Below are positions 1 to 64,000 of a DNA stretch of 64,000 nt, piece after piece (within the stretch, counting starts at the first letter, position 1; each line of letters starts with the position of its first letter). The notes below the pieces were generated by a model. The model was given only the letters and a program-made list of their open reading frames with translations, did not search any database and was not told the DNA's origin. The position numbers and the translations under genes are program-made. This stretch comes from Schmidtea polychroa (Eukaryota), in NCBI GenBank assembly GCA_044892525.1, contig CM097885.1, forward strand, positions 61,194,001 to 61,258,000, read 5' to 3'.

Positions 1-3000
1 GTTATCTTGTTCTTGGATTTGTTTGATTAATTTGTCTAGATTTCGTCTTAAAGTGCATTGTTTTATTTGTTCCAATTTCAACTTGATATTAAAATCGTAT
101 TCAGCCTTGGCATCTTTAGCCCATTCATAAATGTTAGCTGGTTGCTTTTCTTTATGCAACTTTAGTATTTGAGTTTTTCCTGGCCAAATTAATGCGTCTA
201 TTAGGTGCATATCTGGTTTGATCTGTTCTCCCTGGTATTGATACAGATACTCTTTCTTTCTCGAGCCGCCCAAATGTTCTCTTATCCAATCGAAAAGCTC
301 GTCTGTAACGGTGTTTTTTATCCATATTCTTTTGAGTCCTTTGCTCGTCCCGATTTTTATTACATAGCGTGTCGTATCCGCTTGTTTCATTTTTTCCGTA
401 TACTTTTTTAAAATTGCTTTTTCCTCGCTTGGTATTAGATCTTTTTCGTTTCTCTCTAGTTTCATTATCTTTTGTATGAAGCGTCTATATGGTATAGTGT
501 CGATGAATTCCTGGTTTCTTACTACCACTGGAAGTAGTTCCTGTACTTGTTTTATCGCTTCTTCCCTTTCCTTTCTTAATTTCATCTCGATGTTCTCATC
601 TTCACTTTCGCTTGTTACTTCGCTCTCGCTCTCTTCTTCATTTCCTTTTGCTTCAATCTTTTCCTTTAGTTGTTCAATATTTTCATTTAACTGCAATATT
701 TCCCCACCAAGGCTGCTCACATAATCTTCCTCGTCATCTGTTGAAAATAACTTCTCTGTCGTCTTCATCACATTAATTCGTAAATTTCTCACTCTTGGCA
801 CTTTCTTTAGCTTTTTATTCTCGAATATTATTAGCTCCTCTGAATCTAGTTCTTGTATTATCTCATGATTTAGATGATTACTCGGTTTCCCATTTTTGTT
901 ATTCTCGGTTTCCGCTTCTGTTTTGATTTTCTCGTGTTCTCTTTCGATTTTATCTTTTATCTTTTTCCAGAATATTTTCTGAATTCTCTGATTTCCTTTT
1001 AACGGAGTTGTTGGATTTTCTTTTTTACTTTCGGATATTGTTTCTTTTGGCTTCTCCGGTTCGCTCATAGGTACAACTCTTGGATTTTTACCTTAATTAT
1101 AACAATACTGTTCCTTTATCTCTTTTACCATCTTCATCATATTTATCCGTAACGGTTGTTCTTGTCGTTGTTGAATTCGCTCTCTTTTTATTCTCTCTTC
1201 TTCAGCTTGTAATCTCTGCCATTCTTGTGCGTGTTGTTGCACTTCATAATTGTTGAGATTCTCGGTACTCCTCATCATACGTATATTCTGAGTTTGTTGT
1301 GGTACTTGTTCTTGTCTTGGTCTCATCATTTGTTGCATCATCTGCTTCATTTGAGAAATCTCTTGCATTACATTCATTTGCTTTCCCTCACTGGGGTTAC
1401 TTTGTCGTTGCGGGTTTGGTGTATAATTATTATTTCGCTGTGGTGGTCGTTGTTGTTGACTCCTTTCTCGGCATTCTCTCGAGATATGTCCTGGTTGACC
1501 ACAGTTAAAACATGCTCTCATTTGGCATATATTTTCCGTGTGCCCTCGTCGTCCGCACCTATTGCAATTTGCGTTTCAGTAACAATCTCTATCCCAATGC
1601 CCGGGTTTCCCGCATGTTCGACATTGTTTATTTTCGTTCGTATTTCTCCTATTGTTGGAGTTGTTCCCGTTATTCATATTGCTGCGATCATTACCATTTC
1701 CACTAGGTCGTCCTTGTGGTGGTTTAAAAATTTGGTGTGCTCCTGGTATAAACTGATTCATCTTTGGTTCATGATTGTTATGATCGCCATTCTCTGTTTT
1801 TACCGTTGCTGTCGCGATTCTTCCCTCCTCTTGCAAAACATTCATTTGTGCTGGGAGGTGAAGTTCGCATCTCGTGGCCCAATCTATGGCCTCTTCCAGT
1901 GTCTTACACATTTGACATCCCACCGAGGCTCGTACCACCTCTCGGCGTAATCCTTCTACAAAATAACCAATTAGATTTTCCTCCGGTAAGTTTCCGTTCA
2001 TGGCTTTCTTTGCCAATCTTCGTAATTCGCTTGCATATAACGTTATGGACTCGTTTGCTCTTTGTTTTCTACTCGCCAGTTCGTTTAACGCTTGATTTAT
2101 TGGTTTGCTGGCTCCAAAAGTTTTCCTCAAAAATGTTTTGATGCTTTCCCAATTGTTCAATGTCGTATTTCTTTCCTTCTCTTCTAGGTACACTTCGAGT
2201 GCACTATCGCACAAAAATAAAGGCATTCGTTTACTAATTGCTTCTGCTGTCCATCCACACACCGTTGTATAGACTTCAAAATTGGTTATGAATGCTGCTA
2301 ACTTGTTCGCATTCCCATTGAAAGGTTCTCCTCTAAATTTCTCCTTATACTCTTCTGTTTTGACAACATTCGTCATGATTGGTTCTTGCAATTCGACTGT
2401 TTCTTTTAAATTATCCAACGACGTGGCTAAACTCTGGACGGATAGTTCTTCTGTAGATGCTGTTAAACTGTTCGTTATATCGGCTATACTTTCTCGACTT
2501 CTAGCTCGGTTTGGTGTAAATCGGGTTGTTGGGTTTTCTTTGTCGTCTATTGGTATTCTGTTTGTTTCGTCAGGTCCTTGCGATAATCCTCTTTTATGGC
2601 GAGTTGATCTTGTTTTTTTGATGCTTTGCAGTTGTTCTACTGAAAATAATGTATCGTATTGATTACTTGAGGATCTGAATGCTCTCTGATTTGCCGTGGT
2701 TTCTTCCTGTTATCCCTTTGTCTCCTCTTGGTTTCTTTTGTTGGATCGGGTTCTGAATCAGATATCTTCGGTTCTAGGTGTAGTTTCTTCAAAGAATATT
2801 CCGCGTAGTTTCTCGACTGATTTCCTGAGGAGATTTCTGAGTCCTTGATTGACTTCCGCTAGTACGTCGATGCTAAGTATTTCGATAATCCCGTCGTAGA
2901 TAAAAATGTCGTCGTCGTCCTCCGTGTTTGGATTGGTCGGTTATCTTTTGTGCGGGTTCTGAATTGCCCTTTTACTGGATTGTTCGTATATCTTCTCTGA

Positions 3001-3044
3001 ATTCCTTCTGAACTGGTTCTGGATTGACCTGGTTGGATTGATAT
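1..3044 (-). pseudogene. Gag-type polyprotein: N-terminal extension, capsid-like domain, three CCHC zinc knuckles, Gln-rich and long coiled-coil region; interrupted by stops and frameshifts
   Basis: One frame runs from 3042 through ORF 2418-1576 (GEPFNGNANKLAAFITNFEVY...WTAEAISKRMPLFLCDSALEVY) and across a TGA at 1576-1578 into ORF 1521-1093. Knuckles: CRTCGKPGHWDRDC, CNRCGRRGHTENIC, CFNCGQPGHISREC. An E/K-rich coiled-coil reading continues with frameshifts to base 1. Confidence 0.7.
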
Positions 3045-3715
3045 CTACAATGAAAAAATGATATCGTGTTGCATTTGCTTACACGAATCAATCATTCCTT
3101 TTTGCCACATTCAAGCACAGACACCGTTTTAGGGCCTCTGTTATGCTTCTCTTCTTTTCCACATATAATCCTCATGAAATATAGTCACCCATCAACCCAT
3201 AATTTTCGTCGATTTTAAATTATCTATTTGGGGTAGTAACAATTATCTATATGGTCGTATAAATTATCTATAATTATTATTTTATAATATCGATAGGTCG
3301 TTGTCGGTTAGGGCTTATTACTACCCATATTTTTCTTAATCCTTTTACGCGGTTCCGCTATTTTACTCAGTCTTTCATCTCTATTTCTCTTTACTCAGTT
3401 CTACTCTGGAACCAAAAACAAATTTCGTTTATCTGGTTTAAACCCAAAAATTCGGTAGAACTTTGTCTACCTACCTGGGATCCCTTTAATTAATTAATTA
3501 TTTCTCCTTTTACTCATCATCTATTCCCATTTATTCTTTATTTTCTTCATTTTTCTCTTCCCTTTATTTTCTCACTATAATCTTATTATCATTTTCTACG
3601 AGCTCGTTTATTCCTCTCTTAATTCAAATTCTTGTTTCCCAATTTAATTCGTTTCTAGCTAGCTTTACTACTCTGTTTCCTGATTAGCTTAAATGCTATA
3701 TCATTATTTCTACTA

Positions 3716-3837
3716 GGCCTTTACGACTGGCTGGCACTATTCAACAGCTCAATCTTCATTATCCTGACCGGCTGGACTATTCACAACTCGGCCTTACGAC
3801 TGGCTGGCACTTTTCCCACAGCTCAATCTTCATTATC
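3716..3837. repeat. Two direct copies of a ~48-bp unit (3716-3763, 3790-3837)
   Basis: ggcct(t)tacgactggctggcact..acagctcaatcttcattatc occurs twice. Confidence 0.75.
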
Positions 3838-4430
3838 TCTGAACTGCATGCTTCCACTTCTTTCCCTATCTTATTCTAAACTGTCATTTTTCCTATTTTT
3901 ACCTTTTATTTGTCGACCTAATCTTTACCGCTCGAGAATGTTTTCCCCTTTCCCCCTTTGCTCAAAACGCAAAACGATCGCATTGATCCATTTCTACATT
4001 GGTATGGTGATCAGCCATACCGTAGAAACTTTTCAATATTCGCGATGGTACCTCGCCTTACATCTCTTACTCGGGGTGATCGGTTATCCCTTCCCAAACG
4101 GTTTTACAAATATCGTACCTCCCGAAGGTGGCTCGGTTTATTTCCCCCTTTAACCCTATATTGGGACTAGTTCCACTTTATATATTTTATTTAATAATTT
4201 CTTCAATGTTCTTTCTCTATGGTGAAAATTAATCATAAAATTACTGAAACTCACAATAAAACGAACACACAAAAATATTCTATTCAGATCCTCTGGCTCA
4301 TGCCAGAGGCAATATACAATATTACAAGCAAATCGATACATCAATAAAGATAAAAATAAAAAAAAATATGAGACAAATATTAGTCAAATCGTCAATCGAG
4401 CCAATTCCTCCACCGAGTGATGATCGCATG

Positions 4431-4910
4431 CTAACTGAAGTAGATCGTGTGTTTCTCTTTTATCACACATGCACATAAAGAACAGTGGGTTAAGACGGCG
4501 GCGCATTCATCACAATGGCTTAGGTGCCCACAAGGTAAAATCAGAATTCTATCAGGTCGCGTCTTACAGATGTTGCACGTTCTCAAGGCCGCTGCTTTCT
4601 CTATGATCAAGACTCGTATTCTCTTAGACAGAGTTTTCACTTGTTCGCGGATTCTTACGTATTCAATATTCAAGGCGGGATCGTCGAGACGTTGCTGCAT
4701 CCATTGGTAGTGGATAGATAAATCAGTATCGTTATTTGTTGATCCTAATCTGTCTGTTAAAAAGTTTTGTTTGGATATTAGTGGTGCGTTGTGGCGTTGT
4801 TGTTCTACTAGTTCTATTTGCTCCAATTTCTCCTTTAGCGTCTTTAGTGAATCGTTTTCTATATCGACGAACCGGCTTAGTCGCTGTAAATGTTGTCGGG
4901 CTTCTGACAT
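4431..4910 (-). CDS. Coiled-coil plus C-terminal C3HC4 RING finger protein (IAP/MDM2-type RING), 159 aa, no BIR domain seen
   Basis: Intact ORF ending CNICKTRPDRILILPCGHLSHCDECAAVLTHCSLCACVIKEKHTIYFS, the spacing of IAP-type C-terminal RINGs. Preceded by acceptor-like ttattcag|AT. Confidence 0.7.
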   Translation of the reverse strand: MSEARQHLQRLSRFVDIENDSLKTLKEKLEQIELVEQQRHNAPLISKQNFLTDRLGSTNNDTDLSIHYQWMQQRLDDPALNIEYVRIREQVKTLSKRIRVLIIEKAAALRTCNICKTRPDRILILPCGHLSHCDECAAVLTHCSLCACVIKEKHTIYFS

Positions 4911-5425
4911 ATCTGAATAAATGTTTTGTTATTACTTGGCCTCAATTACATTAAAAGTAATATTATTGTGTTTGTACTCAATGTTCGTTTATTTTTATTT
5001 GTTATTGCTTCTAGCTTTTATCTTTTATTCAATCTTTATCGATCCCCCCGTAATATTTTCAACTTTACTCATTCAATTTTATCGTCATTACTTTCTTTCG
5101 TCCCCTCTTTTTACTTTAGTACCTTAAGATTAAACAAAAGTGGTTGATTCCCGTTTTCTTTTCTCATCATACTCAGTCATATCATTCATATCCATTTAGA
5201 CTCAATTTTATTTCATGCATACTCCATTTCAACCACATATTGTTCGTATTGTCATTTATTACACTATAATATCACATTGATTCAGTTCGGTCCCGATTTC
5301 GTTATTATCATAGTTAATTAAATTATTAAAATAACACATCATAATACAATAATAGGCAGTCAAACAAATCAAATTGAATTAATAATCACGGCTGAGCCCC
5401 CAAAAATCATGTTGGGCGCATGTAG

Positions 5426-5794
5426 GGGAAAACAATAAACATCACTATTGCACACACCAATCCTCATCGTTCCGCTCAAACACTTCCCTTACACACGCCA
5501 CATGATCATGCAAATATTCCCGCGTATGAGGCCGTATGGATGTTCTACGTTGATACTGCCCACGCGGGTCGGAAAGAAGTTAGCAGGTGAGCCTCTGCCT
5601 TAAGACTACTCCTAACCCCTCCTCAGTTCAGGTTCTATGGTGCCTTAGAAGGACTTACCCGTTCCTACACTTGCATTTGGCCTGACCCTGGTCCAAGAGG
5701 ACGGCCTTCATTCAATGACATATATCCAGTTTACCAATTCATCCATGCATTGCACTCATTTGCTCTCACCATTAAATCAACAAATAATAAATAA
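5426..5794 (+). CDS. Putative two-exon antisense mini-gene of unknown function (exons 5426-5586, 5632-5794; ~107 aa, 5' end not found)
   Basis: 45-nt intron gtgag...cctaac...cctcctcagttcag whose removal deletes an in-frame TGA and keeps the frame. AATAAA overlaps the stop. Confidence 0.35.
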
Positions 5795-5960
5795 AAATTT
5801 ATATTGTTTATATTACATTCACGATTATCGGAACCGAACATCGTACACCAACATTTAATAAAATATCAACTAAATAACGCCGATAAATTGTTATATACAG
5901 GGATATTAGTTCCTAGGTCTCCTCTAAACAAGAGATGGACACATTCGTCGCGTTGGAAAT

Positions 5961-6722
5961 TCAGAAAACATCTCCATCGGCGAATACCTCGTCTATGTCT
6001 ACTGGCAACCGGCGATCCGCAAGGTACTTAATACCATCGGCCGGAACTACCCTGAATATCTCCTTGGCCGGAATTACGTGGGAGGCTGAGATACCCTTAA
6101 TGGTGGACTGGACCACGGATAGAGAAGCTTCTAGCGCCGCCATGGCGTTCCTACGCTTCTGATTCTTCTCAGAGCGCGTCAGCCTCTTGCGTTTCCGATG
6201 TGGCTGGATAGCTTCTACTGGAGACTGTGTGATAGGTTGAGATACGAGAATCGGAGTCAAGATAGGGTCCGATGAGCCTCCTGCCATAGGCCTATAACCC
6301 GAGAGAATTGGGGCGGGAATTGGTGGCAGATGCGGGCCGTGCCCCTTACAACCAGTGGTTGATGGCTTTGATGATTGGTGATGGATCGGGAACACATTGG
6401 TCCCGTCTTGTACTGGATATTCCCGAACTCGTTTTGCTATTTCGGACTCGGAGTATACTTTATGGAGTGCTTCTGATTGGGCTTTTATAGTTAGCCTCTG
6501 GCACCTACTCTCTTCTAGTAGACTGTCACGGCAGTGCTCCAGACGTAATATCTTACTCTTTTACTCTTTCATTTGTGGCGGGGAGAACCACGTGCCTTCA
6601 TAAAGGTCAATTCTCTTCTTCAGGGCCCCGATGTAGAGATGTAGCTGCGCGATATCCGCATTTTAATCGGCACAGGAGAAACAAGGGCGAAGAATTTTTC
6701 CAGAGTTGATAGGAGTAGTCAT
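5961..6722 (-). pseudogene. ~253-aa accessory ORF with basic NLS-like stretch, two in-frame TAA stops
   Basis: ATG at 6722 (after ttcttcag) is in frame with ORF 6395-5961. TAA at 6665-6663 and 6563-6561. Contains CFSC, a helical segment, a Pro-rich linker and HRKRKRLTRSEKNQKRR. Confidence 0.45.
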
Positions 6723-8972
6723 CTGAAGAATAGGAACTTTTTATTTATTTGTTAAACGACCAACGCGAATAATATTTCGCACCGTGAGTTTCGTCATACC
6801 CTCTATGAAACAGGGTCGGAATGCTTCCCGCTTTCCTACCTTTGTCGACACTTCCACTCATTCAGACCTCAAACATTCCATTTAATTTACTCAAGCATTT
6901 GCGACTCGTCGAAAAGAAAATGGGAATCCTCAAATTATTCTATGCCCTTCTAATAGACCTATGCCTAATTCCAGGGTTAGCTATCTCTAATAAATACATT
7001 GATCTCTGATTTTTACTATCTTTTCCACCCTTGTCACTTATATTTATTAAATTATCTAATTATATTTTTACATCATCGTATATCTTGGATTCCAATTTAA
7101 AAAAAAGGGTAAATCAATGTGACTGATGTCGTCTAGGGTTGCCATCAATCGGTTAAATTGGTTATTAATTTCACTAACGTATGAATTTAAAGACAAAATT
7201 GTAATTAAAAGTGTTTATTAAAAATCTACGTTTTCCTATTTCAAACCGTTGCCGAAGTTGTCGTCATAGCGACGTGTAATACATACATCTATTTTATTTT
7301 AACTAAGGTTGTTTAGTCACCGTGTTCTCGTACTATTGGTCAATCATGGAAATTTAATTCACTCCACTTCGAGAGTATAGTAGAAAATCATTGTGTTGGT
7401 GTGTTGAGGGGCAACTCTAACCCATAGTGTTATGACATAATCCTATTTGTGACTTGTTTCCTTGTAATCGTTGGCAGACGTATCGGTGTGTGGTCTAGAA
7501 TTATTTACCAGCGCGAGTAACGTTATTAATGAAGTTGCTGCTGACAAGAGGACTCTACAATATGAATGGCATTTTGATATCTTAATCTAAGAAAATCTCG
7601 TTGCGTCGATCAGCTTAGCTCTAATTCTATGATTACATCTTATCGGCCATGTTTGCCTCAGTTGTCTGTCGACGAGCATATGTATGAGAGAGTCCTTATC
7701 CGATAGTCCATGACTGAGTGTACTCAGGATTTATTACTTATCTACCCACCACCATCTAATTTCAGAAGAACGAGATTGTAAGATAACGTTTCGTCAACTG
7801 GCCGACTCTCGGGTTTTCTCAAGGCTATCGTAAGGATTTTTATTAGGTTATCGCAAGACTTTGATATTTGGTCTAGACAGACGGGTTCTCAACGATAATG
7901 ACTTGTCAACGGATGTCGGTCGAATGTTCTCAAATCAGATAAGACTCAGAGCGACAGATTTACTTGCTAACGGCCTAGCGATGCACATCCGGTAAGGATT
8001 CAGTTCTCCAGAAAACTATGATGAATCTCAGAATTTTTCTCAAGCAAGATGTTACTCTCTAACATGGGATATTTGCGTCAATCACTCGTCTAGTGTTGGA
8101 AGTAATAGATTCACCAAGAAACGATCAACTCCTCGCGTCGATGCTTGAACATATAACGATTTCCTCTGAGCTTTCCTATGCAATTTCTCCTTTTTACCGA
8201 ACTAGAAGACTATTATTCTTCCATGGAAAAGTTGTCAAGACATCATCGATCTCACTCGGCGAAGAAGCTCCTCTTGACTCGATCATTATTATCGACCAGA
8301 TGTCCTCACCCCTCCTGACCCACCCAAGAGCGGCATACATCTCTGCCACCACTCTTAGACCGTCAGGAAGGACAATTCTATCTCCACCAAACCTCCATTA
8401 TTTATAAATCATGAGAAATCATTTAAAGAAAAATAAATTATTCAAGCTACTAAAGGGATTTGCTTTACTGAAATATAGCTGTAATTAATTACCTGGCGAC
8501 TCCGCCGTCTGAAACTCGAACATGATGCCATATCGCGGTACTCATCGCGCATTTAATATTCATTCCCAAAGTGATCTATTTCATTCAAAGTTCTCGATGC
8601 AACGTCCTCGTTTCTTATCATTCATTCTCAGGCGTTTTCATGAAAATTCATCCGAGTCTCCGCATCATGTCCAATTTCCAGAAGACATCGTTGCCAGCAC
8701 CACAGAGAAAGAAATACACTCTACAATTCAATAACTTTTATTAAAAATTAAAATTTGTTAGTTATCCATGTTTAAATATATACTCATCATAAAGTAAAAT
8801 GCATTCATTCCACTTACTATAATTATTTCCTTCGAGAGTATTGAAACTAGATTCTAGATTTTTCTTTTGTCAAGTTAATCGTACTGATAGTTCTACTGAA
8901 AATTTCGATCGCTGTTAGTTCCGGTTGAATGTCGTATAGCTGTTTGATGAAGGGTTCCTGAATAGTTTGTAG

Positions 8973-9058
8973 ATCTGTAGAGTATAGCGGTTAAATGGTA
9001 AATAAAAATAATGGAATTTTACCTGTAGAGTATAGCGGTTAAATGGTACTCTACAGAT
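8973..9058. repeat. 26-bp direct repeat with terminal inverted complement
   Basis: ctgtagagtatagcggttaaatggta at 8975-9000 and 9023-9048; tactctacagat at 9047-9058 is the reverse complement of atctgtagagta. Confidence 0.65.
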
Positions 9059-9949
9059 ATTCTTCATTGCTTATATACTATTTTTCGTCCAATCAGGAAG
9101 CGACTAGTGTGTAATATTATTGTTTATTATTATTTTTATGTTTTTTCCTGTAATATGTTGCATTTTAATAAATTTTCTTATTCTTATTATTATTTTATTT
9201 ATTTTTCTATTTTTTACTATTTTTCTCCTGTTTTTCCTGGAATTTTATTGTTATTTGGTTATACTATAATTTTTCGTTTTAATTAGTTTATATATTTATT
9301 TAACAATGATTTTATTTCTATTTTATTTCCTAACTTCTCGTTTATTTTTCTTAAATTTATTATTTTATTCCCTTCCGCTGCTATGTGTGGTGGGTAATTT
9401 TTCTTTTTCATCTTATTTTCGTCTTATGAACTTTATTATTTTATTATTTATATTTATTCCCTTTATGTTCTTATTTCTTTTATTGTTATCTAATTTAATT
9501 GTTCTTATATTTTCTGTGTTTTTTCGGGAAATTTATTTTATCCTTTTTTATTTATCCTTAACCTGGTTCTCAATACTCTCGAAGCTTGGCCCAACAAATT
9601 TATGTAAATTTATTTTTCTATCACTTTCTCAATTCCTATAATAAAACCTTTAACATTCGGAACATTAAATTTTTGCACACAGGTAAGTTTGTGTGTTCCT
9701 ATATTATAATTTTATCGATTTTTTTACACCAAAGCGCATTTGATTATCCATGTCAAATTAACTATGTCAAATATGCTTTGTTTTGGATTTTAGTTAATTT
9801 TAAGATATTTTGTTAAAATAATGAAGAAAGAAGTAAGATATTTTATTTATTATAATATACATTAAATTTTTCATAGTTCACCTAAAATATCAAGTATTTA
9901 GGGAAGAATCTTTAATATGATGATTAATATGATTTTTGAAATTATTATG

Positions 9950-10330
9950 ATCTGTTTATCGAAGTTCCTCGTTAACTGCTTGGGATATTGCAGTAAATCA
10001 TTCATTGAAGGTAAATCTGTCTGGAAAATCCATCAGCCGAAGAAACTTTAGTCCTTACCCCATTTTTTTAATTTTGCTCAACACTTTGGATGGGGTTCAA
10101 AAATGGATTATATGGTAACTTTTCTATTTGAATAGTCAATGAAGATATATTATTGTGAATGGATTAGCTCATCTTTGGATATTGAGACCTCGATTTGTTG
10201 GTATATTGTTATAAATTCTATTGCCTACTAGTGATCTACCGAATCTCTTGTTCGTCCATGTATTGAAGAGCATTTATCTATGAATTTCTTGAAATGAAAT
10301 AGTCAATTCTGATGAAGTTTCAGACATATT
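9950..10330 (-). mobile_element. Possible Tc1/IS630-like transposase relic
   Basis: Minus-strand fragment IEKLPYNPFLNPIQ resembles the LPPYSPxLNPIE motif; heavily interrupted. Confidence 0.3.
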
Positions 10331-11734
10331 CTCGTATAATTTTTTTTTATAATTAATTAATTTAAAATTGAAAATTTTTAGCTAATTGAATGTCCGCATG
10401 ATAAATCAATGTCCTAGGGTGTGTATTTTTTATTATAGAAATTTTGTGAACCGTGTTTGTATGTATTTATTTTTCTTCCAACAGCAATTTTTTCTATCTT
10501 TCTATAGTGTAATAGTCAATTTAATGTCACCTAGCTAATTCAATGTCCCTTCTGGTTATGACACATACACACATTTATCATAAGTAAGTTAATATTTATA
10601 TTATTAAATTTGCAAATCAATGGCCATTTGATGATAATCAACTGCCTGTTGGTGTAGATTATAGAAACTTTTATATTTTGGGCTTAGGTGTATAATAAGG
10701 TTATTAAATTCCGCAACAATAAATTTCTATACACAGGTAAGTTTGTGTGTTCCTATACTATAAATTAATTTTTTTATAGATTATAGAAGTTATTAAATTT
10801 CGGAATTAGGCGTAACATCTACATAACCGTATCTAGTTTTGTAAAGAATCAATCTGACAATTATTCTGATTGGAGTTGTTAATTTGTAATATTTCGATAA
10901 ATAATTATATACCGACTCAAACTTGTTGCTATCTTATTCCTATCTACGTAAGAACCAGTAAAGTTGAAAATCTCAAACATTGAAACCCCCCTCATATATA
11001 TATTAAAAATTAATTATACATGTATTGGTCACCTTTTAATCTTAAATAGATTACTACCTTAAGCCTTAAAGTTGAAGTAGTGCGAGAACATATTAAAATT
11101 CACTGATTCAGAGTAATATACGCGAAGAAATTGTTGATAATATGGATGTTTTTTACCCGTAAACTGATTAGCTCATCGAAAGCCTTATTCTGAGTGCTTA
11201 ATTCATTTCAATCAATAATCTGCATTTTCAAGGATGTCATTCACCTTTAATTAAGTATAAATTTCATAGCAAAGACGATTTTCTAAAGCGTAACGCACGC
11301 AGAACTTAATAACGTTATATTTAAAAATGAGGCATTTATGCAGCATAAATGGGTAACAGGTTACAAATCGATATAAATCAATGTAAATGCTGTCATTTCG
11401 CCATGTCATGAGCAGTCAGCAAAAGCTTTAACAGCCTAAATGCTTCCCTTCTGTTTTTTAGATGGAGAAAAAAGAACTTAAAATAAACCGAAACGTTTGA
11501 ATACAACATTAATTTTCAATATTGCGTTATTTCTATTGGTCATTCCGAACGCGGTTCCTTCCTGTCCCTTTTGGGGCGGCCTTAAATATATATTATATTA
11601 TAAATCCTATTGGAAGAGGTTGGAGGACAATAACAGTAAACAAAAACAAATCTCCTAACTGAGATCGATGGTCATAAAAATCCCCCCCAACACCCAGATA
11701 CCGTTTTTATTTAGCCAATCACTGTTTCCATAAT

Positions 11735-13051
11735 TTATAAATGATCACAAATCGGCATAATTTCCAATGCTCGCGATATGTCGTATTGGGTGACATTGTC
11801 ATCAACATCACTGAACCTCTCACCGAAATAATCGAAAATATACGTTTCCGGCATTTGGCGCGCGACTCGTTTCAATAGGTCATCATCAATTTGATTGCAA
11901 TTTGTCAAATTCAGCAATCTCAAATTCAACCAATGGCCAGTCAATCCTTCAAATGCCATTCCTTTGATAACATGATTACCGATCAAACTCAATCGTTCTA
12001 TATTGATCGCGATCAAAACCAAATTGTCAATGCCTTCATCGGTAATATTCCAGCACCAATTTAATGATAAAATTCGAAGATTGTGTCCACAAAGCTCTAA
12101 AATACAATTTAAAATCTCATCGTCGATTACTGAACACTCATTGAGATCTAAACTGATTAATTTTGTCAATTGACTATCAGGTTTGTTAAATAAATCCAAC
12201 AGTGCCGATTTTGATAATTCTGTGGCTTTGTGAATCGTTAAATATCTTAAATTAGACAATGAACGAATTGGAAAGACAACACTGTCAGTGAATGTGTCGG
12301 CATAACTGATAGATAAATAAGAGAGATTTATACAATTTGTCAATGCTTGAATACCGAGCTCAGTGAGTTCACAACCATCAATCCAGATAGACGTCAGAAA
12401 TTTGAAATGATTTCGACAAATAGTAACAATTCCATAATCACTGATATTTTGTATACCATCTATATTAATTTTTAATAGTCTGTTTAAATTTTTTGATACA
12501 GATTCCATAGTTCGATCATTTAAGTTTTCGCAATGTGAAAGATTTAAAATTTCCAACCGAGGAAGGTATGTACATAATAAATCAACCATTTCATGGTCAA
12601 TTTCAACACCTTCGAGGTTGATGTGCTTTAAATTTCGTCCATGATAACAAATCATAAAAATAGCTTCATCTAATAAATTACAAAATCCAACATCTAAGCA
12701 AACTAGAAACGGGCATTCTTTAACAATACTTTCAATAGTTTCATTGATAAATTCCAAAGCACGGGCTTTTAAAACTCGTAGTAAAGGCCGTTGTTGAATG
12801 TATGTTTTAATTACTGCCTGTGGTGTTCTTTTTGATAATTTTAATACTTTCAATAAAAATGGATCTCGACCCAATTGATGCCAACGTCTATTTACCATTG
12901 CAACCGAGGATTGTAAATCATGTCTAGATAAAAATGTGAAAATATGAAGCAAAATTTCTGGTGGTAATTTTGCACTGTAATCTTGGTCTGATTGCAGATT
13001 ACAGTTATTTTTTGAATCATCTATTGAATTATTAATTTTATTAGAGAACAT
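11735..13051 (-). CDS. F-box/leucine-rich-repeat protein (FBXL family), intronless, 438 aa
   Basis: F-box LPPEILLHIFTFLSRHDLQSSVAMVNRRWHQL followed by many cysteine-containing LRRs (LxxLNLSHCENLND, LxxLSLNWCWNITD, LxxLNLTNCNQIDD). Long uninterrupted ORF in AT-rich DNA. Confidence 0.9.
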   Translation of the reverse strand: MFSNKINNSIDDSKNNCNLQSDQDYSAKLPPEILLHIFTFLSRHDLQSSVAMVNRRWHQLGRDPFLLKVLKLSKRTPQAVIKTYIQQRPLLRVLKARALEFINETIESIVKECPFLVCLDVGFCNLLDEAIFMICYHGRNLKHINLEGVEIDHEMVDLLCTYLPRLEILNLSHCENLNDRTMESVSKNLNRLLKINIDGIQNISDYGIVTICRNHFKFLTSIWIDGCELTELGIQALTNCINLSYLSISYADTFTDSVVFPIRSLSNLRYLTIHKATELSKSALLDLFNKPDSQLTKLISLDLNECSVIDDEILNCILELCGHNLRILSLNWCWNITDEGIDNLVLIAINIERLSLIGNHVIKGMAFEGLTGHWLNLRLLNLTNCNQIDDDLLKRVARQMPETYIFDYFGERFSDVDDNVTQYDISRALEIMPICDHL

Positions 13052-13215
13052 ACACTATTCACCAAACCTTAAAAAAGAAAATTAATTAACATTAAAAATG
13101 TGAAAGTAAAATTATTATTTAAATTATTTAAAAAAAATCTTAATAATTGAATAGATAAAACAACTATGTAATGTCTAATTTAAACATAATTAACCGTAAT
13201 AGGCAAAATCTCAAG

Positions 13216-13330
13216 AGTTATGATGTCCTCAACTTCTAAATTCATAAAATAAATCAATAATAATTCAATAAAATATATTTTTCAAAAACACACTAAAACG
13301 AATATTATTCAAACAAAACTTTACATAACT
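13216..13330 (-). repeat. 3' LTR (115 bp, AGTTATG...CATAACT termini)
   Basis: Identical to 17666-17780; flanked by the polypurine tract. Confidence 0.95.
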
Positions 13331-13340
13331 CTCCCCTTCT
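13331..13340 (-). promoter_or_regulatory. Polypurine tract
   Basis: AGAAGGGGAG on the minus strand directly before the 3' LTR. Confidence 0.85.
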
Positions 13341-16300
13341 TTAAGGAACTGCCCATCTCTTAAGCCATTCAATTCGTCTGAGTTTCTTTGTCGTCCCGTC
13401 ACTCAATTCCACCTGGTGTTCTGACAAAAACTTTGATATGACAAACGGACCTTCATACTGTAGTCCATCTTTGTCGCGATTTTGTGGTTCTTTCCGAACT
13501 AATACTGTCTCCCCCACCGTGAAACATCGATTCGTTCTCTTCTCTGTTTCCATCTCTTTCATTCGTTTAGCTGCTTTCTCACTGTTCTCTCTTACCAATC
13601 TATGTATCTCAACTGTATCCAATGTCGTCTGAGGCATTGTTGAATGGAGGTTAATCTTCCTCCCAAAAACAATTTCAAATGGAGAAAGTCCCGTCACGCT
13701 CTGTTGTGTCACGTTGATACAAAATTCTACTCGAGGAAGTAACTCCGCCCAATTTCACTCTCCTAGTCCACCTGCTAATGATGTCGCCAGCAAGTCTCTG
13801 ACTTTCCGTATTGTTCTCTCAACTAAATCGTTAGATTGATGCTGATATGGTGAACTGAACTGTTGCGTAATACCCAGTCTTCCTAGATTTATTTTCATAA
13901 AACCACTATCGAAGTTCTTCCCTCTGTCTGACAGACAATTTCGCGGTTTTCCGAAACGGTATATCCTCTTCTCCAATATGGCTTTGAAAATCGATCTCTC
14001 GTCTTGTCTCTCCAGTGCGGTCAGACTGACCATTTTGCTAAAACGATCAATGATAACTAGCATATACTTGTACACTCCACCATTCTTCATGTGTGCTATA
14101 TCAATGACCAACTGTTCTAAAAATTCTGAACCTATTATCGGCAACAATCGTTCCTTTGTCTTCTCCTGCACTATTTTCCTTCTGCAGCATATCTCACATA
14201 CTCTCAAACAGTTTTGTATAGTTTCTTGCATGTTTGGCCAAAAAAATATGTTGCTCATATAGCTAATTAATTTCTTTACTCCAATGTGACACATTCCAGT
14301 ATGTATTCCTTTAACTAACGTATTTGAGTAGTCTATCGGCACCAGGATGACATCTTTACCATTCTTCTCTAATAATAAAAACCGATCTTCTAATTTTATG
14401 TTGTTATGCAAATTGAAAGGAAATTTCTTTTTATTCAAGTCATTTTTTTCCTCTTCTCCCTGTAACACTCTTGTCATGTGAATGAAATCTACATCATCTT
14501 GTTGCTTTTCTAAGAGTTTTGTCATCGACTCAGTCTTCTGTAATGAGCTGATATGTCTTACTCTGGCTTTTTCTTCTTTTGCGTCTTCATGTCTAGTCTG
14601 GCATTGTGCACATAACATCCCTTTAATCCTTGATATTCCGTCCGCATTTCCATGTTCCTCTCATTTCCTATATTGAAGATCGAAATCATATCCGGAAAGG
14701 TTGGCTAGCCAGGTTTGAAATTGCGGGCTTATCGGTCTTTTTGTGTATCTCATGAAAACCAACGCCTTGTGATCCGTTCGTACTACAAATGACTTTCCGT
14801 ATAATTATTTTTTAAAATACATTACATATTCGTGTATAGCAAGTAACTACTTCCTAGTCACACAATAACCTTTTTCATGTGCGGTCAAGTGTCTCGACCC
14901 ATATGCAATTACTACTTCAGTACCATCTTCTTTAGCTTGACATAAAACTGCTCCGATGGCCCCAAAACTAGCGTCTGTATCCAGAATAAAGTTTCTATCC
15001 ATTCTTGGGTAATCTAGAATTGGAGCTTCACACAACTTTGTTTTAAGTAATTCAAAACTATTGTTGCAATCTTCTGACCAATTAATCTTTTTCTCACAGC
15101 CGGACGTAGCTGCATGTAGAGGTTCCGCAATTTTCGCATAGTCTTTTATAAACTTCCTATAGTAATTGGTCATACCTAAAAAGGATCTTAATTGTTTGGC
15201 GCATACTGGTATTTCTGCATCTTGAATCTCTTTAATCTTCTTGTCGTTCGTTTTTATCCCACTTGCACTTACAGTGTGCCCTAGGAATGTCAATTCTTCT
15301 TTATACAGATTACATTTTTCTGGGTTAATTCTCAACCCCGCTAGTTGAATTCTTCTGAATACTTCCTCTAATCGGTTATTGTGTTCCTCTATGTCTTTTC
15401 CATAGACAAGAATGTCGTCGAGGTAGACAACAACACCCTTAAATAATATTCCATCCAACATTAAGTGCATCATTCTTTGAAACGTCGCAGGGGCTGTTGC
15501 TAGTCCAAAAGGAAGTCGGTTAAAACAAAATTGTCCTTGCCTTGTACTGAAAGCCGTGACCTCTTGAATTTCCTTCGCCATTCCAACTTGATAATATGCT
15601 TGACCTAGATCGATGGATGTGAAATATTTTGAATCTGCCAGACAATCCAGTAGAAATCGTGTATCTGGCATTGGAAAAGATATCTTTTCAGTGATCGCAT
15701 TCAACCCTCTATAGTCGACACACATCCTTATTGATCCATCTTTCTTAGCCACAATCACTAGTGGCGCGTTCCATGCACTTTTGCATTTTCTAATGACTCT
15801 CGCTTCTAATAAGTTTGTGACAAGTTCGTCAAGCTTTTGTTCTAAATGCATTGGTTGTCTTCTTGGCTGTAACATTACAGGCCCACCTACTATATTCATT
15901 TCATGCTGAACAACTTTCGTAAACCCGAGATCAAAAGTTGAAGCCATAAAATTACCTTTGAACTTCCGTAGCAATATGTCTAACTGTTCATTCTTCCTGT
16001 CTCCAAGCATTAATAATGCTTTCTCTTCTCGTTGTGAGTCCACATATGTCCTCCCTACTTATGACGCTTCAATATTGTCTACCTCTACCAGTTGAATACC
16101 AAATCTCTCCATTGTATCTACACCCCCAATGAAATCTGGACGTATATCTTTGACAACTATAACATTAATAATTCTTTTTTTCCCATTCCAATCAGCTTCT
16201 ATCGTCATTGCTCCTAACGGTCTTTCCATTCCCGTCGAAAATACTCCACAAAGAGAAATTGTGCTCTGCTTCAACCTCGGTTTCCCGATCTTTGTCCAAC

Positions 16301-16502
16301 TTTTTTCACTCATAACTGATACTGACGCTCCAGAGTCCCAAAGCATGTCAATCGCCGTCATGTTTATTACAATCTTACTCCACTTTCTTCTGTCTGTCGT
16401 CTCATACATCTTCTGCATCATGTCTTCATTTCGCTTCTTTCTACTGATTATTGTGTCGACCCCACTGACGAAATGAAAGCAATGGGATCGTCCTTGTTTT
16501 TT
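13341..16502 (-). pseudogene. pol: pol: aspartic protease, reverse transcriptase, RNase H, integrase; five in-frame stops
   Basis: LWDSGAS; MCVDYRGLN, LPFGL, YLDD; LDTDAS; HHCC zinc finger and DDE core. In-frame stops at 16059, 14847, 14805, 14661 and 13755, with no frameshift between them. Confidence 0.92.
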
Positions 16503-17611
16503 GGTTTATCCATTGATTTTTTTATCGTTTCTTCGTAATTACTGTATAAATCTTCTGTTAAATCACCATTATTTCTTTCGTGATCTTCTTCGTAAATACA
16601 TGCCACTCTCTTCTGATATCCATTTCTATTTTTAAGCAAAATACAATCTCTGAATCCATGACCTTCTTTTCCACAGATTAGACATTTGTCTTTCATTGGA
16701 CATTCAAAACGCCGGTGCCCTTTTTCTCCACAACAAAAACACTGACCTGGTGTCAGTTTCACTGGATGAGGCGAATCTCTTCCTTTGCTGTCATTAAATA
16801 ACCTTCTTGCAATATCTTTAAGCGATACTGTAGGTATTCTTCTCTCTGGTTCTCCTGTCTCATATCGTCCTCTATACCGCTCATTTTCATTCTTGTCTTC
16901 ATTTACAATTGGTACAAACCGACCATTACCAGGTCTATTCCTCTCATGATTAATCTCTCGGTGTTCGTCGCGTTGATGTGCAGTTGTCTTCACAATTGTT
17001 CTTTGGTCTCGTCTACCCTCGAATTTACCATTTTTCATCACTGATGCGTAGGAGTCTCTTCTTATGGCATCAATATTGAATTTATTGTCATTCGTCATCT
17101 CGATCTTCTCCTGAATCTTTGCCATATCCCTGGCATCTTCAAAACTTGTCACTTTCCCTGATAAGAATATTTCTTTTACTCTATCGTCTTTCGCTCTGTT
17201 TGAGATAATGTCTCAAACAATCTGTTCATCAGACATTCCAGAGCTAAATACACTTTTAACTAAACTTCTTACTCGTATTTCGAAGACTTGGAATCTTTCA
17301 TCTCTTTCTTGCTGAATTTGAGCTAGTTCCACAATCTTGTTAGTAATGGTTTTCCTTACTGTAAAAGTTTCTATAAACCACTCTTTTGCCATTTCATCGG
17401 TCATCTTCGCTATTTTCGCCGCTTCCCATAACATCGATGCCGCATCTGTCAACAAAAGATCCAATGCGTCTACTAGACTTTGATCTTCTATTCTCAGCCA
17501 TTCCATAATATCCTTTAGCCAAAGTTCGGCTTCAGATCCAACTTTTCCGTCAAACTTTCTGACATTAAAATTTAGCATCTCACGTGCTTGTTTTGACAAG
17601 GAATCTAACAT
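16448..17611 (-). pseudogene. gag: gag with two CCHC knuckles; one in-frame TGA at 17213
   Basis: ATG at 17611 after the PBS. ORFs 17707-17213 and 17152-16448 are in the same frame. CFCCGEKGHRRFEC and CLICGKEGHGFRDC. Confidence 0.88.
16458..16502 (-). promoter_or_regulatory. Programmed -1 ribosomal frameshift signal (gag-pol)
   Basis: Slippery A_AAA_AAC at 16502-16496, 6-nt spacer, 10-bp stem GAUCCCAUUG/CAGUGGGGUC. pol is in the -1 frame relative to gag. Confidence 0.75.
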
Positions 17612-17649
17612 ATTCTTAGTTCCTTTCTTTTTTCCTATCGCATTGATTT

Positions 17650-17666
17650 CCTTGGCGTGGTCGCCA
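17650..17666 (-). promoter_or_regulatory. Primer-binding site, probably tRNA-Arg
   Basis: TGGCGACCACGCCAAGG directly follows the 5' LTR. It is complementary to a 3' end ...CGTGGTCG-CCA typical of Arg(TCG) tRNAs (tRNA assignment from memory). Confidence 0.7.
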
Positions 17667-17780
17667 GTTATGATGTCCTCAACTTCTAAATTCATAAAAT
17701 AAATCAATAATAATTCAATAAAATATATTTTTCAAAAACACACTAAAACGAATATTATTCAAACAAAACTTTACATAACT
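17666..17780 (-). repeat. 5' LTR (115 bp)
   Basis: Identical to 13216-13330. Confidence 0.95.
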
Positions 17781-18499
17781 TCAAGCAATAACTCATCAAA
17801 ATTAGAATTGACAAAATTAGAGCACCTGGTGAATTTCATGTCTTTGGACAATATGGCTCAAAGTGGATTGATTATATTGTAGTGAAGACATTGAGGAAGC
17901 TCGTAGAAATTTGATGTTTTCATCAAAAAAGGAAAGAGTGATGGTGGATACGATTCTTCCAATTGAAGTCGGCAAAGTAAACTATGATTATTTAATAACA
18001 GCCGATAATTATAAAAAGCAATATACAATACAATGAAGAAGATTTGGTGAAGATTCATGTTTAGTAAACAAGCTTGTGCTGGGTTAATTGAAATTTATGT
18101 GATCAGGGTTATAATTAAAGTAATAGTATCACAAGTGCTATCAACGCATAGATTATATGTCATTACAGGTTGGGCATGGAAACTGGTTATGTGTACTTTT
18201 ATTAGTGAGATTTTTCATCACACATCATCAATATATAGAGATGAAAATTTTAAATTCATGACTCAGGTACACTATATCAACCTAGAATTCACTTGTAAAA
18301 AAGTAGGGCCAAAAATTCGTGAATATCAAAAACATCAATGTATTTATTGATTCATAGTAAAGATTTTTATTAAATACAAAATCAATGGAAAGGAAATCAG
18401 TGGTGAAATTTGAAAAAAAGTTCTTATTAAACTTTATTATTGGTTATAAATAGTTTTTGATTTTACGCTTTAAGAAGAAATTCATAATTTTATCAAATC

Positions 18500-19010
18500 A
18501 TCAACAACCGCAAGAACCTTGAACGCAGATCTACAACATCAATTTCTCAAAGCGGTTATAAGTTGTTATTTTTCTAAGAAAAAAATTATTAATATTGATG
18601 TAACTATTCTCGACGGTGGATCTATCAATGTTAAGAGATACCTAAAATTTCTGCAGAATACGATTTCAAACTTTCAAACAATCTTACCTGCTTGGGAAAT
18701 GGTTATTCAGCATGACAATACCAGACCTTACGTAGCACAGTTGATTCGACTTTGGCTTGAAGAACACCGCGTGTTTTTATTAAAGCAGTTGGCCCACTCA
18801 TGCGACACAAACCTCATGGATAGCTTTATCTTCAGGAATTACGAGTGTTATTTGACGTGGAAAAAACTTCAGTAATTCAGGAGAGGTGAGCAACAATTTT
18901 TGCCAATATTTGAAGTCAACATCGGAAGCGAAGCTCACAAGTGAGTTTCAAAATTTTACACGTCACCTCTAGAGTATCATTGAACCTGATGGAGACTATA
19001 TCTAGGCTCT
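18500..19010 (+). mobile_element. Decayed mariner-type transposase 3' portion
   Basis: QHDNTRPYVA...KQLAHSCDTNLMDSFIFRN matches the HDNARPH...QPPYSPDxNxxD pattern; ends ...GDYI-stop near 19004. Confidence 0.55.
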
Positions 19011-20479
19011 GATATAGTTTTCACTTTTAGCATACTTGTATATGCGATTCACAAATTAAGGTTTCGAATTGAATGTTTTAGATTTTGGTAAGATTTCATC
19101 GACGTAGAAAAACGCAATTTGTTTTGCCGGCTCCTATATAATTACTTTAATTTAAAATACTTTAATATAAAATGATTATAATTTAAAATCGATTTTAATA
19201 TACAAATTTAACACAAATAGGTATTTCAATTAACTGATAATATTGTTTCTTACATTTCGAATGTTTATAATTCTAACAAGAAAGATGATTCATCTTAAGA
19301 GAAAATTTAATTTTTTTGCATATCAAAAGTGCATAAAATATTCAAGGCGCATTAATAAAAATTCCTTTTATAAAATATATAAATTTTAATCAACCTACCA
19401 GATATTAAATTCCATCTCAAAGAAATCAAAAAGTTGTTACTGTTACAAATCATTTTTAACAATCTACAAATCTTTAGAGAAAGATAATTTTTCAAATTTT
19501 AAACCAATACAAAATATATGGGCATTTCAGTTATTTTCATTTTGACAAAAGATCAAAAATTTAATTATACTCAACAAACAATTTTTTTTGATAAAATGCT
19601 AATAACTGAAATATCATCAAACCAGTCAAAAATGACCATAAAAACGAATTTTACTGATAAAATCCATTTAATTTAGTTGAATATTTATGGAGTTTTTATG
19701 TCTTTTTGATAAAAAGAGTTTCTTTTTAATCTTTTTCACGTATTTTTGAACGTATCTTGTAATATTTGGCATTTTATTTCGTGTAACAGTGGTGCTGATT
19801 TGTGTACACTTTATTCCAGTGTTTGTGATAATTACTGGTTTTGTTTTTGATGTGTTCATTGAGTCTTGTTCGGAATGTTCTATTCTATGTACGTTGCGTC
19901 TGATCTTGTGCAAGTGATTTGACATACAATGTTTTATGAGAAGCACAAACATTTGGTAGAAGAGTGGCATAATAGATCTTGATGAAACATGTCTGATGTT
20001 GAAAATTTTAGATATTTCCGAAGTTGTGATTTCAAAGGTGCAGCAGTGGTGAAGATTGGGTGAATATGTACTGGTAAATCCGTATTGCGGATGTAAGATC
20101 TGATTATATAACATGTCTTAATGTTTTAAAAAGGATAGCGTAGGCATATTACTGGTTTGTTGACATTATCTTTTTGTGTATTGTGATTGTTGGAGCTATA
20201 TTCATTTAAAAAGTTTTTTCCTACTAACTCTTTTGGGTATCCATTTTGCAAAAAAATGTGTTTTGAAGTTTTTAAGGGTTTCATGGTTTTTTAATATCAG
20301 AACCGTTTCTTATTGGTTGAACTTCAGCCAAAGAAAGAAATTGCGCCAACCACGATTTTACCTATATTAAATAGTCTTATTTGACAAATTATATTATTTT
20401 TTCGTATTGCAAACTGATATATTTTCTAGAACAAGATGATAAATTTCAAAAAACTTTCTGATTTTATTAATTTTTATAT

Positions 20480-20663
20480 NNNNNNNNNNNNNNNNNNNNN
20501 NNNNNNNNNNNNNNNNNNNNNNNNNNNNNNNNNNNNNNNNNNNNNNNNNNNNNNNNNNNNNNNNNNNNNNNNNNNNNNNNNNNNNNNNNNNNNNNNNNNN
20601 NNNNNNNNNNNNNNNNNNNNNNNNNNNNNNNNNNNNNNNNNNNNNNNNNNNNNNNNNNNNNNN
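20480..20663. other. Assembly gap (other gaps: 32075-32316, 33283-33422, 49019-49173, 56298-56439)
   Basis: Runs of N. Confidence 1.
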
Positions 20664-20840
20664 ATATAAAAATTAATAAAATCAGAAAGTTTTTTGAAAT
20701 TTATCATCTTGTTCTAGAAAAATTTCATGAAAAATTCTCTTAATAAATAAATTGCAAACAAATACATAATTTTGTCATAACAAAGTTTTATTTATTAATA
20801 TTTCACATGAATACTTGCATCACTCGATTCGCATTTCAGA

Positions 20841-21845
20841 CTAGAAAAATTTTTGAAAAGATTTTAAAATCAAAGATATTTTTCTAAGGTTTTTTGTTTG
20901 TTTTATCAAATCGAAATTTTTGGGAGCTCTGCATTTATTTCCGAGTCCAATTGCGGAGTCCTTTGACTTGACATGCGGTTTGATATTTGACTTGACATTC
21001 GGTTTGATATTTGACTTGACATTCGGTTTGATATTTGACTTGACATTCGGTTTGATATTTGACTTGACATGCGGTTTGATATTTGACTTGACATTCGGTT
21101 TGATATTTGACTTGACAATCGGTTTGATATTTGACTTGACATGCGGTTTGATATTTGACTTGACATGCGGTTTGATATTTGACTTGACATGCGGTTTGAT
21201 ATTTGACTTGACATTCGGTTTGATATTTGACTTGACATTCGGTTTGATATTTGACTTTAAATTAGGTTTAATAGTTGACTTGACATTCGGTTTAATAACT
21301 GGCAAGACATTCGGTTTAATAGTTGGCAAGACATTCGGTTTGATAGTTGGCAAGACATTCGGTTTAATAGTTGGCAAGACATTCGGTTTGATAGTTGGCA
21401 AGACATTCGGTTTGATAGTTGACAAGAAATTCGGTTTAATGGTTGTGCTGACATTTTGATTAACATTCTGCGTGACATTCGGACTAATATTAAGTATTGC
21501 ATATTTCTTCATCAAATTGTCATAAAATAATTTATAGTAATTTTCCGATATTGCAATTTTATCCAAGGTTAGAGGATAAATAGTAGTTTTATTTGTATAT
21601 TGCAAGTTTGGGATAGATTCAGTGAGATTAGAGATCGGTTCCAATTTGTTAGAGAGCGGATTGAAAGAGCGTTGAGAATTCAGTTCGATCTTGGAGTAAT
21701 TTTGAGAGGCTATATAATTTGTTTGATTATTGGTAAGCTTTGAATCATTTTGTAATTTCTGATTATTCAGGTCCCCCGAGATCACCGCCAGCTGATAAAA
21801 TTTGAAGAATTCAAATACCAAAACAACCAATATGACATAAGACAT
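20841..21845 (-). CDS. Secreted tandem-repeat protein A, 334 aa: signal peptide, Asn-rich region, 20 x 8-aa repeats
   Basis: Hydrophobic N-terminus MSYVILVVLVFEFFKF; several N-x-S/T sequons; repeats LPTIKPNV grading into KSNIKP(N/H)V. Confidence 0.7.
   Translation of the reverse strand: MSYVILVVLVFEFFKFYQLAVISGDLNNQKLQNDSKLTNNQTNYIASQNYSKIELNSQRSFNPLSNKLEPISNLTESIPNLQYTNKTTIYPLTLDKIAISENYYKLFYDNLMKKYAILNISPNVTQNVNQNVSTTIKPNFLSTIKPNVLPTIKPNVLPTIKPNVLPTIKPNVLPTIKPNVLPVIKPNVKSTIKPNLKSNIKPNVKSNIKPNVKSNIKPHVKSNIKPHVKSNIKPHVKSNIKPIVKSNIKPNVKSNIKPHVKSNIKPNVKSNIKPNVKSNIKPNVKSNIKPHVKSKDSAIGLGNKCRAPKNFDLIKQTKNLRKISLILKSFQKFF
20964..21440. repeat. 24-bp coding minisatellite, about 20 copies
   Basis: gacttgacat(t/g)cggtttgatattt and variant ggcaagacattcggttt(a/g)atagtt. 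Confidence 0.95.
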
Positions 21846-22329
21846 TTTTCAATAATTAAAAATTTTTATTCATGTATTTATTCTAAAATCATTGCTTGCT
21901 CAAAATGCATTTGAAGGTTCTTGACATTGGTTAATGACACCCTTTAGCTTGGTTCTTAATTCATTTCAGTTGGTGTTTCCAAGTATTATTGCTTTATTTA
22001 ATTGGTAATTGAATTAGACTTTCATTCAACAATACATTTTGTCATATAATTACATATAGGTACTCCAGTTAATTAATACGACCTCTGTTCCAAATTAAAT
22101 GAGCCATTAAAGATTTGCAAATATTCAAAATTAAATTGGCCATTTTTTAGTCTTTAATTTACTCTTCCTAACCAGCTTTAAGGGATAGGGAAAATGCTTT
22201 AATGATGATTTCAGTAAAATAATATGAAAGAGAATAATTTTATCTAAACTAGGACCGCGTCTAACAATATATAAACAATACAACAAATTGTTAAAATATT
22301 AAATGTACACCAAATATATCATATTAGTT

Positions 22330-23480
22330 GATATTGTCATGTACAAGAATGGCTTTTGCAATCTGAATAACTTCAATTTCATCGAAAGCTAATAGGTAAC
22401 CCTCCTTTCCAATTAAGTTTTTCCTTTGACATGTGGAGCAGTTTATAGTTATTGATACCTCCACAATTCATAACATTCTCCATAACCATTTGTAATGATA
22501 GGAATACATATTACGTCGTAGTTCTTGTAAGGTCTTGAAAAGCTTTCTGTACAATTTCAATAAGTTCGTCAATATTTATTGGTGATTGCAGGTATTGTAT
22601 AGATTGTATGGAATTGAAGAAACCTAAATCTAGAACGGTAAGGTCGGAACTATTAGATAGTTGATAACGAAGGCTGATATTCTATCCATCTTTATGACAC
22701 TCATTATGAAAGCGTTGATCTTCAAAATTGATCAAACGTGGTTTAGCGTTATTACGCTGAATGATTTCGCATTCAAAATGGTCATTTTTGTTTTATTTCA
22801 GAAGTAGATAGTTTATTAACATTTCTCTATAGACGAATTTTTCAACTTTATAGGTTTTGTAACTAAAGTTACTTTTGGGCGGTTTTTGCTGTTGCGCTGT
22901 GATAGTTCTTTTACTAAGAAAGGCCAAATGTCGAGTACTGTTTCTTATGAAAATCATAACGTGGTCGTCCAGTAGCAGCAAGGAACAATAATTTTACCAT
23001 ATCGAATTTACTATTGACTTGACGCCTAGGCATATTCCTCAGGAAGTAGATAGAACCTTTGTTTGGTAATATAGTACCATTTTTCTTGGTCATTATCATC
23101 CACATATGGTAAACAATATTTCAAACGTTTCAACTGATTTCTTAAAGTTAGCAATGATTTGAGCTAGTTTCTTCCTTCTCACATAAACGCCAAAATGATG
23201 TTAAGAGAATACCTATTGATTGGCCCAATACAAGTAAAGTAGTTCTGCGGTTTACATCAATATTTCTAATTGTCACCATCTTATCTTTTAGACGAAACAC
23301 TGTTTCTATTTTTAATACATACTTTTGCTATGTCCAAATTCTTTTAACTTTGTTTTTAACAATGTTTTCGTTTTCAACAAGTAACGTTCAGGCCGCCCTA
23401 AACTTCTGATCATTCGTTGAGAACAGCAGCTGAAACCACTTGTGGTGATTCATCGTCTTTTAGGTCTTATTCCTCAGGAT
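22330..23480 (-). mobile_element. Decayed DD39D-like (plant/Stowaway-type) mariner transposase
   Basis: KLLFLAATGRPRYD and IQRNNAKPR...DG*NISLRYQLSNSSDLTVLDLGFFNSIQSIQ...IDELIEIVQKAF match VMFLxAVARPRYD / QQDNAxxH / QPPNSPDLNVLDLGFF. Confidence 0.65.
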
Positions 23481-23749
23481 TTTGATAATTCTATTCCTTA
23501 ATTTTTAATCTAATTTATAAAGATGAAAGTTTGTTTGTTTTCTATAGAATTCCCTACCGTTGGGCCTAGGGTGCTGAAATTTTGCATGTGGCCCTCATTT
23601 GACTCTGGACAGGTCATAGGATAAGTTTCAACCCCAGGTGACCACCCCTAGGGTACCCTTAGTCGGTATTTTTTGTCTGTCCGGTCAGCAATTTACCATA
23701 TAAATAATAATTTATTATATGCTTGCTACTCGCAGTTGAAAGTAATATA

Positions 23750-25330
23750 GTTTAGTCAAAAGTTTTCAAAGCAGAATTAAACTTGGAGAATTTGAATTTT
23801 ATTTGATTAATGAACCAGTTTGGAATTGGAAAAATATTGCCGGTTATTTTTCGATTTAAATTGAAGAGCGTTTTCGATTTTACAAATTGAAATTTATTTT
23901 GAAAGCTTTTCTTATTGTGAATTAAACATGGAATTGAAGCTGTTATAAAATTAATACTGGAGCGTAATAACATCATAAACAAAAAATGAATTATTATAAT
24001 AAATGTAAACTCGGGTACAACAGATAGTTTGATTATAAATTTAATTTTAGTTGTATTGTTGTATACACGATTTAAAATACTTTTTGCTTCATTTAAATCT
24101 ATATTATTGTTTTTGCCAAACTTTAGAAGCAAAATTTACCTCTGTTAATATGTTTTGCATGATCATAAATTCAAAATTTTCAATTTTATTTTTAATAATT
24201 TGAGCATCATTTCTATATTTTTTGTGCTAATATAATTTAAGTTAAAGACCTAATGATATCGGTATATCGTACTTTGATAGCTACTAATGACAGTAGTCGT
24301 CCCGACCATCGGATTGGATTAAGTTTCTTTAAGGTTACTAGTAATTCTCCTGAAAAGTTGGAATGTAGGTCCCATCTTTTTACGCTATGTATAAATGTAT
24401 AAATTTCTTAAATTTTTGTAAAAAAATTTGCAATTTCTTTACATCCTTCGACTGCATCTTTAACGACGATATTTAAATTGTGGCTGGTACAATGAATATG
24501 TTCAACATTTATCTGGATTTCTTTAATTTTTCGTTGCAAGCCATTATATTCCCCTTTCATCACATTAGCATCACCATACCACTGACCAACACAATTTTCA
24601 ATTCATAAATCAAATATTTTTAATAGAGAAATAATTTGATCTTTCAATGAAAGACTTTTATTCCTTCTACAGAATGATCTTCCACTGAAACCGCTAGAAA
24701 TGATGGCCGATCAAATACATAATTCAAATTTATCAAAATAATTTTTCAAAAATAGTTCCATGACCTTTCATTTGTTTATTTAAACTTGAAAACATAGATT
24801 TTTACTTTTCCTTGTCGATTTACTTGAATCTCTATTACGTGTTTTTGTTGTTGTTTATATTGTTGTTTGTAGTGGTGCTAATGATAATGATGACGATTTT
24901 CCATTTTGAAACACACTTGCAACATTTGGTAAAAATTTCCAAAATTTCCCAATGATGGCAATATTTTCTGATCATTAATAATCCCTTGCAATTTTCATAT
25001 CGAAACTACCAAGTCGTTTAAGAATTGGAAGTGCAAATTATTTGCATAACAACCTGAACCACACTGTTTACCGATAAAATATGGGAATTCTTCACCATTT
25101 TGATTGCCACTGTACAATGAAATAATATCGTTATTGACCATCTAAATCGCAAAAATGCAATGTCAAATGAGATTTTTGTTCTTTTTGGAAAGCTAAATTA
25201 TCTTCCAGAATAGTCGCATATATTTATTTTTATATTGTTTATACATGATGTAGAAATTGACATTCGATTTTCTACTACTATTTGTACCACTTCATATGGT
25301 TCATATTTTTCAATCCATATGAATTTCAAT
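23750..25330 (-). mobile_element. Decayed hAT (ZMYM/DUF4371-type) transposase relic
   Basis: Fragments CVGQWYGDANVMKGEYNGLQ, HIHCTSHNLNIVVKDAV, LKKLNPIRWSGR, KNNNIDLNEAKSIL; many stops. Confidence 0.6.
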
Positions 25331-25403
25331 ATAAGAATAATAAAATCATCCAACAATGATCGGTTCAATAATATTGGAATGGATTAATATATATGCTGAT
25401 AAA

Positions 25404-25720
25404 CAGCGCCGTACTATCGCAAGTGCAATAAGTGCAATCGCACTGGGCCCCCTATTTTTGAGGGGCCCCAAATATTAAATACATTAGAAAAACTTCTCCA
25501 ATACCATAAATTACTACGAATTGAAAGAAAAAAAAAATTTGAAAATTCAAAATTCGTTTAACTTTCAAAAAAATCTAGTTGGCAACGATTTAATTTGAAA
25601 CAAATATACCTAATAATTCAGTTGTGGTTTAAATACAATCAATAAAAAATTAATTCAAATTTAAAAAAAAAATTTTTTTAGTTTCTGCACAGGGCCCCCA
25701 AGAGTTACAGCATGGCGCTG
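25404..25720 (+). mobile_element. 317-bp hAT MITE, internal-deletion derivative of the element at 42997-46263
   Basis: TIR CAGCGCCGT/ATGGCGCTG, 8-bp TSD CTGATAAA. Both arms are near-identical to the two ends of the 3.27-kb hAT, in opposite orientation. Confidence 0.92.
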
Positions 25721-26904
25721 CTGATAAACTGTAATTATTTTCGGTTTTGCTACACCTATATTAACTTTTCCACCTTGAAAATTGTTTCTTTTGCTAATCT
25801 AAATGCTCTTTAACCAAAAGTCAATCAAATCTGACATTACTATTAATATTACTATTACTAATAATATAAGGTTTCAATTCAAATTTTACAAACTGGTCTT
25901 TTTAAAGTTAAACATTATTCATTTTGTATTCATTTTTGACTTTACTATAGAATGAAAAGGGATTATACACAAACGTTAAATCCAACAAAGCAACTTCCCA
26001 ATTTCCATGCAAATAAATTGGATTTTGAAGAAAAACTATGAATTTGATTGCTTCATTATCGGGATACAATGTTGGACAACTATTGCTCGGTAAATCATGT
26101 AAAAATTAGATCTTTTGCTGATATCTATGTTGAGTTTTGATATCCATGCCACTTGACGTAATAAAGCTTATCCTTACCAACCCTTTCAGTTTTCAGTATT
26201 TTTTTAATTATAAATAATGTTGGGGGAGGAATAACTTGCAATTCTTGCTTAAAGAATTTGTCAAACAATTAATTATTTTCATAAACTTTAATGACATACA
26301 TGTTAGAAGATGGCCGAACGCTAAAGATTTTGAGATTTAAATATAACATGATAGGGAAGGATAAATATAGATTAAACATACATATTCAGAACAAGGAGTG
26401 ACGATGAGAGAAATTCAAAGAAGATTTTTGAGAAAGTGTAACAAACATTTTTTTTCTTTCGATTTTTTGTTTTAATTAATTTATGGGTAAACATACCGTA
26501 ATTACTGCACTTTGGTCAACTCATTTTTCTAGATTATACAGTTGGAAGTAATATTGTATAAGAATATTCTCTTCCTACAAATCGAGTTTTGCTTTAAAAA
26601 AGTTTTGAAACTCCTTGCACTGATAATTAATTTAATAATATTATTTACAAAACATCATTGGAGTTAATATAATAAATAATTATATAAATAGTTTTATTTA
26701 GATTTTTTACAATATTTTATTATTAATTTTTTTTGAAAGTGCATAATAACATTAATAAACAAGAACAATCCATTCAATTCATTATAATAACATTTAAGAG
26801 GCCCCTTCAGATTATGTAAATGCAAATTAAGATTCATTGAAACCACAATTAAAATTATATTTTGATATAAATAGAGTTATATTTTTCTGTATTTGTAAAT
26901 AAAA

Positions 26905-27903
26905 ATGCAACATATACAAGTGTCAATCATTTTATTTATTGTCTATATATTTCCAGAAGTCAAATTGATGGTCCTTGGAAACTTAACTCAGGCGCAAAAT
27001 TTTCCGAATCAACCTCCAAATATGGTATCGAGTCCATATAATTCAAATATTAACAGTACCATAAAATTCACATCCAACGATCAACTAAAATCCTTACTAA
27101 AAAGTTTGAATTTACGAAATTATACAGGAAACGGCCAGAATATGCAACAATCATTCTCACAGTTCTTAAATACAATAGTAAATCGAACAAATTTGTCGGC
27201 TTTGACAATAGGTCCTCCTAAGAAATCCCCGAAACAGCCAAAACCTTCACCGTCAAATCAATCACTTCTAGCACAGAATCAAAATACAACAGTAAATCGA
27301 ACGAATTTGTCGACTTTGACAATAGGTCCCATTAAGAAATCCCCGGAACAGCCAAAACCTTCACCATCAAATCAATCACTTTTAGCACAGAATCAAAATA
27401 AAATAATAAATCGAACGAATTTGTCGGCTTTGACAATAGATCCTCCTAAGAAATCCCCGGAACAGCCAAAACCTTCACCATCAAATCAATCACTTCTAGC
27501 ACAGAATCAAAATACAATAATAAATCGAACGAATTTGTCGGCTTTGACAATAGATCCTCCTAAGAAATCCACGGAAAAGCCAAAACCTTCACTGTCAAAT
27601 CAATCTCTTCTAGCACAGAATCAAAAAACAATAGTAAATCGAACGAATTTGTCGACTTTGACAATAGATCCTCCTAAGAAATCCCCGGAAAAGCCAAAAC
27701 CTTCACCATTAAATCAATCACTACTCGCACAGAATCAAAAAACAATAGTAAATCGAACGAATTTGTCGGCTTTGACAATAGATCTTCCTAAGAAATCCCC
27801 GGAAAAGCCAAAATCAAACTTATGGAAACCAATATTTATTCCAACTGTGAATTCAAATTTAACAAGTCTCAATAGAAATATCTCTTACCAGAATCCTAAA
27901 TAA
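26905..27903 (+). CDS. Secreted tandem-repeat (mucin-like) protein B, 332 aa: signal peptide, 5.5 x 38-aa Pro/Ser/Lys/Asn-rich repeats
   Basis: MQHIQVSIILFIVYIF hydrophobic start, TATAAATA about 35 bp upstream, AAAATG context. Each repeat carries NRT, NLS and NQS sequons. Confidence 0.8.
   Translation: MQHIQVSIILFIVYIFPEVKLMVLGNLTQAQNFPNQPPNMVSSPYNSNINSTIKFTSNDQLKSLLKSLNLRNYTGNGQNMQQSFSQFLNTIVNRTNLSALTIGPPKKSPKQPKPSPSNQSLLAQNQNTTVNRTNLSTLTIGPIKKSPEQPKPSPSNQSLLAQNQNKIINRTNLSALTIDPPKKSPEQPKPSPSNQSLLAQNQNTIINRTNLSALTIDPPKKSTEKPKPSLSNQSLLAQNQKTIVNRTNLSTLTIDPPKKSPEKPKPSPLNQSLLAQNQKTIVNRTNLSALTIDLPKKSPEKPKSNLWKPIFIPTVNSNLTSLNRNISYQNPK
27175..27810. repeat. 114-bp coding tandem repeat
   Basis: aatcgaac at 27181, 27295, 27409, 27523, 27637 and 27751. 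Confidence 0.95.
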
Positions 27904-30079
27904 GAAAAGAACATTATTGACAATAACATCATTAATTTATTGAAATAAAATGTTTCTAGTTATTTTTTTTATATAAATCAAAATTTTACATCATAAAAAT
28001 ACATAATTCTGGTGGTACCGTCTGTATGGCTGTAAAGCTAGTGAGTCTCCATCATTATCAAATGGAGATTTACCCTCATATTATTTAATAAACATATACA
28101 AATTGTGTGTCGATATTTAATTTTTTTAATAAATTATTTAAATTATTATCAAAAAATTCAAAAAGAAAAAATTATTATTAATTTGTTTTATTATCCGTTT
28201 TGTGCCCAGTAGTGCTGACCTTAAATTGCTTATGCGGACAGTAGGCCAGCACTGCTGGCCACGAATTTTTGTTCCAGACATTCAACAATGTGTTGAGGTT
28301 CTCAAATATCAACTTGATGGTTCCTATATAAATAAGAACACAAACACTGATTCAATAAATTTATTTAATTATCACAATTACAAATTAAAAAGGTATAGAT
28401 AACAATATATATGCGTGTGTATGTGTATGTGAATGCTTGCAGCTTCCTGAGCTCGGATGTGTAAATAGGTATGCTCTAAATTATAGTGCAATGTCAATTT
28501 TTGAATTTGTAACTCTTCTTAAAATATTTATGATTTCCTTATCAGTGTAAGTATCATGATTATTTATAAAATCTTCAACTGTGTTGTTATAAAATTCGAA
28601 TTTCAATGAACGATTATCTTCGGAAAAGGTTTGACTTAATTTAACTTTTACTAAATTTTCCTTATTTTTAGATTGACCTTTCTTGCTATAAATTACATAT
28701 ATAGAAGAAATTAACAAAAATAATAACGTAACCCAATGCGTTTTGTGATTTACACTGCCACGATCATATTCAACAGTTTTACTTGTAGAAATCATCAGTA
28801 ATAAAAAAATTTCTTAATAACTAAATTACTTTTGCCATTCGTACATCTTTTTTCACTATATCTTTCGATAGCATCACTATCATCATCAGGTTACCTACAT
28901 TCACTAGGGATGAATAACTATACAATATTGATAATTTATAAACAAATTAAAAAAATCAATAAATCTTTAAATTATAAATAACAATTTTAAATAATTATTT
29001 TTAAAAATAATTTTCAACAATCAATTATTTTATACTTTTAAATTTCTTTAAAAATTTTATTTCAATTATTTTTTTAATTATTTAACATAACAGTTATTCA
29101 ATATATATCAACATACAGAAACTTAATTATATGCTTTGTTTTTCTCTTTTTCTGTTATGCCGAATTTTTTTGAAATTTCGATATCTGTGACAAACTGTCA
29201 AGATATAAATTTTCTCCTGTTTTGTTATTGGAATTTAAAATTTCTTTTCCCCCTTTTGTAATTGTTAATTAATGATGACCTTTGTTTTAATTTCTTGTTT
29301 GCATTCTTTTGTTTGATTTATCTTTTTCATCTCTTGCTTCTTTTTACTTCCGTTGTCTTCTCCACGTTCCCACAGATCGTCCCATTTGTCATGACAATTT
29401 TCCCCCAGGAAATTTTATATACTTTTCATATTATTATTCAGGCATCCTCAATAGATAGTTAAAAGGAACAATTCAATTCATAAAATCAATAAAATTAAGT
29501 TCTTTTCTATTTATAAGTGCATTGCTTGAGATATAGTGTTTGAAAGGTCTTTAAGATATAAAGTCAATAGTTGCATTAAATGATAACACCATGGTATGAC
29601 CAAGGATAAGAAGTGAATTAAAGCAAGATCATCAATGCAAACTCATTTTCAACGGAAATCTTTGGTTTCAACTAAATTGGTCGTACGACAAATTAAATCA
29701 AGTAGTAATATAATTTATATTCCTAACTAAGTACTTCGAAAAGTGTTCAAATTTATTGTTAAAATAAAAAAAGCAGCCAAATGTTTATTTTTGAACTAAT
29801 TTGTCAGAATAAATGTTCAACTTTGAAAATTTACTCCCTAACCATTACCTATATCATCGAAACCATAATGAGTTAGACATATGTCCTGGAAATGTACACT
29901 CCATTTCTAGCATTATCCATTGAAGCATTTTTGTAATCAGTGTAAAATGAATATGATTTAGATAAAAGGCAAGTAACAATTAAATATCAAAACAATTTAA
30001 TAGAACTTCTATAGTTATATTTTATTAATAATATAAACAGACATGAGAATATTCCTGTAGATAAGTGATTTCACTAATA

Positions 30080-30322
30080 TCAAAAGAATTGATTGGACAG
30101 TCAATCTCAACTCTAATCCAATTAATGGAAGTTAATAAAATAGTGCTAAAATTTACACAATCAAAAGAATTGATTGGACAGTCAATCTCAACCCTAATCC
30201 AATTAATGGAAGTTAATAAAATAGTGCTAAAATTTACACAATCAAAAGAATTGATTGGACAGTCAATCTCAACCCTAATCCAATTAATGGAAGTTAATAA
30301 AATAATGCTAAAATTTACATAA
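30080..30322. repeat. 3 x 81-bp tandem repeat
   Basis: tcaaaagaattgattggacagtcaatc... starts at 30080, 30161 and 30242; nearly identical copies. Confidence 0.95.
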
Positions 30323-30387
30323 TCAAAAAGATAATTTTACGTATTGTAATTGAAAACCAAAAGTAAATTTTACAATACATTTCCTAT

Positions 30388-30859
30388 TTAATAATGAATA
30401 TCATTTGCGCTATGGGATATAATCTTTCCTAATTTCTGATTTTTGATTTCTTTCTTCTTCACTCCACCACTATCATTATCATCATCTTCATCATCATAAT
30501 TGAATGAACGGGCTTTACAATACGCTTGAATTTCGTCAAGAAACTGGTCTTCTCTTAACATTTCCTCTAACTTTTCTTGAGTATCTTTTTCAGTGAAATA
30601 ATTTTCATTATTAGTAATATTTTGAATATAACAATTTGCGATAGAATTTCGTCGCAAAGGCAGAAGAGTCTTATTGACATGGCGATTTTGAAGCTGAGGT
30701 ACGTCCACTTTGAAATTGTTTGACTCGTTATTGTCCTCTTTCGATATTTCAATATTTGTATCTTTATTAGAGGTCTTATTGAGTATGTTTGACGAGTCAC
30801 ATGATATCTTTTCACTTTGTGACAATGACCTTTTTATTACAGATTTCGAATCTTCTGAT
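30388..30859 (-). CDS. Probable terminal exon of AGBL5 (acidic/basic low-complexity tail)
   Basis: Acceptor ataatttctag|A, about 157 open codons, same strand downstream of exon 7. Linkage is not provable across two gaps. Confidence 0.45.
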
Positions 30860-33800
30860 CTAGAAATTATAAGATAATAACAAAAGAAAATAAATCTTGA
30901 CAATAAAAGCATGACAAGTGATAATAAATTTATATCAAATGACATTATGTTTTCACAAATACTTTGCAAGCACTGGAAACTCAGCCAAACTTACAAAATT
31001 ATTATAACGACTTTAACAACAGAACTTTAACAACAGATTCATGTTATCATTGCATAATATTTTACGGTTAGGATGGGAAAAAATACCATCTGAAAAGACT
31101 CAATAAATTTGAAATCTCAGATTACATTTTAGACAAAGTAAAACTAAAAAAATTTCCCAAAACATAAATATCAGAATATTATTTTCACTAACACTTCTTT
31201 CTACTTTTTACTAATATCATTACAGATACTGATAAATTATTTTGTCATGTCATTTTGTCAGGACAAAACTATTTTTACATTTATCTATGGCATAGTTTCA
31301 CAGGAGATATTATAATTTTGAAATTTGACCACTATTTTCTTTTTTAGTTTAATAGATTTTTTGGGTACGCGTATCGATACGCGGGCAAGCAGCTACCGGT
31401 ACGCGAATTACTATAAATAAAACAAACATCTATTAAAAATTTGTTTTGCGGAAAAAAACATGATCACAATAACCCATACATTTTGATATTTTACAATTTC
31501 TAATTTTCTAAAAATTTTAATGCCATTTGCGATCACATATTTATGTGAAACAGGATTTTCTGCAATGACTGCGATGAAAACCAAGTATAGAGCTTTGCTG
31601 GACATTGAATCGGATCTTCGCCTTAAAATGACAAACATTGAGCCCGATATTTCTTCTTTAGCTAATAATAAACAAGCCCAACCTTCTAACTAACTATTTT
31701 TTAAGTCATAATTCTATTTCATTTATCATTATTACAAATCTTAATTGCATTTTATATCCAATTAAAAAAATTAGGTGCACCAGTACACCATCAAATATTT
31801 TACAACGTACATGTACGGTAATATGAAAAGGTTGGGAACCCTTGACATATATTACAAAATGTATTAATATGGTAAATTAAAAACCCCAATTTTTGAAAAT
31901 GTAACTGAATCAATAGCGTTCCAATTAAAGATACAGACTTTCTTTCTTTTTCTAATTTTTCGATTGAAAAATAATATTTTTAAAACAGTTCCCAAGACAA
32001 TAATTGAACACCTCAACAACCTGACATCATACTTTGAGATATACAGTAAAGATAATTGTGTAATTTGTATTTGCNNNNNNNNNNNNNNNNNNNNNNNNNN
32101 NNNNNNNNNNNNNNNNNNNNNNNNNNNNNNNNNNNNNNNNNNNNNNNNNNNNNNNNNNNNNNNNNNNNNNNNNNNNNNNNNNNNNNNNNNNNNNNNNNNN
32201 NNNNNNNNNNNNNNNNNNNNNNNNNNNNNNNNNNNNNNNNNNNNNNNNNNNNNNNNNNNNNNNNNNNNNNNNNNNNNNNNNNNNNNNNNNNNNNNNNNNN
32301 NNNNNNNNNNNNNNNNTTCAACCTCTGATTTCTTTTCAATTGACATCGTATTTATTAAAAAATTCACTATGAATCAGTATAGATATCGATGTTTAATTTG
32401 GTTCCAGGACAATTCATCAAATATAAAATTCGAGCATCTGGCATATCTGGGCATAATTAGATTTAGATATACAATATAATTTTAAAACTTATATCAATAT
32501 AAAATGTTTTTAATCATTATTATTTTTACAAATTTAATTGCCCGATATGACCATTCAATTCATGAAGAGCGAAAAGGGTAAAAATAAGCTTTTAATAGAC
32601 GGTCACTTATTTTTTTAAGATAAGGAAACAGAAAAAACATATAGGAAATGTGAGATGTATCAGAAGAACAAGTTCCGTGTTCGTGCCATAATAAATAGCA
32701 ATAAAATTGAGGCAGTAAATGGGGTTCAAAATCATGTTGGGGATTATGCGCGTATAGAAGCTTTGAGGATGCAAGATATTGTATACGTAATCGGGCAATA
32801 AATAGTCAAGATGTATCTCAATATATTATATCAAACGCTTCAAATGGAATCAGTCACGCTGCTGTATGTCATATTGTAAAAACTGATAGTATCAATACGA
32901 AATATCAGAATAAGGAATCAATCAGTACCAACATTGCCTTTATCTCGGCAAGAAATTGTATTAAATACCGAATAATCAAATTAACTATGATCCGCTATTT
33001 ATTTAAGTTCACTGGTTTTTAGAGCGTCCCAAAATATCACTACGTAATATATATGTCGAAACATTAATTAGTTTTCCATTGACCTATTATATAATAGGAT
33101 TCTGACGTCTCGGATTGCGAAACCCACTGTGCAACTGTGGCAAAATCATTACATTTTATCATATTTGTAAAGGCAGGGTATCGGTTGTAATTGTATTGAA
33201 TCACTAAATTTGATAATGTCAAGAGTTTATTACTATAGTTATTAGAGCATGCAAGGAATTAGATCAAATAATTGTTGAAATCNNNNNNNNNNNNNNNNNN
33301 NNNNNNNNNNNNNNNNNNNNNNNNNNNNNNNNNNNNNNNNNNNNNNNNNNNNNNNNNNNNNNNNNNNNNNNNNNNNNNNNNNNNNNNNNNNNNNNNNNNN
33401 NNNNNNNNNNNNNNNNNNNNNNGCTTTGGTCAATTTTTGAAAAAGAGGAATTCATCACATTTATAGAGGAGCGATTATTTTTTTCTAATATTTGATTATT
33501 AATCGAAATAGAATTTGATTTTTTATTTACAACATCGCCGGATTTTTGTAAGATATCGAGTTGATATGAATTCAAAATTACTTCGTTTGAAAAAAGAGTG
33601 TTGGTTACTGATTTTACGTTCGACGCTGTTTTTTGATTGGGCAATCTTTGAATCACAGACGACTGAGATTTTCTAGAACCATTTAAAGATATTGAAGTCT
33701 GAGAGGAATTGAGACGCCGAGAACCCGAAGTGGCTGGATAGGGCTTTGAAGTGCTTGAAAAGCTACTATTGGATGGTTGGGTTTTAGTTTGACGGACAAC

Positions 33801-36800
33801 ACGACTTTTAAAAGAATATGATGGACGAGTTCCGATTTTCTGATTATATAGATATTTTTTCAGATACTCACAGAGCGACTAAAATGAAATTTATATAATA
33901 AAGTTTTTAAGTAAAAATCATTCACAAACTAAGAAATTGGAAATATAAAATTTATGATATTTCATATGTGTTGTCTAAAACTGCTCCATCGTTTGAAAAT
34001 CGGTTTTCAATTTTAAAAACAAAAATAAAGATTAATATTTATAAAATCAATTTATTTTTAAATTTAGTACATTTGAACATAGAATTTTTTTGCCTACACC
34101 AGTAAATTTAGTTTCACAATTCATTAAAATTGCGAGAGAAATTATAAAAAATTATAAATTTCAAATATATATGAATAGATGTTTGTAATGCATGTTAACA
34201 TTTTTAATATATGTTAACCCAGCGTTTCCCAAAGTGTGAATCGCGAAAAATCTTTAAATCTCGTACCGGGCCGCGGTCAAAAAAGTTTGGGAAACGCCGT
34301 GTTAACCTATTAACTGTTTATGTTGCATATACACGGCATTTTTAAATGATAATTTTTGTATAATGCAGCGTATATAAATCATGCTGAAAAAATTCCCATT
34401 TACTATGAAATTTACCTTTAATCTTTAAAGATTGTGAACATACTCTACAAATATGGTAAATTCACGTTCATTACATCAAACTAATATACATACAAATGAG
34501 CTTTGAAAAACTAATCAGTTAACAGATTAAATTATTAAATTTAATATTTCTAAGGTACAGGTGACCCTCCTATAACACGGTTTCCGACAACACGGTTTCT
34601 CTAACACGTTCAGGCTTTTAATGGTAGAGGTTCTATAACACGGTATCCGATTTCGCTCTTACACGTTCCGATTTTTTATAATTTAAAATCTAACCAATTC
34701 TGTATATATTTCAAAGAAAAAATATAATTAAACAAAAAAATCGAATCGACACAGTCATTTGTTTTTTTTTTGGTGCAAAATTTTGAAATAGGAAACAGTA
34801 CATAATTGTCAGAAAATGAAATTGATAACATATTAGAAGTTGCTGCATTGATCGGAGGTGAAGGTTTTGAAGATATGACTACACGTGACGTTCAAGATTT
34901 ATTTATGGAAGAAGAAATTGGTGAAGAGGATTTACTGAAAATGGCTTCAGAAGTTGTGCATCAAGTTGATTCCGAGGATCACAGTAGTGATAAAGACTGT
35001 GAAATTAATAATTTAAATCGGAAAAAATTACTGGTTTAAATTTAGCGGAAAATCTAGAATCATTTTTCGTGAATGCAGATCCATCTGCTGAAAGAAGCCG
35101 TAAGTTCAAAAGAGAACTGCAAAATTGTTTGGTCCCATATCAAGAAATGTTTAACGAGCTATATAGGAATAGCAAACAATCCAAAATTACAGACTTTTTA
35201 AAAAGGACAGGATTCGAAACGAATGAAAAAGATTCAGAAAAGAAAACAATTGATCTAAACAATGAAAAAACTTCGGAAAAGGACGTTGAATACGAAAATG
35301 AGGAGAAGAATACAGAACAGAGTACAGATGATCTGGATGATTCATTAAGAAGTTCTGAAATATAATTAAATAAAAATTAAATACTTACATGAATTTTGTT
35401 TTGCTTCTAAATCTTACATTTCTAATAAAATTGAAGTTATTTCTATGTACCTTAAAAATATGTGTATATATTTTAATTTTTGGAACCTAACTCCCTTTTT
35501 AATATTGGCCCTGGGTCCCATATAACACGGTTTCACACAATACGCCGTTGTCTTGGAACCTATCTACTGTGTTATAGGAGGGTCACCTGTATTTAAATTT
35601 TAAAGTATGAAAAGTAAAAAGAAAAACATCTGAAAATCATATTTAGATGTCTTACCTGATTCACATCTGTTTATTATATATTTTCTTATTACATCTGCTA
35701 TTTGTTGTTTACGAATTGGTTAATTACTAGTTTGTCACGTCTGTGTGCGTTCTCTGTTTACATTTGAGATTGGGTTTGTGTGCGCACACAAACGCGATTA
35801 GTGTCGTTTTTTATGAGTTGATTATCGGTTCTCGCGTCTGTGTGCGCTTTGTACTGGTTTTTGGAGTCTTTAGTGTGGGCACACAAACGCGGACAATTGT
35901 GAATATTATTATTTGAGTTTTTGATCGATTTCGGTTTTGATTGTATCGGTTTGAATTAGATTTGTTTTTCGATCGATTTTGGAAATAGGATTCGAATTCT
36001 GGAAGTTTTTTAGAATTGATTTATAATTTTGGTAATTCGGGTTGTTTTTGAATTTTCGGCCTTAGTGAAATATGGAAGATAATAAATGTTGATATGTCGT
36101 ATTTCAATGAGCAATATAGCGAAGAGATGTCTTTTCAGCATTGAAACTCGTCCATGTGATCGTGGCTCAACAAGATCGTTGCAAATTATTAGTGGAAGTA
36201 ATGTAAATGTCATAGATAATCAAGATTTTTATGAATTCGTTTATATTTCAAAATTTCTAATTGACATTAATTCAATTTTTCAAAGTTTATCAAGAGGATT
36301 GGAAATCAACGATTTAATTTCTGTAAATCATGAAAAGACAGAAGAGGAACTCCAAGATATGTTTATGAAATTTCCGCAAAAATTTAAGGATATTCGTAAA
36401 TTATCTGAAACCATTTATGACATTCGCGATAAAAAGATAAACTTGCTAACTTATGAATATGATATTCTATTTAATCGAGCTCTTACAAGGATCAACACAA
36501 TTCAAATGTTTATAAGCCAAAGTGTTGAACAATTATCCAATGTTTCAAATTCAATCATGGATCAATCTCAAATTATTGGACACGTTAAATGGTTTAACAA
36601 ACAATGGTTTTGTACAAATAAGGCGTGTGATGCGATTAATTACAAAGAAATTCTTCTGATGTGTCTTAGACGTAAACACGAATAATAATTTCTCGTATGA
36701 TAAATTGAGTGGAATGAATTAAAGTTAATCTATTTTTTTTATTTGTTAATATAGTTTTTTTCAGTGACAAACACTGTAAAGGACACAAAGCAAGATTAAA

Positions 36801-39800
36801 AATCGTTTCATCTGGGACGTATTCAATAACTCAATAAATATAATATTAAACATAAGCAATTTGAACAATTTATAGAAGTTTCTTCTCTTCAAACTAATTT
36901 TTTTTCTTCAATTATGGAAATAAATATAAACTATGCCATTATTTGCATAAGTTGATAAACTTATTTCATTTTCAATATCCGAAACAGAATTAAAAACTCG
37001 TTTTAAGAATTCAATTAATTTTATTCATAACAAGTCAGGAAAATTAATTATCACTAACAAGCAAAATCAACACTTGAAAAAGGTAGTGCCGAAAATTAAT
37101 GTTAAATTGGAAAAAATATTGATTTACAATCGATATCTAAATGAAAATGAATGAAATTCTAAAAACAAACAAGTTTCCAACTAGATAAATTATGGGTTTA
37201 ATACGTTCATCAATACGTTATTAAAATGACGTATTATTAAAATTCTTATTAAAATGACACGAAATTACCTGGAAATTATTATATTCGGAATTTGCTAAAC
37301 GGGATAATGGATTAATCTGAAACATATCCAACGCTGAAACAGCCATAGCTTTTCCAACATCTTCAAAATGATATGGAGTATATCGGGGAGCTAATAAAGT
37401 TGAAATCTCAGAACTAGGCGGAGATGTTCTGCCATTATCTTTGAGTACTTGAGGGATCTAAATTATTTATATTTTAATGAATAACGATCAATAATAAATA
37501 ACATTTCAAGGGTTTCCTAATGCAATTATCGATTAAAAAATACACGATGAATAAAATGCAGTCTATTTTTGAATTTGTAAACACAAACAAGCACATTGGG
37601 TTGATGTATGAAGGTTTAATGTACTAAAAGCTCTCAAATGAGTACGATGAACATTTACGAACTAAGAAATGAAAGCCACACATACACACACATCTTTTTG
37701 CAATCTTATGTGTACATGGCATTAACTGTTAAAAATTGCTTAAATTTAATCTGTATGTAGATTAAATAAAAGCGGGGTATTGGTAAAAGTTTTCAATTAG
37801 CAAAAAAGTCTCATCAGATGACTTATTGCTCCTTATTAACAGATGATTAACAGATGAGTTTTATCATGTTATTGATGAATATCAGATACCGACATGCTTT
37901 TCTTACAAAAGGTTTCCTAACAAACAAATGAAAAACAAATAATGTTTTATTATTCTTAATACATCAATATACTTGTAACTCGAATACACTGAACAATGAT
38001 AGCAGATAATGCTTTACAACAATGATATGTTTATACTTCAGTTTCCAATCAATGCTCATTGTTGGGAATAAAACCAGTGTATTCAATTTCTCGCTACTGA
38101 AATTATCGAAAATATCTTGCATTATTTTAATGCTTCGCTCGGCACATCAGTTGCTTCTTTCTATATTCGGTAAAACGAAATCTTCATTCGTCCAATGTAT
38201 CTCAAAACAATCGCGCGCCTTCTGTTGTTTTCCCAATCTCTTCGGTCTGAGAACCATGCATCACATCATGGGTTTGCAAGTGTTGGTCCTTGCGGGGCGA
38301 AAATGTGCGAGACACGCATGTGGCCGATTCAACAAAATCTCGATTTCCAATAACAATTTAGCCTGGCTGATATATATGTATGTAAATATTTAATTAATAA
38401 ACTGAACTTTGGACAAACAATACGTTATTAAATCAATATATTTGTTCGTCCTATCCTACATGAAGTATGGATATTTTTGTATTTCCCCAAAAATTATTTT
38501 AACTAAATAAGATGGCGGCGAAAGGTTTGGCAGCTATGTAACCAGGACCGACTCCGGAGAGCAATGAAACAGCATAATTCTTCAAAATGATTGTTGTGAA
38601 TATGTGACATTAAAATACCAGTTAAATAAATATTCAACGTGGATTCCTTCGTGCATTACTCATAGCTTACAGACTTTGAAAATGATTTGTGAGTTTTATC
38701 AACGTGGATGTCGCCACACCAGACAATGTTTTGTTCTACGAGTTATGGCTTGTCTTCTTGATATTCAAATTCTTGTTTAAGCGCTTTAAACCTTTCAATA
38801 ATTTCAGTCACCTTGGGATAACATACATGGGACTAGTTGTCACACCGCCAAATACAGAATCCATTCAGTGTTTCAAAATTCGATCTAATACATTCCATTT
38901 AAAAAAAACATTCATTTTTTAAAATAATGTTGGCGGGAATCGTTTTTGAAGCATTTTTTAAAACCAACATTATATTTAGGGCTCTCATTGCAAGCTCATC
39001 TATTCCAAGTATGTAAATTAAAATTAAAGACAATTAAATTTGAACATTAATAATATAGCAGAGGCCATTTTTTAACGACGAATTATTTTTTGTCGATTAA
39101 GAGAAAAAATCAAAATAATCATTTGTTATTTTTGTTTTTCACGTTTAACATTCTCAAAATAATTTTTTTGAGTAAGTAATATGACAATGTGTTATGAACC
39201 CATATTTAATACAACCTCACTATTTTCAAGATGACATTTTTGACACCAAAAACCACCCTTTAACAGAGCACCACAGCATCCTTTAAAACTACACAAAGTT
39301 GTCAACTCTACCACATTTTGAACTCTGAAAGAAAAGAAAATATACTCAAAATGTTAACCAAGATTAATTTTGAATGGCTATGGACAATACGAAGTTTTGC
39401 AATTTATAACTATGAAAAAAATTGCTTTTAACCAAATCCGAGAATGAAAATAATAAAATTTATGGTTCAAATAAAATCTATTCATGATGGAAGTGTTCCA
39501 TATCGTTCGGAACAATTTCTTAAAATACACATTCAACTAGGGTTTGCAATCAAGTACCCGAGTACTCGAATACCCGCCATTTTCGGTAGTTGCACGGGTA
39601 ATTTAATACCCGGGTAATTCGAATCGAGTACCCGGGATTCAAAATTCGGTTAAATTATTTAAAAAAATATCTAAATCACTATATGAAAATTCCGAAATTT
39701 AAAGTTTAACTAAAATGAGTATTATTGCTTATAGGGATTTTAAGAAATGTTGACAATATTGGGTAGTATTGCAATAGCAATACTGAGTTAAAATCAGCTG

Positions 39801-42800
39801 ATTTTTATTTATATTGATTTCAGTTTTCAAATGTAAATCGGTTTAATTCACTAGTCAAATCTTAATTCATTTAAAACTATATTTATTTTACTTTATGTAT
39901 GCTCTTTTCTATAAATAATAAATAAATTATTTTTTACAGAAAGTTATATATTTTTTTTAGTTTTATTTACCCGTTGCTAAAATGAGCAAACGAAAGTCTG
40001 AAGCATGGAATCATTTTCAAAAAATAGATAAAGGCGAAGCTAAATGCTATGATTGCGGAGCACGACTAAGTTGTAAGGGGGGAAATACTACTGGTTTAAT
40101 TAACCATCTAAAACTTCACAGAATTTTTATTAATGCAAGCAACTTTGATGAATTAAATTCTGAGGCTTCAACATCTAAACAAAATAAGTCATCTAATTCA
40201 TTAATTACGAATTTCATAAAAAAGGAAAGTTTGAATGAAATTTTATCAAAATGCGCAGCCAAGGATGGATTTTCGTTCAATGCCATTGTTCATTCTGATG
40301 CAATTAGAGGATATGTTGCGAGCCGCCATTATAATATACCGAGAGGCTGCAATATAGTTCGCAAGAATATATTAGATTTTTTTGAGGGAAAAAAAGTTGA
40401 AACAAAAAACGAATTACAGAAATTATTAAGTTTGAAGAAGAAATTTAGTATTTCCGTTGATGAGTGGACAGACGTTTCAATGCGGAGATATTTGAATGTT
40501 AATTTACGGTCATCGAATTTGCAACAGTTTGCTCTTTGCTTAGTAACAATCACAGAAAAGTGTACAGCTGAAAAAACCAAAGAATTGGTGGAAAATATTT
40601 TGAGAGAATTTGGTGTAAGTCTAAGGAAAGATATTGTTGCTTCAACAAATGATGGTGCCAGAGTGATGGTAAAATACTGTTCACTTATTACCGCTGAGAA
40701 ACAGCTATGTTATAACCATGCTGTACATTTGGCTGTACTTAAAGTTATATATAAAAAGATTAATTCAGATGATATTGCAAATGTTGAAAAAGATGATGAG
40801 GATGAGCTTTTCTGTGGAGACGAAGGAGATGACCAAGAAGATGACGAAAATTTAGTAATTGTAGAAGATTCACAAAATCATGTCTTAATTTCAGATATTA
40901 AACCAGCATTATACGAAATGAGAAAAATGATTAAATTTCTCAGAAATTCATCAATACGAACAGAAATTTTATTAAAACATGTACGACAACAAGAAGTACA
41001 TGAACTAAAATTGATATTAGATGTACCAACACGTTGGAACTCATTGGCTCAATCTATAAATAGATTCTTAAAACTAATTAATTGCATAAATAATGCATTA
41101 GATGAACTTGGTTTCCAATGTTTATGTTAGTGTTTTAAAAAATGTGTCAACTACACTTGAGCCAACCATGTTAGCTGTAGAACAACTGAGTAAAGACAGT
41201 ACTAATTTATTGACAGCAGAAGGTACAATGTTATACGTTTTCCAAAGATTGAAGAAAATTAATACAGAATTTTCGCTGAATTTATTTGAAATATTGAAGA
41301 TTGAAATTGAGAAACGTAGAAATAAAGAATTAATATCATTACAATTATTCTTACACCATGGTACTTTTCCAAAACAAAATGAAAATGATTTTTTAAACTA
41401 TTCTTCAAAATTTATTACAAAGAATTTTGCAAAACAAATGTTTCACAGGCTGTTTTTAGAAGAGGGAAGTAATCAAAGTGAAATTGATGAAGAGTCAGAA
41501 ATTGAAATAGAGGATGATGAACGTATAGAAGCTGAACACTACAATTTACAAAAAAGTATCGAATCTATAAGAAAATTAAAACATCATAAATCTAGTTTTA
41601 ATATTGACAAAGAATTCAAATTTATTGAGGGAAACGATGGCAAAAGAAGTAGCAATATGAATAATTTATATGAAGCTCTATTGTCAATAAGCTGAACATC
41701 AACATCATCTGAGAGGGTATTTTCAGTTGCTAGTAATACTATTAATAAAGTACGCAATAGATTAGGCACAGATACTGTTAACGCATTGGTATTTTTAAAA
41801 TATTATTTTAATAAAAATAATTAGTTATTTTTGTAGTTATTTTTGTATTTATACTTATGTATTGTGAAATTTCACTATTAATTTTTTCTTTATTTTTTGT
41901 TGAATAAATGAATTTTTTGTTTTTGTTTATATTAATTAAAAATTAGTTCTTTACTTTGTTTTTATTCATAAAATAATTTTTTTTCGAGTACCCGAGTACC
42001 CGGGTATTTAAACAAAATAATACTCGATTACCCGGGTATTAAGATTTCGGATAATTTGCAAACCCTACATTCAACCAACATTTCTTAAAAGGTGTGCACA
42101 GATAATTTTAGAATTGTGCATGCGTGTAAAATTTTTATTTTGAAAAATAAAAATATCAAGTTTCAAAATATAGGTGAATAAATTTTTTTAAGAAAAACCT
42201 TTAGGGGAACGTTGCTCCCAATATACTTCCAGAAATCATAAATAAGTGAAAATATTAAATTCTACAATTTACATAAAATGTATTGTACATTTTGAATAAT
42301 CATAGAATTTGATCAAGGACCTCCAGATTTAGTCTCGACACAAGATTATAAAAACATATATTCATGTTTGATTGATTTGTAAACAATAGGGTGTAAATTT
42401 ATGGAGTCTATAAGGAAAAAACATCACAAATAATATCTCAATTAATAATCTCGACCATATTTCTCAATACATTAAAATGCAATTCACAAATTGTGATCTT
42501 CACTTAATGAGATCTTGTTCATTTCGACCATATTTCAATTGAACAATTTGATTCTTTTCGACTGTCAAGGGCACTCAATTGAGATTTCAATATTGTCACA
42601 TTTCACTATAAATATATCAGATATCTCTCAAATCAACATTTGACATTCAATTAACCATGAAATTTCTAATACTAGCAAGTATTGTTTGTGTGGTTTTGAT
42701 TGTCACTGACGAAACAGAGTCGACGGCTGATGTGAAAAATGAAAAATAGACCAAGGACAAGTATGAAAAACCAAAAGGAAAATCCAACGCAATTATTCTA

Positions 42801-45800
42801 AAACCGGAACAAAAAAAATTTTGAAATCGAAATTATATTCTGGAAGGATGTTGAATATATACATATTTATTATAAGAACTTTTTTCAATTTTCACCTCTG
42901 ATTTATTTTCAATTGACATTGTATTTATAAAAAAAACATCGATCTCTTTAATATTTTAGTATACCATTTGCCAGTCTATTTCGTGTTTTTGCCAATCAGC
43001 GCCGTGCTGTAACTTTTGGGGGCCCTGTGCAGAAACTAAAAATTTTTTTTTTTTAAATTTGAATTAATTTTTTATTGATTGTATTTAAAAAAATAATAGC
43101 AATTATAAAGTAATTTTTCTAGCTCTTTTGCTGGCAAATTCATCAATTATGTCATTGTAATCAATTGTTCTGGCTGTTGCATTTTCAATTGACAGTATTG
43201 CTAATCCAGAAAGTCTTTCCTGCGACATAGCAGACCGTAGATAATTTTCAATTAATTTTAATTTTGAAAACGATCGTTCACAATGAGCAACTGTAATAGG
43301 TATTGTTAAAATTATTCGATATACGATACATACATTTGGATATAATTCTTCCAAATTCCTTTCTAAAATGAATTGAAAATTCTGCATAATAGTATAATTA
43401 TCTTCTAAAATATATTTTAAAATAGAAAGTTCATTTTTAAATTCCACTTCTTCAATATCTCCTTCTAAGTGCTTGACCAGATTTGTACAATTAGCATTGA
43501 ATTCATTTGTATTCATAGTTTTTAGCTTCTTATTATCGAAAAGAAAACCGAAATTTTCATTTAAAGAATTATACGATTCAAATCGTTCTTGCAATGAATC
43601 TTTTACAATATCGATTAATTTATAAAAATAAGAGTGTTTAAATTTATCTTCAGCAGTTATAGTTAGATGGTTACACTCATCATCAATTTCAGGAATGAGA
43701 TCATATATAATAACAGTAGTCAGCCAATCTTTTGAGATTACGTACTCTCCGTTTTGGTAATGGTAAACTAGGTTCTGGTGATTTATCAAGACATTCATTG
43801 TTTCTACTTGTTAATATTTGCGTATCACGAGAAGGCCGTTCAGTGAACTGTGCTATTGCAGTTATAGCAACCGATGACTCCCGGGCTTCTTTTATAATTT
43901 CTTCGAAATTGTTTTTAAAATCATCAAGCGATAACAGCATAGCACTTGTATGTTGTAATGCAATATTAATTGCCATATCTTTTCGCTGAAGCAATTGGCT
44001 AAAAATGTGAAGCTTTGATAACAAGTGATACCAAATTGTTGTTAATACAATAAATTCATAAGAATTTATTTGTTTTATTAAAGATGCAGCAAGAGTTTTA
44101 CAATCTGGGTAGGTATTTTTAAGTTCATCTAGCGCAAGACTAATTTCTTTAATCTGGCATTTCACGGCTTTTATACTTTTAAAGCGATATTCCCATCGAG
44201 TATCGCTGGGCGCCTTCAGATTAATTTTTAAATATTTTACTTGAATAGCCCATCGCTTTGTCGATGCAGCAAAAATCTTATATATATTATTTAATGTAGT
44301 GAAATAATTCTGACTTTTAATAGTGTTTTTTACACTATCTCCTATTACTAAATTGATGTTGTGTCCACCACATGGTGTATACCATGCTTTATTGTTGATT
44401 TCTAAAATTCGACTTTTCACTCCCTTATATTCTACTTTCATATTGCTTGCGTTGTCATACGACTGACCACGGCAATCAGCAATTTTGATTCCCAATACTC
44501 TTAATTCCTCAATAAGGACATTTGCTAAATTTTCGCCAGTTGAGAACAATATATTTACAAAACTTAAGAAACTTTCTTGAATACTTGGCTTTTGGTCCGT
44601 TATTTTAACATACCGAATAATGATGGACAACTGATCTTTTTTGCGAAAATCCGGTGTTGAATCTATCATAACTGAAAAGTACTTTGATGATTTAATATTA
44701 TTTACTATTATATGTAAAACTTTAGAAGCTAGTTGTAATATAATCTCGTTTTGAATTTTAGCGGAAAAATATGACGTCACTCTTTTTTCCGTTTCAGTTA
44801 TTGATTTTAAATGCATTTTTAGTTCTGGAACAAAATCAGAAAGTAATTCAATTACTCCCAAAAAATTACCATTATTCGGTTCAAAAAGGTTTTCGTTGCT
44901 GCCTCTAAAAGCTAAATTTCGTTCACTTAAAAACAATACCGCTTTTATAATACATTTCAAAATTATTCGCCACCTTCGTTTTTCTTTATTGAACACATCT
45001 TCATTGAGATGGTCTATTCCTGTTCTACGTTTAATATTAAATTCTAGAATTCGCCATTTATACGCTGATTCAAGATGTTCCTTTGAAGATTCATGTTCAG
45101 ATAACCGTTTTCCTGTGTGTGCATAGTCAGAAAATCCGCCATAAGTTAAGCTTATTTTTATCGATGAAAACAAACGGCAACAAAAGCAGAAAATGTTTCC
45201 TGTTGAGTTAGAATATAGAAGCCATTTTCTTAATTCTTTTTCACCATTTTTCATTTGCCGATAAAAAAAAGCGTCACTGAAACATCTTCCTTGAGAATTT
45301 CTTTTATAATGGATACCTTCTATACATTTTGGTGACTGCTCGACCAAAAACATCCGTTGTTTGTTGTCGATTTCAACAGGCCAAGTTGCAGGATCTAATA
45401 TATCATATTTAAATTTAGCAGATAAAGTACTGCTCTCTATTTGTGGATTATTAGTAATTTCTGAAATATTATCAGATAAAATATCGTCAATATTTACGCA
45501 ATTGGTTCCTGATTCATCATATACATTCTCGCTCTGATTATCATCAATATTTTGAAGTTGTGGCTCATTGACATTTTCTTCTACATTGTTTTCAAGTTGA
45601 GACATACTATTTGAATTACATATTTCAATTAAATTAGTGTTCGAAATTGATGAACTTTCGCCTCGTTTAAAAAATTTATCTAATGATCCAGCAAGCCTAT
45701 TTAATTCTGATGATTTCCGGACCTGTTTTGCTCTTTTTTGTGCGCCGCTTTCATAACATCTTTTCGACATTTCTAATTGAGGTGAAAAAATTTACAAAAA

Positions 45801-48800
45801 CAACAGTTTACCTGATGTATTTCTTCTATAAATTTGAATGTATGTATATGTTTTCAAACTATGTTCGTTAACACAAATTTAATTTGAAAAGTGAAAATTA
45901 CAATTTATTAAATATATAAACGAATCGTTAAACCTAAAATTAAAATAAAACTTATTTCTGTTTATAACTTTGAAATAATATTACTTTTCACTAATAAGAC
46001 GATATAATAAACAAACAGAAGATAACAATTTGAAGCAAAAAACAACTGAATTATTAGGTATATTTGTTTCAAATTAAATCGTTGCCAACTAGATTTTTTT
46101 GAAAGTTAAACGAATTTTGAATTTTCAAATTTTTTTTTTCTTTCAATTCGTAGTAATTTATGGTATTGGAGAAGTTTTTCTAATGTATTTAATATTTGGG
46201 GCCCCTCAAAAATAGGGGGCCCAGTGCGATTGCACTTGTTGCACTTGCGATAGTACGGCGCTGTTGCCAATGAATTTCGTTTTTTCATAAATATAAATAA
46301 AAGTATTTCTTTTAAATAAATAATAAAAATTAAACAATTAAATTTTGTTTTTTATATAATATTAAATTAATTATGTTGCATTTTTTATTTTGAATTTCAG
46401 TATATCTTAATCATCGTTAAATAACCCATATGTCTGAAAATAGAAGAAATATTGAAAAAAACAAATCTGTAACTTATGATAAAATTGCTAATGCTTCTAG
46501 ACAGAATTTAATTCGTTTTGTCTTCGAACAAGGCTACGGTGTTAAAGATGCAGCTGCTATTGTTCAAATTAAATATTCAACTGCTTTGTCAATTGTTAAA
46601 AATTATAAAGAAAATAATAGCTATGCACCAAGGAAAAAAAGGCGGAAGCGTTAAGTCAGTTATTACGCAAGAAGTAAAATTATTTATAGAAAATGAAGTC
46701 TCATTAAATCCAGCAATTAGTTTGAAAGAGCTTAAATTAAAGACAGAAAGTTAAATTGGAACATATTTTACAATTTCAATTTCTAGCATTAACAGATGCT
46801 TGCAAGAATTAGAGATTACAATGAAAATGGCTCATCGGGAGCTTGATATCGTTAATCATCCTGATAAAATTCCATTACGAAAAAATTATGCATTGTGGTT
46901 CAATAACCATTTTAATAACGATTATTCTCGTGTAAATTTTATAGATGAATCTTCGTTTAATCTTCATCTCAAACGATCTGTTGCAAGATCACCGAGAGGT
47001 ACTAGAGCAATTTTAAGAGTACCAAATATTAGAGGCAGATCAATTTCTTTGATTGCTAGCATGTCAATCAATGACATGTCAATGTCATATTGCAAAACCA
47101 TTTTAAATTCAACAGTGAATGGTGATATATTTTGTGAATATTTAACAGAGTTATGTATTTATTTGAGAGATGTTGGTCATATATCAAATGCATGCCTTAT
47201 TCTAGATAATGCTACAGTTCACAAGAGAGTTGATTTGGAAAGAATTACTTCTGAGTTTAATTTTGAATTTAATTTTCTTTCACCTTATTCTTACATGCTA
47301 AACCCAATTGAAAACGCATTTTCAAAAATTAAAAATGAGGTTCAATCACGCTTGCGCAGCGGGGTTACAGAAACACTTGCGAATATTATGCTTGAAGAAA
47401 CTAATAAAGTTACATCAAATGATTGCATTGGATTTTTTAATCATATTCAGCATAATATTACAAATGCGGCTGCCGGATTAGAATACCGTATATTTCGGCG
47501 TATAAGGCGACCGTCAGATAAGACGAGGTACAAAATTAGAGCAAATTTTTTTGATTTATCATATATCGGTTGTAGTAGTATAAATACAACTAGTATAAAT
47601 ACAACTACCTGTACTGTAATACTTTCTTTTATATCGGTTGTATAAGACGACCCACAATTTTCAAGGGTGATTTTTTGACTTTAAGGGTCGTCTTATACGC
47701 CGAAATATACGGTATATACATTATTAAATATATTTTTTTATTTTTTTAGTTATTGATTTTCTTATATTAATTATTTTTTAAGCTTATTATTTCAATTAAA
47801 TTTCTTTTATTTTTGAGAAAACGAAATTCATTGGCAAAAACACGAAATAGACTGGCAAATGGTATAAATACAATTGCAATTGAAAAGAAATCAGTGGTGA
47901 AAATTGAAAAAAGTTCTTATTGATTCTTTATGATTTAATAAGCATTAATTCTCACCACATTAACCATTCTACCAGTATTATAATTACACTCGAGAGTGTA
48001 GCTGTGAACTATACCCAAGTGTTTCCAAATTGCAACTCGACCAGCTCCTTCTTTCGAACTGCCATCTCGCTTATCGCGTGTGTACATATTCTTGAGACTG
48101 AAATTACACCCTGAAAAATCAAAATGAGGACTATTCAGAGAAATTAATTTCGGATATAACAAATTCGAAATCATTTCTGTTTCTGAATCCAAGCAATTTC
48201 CATAAATAAAACAACCGCGTTTGGAGCAATGTCCGTGCAAGTCCACATAAAAAGCTATTCCGCTTTTATGCGGTGATATATTCGATAAAGATGAATCGGA
48301 CAAATGAGCACTGTATTTAATAAGGCATTCATTATTTGGGAGATCTTTATCAGATTCTTCATCTGATCCTTCGTTTCCTATTTTCGGTTCGGTTTTAAAA
48401 TTGTTTCTCATTTGCAGTTCCTTTTTCATTTTCGACAGCTGAGCTGAACTTAAAGTTATTTTGTTAATTTTTTTCGAAGAAAACTTCATAGAAACTATTG
48501 CAGGTCTCAGAGGAAGAGGAATCATTGAAGTGCTTAATTTTTTAAAAGGTTTCGACAGTTGCTGAAGTGAGTTTATTTCGGGAGATATTTTGAAATTTTT
48601 TAAATTCCACTGATGCTCAGTTGTTGGTTTTGTTATTGAATCATTGGATTTAGACAACGAGTTCGAGCGTTTCGCCGCTATCTGTGCTAATTTGTACACG
48701 GATTTCATGCTATGAACTGGTGAATCTTTGACTTGATTTGAAAGATTTTGTGGTTCAATTGATGGAATGTCACTTTCAAAGTTTGAAATACGAGATTCAT

Positions 48801-51800
48801 TTTCGGTTTTTGAATCTACAAGATTGTTACAAAAAGGTCTGTTTGGCAAGATATCCGCTGTTGAATTTTCCACATCAATTGTTACTTCGAGATAATCATT
48901 ATGCAATCCGGATTCATCTTGACATATTTCGTTATTCTAAAAGAATTATTAATTAACGACAAAATCCATCAATTAAATTATGAATATTTAACTGAACTCC
49001 ATAAGGAATTCGAAACAGNNNNNNNNNNNNNNNNNNNNNNNNNNNNNNNNNNNNNNNNNNNNNNNNNNNNNNNNNNNNNNNNNNNNNNNNNNNNNNNNNN
49101 NNNNNNNNNNNNNNNNNNNNNNNNNNNNNNNNNNNNNNNNNNNNNNNNNNNNNNNNNNNNNNNNNNNNNNNNNTGATACCCAGTGCAAATCCCAATAGTA
49201 GACTAGTTTCAAGCTTTTGGCCCTCATCAGTACTATGCAGGAGACGCGAACAAATTGTAGAAAATTTTAAAATTGAAGAAATTTAACTACTCATGTACAT
49301 GCATTCAGTTTAACTACTTATTTAGCTATTTTAACCATTTGTATTTAGCCAATTTAGAAATGGCTTTCACGTAATTTTTTTTTATTTAAAGTAAACTTTA
49401 AGGCTTGAATATTGATCCATATAGATATGAGATCATTATTCAAGCTCTTAAATAATACTTTTGATCAACATTTTTTATTATAAATTATTTTTAATTAATT
49501 TGTCAGGAGTTTTAGATGTTATTATTATTTAGAATTATTTCAATATAATGTGTTTTATTATTATTTTATTAAGTAATTAAGTAACAAATACAATTTATTA
49601 ATCGCCAAAAATATCAATTTTTTTACAGCATTTAGAGGAAAACGGTAGATGTATTGAAAATAGTTTTTTAAATTTTTATATTCGTCTTTTTTCAGCTCAC
49701 TTTCCAGGCCTCAGTAATTAAATCAAACCTCCTTTCGAATGACATCGTACTGAAGCCAGTTGCTCTTGATATTGTTTTCCTTATGCTGCATTTTACCTTG
49801 TATCCGGTATCATTCAGTTTAGAAGTTAATTCATTTATAAAAAGTTGGTAGGTATCCTTTTTGTAGGATCCTACAATTAATTTTTGATGTACTGGCCCTT
49901 TGACACCAATAGCTAGAACCAGTGAAATATTTGGCCCTCGGTTACTTGCCACTGTTGCGTAAATACCCTCACCTTTCTTCTTAATGTTTGGCTTGTCCAA
50001 GTGTTGAAGCTACATTCATCAATGTATATCAATTTGCTTCTTGGAACCATGTCAAATATTCCATTCTTTTTTCTAGGACGCGATCTGAATTTCGTGCAGC
50101 TACACATGGTCGGATTTTTTTTACTGAAATTAAACTAAAAATCTGCAAATTGTTGCATCATGTAATTGCACATTTCTTAAAGTGATGCATAGAAGTTTTC
50201 TTTCACATAATCTAGCAATTGATTTCCATGTATTTCGGAAATTTTTTGATTTCTGCCATCTCGTCTTCCTGTGGATATTTCTGCAAATTTTTTATATTTA
50301 TAAATTATATTTCTGATTGATTCTTCGCGAATTCCTAATAATCGCCCGAAATTATAAAAATCTTCCCGTTTTCCATTGCATTGACTAACCGGATTTTGTC
50401 AAGTTCTGAAAGTCTATAGAAATATTATTTTTAAATTTAGGTTAATAAAATTTACGATTTTCTAGTTTTATTCCCAACATCGGACGGCAAAGTTGAGAAA
50501 TACTAAAAAACTATTAAATTTATTAATAATTTAAGATAAATCTTAGGAAATAATGTCTTCATTATCTATAGAACTCAAAGTTCAGTTTTCGGAATTTTTG
50601 TTAAAAATTTTTTCATTGATTTTTTTCTAAAAAATTCTAAAATTGTCTGTAAATGATTTATTATAGTGCGTTTATTCATCACAACGAATATATATATCGA
50701 AAATTTTCAATGCATTTTTTACTATGTGTTGTTTTTGTGTCAGTTTATTTTTTCTACCACTTTCTCACTTTCTATATTAAATGCGTTTATTCATTGCAAC
50801 AATAAAGATCAACACACAGGTAAGTTTGTATGTTTATATAATATACACATTGACTTTTTTAATATTATAGATGCGTTTATTCAGTACAAACGGGTTATTA
50901 ATTATTTCTTTATAAAAAACTTATTGCCAGAAAACTGTCAATTTTATTCAAAAAACTTAATGATAAATGCTTCAAAGTTGTAAATCAGATTTCAGGAGTT
51001 AAAGCAGATATGATCAACAACTCCAAGACTGCCAAAACTTTGTAATAATCCATAAAATTTTATTGATTTATTTTTGTAAAAAATAAGACCAAGTTTGTTA
51101 ATGAAATATTTATTTAACCGCAAAATCTGCCGTTGCCATAATTAATAAAAAGATGATTTACTCAATAAATGATTCCCCGACGTTTGATCCCGCGAAAATT
51201 TTGGCTCATCTTGTTTGATAGTACCAATACTCATATTCACTACATCATTCGACATATCAGTCAATTTATATTCATTCATATTACGATCCTTAGCATTATT
51301 CATACATTTATTAAGAGTCTCTTTTAACGTTAACAATAAAAAACCGTTTTGAGTAGCCATTCTTCACCAGTAATTCAACTAATTTATCTACACTTTTTAC
51401 TGAATTTTTAAAAGTGGAGGATAAGCACCATGATCGATAAACCAATCTTTTCACCATGTTTCTTTTATATTTAAATTCACAAAAACTCTGGGGTAGTATA
51501 GAGGCCGGTATCTGCTGGTTTTCTGTAAATTTCTGTCCCAAATTGTTCATATTTACGTTTAATTAACAAGTCAAGAAATGCTATGGATGAATCCTTCTCA
51601 GTTTCACATGTGAATTTATTGTTCTTATGCAATTTATTCATGTAATGCAAAAAAGGTTTCATATGTTCCTTATTTTTAAATATCAGAAAAATAACATCAA
51701 CATACCTTTTATACACAATTGCTTTTTCATATTGAAAAGAAGTAATTTTTATTTGTAAACATGCCAAAAATATTGACGCCATTGTTGGTGTTAAGGGGTG

Positions 51801-54336
51801 ATAAGGGCGAACCCATAGCCACTCCATCAATTTGTTCATATATATATATACACTAGAGCCTCGAGTTGCGTCGTCAATGCGTTCCAATAAATCGCGACGC
51901 ATCTCGAAACAACGCAATTCGAATTTTAATTTTGTATACATTTGTATTTGTTTTTATATAATAGGTTCCGATAAAATCTGAAATCCATGTTTTTAAAAAA
52001 AAATTAGTTATATTGCTACATATTTAAATAAAAAATAGGTATGAATTGATTAACTATTATTTAATAAGTTTTATTAAACCAAAAACTAATGCAAACATTA
52101 ATAGAATTTTAAAATAATGTAAAATAATGAAGCAACATAAATTTATAGAATTTATTCAGATTCTTATTCATACGTTGGTTCAGGATTTGGCGTTTGCTCT
52201 TCTTTTGGTTGTTTTATTATAAAATTATTCAGAGTTATTTGAACTGCTTTTTGTTTTTTATCCAAATAAATTTTTTTATAACAGCTGATGGAGGCCTCTA
52301 CAGCTTGAGTAACCTTTGTACTTTGATCAGTATCTGGATCTTCTGCAACAAATATTTCTAATGCCTCAGATATTAATTTAATTGCTTTCCCCATACCCTT
52401 TGTTGTTAATTGTTTCACTTCTGGTACTTCTACGGAATTGTCGTCATTCTCATAAATATTTTGAGCCATTTCAATTAAATCTGCGGTACTAACATCAAAA
52501 TCCTCTTCTACGTTTAAAATTTCATCGAAATCGGCCTCGTCCAATCCTTCGAAATGAGCTTCTTGGGCTAAGTTAACTATTTCTGCCCGAACAAATGGCA
52601 CATCGTCAACTTCCGTAAAAGTTGCTGTACATTCTGGCCATATTTTTTGCCATACACCATTCATACAAGAGGATTTTACTTCTGCCCAAGAATCACCAAT
52701 ATTTTTAACAGCTTTCAATACATTGTAGTTTTTCCAAAATACAGCCATAGAAGTTTCTTCATTTGCATCGGCAGCATGCAGTAGCTGTTTAAATGTCCAG
52801 CGAATATAGTATGACTTAAAATTTGAGATTACTCCTTGATCCGTTGGTTGAATAAGTGAAGTTGTGCTTGGAGGCATAAATAAAAATTTTACATTATCTG
52901 ATAGATCATCTATATATGTTGGATGTCCTGGTGCATTATCCAGTAGTACCAATATTTTAAAAGTTAAATTTTCCCGTTTGCAATAGTTTTTGAACTCAGG
53001 AATGGCGCATTTGACCAACCAATCAACAAACAAAGAAACAGTGACCCAAGCTTTTTTATTAGATCGCCAATGCACATGAAGATTTCTTTTATCAACACCT
53101 TTTAGAGCTCTAGGATTCTCAGCCTGATAAACTAACAATGGTTTTAGTTTGAAGTCACCATTGGCATTGCCTCCAAGAAGTATAGTTAGGCGATCTTTAC
53201 TTACTTTAAAACCAGGTGCAGAAGATTCTGTTTTCGCTATATAGGTTCTTTTCGGCAGACGTTTCCAAAACAAACCTGTTTCATCAATATTAAACACCTG
53301 TTTAGAACTGTAGCCACCTTCCTGTATAACAGCCTTCAATATTTTATTAAAATCATTTGCTGCTGTGAGATCTGCACTAGCTGCCTCACCTTTCAAATAA
53401 ATGTTGTGCAGATTTCCGCGAAATTTAAAACGCTCAAACCATCCACCACTAGCGTTAAATTGTTCATAAATTGCTTTATTGGATATTGGAAGTTTTTCTT
53501 GCAGATCATCGTAAATAGATTTGGCTTTGGCTTGAATAACCATTTTGCTCAGCGGTATACTTTTTTGAGTTTGATGTTCAATCCAAATTAAAAGTAGAGA
53601 TTCCATTTTAACTATTAATGCAATTCGATTTATAACAGTACTTTTTAATTGGGAATCTGTTGCTGCTTCATATAATGTTTTGATTTGTTTTGCATCGCGA
53701 TTGCAGATAGTTCTTACTGTTTTTGGAGCTAGCCCGAGAGCTCTGCCAATGAAAACCGCTTTTTCTCCCGCTTGGAAACGTAAAATATCATGTTTTACGT
53801 CCAAAGATATTACTTTTTTATTTCTTTTCGTAGATTTTTTACCATTTTCATCTGACGATCGTTTACGATTCATAATTCTATTCTACAATAGGGCAATAAA
53901 AAATATTTCAAAAAATCAATTACAAACCAAAAAAATAATAAAAAACAATAAACAAAATGTAATACCTTTGAGAAATGTATATATATTGTAATTGAGTTTT
54001 TAGAATTTAAAACAATTATTATTAAAAAAGCAAGAAACACTTAAACGTTATAAGTTATGCAAACAACTAAGAACTAGACTTTTATACTAATAAATACACA
54101 ATAAAAAATTATTTCATTTGCAGCTGCATTTAAAAATAAATCATGGCATTCTAGTTTCGGTTTAAAGTTTAATTTTTGAATATAGACGTTATGCTATTTT
54201 TTGATTAAATTTTATTTTAAAACTTTTTTTCGACGCATTTCGAAAATTAGCAACGCAACTCAAAATTAGGGTATCGAAAATTTTTTTGGCGCAACTCGAA
54301 AGGACGCAAGTTGGGACAACGCAACTCGAGGCTCTA

Positions 54337-54370
<34 letters not shown>

Positions 54371-57300
54371 TCTTTTGTTTAGTTTTGCAATTAAACAATT
54401 TACGTTTTGGGCACCTCCAACAAATTGAGTCTTTTTTAACTTTATGTCTCCAAAATTCAAAATTTTTATGAACTAATGAATTCTGCATCCTTTTTGTTAT
54501 TCCTGTAATTAGCTCCATTTTTATTAAGAATTTGTTAACAGTTTTAAAAAAACTGTTGGTTTTGAAAATATACTATTTAACTATTTGGTGTTAACATGAC
54601 AAAAATAAAATAAATAATGTAGAACTTTTCATTAAATAAAACATTTGATAGTTTAATAATTAATTTTAAGATTTAATAATTCTTAAAGAATTATAAATTA
54701 AGAGAAAAATGGTTATATTTTTTGGTATAAAATTCTTAATTTTCTGCAAATATTGGCTTTTCAAATTTAAAATATATTTAAAAACTATTTAAAAAAATTT
54801 GGAGGATCAAACGTCGTAGGGATCAAACATCGGCGAATCAAAAGTCGGAGGGATCAAGCGTTATGGCATCTCAATAAATATACTTACATCATCAATAGTT
54901 ATTTTCTTAAATGTTTTAATTTAATTTGATTTAAAACATTATTAATTTAATGTCATCCTCATATCCTCAGGGATGTAACATTTACCGCCCCCCCCCAAAT
55001 AAATTATAGATTATCGAATATAAATTATGGATGAAATATTTTAATAAAACTTTATTTTGGTTTTGTTGTGAGAATTGAATGAGAATAAAAAAACTAAAGA
55101 AAATGGACGAAGAACTTCAAAATTTTAACAATCTAATTGATTTCTATCAAAAAGATATTGATTGTAACAGAAAAACTCTCGAATATGAGTTTAAGCTGTG
55201 GTACAAAAAAATTTGAAGAAATTAAAATCAAACCGACTACTGCAATATGTGATCCAATTTTTTATAAATATATTTATATTCCTATCACAATATTTGCCAC
55301 TTTGCTGGTATTAACTTGTATCATGGATGACAAAAGGTTAAACGGTTTGGCTTTGTTATATATTCATCAAGACATTAAAATAATTCCGGATGAAATACTT
55401 TCTGAATTAATGAAGGGATAAAGACGAATTAATATTATATTGTAATATATTCTATGTAATATACATTGTTAATAATTAATAATAAATTTGTTAATTATCT
55501 TAAAATATTTTTTCAATTTTTCCGTGTCAACTTTTAACATTGCTCGATGAATTGCAATAATTAATAATTTTGCCCTCCCCAAGCTAAAGTCCTGGCTACG
55601 TCCCTGCGTATACTCACGATTATCATTTAACAACAAAAAATTATTTTTATTTTCAAACAACAGTGTAAAAAAATTTATTTGATTTACTTTTATTTAAAAA
55701 AATTTATTTTGTCTCAGTAAATTTGGGAGTTCATTGTGAACCAATGTTTTCTATAGTCGATAACTAAATAATGATAATAGAAAACATGTAAATAGATCAC
55801 AAGTGAAAACAAGATAAATAATTTTACAGTATATTTAGATCAAATTTTAGACAAACTTCAATGAAATAATGAATATTTATTTTGAAATTTTGGAAGTATA
55901 GGTAATTAAAATGTTATAATCAAATCTACATCTTTAGGAAACAACAAATGCCACTAACCAAAGGCGGCAGTATCAATTCTTGCGGATTTTTTGATTGACT
56001 TCCCATAATATTTGTAATGATTTCCTCGCAGACTGAAAATTCCATTTCTTTTGAATTCAGGACTCGATTGCTTTCAAAGCATTTATCAATTATGGGAATA
56101 TTTTCATCTTTATTGTTTTCACAGATTGGCTTGTTAACGACACCAAAAACATTGTATTTTATATTGTTAATGAAACCATCTGATTCAGAGCTATTGACAA
56201 TATGATGATATACCAAAAGAGATTTGGCAGCATAAATTGATGGATGATTGTTGATATCAGGATACAAATAAACACGGTTTAGATTAACACCCCTTGTNNN
56301 NNNNNNNNNNNNNNNNNNNNNNNNNNNNNNNNNNNNNNNNNNNNNNNNNNNNNNNNNNNNNNNNNNNNNNNNNNNNNNNNNNNNNNNNNNNNNNNNNNNN
56401 NNNNNNNNNNNNNNNNNNNNNNNNNNNNNNNNNNNNNNNCCAGAAGAAGAATTTCAAAAATGCATTTATTGACGACTTTTGAAACATAATCCAACACAAC
56501 TGTTATCATTTCAAGAACATCACTAGTTACATTTATCACCGGAGACAAATCAGGTTTCATATACACGTGCCTTTCTTTATTTCGTGATCTTTCTTTCATT
56601 AAACCCAAATCGTATCTTTCAGATTCATGAGCGATTCTTTGTACTTCAATAGGGACAAACATAGCTCCATTACTTTTAGTTTTGTCCAATAGTTCATATT
56701 TCATATCACATAAATAATCTTCATTTTGCTTTCCAATCGAAATATTACTTTGATCTTTGCTTTGTGAATTTGTAGACTTATCTTTCATTGTGATATTAGG
56801 CAGTGGGATGTTTATTGAATACTTGGATAACGGCTCTGATTCTTTAAGATTTTCTAAATCTTGGATAATACTAGAAAATGTACAAGAGTTTTTCATTTTG
56901 AAATTGTCAGATTTGGGAAAATCAAATGAACGAAACTTGTTATTGAGCATATTTTGAATTTCTACTTTATATTTGTAAGAATATACATCATCATCATGTA
57001 TCAATTCATTTCCAATGATACGAGAAATTACGTCAGACCTTCTTTCAAATGCATCAGTTATGGAGAATAGAGCCACTGGATGAATATTAATTTCAACGAC
57101 ACCTTCCATTTTTTTCTCCATTTTAAAAAACCACCAAAAATCTGCTGGTAAAACAAACTCTAAAAAACTCTTTAAAAAAATCAATTTACAAAAAATCAAA
57201 AATAACTTTTGAATAAAATTCGAATATTCCAATTCTTCGCGTCTGTGTGCGCAGATCAATTTGAAAACAATTCCGCACACAGACGCGACAAAAACCAAAA

Positions 57301-57397
57301 CAAAAACTGCCAGTCAGAGGTAGACGTCAGTCTCCCCTCTGACTGGTCGAAAAAATTATTATTATTATCATTATTATTATTATTATTATTATTTTCA

Positions 57398-57428
<31 letters not shown>

Positions 57429-60400
57429 AATTATTATTATAGTAATTCCAAATTCACCTACCAACAAATTGTAAAAAATGAATATTGTAAATTTTACGGA
57501 AAATCAATAAAATTAAATATTTAAACAAAAACTACCGGTAATGTCCATGATACACGCCATCGGGGTTGAGCAAAGGAATAAGTTTAAAGATAAATTGTTT
57601 CCTTAATTGAATGGATCGAATATCGTCTTCTCGCAATATGAATTCCAGAAAGCCATTAAAAACATGACTCGCTGGAGTTTCGCCAGGATGAACTCGAGAA
57701 GTAACAATGAATACCTAATTCACGATAAAAACTATTAAAAATTTCACATAAACTCCTGTGGCAGTAATTAGAATAAAATTTACAATAACAAACCTTTTTA
57801 TTTTTAAATTTCCAAGGTCTGCATTTATTGCCTGGAAATAATTTTTCGTCAAATATATCCTCGCGTTCATTTGTCAAACCATGCAAATCAGAAATTGTCA
57901 ACAAATCTATTCGTCGACCATCAAGAGATTTTGTCAACAATTCTCGATTATAGTATATACTACTTGGCTCCATATTATGTAAGTGATCGAAATCGGTTGA
58001 TCTTACAACAGAAAATCTGGTATCCAGATCTTCCAACTGTTTCTGGCAGTCTGTATAGGACCAGGGATAACAAAACGCAAAATATGTTGTGGAATTTTTG
58101 ATTTCGGAAAATCTGTGCATAAATGTTAATTGGAAATTGTTATCACTTGTTTCCCACGTTGGACGAAATCGGATTCTATACCATCTAAATCAAATGTAAT
58201 TTTATAAAAGTTTTACCATTTTTCATTTTTTAAAACGTTGCTTACTTGTGAGATAATTTAAAATTAAAAAAACTAAAGTTTATAACTAAGAATTCAGTAT
58301 TTTAAACAATTAGCAAGTAATATTAAGGAAACGTCAAAAATAAAAACTTTAATTAATGATAGAAAACTTAAATGAAATAATAACTTTCGGTAAAAAAAAG
58401 TAGTGAGGCGTTTGCGTTTTTGCCGCCTTTAGGTAATACATACTGATGCACCCAATTTTTATTAAGAAAATTAAAAATATATAATTATAATAAAAATAAA
58501 TTTTAATAACAATTTATTTAATAGCAAACAAATATATAGGGTTGCCAGATTTTCACCGAGACAAACCGGGACGTCTGGCAACCCTAGTAACTATATAAAA
58601 ATAAAAATAATAAACCAAGTATAAATATAAAAATCAATAAACTCACATATTTTAAAATAATTTAATAGCTTTAAATATTGTAAATAAAAAAGTAACTTTC
58701 CCACGACGGCCACAGATTAAATTAAACAAAAACAAAACTTAACCATCTGTCATTCATAACAAAAACAAACTACCCAACAGGAAAAGTTTCATATTAAAAC
58801 CCATCGAACAAGAAAGCTAATTCGAAAAATAGAAAAAGTGTGATAAATAAACGAAACTTTGGATGCAGTTGTCCTCCAAAATTTTTAATTTTGTTTGCAA
58901 TATTGCAATGCAAAAAAACCAGGACAATTGAGCGTCCCGAAGACCTCTTTCGGGAGACCGGGACAATGATCTCAAAACCGGGACAATCCCGGAAAACCGG
59001 GACGTCTGGCAACCCTAAATATATTATTGTTCAAATTTCTTTTAAATACAAATTACAATAAAAAGCACTTCAAAAAATTGTTCTATATTGTATAAAAATA
59101 ATAACTTTAAGTTTGGAATAAAAACAGTTAAAGAAAATAGTTATTGTGATTTAAATTGTTCAAACATGAAATTGCAATTGTGTGAAATTCTTAAATTGCT
59201 CTCTCGTAATAAAAAATAAATCCCGCAAAGAAATTGCTGAAACAAAAGTAACTCAATTTCACACGTTCCTAGGGATATTGTGGAAATCAAATTTAATTCA
59301 ACATTGTGCACAATGAATACGAGCAATATACTTTCCATTAGAACGCGTTTATGCAACATAAATACGCGCAATATATGTTCTCTTGAATACTTTTTTGAAT
59401 CAAGAATTAAAAAAAGTAATGAAATTATTTTTTAATGTATATTTTTGATTATAATTAATAATAGATTTTAATGTTTTGATTTTTTGTACAAAATCTTGCA
59501 AACTTTGCAAACTTGAACCACACCATTTTGAATGGCTTTCGTAGATAATTGCCTATATAAGTAAATACACCCATGGTTTAAGGATATTCTTCCGTGACGC
59601 TCATGTATACCAATTAACAATATATTAAATATGAAAATAGTTGATCCAATTGCGGCTTCAGAATTTAATCAGTATAATTTCAATAAAACTAAATTTTAAT
59701 TAAATTACTTATCTTGAAAAATAAGATTAACTCTCTTCAGAATTTAATCAGTATAATTTCAATAAAACTAAATTTTAATTAAATTACTTATCTTGAAAAA
59801 TAAGATTAACTCTCTTCAGAATTTAATCAGTATAATTTCAATAAAACTAAATTTTAATTAAATTACTTAATTTGAAAAATAAGATTAACTCTCATTGATA
59901 GAGATTTAATAAAATTCATCTTTTAAAAGTATTTTAAAAACAAAAGCCTTAAATGTTATTTTTAAATATCGAATTGTTTTAATTAATACTTATACTCAAT
60001 AATACTGAAATCATTTCACATTTTAGACAGGTTGATAAAGATAGTAAATAAAAGTATATAGGTAGCATAGAATTGACCTAAAAGATGTGTTAGTGAAACT
60101 GGCATTGTATTGAAAAATTGTAACCAAGTAACGCATAAAAAGAAAAATTTACAGAGATTTACACTTTGGACATTGAATAGATTGCTAAATTTACTTTAAT
60201 TCACAGCTGACCTACCAGTCAATGTCTATAATACTTCGAGTACTATTTGTAGATTTAAATGATTTAAATTTTTTGGTTTTAGAATATTTAAAATATTAAT
60301 AAAATTATAAAGAATTTTTATTTATTTTCGACAACAGGAATATAAATACAACAAACTATATCTTTATACCTATCAAATTATATTTTTTTATTTTAATCCA

Positions 60401-63201
60401 TTTTTATCCGAGTTAATTTTGTTAAAATTTTTCTCAAATTAATTTTTTTCTACCTTAGAATCATATGGAATATCAGATTTATTTTTTATGAAAAGTGCAA
60501 AAAATTCATTTGAAAAAGGCAGTGCCGAAAATTCGTGAGTATCAACAAACATCGATATATTACTGATTTATAGTCTTCAAACTCTCTTTTTAATAAATTC
60601 AATGAAAAAAATAATCAGTGATGAAATTGGATGGAATAAAAGTTCTTATAATAATAGAGAATATAATGTAGTTACTTTGAAGCCTTATTACTACATTCAA
60701 ATTCAAGGATTCCAATGCAATGTTACTAATTACTTTTAAAACCTCATACATACTATTCCTTAAAAAATACGAATATTTTTCTACTGGGAACTTTGTATTT
60801 CTATAAGTCTGGAATGTACAATAGGATGGATTTAAAGTAAAGAAGGAAAACTTTTTTGTCAATAATTCATTTGTCAATAGGCCACCTAAGCTTTCTACAA
60901 TAGGAGAAACAACGATACAATCATAATTACAATGAAAACATTTTTTCAACGCAAACCATTGTCATTTAAGAAATATAGTATATTAGCTGTCGAAGTATCC
61001 ATTTATTTTATACGGGATATAATCTGCCTTTGTATTGAATGTTGGAATTATTGACCGAGATTCAAGTCTCGACCTGATAAAACCGTCTTTAGACTTCGCG
61101 CTACAAACTGCTACAGGCAATTATGTGACGAACTTGACACACCTTTTGACAGTGTATGACAGAAACGTATTATCAGAAACTTCACAGTGGATTTTAGTCA
61201 TTTTTTCGTTTTAGGTTTATGATTAAAATCCACTGTGAAGTTTCTGATAAATGATAAACTTAAACTTCATATAATAAGTGTTTATTTATAGAAATAGACA
61301 TTTGAAATCATCTTCAGTACTCTGCGAATCTGTTTAACAACTATCTTCCTTATTAAAAAATTTATTCGTATTTCTTAACTCCTGGAATTCTTTTTTGTAA
61401 TATATACTTAATAATCAATTAAACAAAAATAATTAAACAATTAAACAAGTCGATTCACCTCTTCGGAAATAATAATAATATACTGTCGTGTGCTACTGCT
61501 ATGAAACTAGTCCGATTTCCTATTTTTGTATATGTACGCTTTACAGCTTTCCTAAAGCTGCACAAAGACAGCGCTCGCTCTTCATTTAACTTCACCTCGA
61601 AAATGTTAAGGAAAGATATGTCATTCCAAATACTCTGAGAATTCGAAATGAACTTATCTCAACCTTTATCGCATCATTAGACTTGCTCTCAAATGTAGAT
61701 AATCAGGAAAAACCAAATTCCGAGACGAATTCTTGAATTTTAATGCGTCTGCAAACTAGTAGTTTCATTTCAAGAAAAGACATTAATCTGTTAGATTAGA
61801 TATCAAACTTCTATGTTAAAACAACCAGTGCTTCTTTCTGGTTCACGAGAAAGTCACAACGGAAATTAAAGTAAAATACTACACTTTCATTAAATTGATT
61901 CCAGCTTACAAGACTGGCTTGTAGTAGCCACTTGATTTTGCTAATAATTGTCGTTTCCAGGTTTTTATAATAAAAAATACGATGAATACTTGAGGCCGAA
62001 TAAAATCTTTTAAAAAAATTGGAAACGAAACAAGGCTATTCCTTGGATCGTTGAATGAACAAAGACAAGAAGAAAGTAAGACAATTCGAATGGACTTTAT
62101 ATCCAAGTCTTTCTATCCAAACAGATCATATCAGCCTTTACGCGAATGATTCAATAATGAACTGAACCGAGAGGCCTAGTTAGAAGATTTTTAGAACTTT
62201 GCAACTAGAAGGAAATCTTATACATTTTTCGATGAACAATCTCATAATTGGGAAGAAACTTCATCTATCAAAGGCTAGAGGCATCTGGAATATATTCTGA
62301 ATAATAATTAACTTTGTCCTGAAAAACTTTAATCTACATTGAAAATTCAAAAGAGCTGAATGAATATTTAGATGAAGATGAAAAGAATAAAAAAAGAACC
62401 ATGACTGAAATTCGAGTTGAAATCTTAGCTTTTTCTCGGATCTTAAATACTAATATTGAACTTATTATCCTGAATGAAGATTTGCTCGTTGATGAAACAA
62501 TTAAATTTGTCATATCAAGCTGCAATAAATTTGTCAGTATTGTAAATATGAATAATTTATTTGCATTTAAGAATAATTTAAGTAAATAAAATCGTTTAAA
62601 GATTGAATTTATTTTAAGACTAATTAAATATATTCCAAAACCTGGACAAAAAACTCTCACATAAGTTTCCTTTACCATAATTCATTTCTTTATTTTTAAT
62701 TTCATCAATATTTTATTTTTTTCCCCATAATAATTTTTTCATCAAAATTAGTTCCACCAGAAAATGATTTTATTCATTTTAAACATTGAAAAAATCATTA
62801 AAATATTTAATTAAAACGAATTATGATATAATTTAAAAAAATATATTTAAACATAAAATAAATATTAACTTATTTTCTCCATTAGCAGTCTCTGTTTTGA
62901 ACAACGGACAGTATCCTTGAGAATAAAGTCTTTGTTGACGATTTAAATTTTTAATTGTAATTTTAATAATTCTACTAGGTAAATATCCTCTAACAGAGAA
63001 ATGAAACCACGTTCGATTACCATTTTCGAACGGAGTCCCATAACAATCAGGTTTTGTCCAGACGTTAAATTCATAATCAGGTTTATTGGAATCTGATTGA
63101 GTAAACGAATGATCTTCATTGGATATAATACGTTCAACATTTAACAAATTTCCAGAATCAAAATTCGATGAAAAAACCAAATTCCCATACTTAAATTCCA
63201 T
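30388..63201 (-). CDS. AGBL5: Cytosolic carboxypeptidase 5 (AGBL5/CCP5, M14 tubulin deglutamylase), multi-exon gene span
   Basis: Exons 63201-62870, 58184-57794, 57714-57536, >=56297-55959, 48936-47956, 37457-37269, 33878-<=33423, and probably 30859-30388. Splice phases are consistent wherever both ends are visible. Motifs [50 protein letters not shown]. The 3' end is uncertain because of gaps. Confidence 0.9.
31420..31844 (+). mobile_element. 3' end of a Charlie/ZBED5-type hAT element
   Basis: [39 protein letters not shown]...KQAQPSN-stop; terminal aaaggttgggaacccttg. Confidence 0.7.
32560..32900 (+). mobile_element. Possible MULE FLYWCH N-terminal relic
   Basis: [32 protein letters not shown]...[12 protein letters not shown] resembles FLYWCH zinc fingers; broken. 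Confidence 0.35.
33423..33878 (-). CDS. AGBL5: AGBL5 exon 7 (3' end in gap), Ser-rich tail
   Basis: ttttag|[14 protein letters not shown]..., open frame into the gap. Confidence 0.7.
34220..34299. mobile_element. 80-bp hAT micro-MITE
   Basis: TIR CAGCGTTTCCCAAA / TTTGGGAAACGCCG with perfect 8-bp TSD TGTTAACC. Confidence 0.85.
34558..35589 (+). mobile_element. pogo/Tigger internal-deletion element, 1032 bp
   Basis: TIR CAGGTGACCCTCCTATAACAC, TA TSDs, residual transposase C-terminus (GGEGFEDMT..., [25 protein letters not shown]). Confidence 0.88.
35738..35891. promoter_or_regulatory. Two inverted pairs of a CGTCTGTGTGC motif upstream of the nested plus-strand ORF
   Basis: 35738-35749 / 35783-35796 and 35833-35847 / 35879-35891; the same motif pair occurs at 57238-57287. 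Confidence 0.45.
36086..36685 (+). CDS. Orphan 199-aa ORF, antisense-nested in AGBL5 intron 6
   Basis: 600-nt open frame in very AT-rich DNA, ATG start, helical globular composition, no transposase motif recognised. Confidence 0.5.
   Translation: MLICRISMSNIAKRCLFSIETRPCDRGSTRSLQIISGSNVNVIDNQDFYEFVYISKFLIDINSIFQSLSRGLEINDLISVNHEKTEEELQDMFMKFPQKFKDIRKLSETIYDIRDKKINLLTYEYDILFNRALTRINTIQMFISQSVEQLSNVSNSIMDQSQIIGHVKWFNKQWFCTNKACDAINYKEILLMCLRRKHE
37269..37457 (-). CDS. AGBL5: AGBL5 exon 6 (not in ORF track)
   Basis: tttag|[14 protein letters not shown]...[30 protein letters not shown]...NFQ|gtaatt; 189 nt, phase 0 at both ends. Confidence 0.9.
39538..42067 (+). mobile_element. hAT (Ac/hobo-type, BED finger) transposon, 2530 bp, defective transposase
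   Basis: TIR TAGGGTTTGCAA, TSD CATTCAAC, subterminal TACCCG repeats. zf-BED (CYDC...HLKLH), [31 protein letters not shown]. Frameshift near 41110-41130 and TGA at 41693-41695. Confidence 0.95.
42997..46263 (-). mobile_element. hAT (ZMYM1/DUF4371-type) transposon, 3267 bp, near-intact transposase with one frame break near 43700
   Basis: TIR CAGCGCCGT(G/A)CT, TSD TTGCCAAT. ORFs 45770-43701 and 43798-43103 contain a TTF-type finger (WLLYS...FCFCCRLF), [24 protein letters not shown] and CERSFSKLK. Confidence 0.95.
47486..47712. mobile_element. 227-bp Tc1/mariner-superfamily MITE
   Basis: 21-bp perfect TIR CCGTATATTTCGGCGTATAAG, TA TSD. Removing it restores the host transposase end GLEYIHY-stop. 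Confidence 0.92.
47956..48936 (-). CDS. AGBL5: AGBL5 exon 5
   Basis: cttttag|AAT; [23 protein letters not shown]...KEGAGRVA...[15 protein letters not shown]|gtgaga. Confidence 0.9.
49184..49239 (-). ncRNA. Minimal type I hammerhead ribozyme
   Basis: Minus strand: TGC ATAGTA CTGATGA GGGC CAAAA GCTT GAAA CTAG TC|TACTAT ...GCA. Full catalytic core, stem I ATAGTA/TACTAT, stem II GGGC/GCUU, palindromic short stem III, GUC cleavage triplet (cut 49201/49200). Confidence 0.8.
49690..50420 (-). mobile_element. Truncated IS630/Tc1-like transposase relic
   Basis: [13 protein letters not shown] then, frameshifted, [26 protein letters not shown]. Confidence 0.6.
51311..51840 (-). mobile_element. Penelope-like retroelement RT fragment
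   Basis: [53 protein letters not shown]; frameshifted. Confidence 0.8.
51851..54339 (-). mobile_element. pogo/Tigger transposon with intact 569-aa transposase
   Basis: TIR ACTAGAGCCTCGAGTTGCGT(C/T)GTC within (TA)n tracts. Confidence 0.92.
52164..53873 (-). CDS. Tigger/CENP-B-type transposase (HTH plus DDE_1, DD32D)
   Basis: [45 protein letters not shown]; uninterrupted. Confidence 0.92.
   Translation of the reverse strand: MNRKRSSDENGKKSTKRNKKVISLDVKHDILRFQAGEKAVFIGRALGLAPKTVRTICNRDAKQIKTLYEAATDSQLKSTVINRIALIVKMESLLLIWIEHQTQKSIPLSKMVIQAKAKSIYDDLQEKLPISNKAIYEQFNASGGWFERFKFRGNLHNIYLKGEAASADLTAANDFNKILKAVIQEGGYSSKQVFNIDETGLFWKRLPKRTYIAKTESSAPGFKVSKDRLTILLGGNANGDFKLKPLLVYQAENPRALKGVDKRNLHVHWRSNKKAWVTVSLFVDWLVKCAIPEFKNYCKRENLTFKILVLLDNAPGHPTYIDDLSDNVKFLFMPPSTTSLIQPTDQGVISNFKSYYIRWTFKQLLHAADANEETSMAVFWKNYNVLKAVKNIGDSWAEVKSSCMNGVWQKIWPECTATFTEVDDVPFVRAEIVNLAQEAHFEGLDEADFDEILNVEEDFDVSTADLIEMAQNIYENDDNSVEVPEVKQLTTKGMGKAIKLISEALEIFVAEDPDTDQSTKVTQAVEASISCYKKIYLDKKQKAVQITLNNFIIKQPKEEQTPNPEPTYE
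54968..55606 (+). mobile_element. Old non-autonomous hAT element
   Basis: Ends CAGGGATGTAAC / GCTACGTCCCTG, 6/8-matching TSD, dimerisation-domain relic [18 protein letters not shown]. Confidence 0.6.
55959..56297 (-). CDS. AGBL5: AGBL5 exon 4 (5' end in gap)
   Basis: [32 protein letters not shown]...; probable donor TTG|gttagt (phase 0). Confidence 0.8.
56440..57121 (-). CDS. EIF3F: Intronless eIF3 subunit F-like (MPN family) ORF nested in AGBL5 intron 3; divergent centre, 3' end in gap
   Basis: [27 protein letters not shown] matches eIF3f HPVILASIVDSYERR...[13 protein letters not shown]...[10 protein letters not shown]...DLSPV...[11 protein letters not shown] matches GVMFTPL...TERIGVDLI...DLQQV...LSTVLQYAEDV. 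The middle ~110 aa is unrecognisable. Confidence 0.65.
57238..57346. promoter_or_regulatory. Inverted CGCGTCTGTGTGCG pair plus GC-rich hairpin upstream of the eIF3F-like ORF
   Basis: 57238-57252 / 57274-57287 inverted; CCAGTCAGAGG...CCTCTGACTGG stem at 57310-57346. Confidence 0.45.
57353..57441. repeat. (ATT)n microsatellite
   Basis: About 29 imperfect ATT/ATC units. Confidence 0.9.
57536..57714 (-). CDS. AGBL5: AGBL5 exon 3
   Basis: After a 79-nt intron: [27 protein letters not shown]...[13 protein letters not shown]; donor CG|gtagt. Confidence 0.9.
57794..58184 (-). CDS. AGBL5: AGBL5 exon 2
   Basis: tttag|A TGG: (K)[11 protein letters not shown]...[11 protein letters not shown]...[19 protein letters not shown]...KNKK|gtttgt; 391 nt. 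Confidence 0.9.
58538..59016. mobile_element. 479-bp hAT MITE
   Basis: TIR AGGGTTGCCAG, TSD AAATATAT, CCGGGAC subterminal repeats, internal copy of the right end at 58564-58586. Confidence 0.8.
59656..59893. repeat. 3 x 79-bp tandem repeat
   Basis: cttcagaatttaatcag... starts at 59656, 59735 and 59814. Confidence 0.95.
61170..61250. repeat. Long near-perfect hairpin (32-bp stem, 17-nt loop)
   Basis: ttatcagaaacttcacagtggatttta / taaaatccactgtgaagtttctgataa pair perfectly, extended through one G-U. Confidence 0.85.
62870..63201 (-). CDS. AGBL5: AGBL5 exon 1
   Basis: [19 protein letters not shown]...[30 protein letters not shown]; donor AA|gttaat (phase 2). Confidence 0.9.
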
Positions 63202-64000
63202 TTTCTTACGAATAAAATTAAAATTGATTGAAAAAGAAATAAGCACACTTTAAATTAAACAAAGTAATTAAAAAAAACTTTGTACAATTTAGATAAATCT
63301 CGATATTTCAAATTTTACATTTAATTATTAAATGCAGCTGATTTAGCTTCAGCGCACACCTAATAAATTAACAAGGTCATAGTAACACAGTTAACCACAA
63401 GTTAAAACAAATCTAATTTTTTAGTATTTTATAAATATGTAAAAACAGAATTATAAAATTTGTCAAGAAATTCTGAAAATTTCATGAATTGTAGATGCAC
63501 ACTAACTAATTTTATTCCGATTTAATTTAATTCATATAACATAATGTATGTTCAGCATGTTGAGTGTTTTATTAAACTATTTAAAGCAAAATTAAAATTG
63601 TATTTAATTAATTTTAATTATTTTCACTGTTAAAAATATGGTACTTTTCTAAGTTATTTTATTTCATGTTTTTAAACTAATAAATTGGATTTAACTATGA
63701 CTTCGTAAAAATGTATACGCTATTAATTTTCTAATAAAATTAGATCATGGTCTTTCATATGGTAATACAATATAGTAATACCATTCCATCTATTTCATTT
63801 TATTGTTATTAATTTATTTTTATTTTTTTTGACCTGTAAGTTTTTAAAATACATATTTTATTTATAGATATGTTGATAATGTTAACATGTTGCGTTCAGT
63901 AATTTTATTTATTCATGTTTCACTTATCCTCAAGGTGTTATGCTCATTTACTTTGTATTACTTGAAACATTAATACAATTTTAAATGAACTTAGCGTTGG

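Follow-up and report, generated by a model that had tools for sequence, protein, structure and literature searches.

Does the hammerhead-like motif in an intron of a CCP5/AGBL5-like gene, directly beside an assembly gap, represent a genuine ribozyme, and is it a working element or the remnant of one? An earlier note on the 64-kb window (the whole stretch of DNA analysed here) had described a complete core, a GUC site, a 6-bp stem I extended past a bulge, a 4-bp stem II with two G-U pairs, and a palindromic ACUAGU in the place of a stable stem III. All of these features were read in the sequence (Table 1), the assignment to type I was borne out, and the motif is a real, complete but weakened hammerhead. 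The reading that we favour, at a probability of roughly 0.65, is that of a solitary canonical metazoan type I hammerhead derived from a retroelement and carried as a decaying passenger in the sense strand of the intron; "solitary" here refers to the visible sequence, with the N run excluded.

Table 1. Positions of the hammerhead, its surroundings and the host gene within the window
Feature	Position	Strand	Basis or detail
Whole type I hammerhead motif with extended helix I	49185-49247	-	Direct reading, descriptor and fold
Helix I, 5' strand, AUAGUA	49231-49236	-	6 bp with 49200-49195
Helix I, 3' strand, UACUAU	49195-49200	-	Partner of 49236-49231
Core box CUGAUGA (C3-A9)	49224-49230	-	Sequence reading
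Helix II, GGGC (49223-49220) / GCUU (49214-49211)	49211-49223	-	4 bp, loop CAAAA (49219-49215)
Core box GAAA (G12, A13, A14, A15.1)	49207-49210	-	Sequence reading
Palindrome ACUAGU replacing helix III	49202-49207	-	Sequence reading
C17 of GUC site; predicted cleavage 3' of it (bond 49201/49200)	49201	-	Motif position
45% G+C island enclosing the hammerhead, extending into the N run	49174-49250	-	Base composition
N run, 155 nt	49019-49173		Sequence
Penelope-like RT, internal fragment	51323-51911	-	Profile positions ~477-649 of 832, 193 bits
Downstream exon of CCP5/AGBL5-like gene	47935-48936	-	E = 4e-53 to solved CCP5 structures, residues 397-528
Nearest upstream coding piece (approximate)	56172-56267	-	Weak match to CCP5 residues 317-347, E = 0.005
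Further host-gene exons	57656-58120 and 62833-63246		Same gene

Anatomy of the hammerhead motif

All 11 core bases, together with U16.1 and C17, are present between 49230 and 49201, and position 17 is occupied by a base other than G. The core is bordered by helices I and II, and the structure opens at the end of helix I, as expected of a type I hammerhead. Folding extended helix I outwards by a 1-nt bulge (C 49237) followed by 5 bp (49242-49238 with 49194-49190), and then by a 2x2 loop and 3 bp (49247-49245 with 49187-49185). Two of the four helix II pairs are G-U, and one of these lies at 10.1-11.1, where the motif departs from the G10.1-C11.1 closing pair that is described as highly conserved in hammerheads.

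The palindrome allows two states of helix III. As a monomer, ACUAGU would form the A15.1-U16.1 pair closing a CUAG tetraloop; as a dimer, it would form a 6-bp intermolecular helix III, with a computed duplex energy of -4.8 to -6.2 kcal/mol. The palindromic stretch at 15.2-16.2 is a trait of Penelope-type hammerheads, and the literature agrees with the earlier note that hammerheads with a palindromic stem III are found in retrozymes and Penelope-like elements, where cleavage takes place mainly in the dimer. The minimum free energy fold of the monomer (-14.5 kcal/mol) pairs C3-G5 with UAGU, and the hammerhead-compatible fold was calculated at -9.3 kcal/mol. The stability of the motif fold was not above that of shuffled sequences (z = +1.19).

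A canonical metazoan shape and a probable retroelement origin

Canonical metazoan hammerheads have a helix I of 6 bp, a helix II of 4 bp and a helix III of 1-2 bp with a palindromic loop of 2-4 nt. The window motif combines a 6-bp helix I and a 4-bp helix II with a short, palindromic-loop helix III, which is also the hammerhead shape of retrozymes. It resembles the hammerheads of non-LTR retrozymes (axolotl HHR_Amex1 and newt satellite 2; PMC7229834, PMC4209133) in the length of both helices, in its one-pair helix III with a palindromic tetraloop, in its low-G+C surroundings and in the expectation of poor activity as a single copy and of activity in the dimer. For the axolotl retrozyme hammerhead, which also has a single-pair helix III and a palindromic tetraloop, cleavage reaches 6% in an hour in the monomer and is efficient in the dimer. 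In contrast to non-LTR retrozymes, the window motif is single in the visible sequence and has no visible tandem repeat, and it differs from canonical retrozyme hammerheads in having G-U for G-C at 10.1-11.1, a second G-U pair in helix II and an intronic position in the sense strand. Going by published descriptions, and with most of the putative insert lying in the N run, it is also similar to the SINE-like Sm-alpha elements of Schistosoma (PMC2770079, PMC6155905); these are short, dispersed, non-autonomous retroelements with one type I hammerhead each, and their host genome, like that of the window, is an AT-rich invertebrate genome.

The base composition around the motif points in the same direction. 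The G+C content of the island (~75 nt) is 0.45 compared with 0.21 upstream and 0.24 past the N run, and the island is likely to be what can be seen of the 5' part of an insert. Overall, the core, the helices, the rarity of such motifs in shuffled sequence, the G+C island, the canonical shape, the likeness of loop 2 to that of the HH9 consensus, the other transposon pieces in the intron and the parallels in two other hammerheads (L006 and L003, described below) argue for a retroelement relic, while the Rfam score of 18 bits, the G-U pair at 10.1-11.1, the unremarkable fold stability and the few chance motifs to be expected genome-wide count against it.

The proposed course of events would start with an insert, either a non-LTR retrozyme monomer or a truncated Penelope-like terminal repeat, of which the hammerhead would be the visible 5' part. 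The insert would have landed in sense orientation within a transposon-filled intron of about 7 kb. A lone copy is predicted to cleave slowly if at all, and two copies would be needed to form the intermolecular helix III of 6 bp; we infer slow or inert behaviour from the one-pair helix III, the two G-U pairs of helix II and the engagement of C3-G5 in the minimum free energy fold. With one copy per pre-mRNA, the hammerhead would most likely be a tolerated, decaying passenger that leaves the host transcript largely or wholly unaffected.

The Penelope-like reverse transcriptase fragment

The Penelope RT fragment that the earlier note had placed about 2 kb away on the same strand was recovered 2.1 kb upstream of the hammerhead. 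It represents one broken gene, spread over three reading frames with at least two frame changes and with both ends missing. A phmmer search with this fragment returned 5638 relatives. Relatives combine RVT_1 with a C-terminal GIY-YIG-type motif. No trace was detected of the GIY-YIG endonuclease part, or of the ~550 nt of ORF expected after the RT piece.

The hammerhead could be the 3' terminal-repeat ribozyme of the Penelope-like copy represented by this fragment, a reading that we consider unlikely. Penelope-like elements do bear hammerheads in their terminal repeats, the window motif lies downstream of the RT piece on the same strand, and in L004, a more distant relative at 39% identity, helices I and II are 5 and 4 bp long and the 6-nt palindrome reads ACGCGU. 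However, the part of the element that should come after the RT piece is untraceable, and the hammerhead is ~1.5 kb farther away than expected from the closest relatives, in which it follows the ORF stop by ~75 nt. The hammerheads of these closest relatives are also of a different type, with an extra U after A9, a helix II of 5-6 bp, a helix I of 3-4 bp and a UAUAU palindrome, and no minimal Penelope-type hammerhead was found in the 64-kb window. The link between the hammerhead and the RT fragment is doubtful because the endonuclease part is missing and the closest relatives carry this different type.

A similar picture emerged from the minimal hammerheads of Penelope-like elements as described by Cervera and de la Pena (2014), including those identified in relatives of the neighbouring RT fragment (L001, L003, L005, L008-L012). 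These share with the window motif the type I topology, an association with retroelements (in the window, the RT fragment) and the replacement of a stable helix III by a palindrome at 15.1-16.1. Unlike the window motif, they have a nucleotide after A9, unpaired between A9 and G10.1, a helix II of 5-8 bp and a helix I of 3-5 bp, and they lie at most ~75 nt from ORF ends, whereas the window motif is not in a terminal repeat directly beside an RT-endonuclease ORF. In L003, a relative belonging to a Penelope-like element with an intact ORF, helix II is also closed by a G-U pair. The difference between the type of the window hammerhead and that of the closest relatives of the neighbouring Penelope fragment fits the coexistence of retrozyme-type and Penelope-type hammerheads in one genome.

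The N run and the tandem array alternative

The N run begins 11 nt past the last paired base of the hammerhead. The suggestion in the earlier note that this gap may hide tandem copies was not supported by the visible sequence: the N run does adjoin the motif, but the visible 64 kb holds neither a second copy nor a tandem repeat. No other or decayed hammerhead copy was identified in the window by BLAST, our descriptor, or repeat and tandem-repeat finders. If the hammerhead were the first unit of a short array of retrozyme or Penelope-like repeats continuing into the N run, neighbouring copies would pair through ACUAGU and cleave the intron RNA, from which small circular RNAs could be released. 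A palindromic helix III is a hallmark of dimer-dependent hammerheads, the G+C island runs directly into the N run, and short-read assemblies are known to break at Penelope-like structures in tandem or inverted arrangement. We nevertheless regard such an array as rather improbable: the 82 nt past the N run are AT-rich and bear no resemblance to the hammerhead or its upstream sequence, tandem repeats are absent from both visible sides of the run, its nominal 155 nt corresponds to the lower limit of known retrozyme units (150-450 bp), and retrozymes in Xenopus have been found to be depleted from introns.

A rod-like fold of the hammerhead together with its upstream flank was sought by folding and was not found. 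The sole strong structure near the upstream flank is a separate palindromic hairpin at 49394-49454.

Statistical support for the motif

The frequency of comparable motifs was assessed with a descriptor of our own, which demanded a helix I of at least 5 bp and a helix II of at least 3 bp and accepted any short, palindromic or hairpin helix III. The hammerhead was the only match in the window. Of 3000 dinucleotide shuffles, 14 contained any match at all and 1 an equally good one, to which the helix I extension adds a chance factor of ~0.11. A large genome as a whole would still be expected to contain a few motifs this good by chance. One further occurrence of CUGAUGA followed by GAAA, at 17160-17232 on the minus strand, was dropped; its helix II is open at the core, and helix I is lacking.

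Covariance models gave a different result, with no hammerhead reported for the motif at the Rfam gathering threshold. In E-value mode the top model was HH9, with 18 bits at E = 0.52 in 2.5 kb, the gathering score of this model being 52; in the alignment, the CAAAA loop 2 of the motif falls on the CAAAAA loop of the consensus. The Rfam hammerhead models likewise failed on the conserved Penelope-type hammerheads of relatives L001-L005, and the low score is therefore weak evidence against the motif.

The motif could also be a product of chance, an AT-rich genome having spelled the 11 core bases with pairable flanks. The sub-threshold Rfam score, the absence of a second copy from the visible window, a fold no more stable than shuffles, the G-U pairs of helix II and the many windows scanned at the first stage are all consistent with this explanation. 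Against it stand the shuffle frequencies, the exact coincidence of the motif with the local G+C island, and the fit of loop 2 and the helix lengths to the canonical metazoan type, a fit that was no part of the descriptor's demands. Weighing these, we judge a chance origin quite improbable.

Host gene and intron

The minus strand is the sense strand of the CCP5/AGBL5-like gene. The acceptor AG of the downstream exon is at 48938-48937, and C17 lies a nominal 265 nt upstream of the exon, 155 of these nt being N; the placement of the motif by the earlier note in a sense-strand AGBL5 intron, near the acceptor and beside a gap, was confirmed. From the next coding piece upstream (Table 1), the length of the host intron is estimated at ~7 kb. 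It contains several transposon pieces, which suggests that insertions of this kind are tolerated there. The window also carries an intact pogo transposase and a Tc1 transposase. The ORFs at 49692-50107 were considered as a Tc1-like remnant and dropped, as they have no Pfam match and no likeness to the Tc1 transposase of the window.

The position of the motif recalls the amniote hammerheads HH9 and HH10 (Rfam RF02275; introns of RECK and CTCL), with which it shares the type I topology, a sense-strand intronic location and an A-rich loop 2. In contrast, the HH9 consensus has a stable 3-bp helix III and is deeply conserved, and the window motif has no such helix III and falls short of the gathering score. 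A domesticated ribozyme that tunes the processing of CCP5/AGBL5 pre-mRNA in the manner of intronic hammerheads known in amniotes would agree with the sense orientation close to the acceptor and with the intronic HH9 as top Rfam match, but is highly improbable given 18 bits against 52, the lack of the HH9-type helix III, the weakened helix II and a host intron that serves as a transposon dump. Taking together the ways in which the hammerhead might be kept in the sense strand for a function, either cutting with a second copy and release of circular RNA or slow tuning after domestication, we consider such retention very unlikely.

Significance and related hammerheads in public data

If a functional reading were true, the motif would represent in an invertebrate what the intronic hammerheads are in amniotes. 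Hammerheads of this shape number in the thousands in invertebrate and lower-vertebrate genomes, where they are parts of retrozymes and Penelope-like elements, and another solitary example contributes little. A copy on the sense strand of an intron is nevertheless the raw material from which the conserved intronic ribozymes of amniotes are believed to have arisen, and because retrozymes are reported to be depleted from introns, tolerated intronic copies are worth counting.

Searches of the literature on hammerheads in planarians and on mir-753 revealed nothing specific. Scanning with the core pattern gave no match in viral contigs and two matches in metagenomes, L006 and L007. L007 has no helix I and is probably a chance match. 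The L006 hammerhead has the same ACUAGU and the same G-U at 10.1-11.1 as the window motif, together with helices that are different in sequence and still pair. It is credible as an independent natural hammerhead, and no Penelope-like ORF lies nearby.

A candidate hammerhead in the sense strand of a CCP5/AGBL5-like intron

Re-reading of the minus strand, which is the RNA sense, revealed a complete hammerhead motif within the interval marked in an earlier note, and all the anatomical details claimed there were correct. In the predicted fold helix I continues outward through a one-base bulge, five pairs, a 2x2 loop and three more pairs, so that the full structure occupies 49247-49185; 11 nt past it an N run begins (49019-49173, nominal 155 nt). 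The CCP5/AGBL5-like gene is encoded on the same strand, and with the acceptor AG at 48938-48937 the distance from C17 down to the exon is nominally 265 nt. The claimed location, in the sense strand of an AGBL5-like intron beside an N run, was thus confirmed by the CCP5 matches and the acceptor position. Besides a pogo/Tc5 transposase ORF, the host intron, ~7 kb long, contains a Penelope-like RT fragment and further, unassigned sequence.

Features of the hammerhead, its host gene and other elements (window positions unless a metagenome contig, L001-L012, is named)
Feature	Position	Strand	Details
Helix I, 5' strand	49236-49231	-	AUAGUA
Core	49230-49224	-	CUGAUGA
Helix II	49223-49220 / 49214-49211	-	GGGC/GCUU; two G-U pairs, one at 10.1-11.1
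Loop 2	49219-49215	-	CAAAA
GAA	49210-49208	-	
Palindrome	49207-49202	-	ACUAGU
C17	49201	-	base 5' of predicted cleavage
Helix I, 3' strand	49200-49195	-	UACUAU
CCP5 ORF piece	47935-48936	-	human CCP5 solved structures, residues 397-528, E = 4e-53
CCP5 coding piece	57656-58120	-	residues 140-250
CCP5 weak match	about 56172-56267	-	residues 317-347
Cytosolic carboxypeptidase N-domain	62833-63246	-	
Conserved minimal hammerheads	L001 2097-2137, L008 2286-2326, L009 1590-1630, L011 694-734, L012 2325-2365		
Variant minimal hammerheads	L003 260-298, L005 2296-2338		
Pogo/Tc5 transposase	52164-53873	-	DDE_1 + HTH_Tnp_Tc5; 569 aa, uninterrupted ORF
hAT-like protein	43701-45770	-	DUF4371; 689 aa, uninterrupted ORF in or beside host gene introns
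Tc1/mariner transposase	46800-47645	+	DDE_3; 281 aa, uninterrupted ORF in or beside host gene introns
Direct repeat	50667-50890		19-27 nt, three copies, spacing 115 and 90 nt; between RT fragment and hammerhead
Weak Penelope-like remnant	20129-20281	-	11.6 bits, E = 0.007, profile 625-676; weaker piece near 19800
N runs (five)	20480-20663, 32075-32316, 33283-33422, 49019-49173, 56298-56439		irregular lengths, 140-242 nt
U4 spliceosomal snRNA gene or pseudogene	37714-37844	-	50.8 bits; Rfam gathering score 46

Cervera and de la Pena (PMC4209133) distinguish two kinds of hammerhead in animals. In canonical type I, helix I has 6 bp, helix II 4 bp and helix III 1-2 bp under a palindromic loop of 2-4 nt; the minimal Penelope-type lacks helix III, has 7-8 bp in helix II and 4-5 bp in helix I, and carries one additional nucleotide behind A9. 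Judged by its sequence, the window's motif is canonical type I (helix I of 6 bp, helix II of 4 bp, and CUAG closed by an A-U pair), a known kind of hammerhead to which it adds one member. Its loop 2 aligns with the consensus loop CAAAAA of HH9 (Rfam RF02275), the intronic amniote family. The 10.1-11.1 pair is G-U, unlike the G-C pair called highly conserved in the literature; this G-U is common to the hammerheads of L003, which comes from a Penelope-like relative whose ORF is intact, and L006. The latter (2243-2280, minus strand), on a G+C-rich metagenome contig without a Penelope-like ORF, is a credible independent type I hammerhead that has ACUAGU as in the window and helices that differ in sequence yet still pair. 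Most likely, the window's hammerhead is a solitary, weakened, retroelement-derived type I copy, a passenger in the intron; it matters little unless RNA-end or conservation data show action.

Predicted cleavage and the question of tandem copies

In the monomer the lowest-energy fold (-14.5 kcal/mol) would bind UAGU to C3-G5 and the final helix I base, blocking the core, and the hammerhead-compatible fold (-9.3 kcal/mol) would be ~5 kcal/mol costlier. If two copies came together, their ACUAGU segments could anneal (-4.8 to -6.2 kcal/mol) into a helix III of 6 bp, the arrangement of the classical double hammerhead. A single copy per pre-mRNA would require two transcripts to meet, so little or no cutting would be expected. 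The axolotl retrozyme hammerhead, in which helix III is likewise a single pair under a palindromic tetraloop, reached only 6% cleavage within an hour when monomeric but was efficient in dimeric constructs (PMC7229834).

A partner copy would be present if the motif were one of a tandem series continuing into the N run. The hammerhead coincides with a 75-nt island of 45% G+C, compared with 21% in the 450 nt upstream, 24% in the 82 nt beyond the N run and ~31% in the whole window; the island resembles inserted foreign DNA, of which the 5' end is visible and the rest runs into the N run. Its continuation there would suit tandem copies, as would the assembly breaks known from Penelope-like tandem or inverted structures. 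However, no repeat was found on either visible side of the N run, the 82 nt on the far side are unrelated AT-rich intron, the nominal run length of 155 nt falls at the bottom of the range of known units, and a 2026 preprint reports that Xenopus introns are depleted of retrozymes. The visible sequence argues mildly against tandem copies.

Relationship to the Penelope-like RT fragment

Searching the representative library with the ORF at 51477-51941 (minus strand) yielded 5638 relatives, and the long ones combine a mid-protein RVT_1 with a C-terminal GIY-YIG-type motif, which identifies them as Penelope-like elements. The sole strong Penelope-like region in the window (51323-51911, outer bounds, minus strand; about profile positions 477-649 of 832) is one broken gene in three reading frames, with at least two frame changes. 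Neither end is preserved: the N-terminal half is gone, as are the linker and the endonuclease part in full. The earlier note had placed such a fragment on the hammerhead's strand, 2 kb away, and it was found there at ~2.1 kb; the note's background statement, that Penelope-like elements carry minimal palindromic hammerheads, also holds in the contigs fetched for the relatives. Members of the closest clade (55% identity) have a conserved hammerhead ~75 nt past the ORF stop; where copies stand in tandem, it overlaps the beginning of the following ORF. Its helix II, closed by G-C, has 6 bp and its helix I 3-4 bp, a U is added behind A9, and the palindrome is UAUAU. Helix II covaries between clades in the variants of L003 and L005 and at a second site in L008. 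L004, a relative further removed (39%), also shows the additional U; its helix I pairs 5 bp and its helix II 4 bp, its palindrome is ACGCGU, and the motif precedes the ORF by 49 nt.

It is improbable that the window's hammerhead belongs with the element of the RT fragment, for example via a rearranged copy. The type I assignment, the sense intron and the Penelope background of the earlier interpretation stood, but the hammerhead is of a different type from that in the fragment's closest relatives, its distance from the RT piece exceeds the expected one by ~1.5 kb, and nothing of the endonuclease part lies between them. No minimal motif of the closest relatives' kind was found in the window. 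The two may also lie near each other by coincidence, the intron being rich in transposons. The second, weak Penelope-like remnant is within about 200 nt of N run 20480-20663, and the RT piece ~2.1 kb from 49019-49173; both Penelope-like traces are therefore near N runs.

Chance expectation and other nearby RNA features

A general hammerhead descriptor (minimum of 5 bp in helix I and 3 bp in helix II; helix III allowed to be 1 bp, palindromic or a hairpin) matched the window exactly once, at the hammerhead. When the window was shuffled 3000 times with dinucleotides preserved, 14 shuffled versions had some match and 1 had a match with at least 6 bp in helix I and 4 bp in helix II; the chance of the helix I extension is ~0.11. 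Rfam did not report the hammerhead at the gathering threshold, and its best match in E-value mode was to HH9 (18 bits, gathering score 52; E = 0.52 for the 2.5 kb searched). This miss carries little weight because the same models did not detect the clearly conserved minimal hammerheads of the Penelope-like relatives. A chance occurrence, which would fit the sub-threshold score, a fold no more stable than shuffles (z = +1.19) and the few motifs of such quality expected across a genome of hundreds of megabases, is unlikely in view of the shuffle and extension frequencies and the coincidence with the G+C island.

Approximately 160 nt upstream of the hammerhead (RNA sense), a near-perfect 61-nt palindromic hairpin (49394-49454) is the source of the flank's only significant folding signal (z = -2.76). 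This hairpin could be a miRNA-like or MITE-like repeat; against Rfam mir-753, probably a planarian family, it scored 60.8 bits on the plus strand (gathering score 62) and 48.4 bits on the minus strand.
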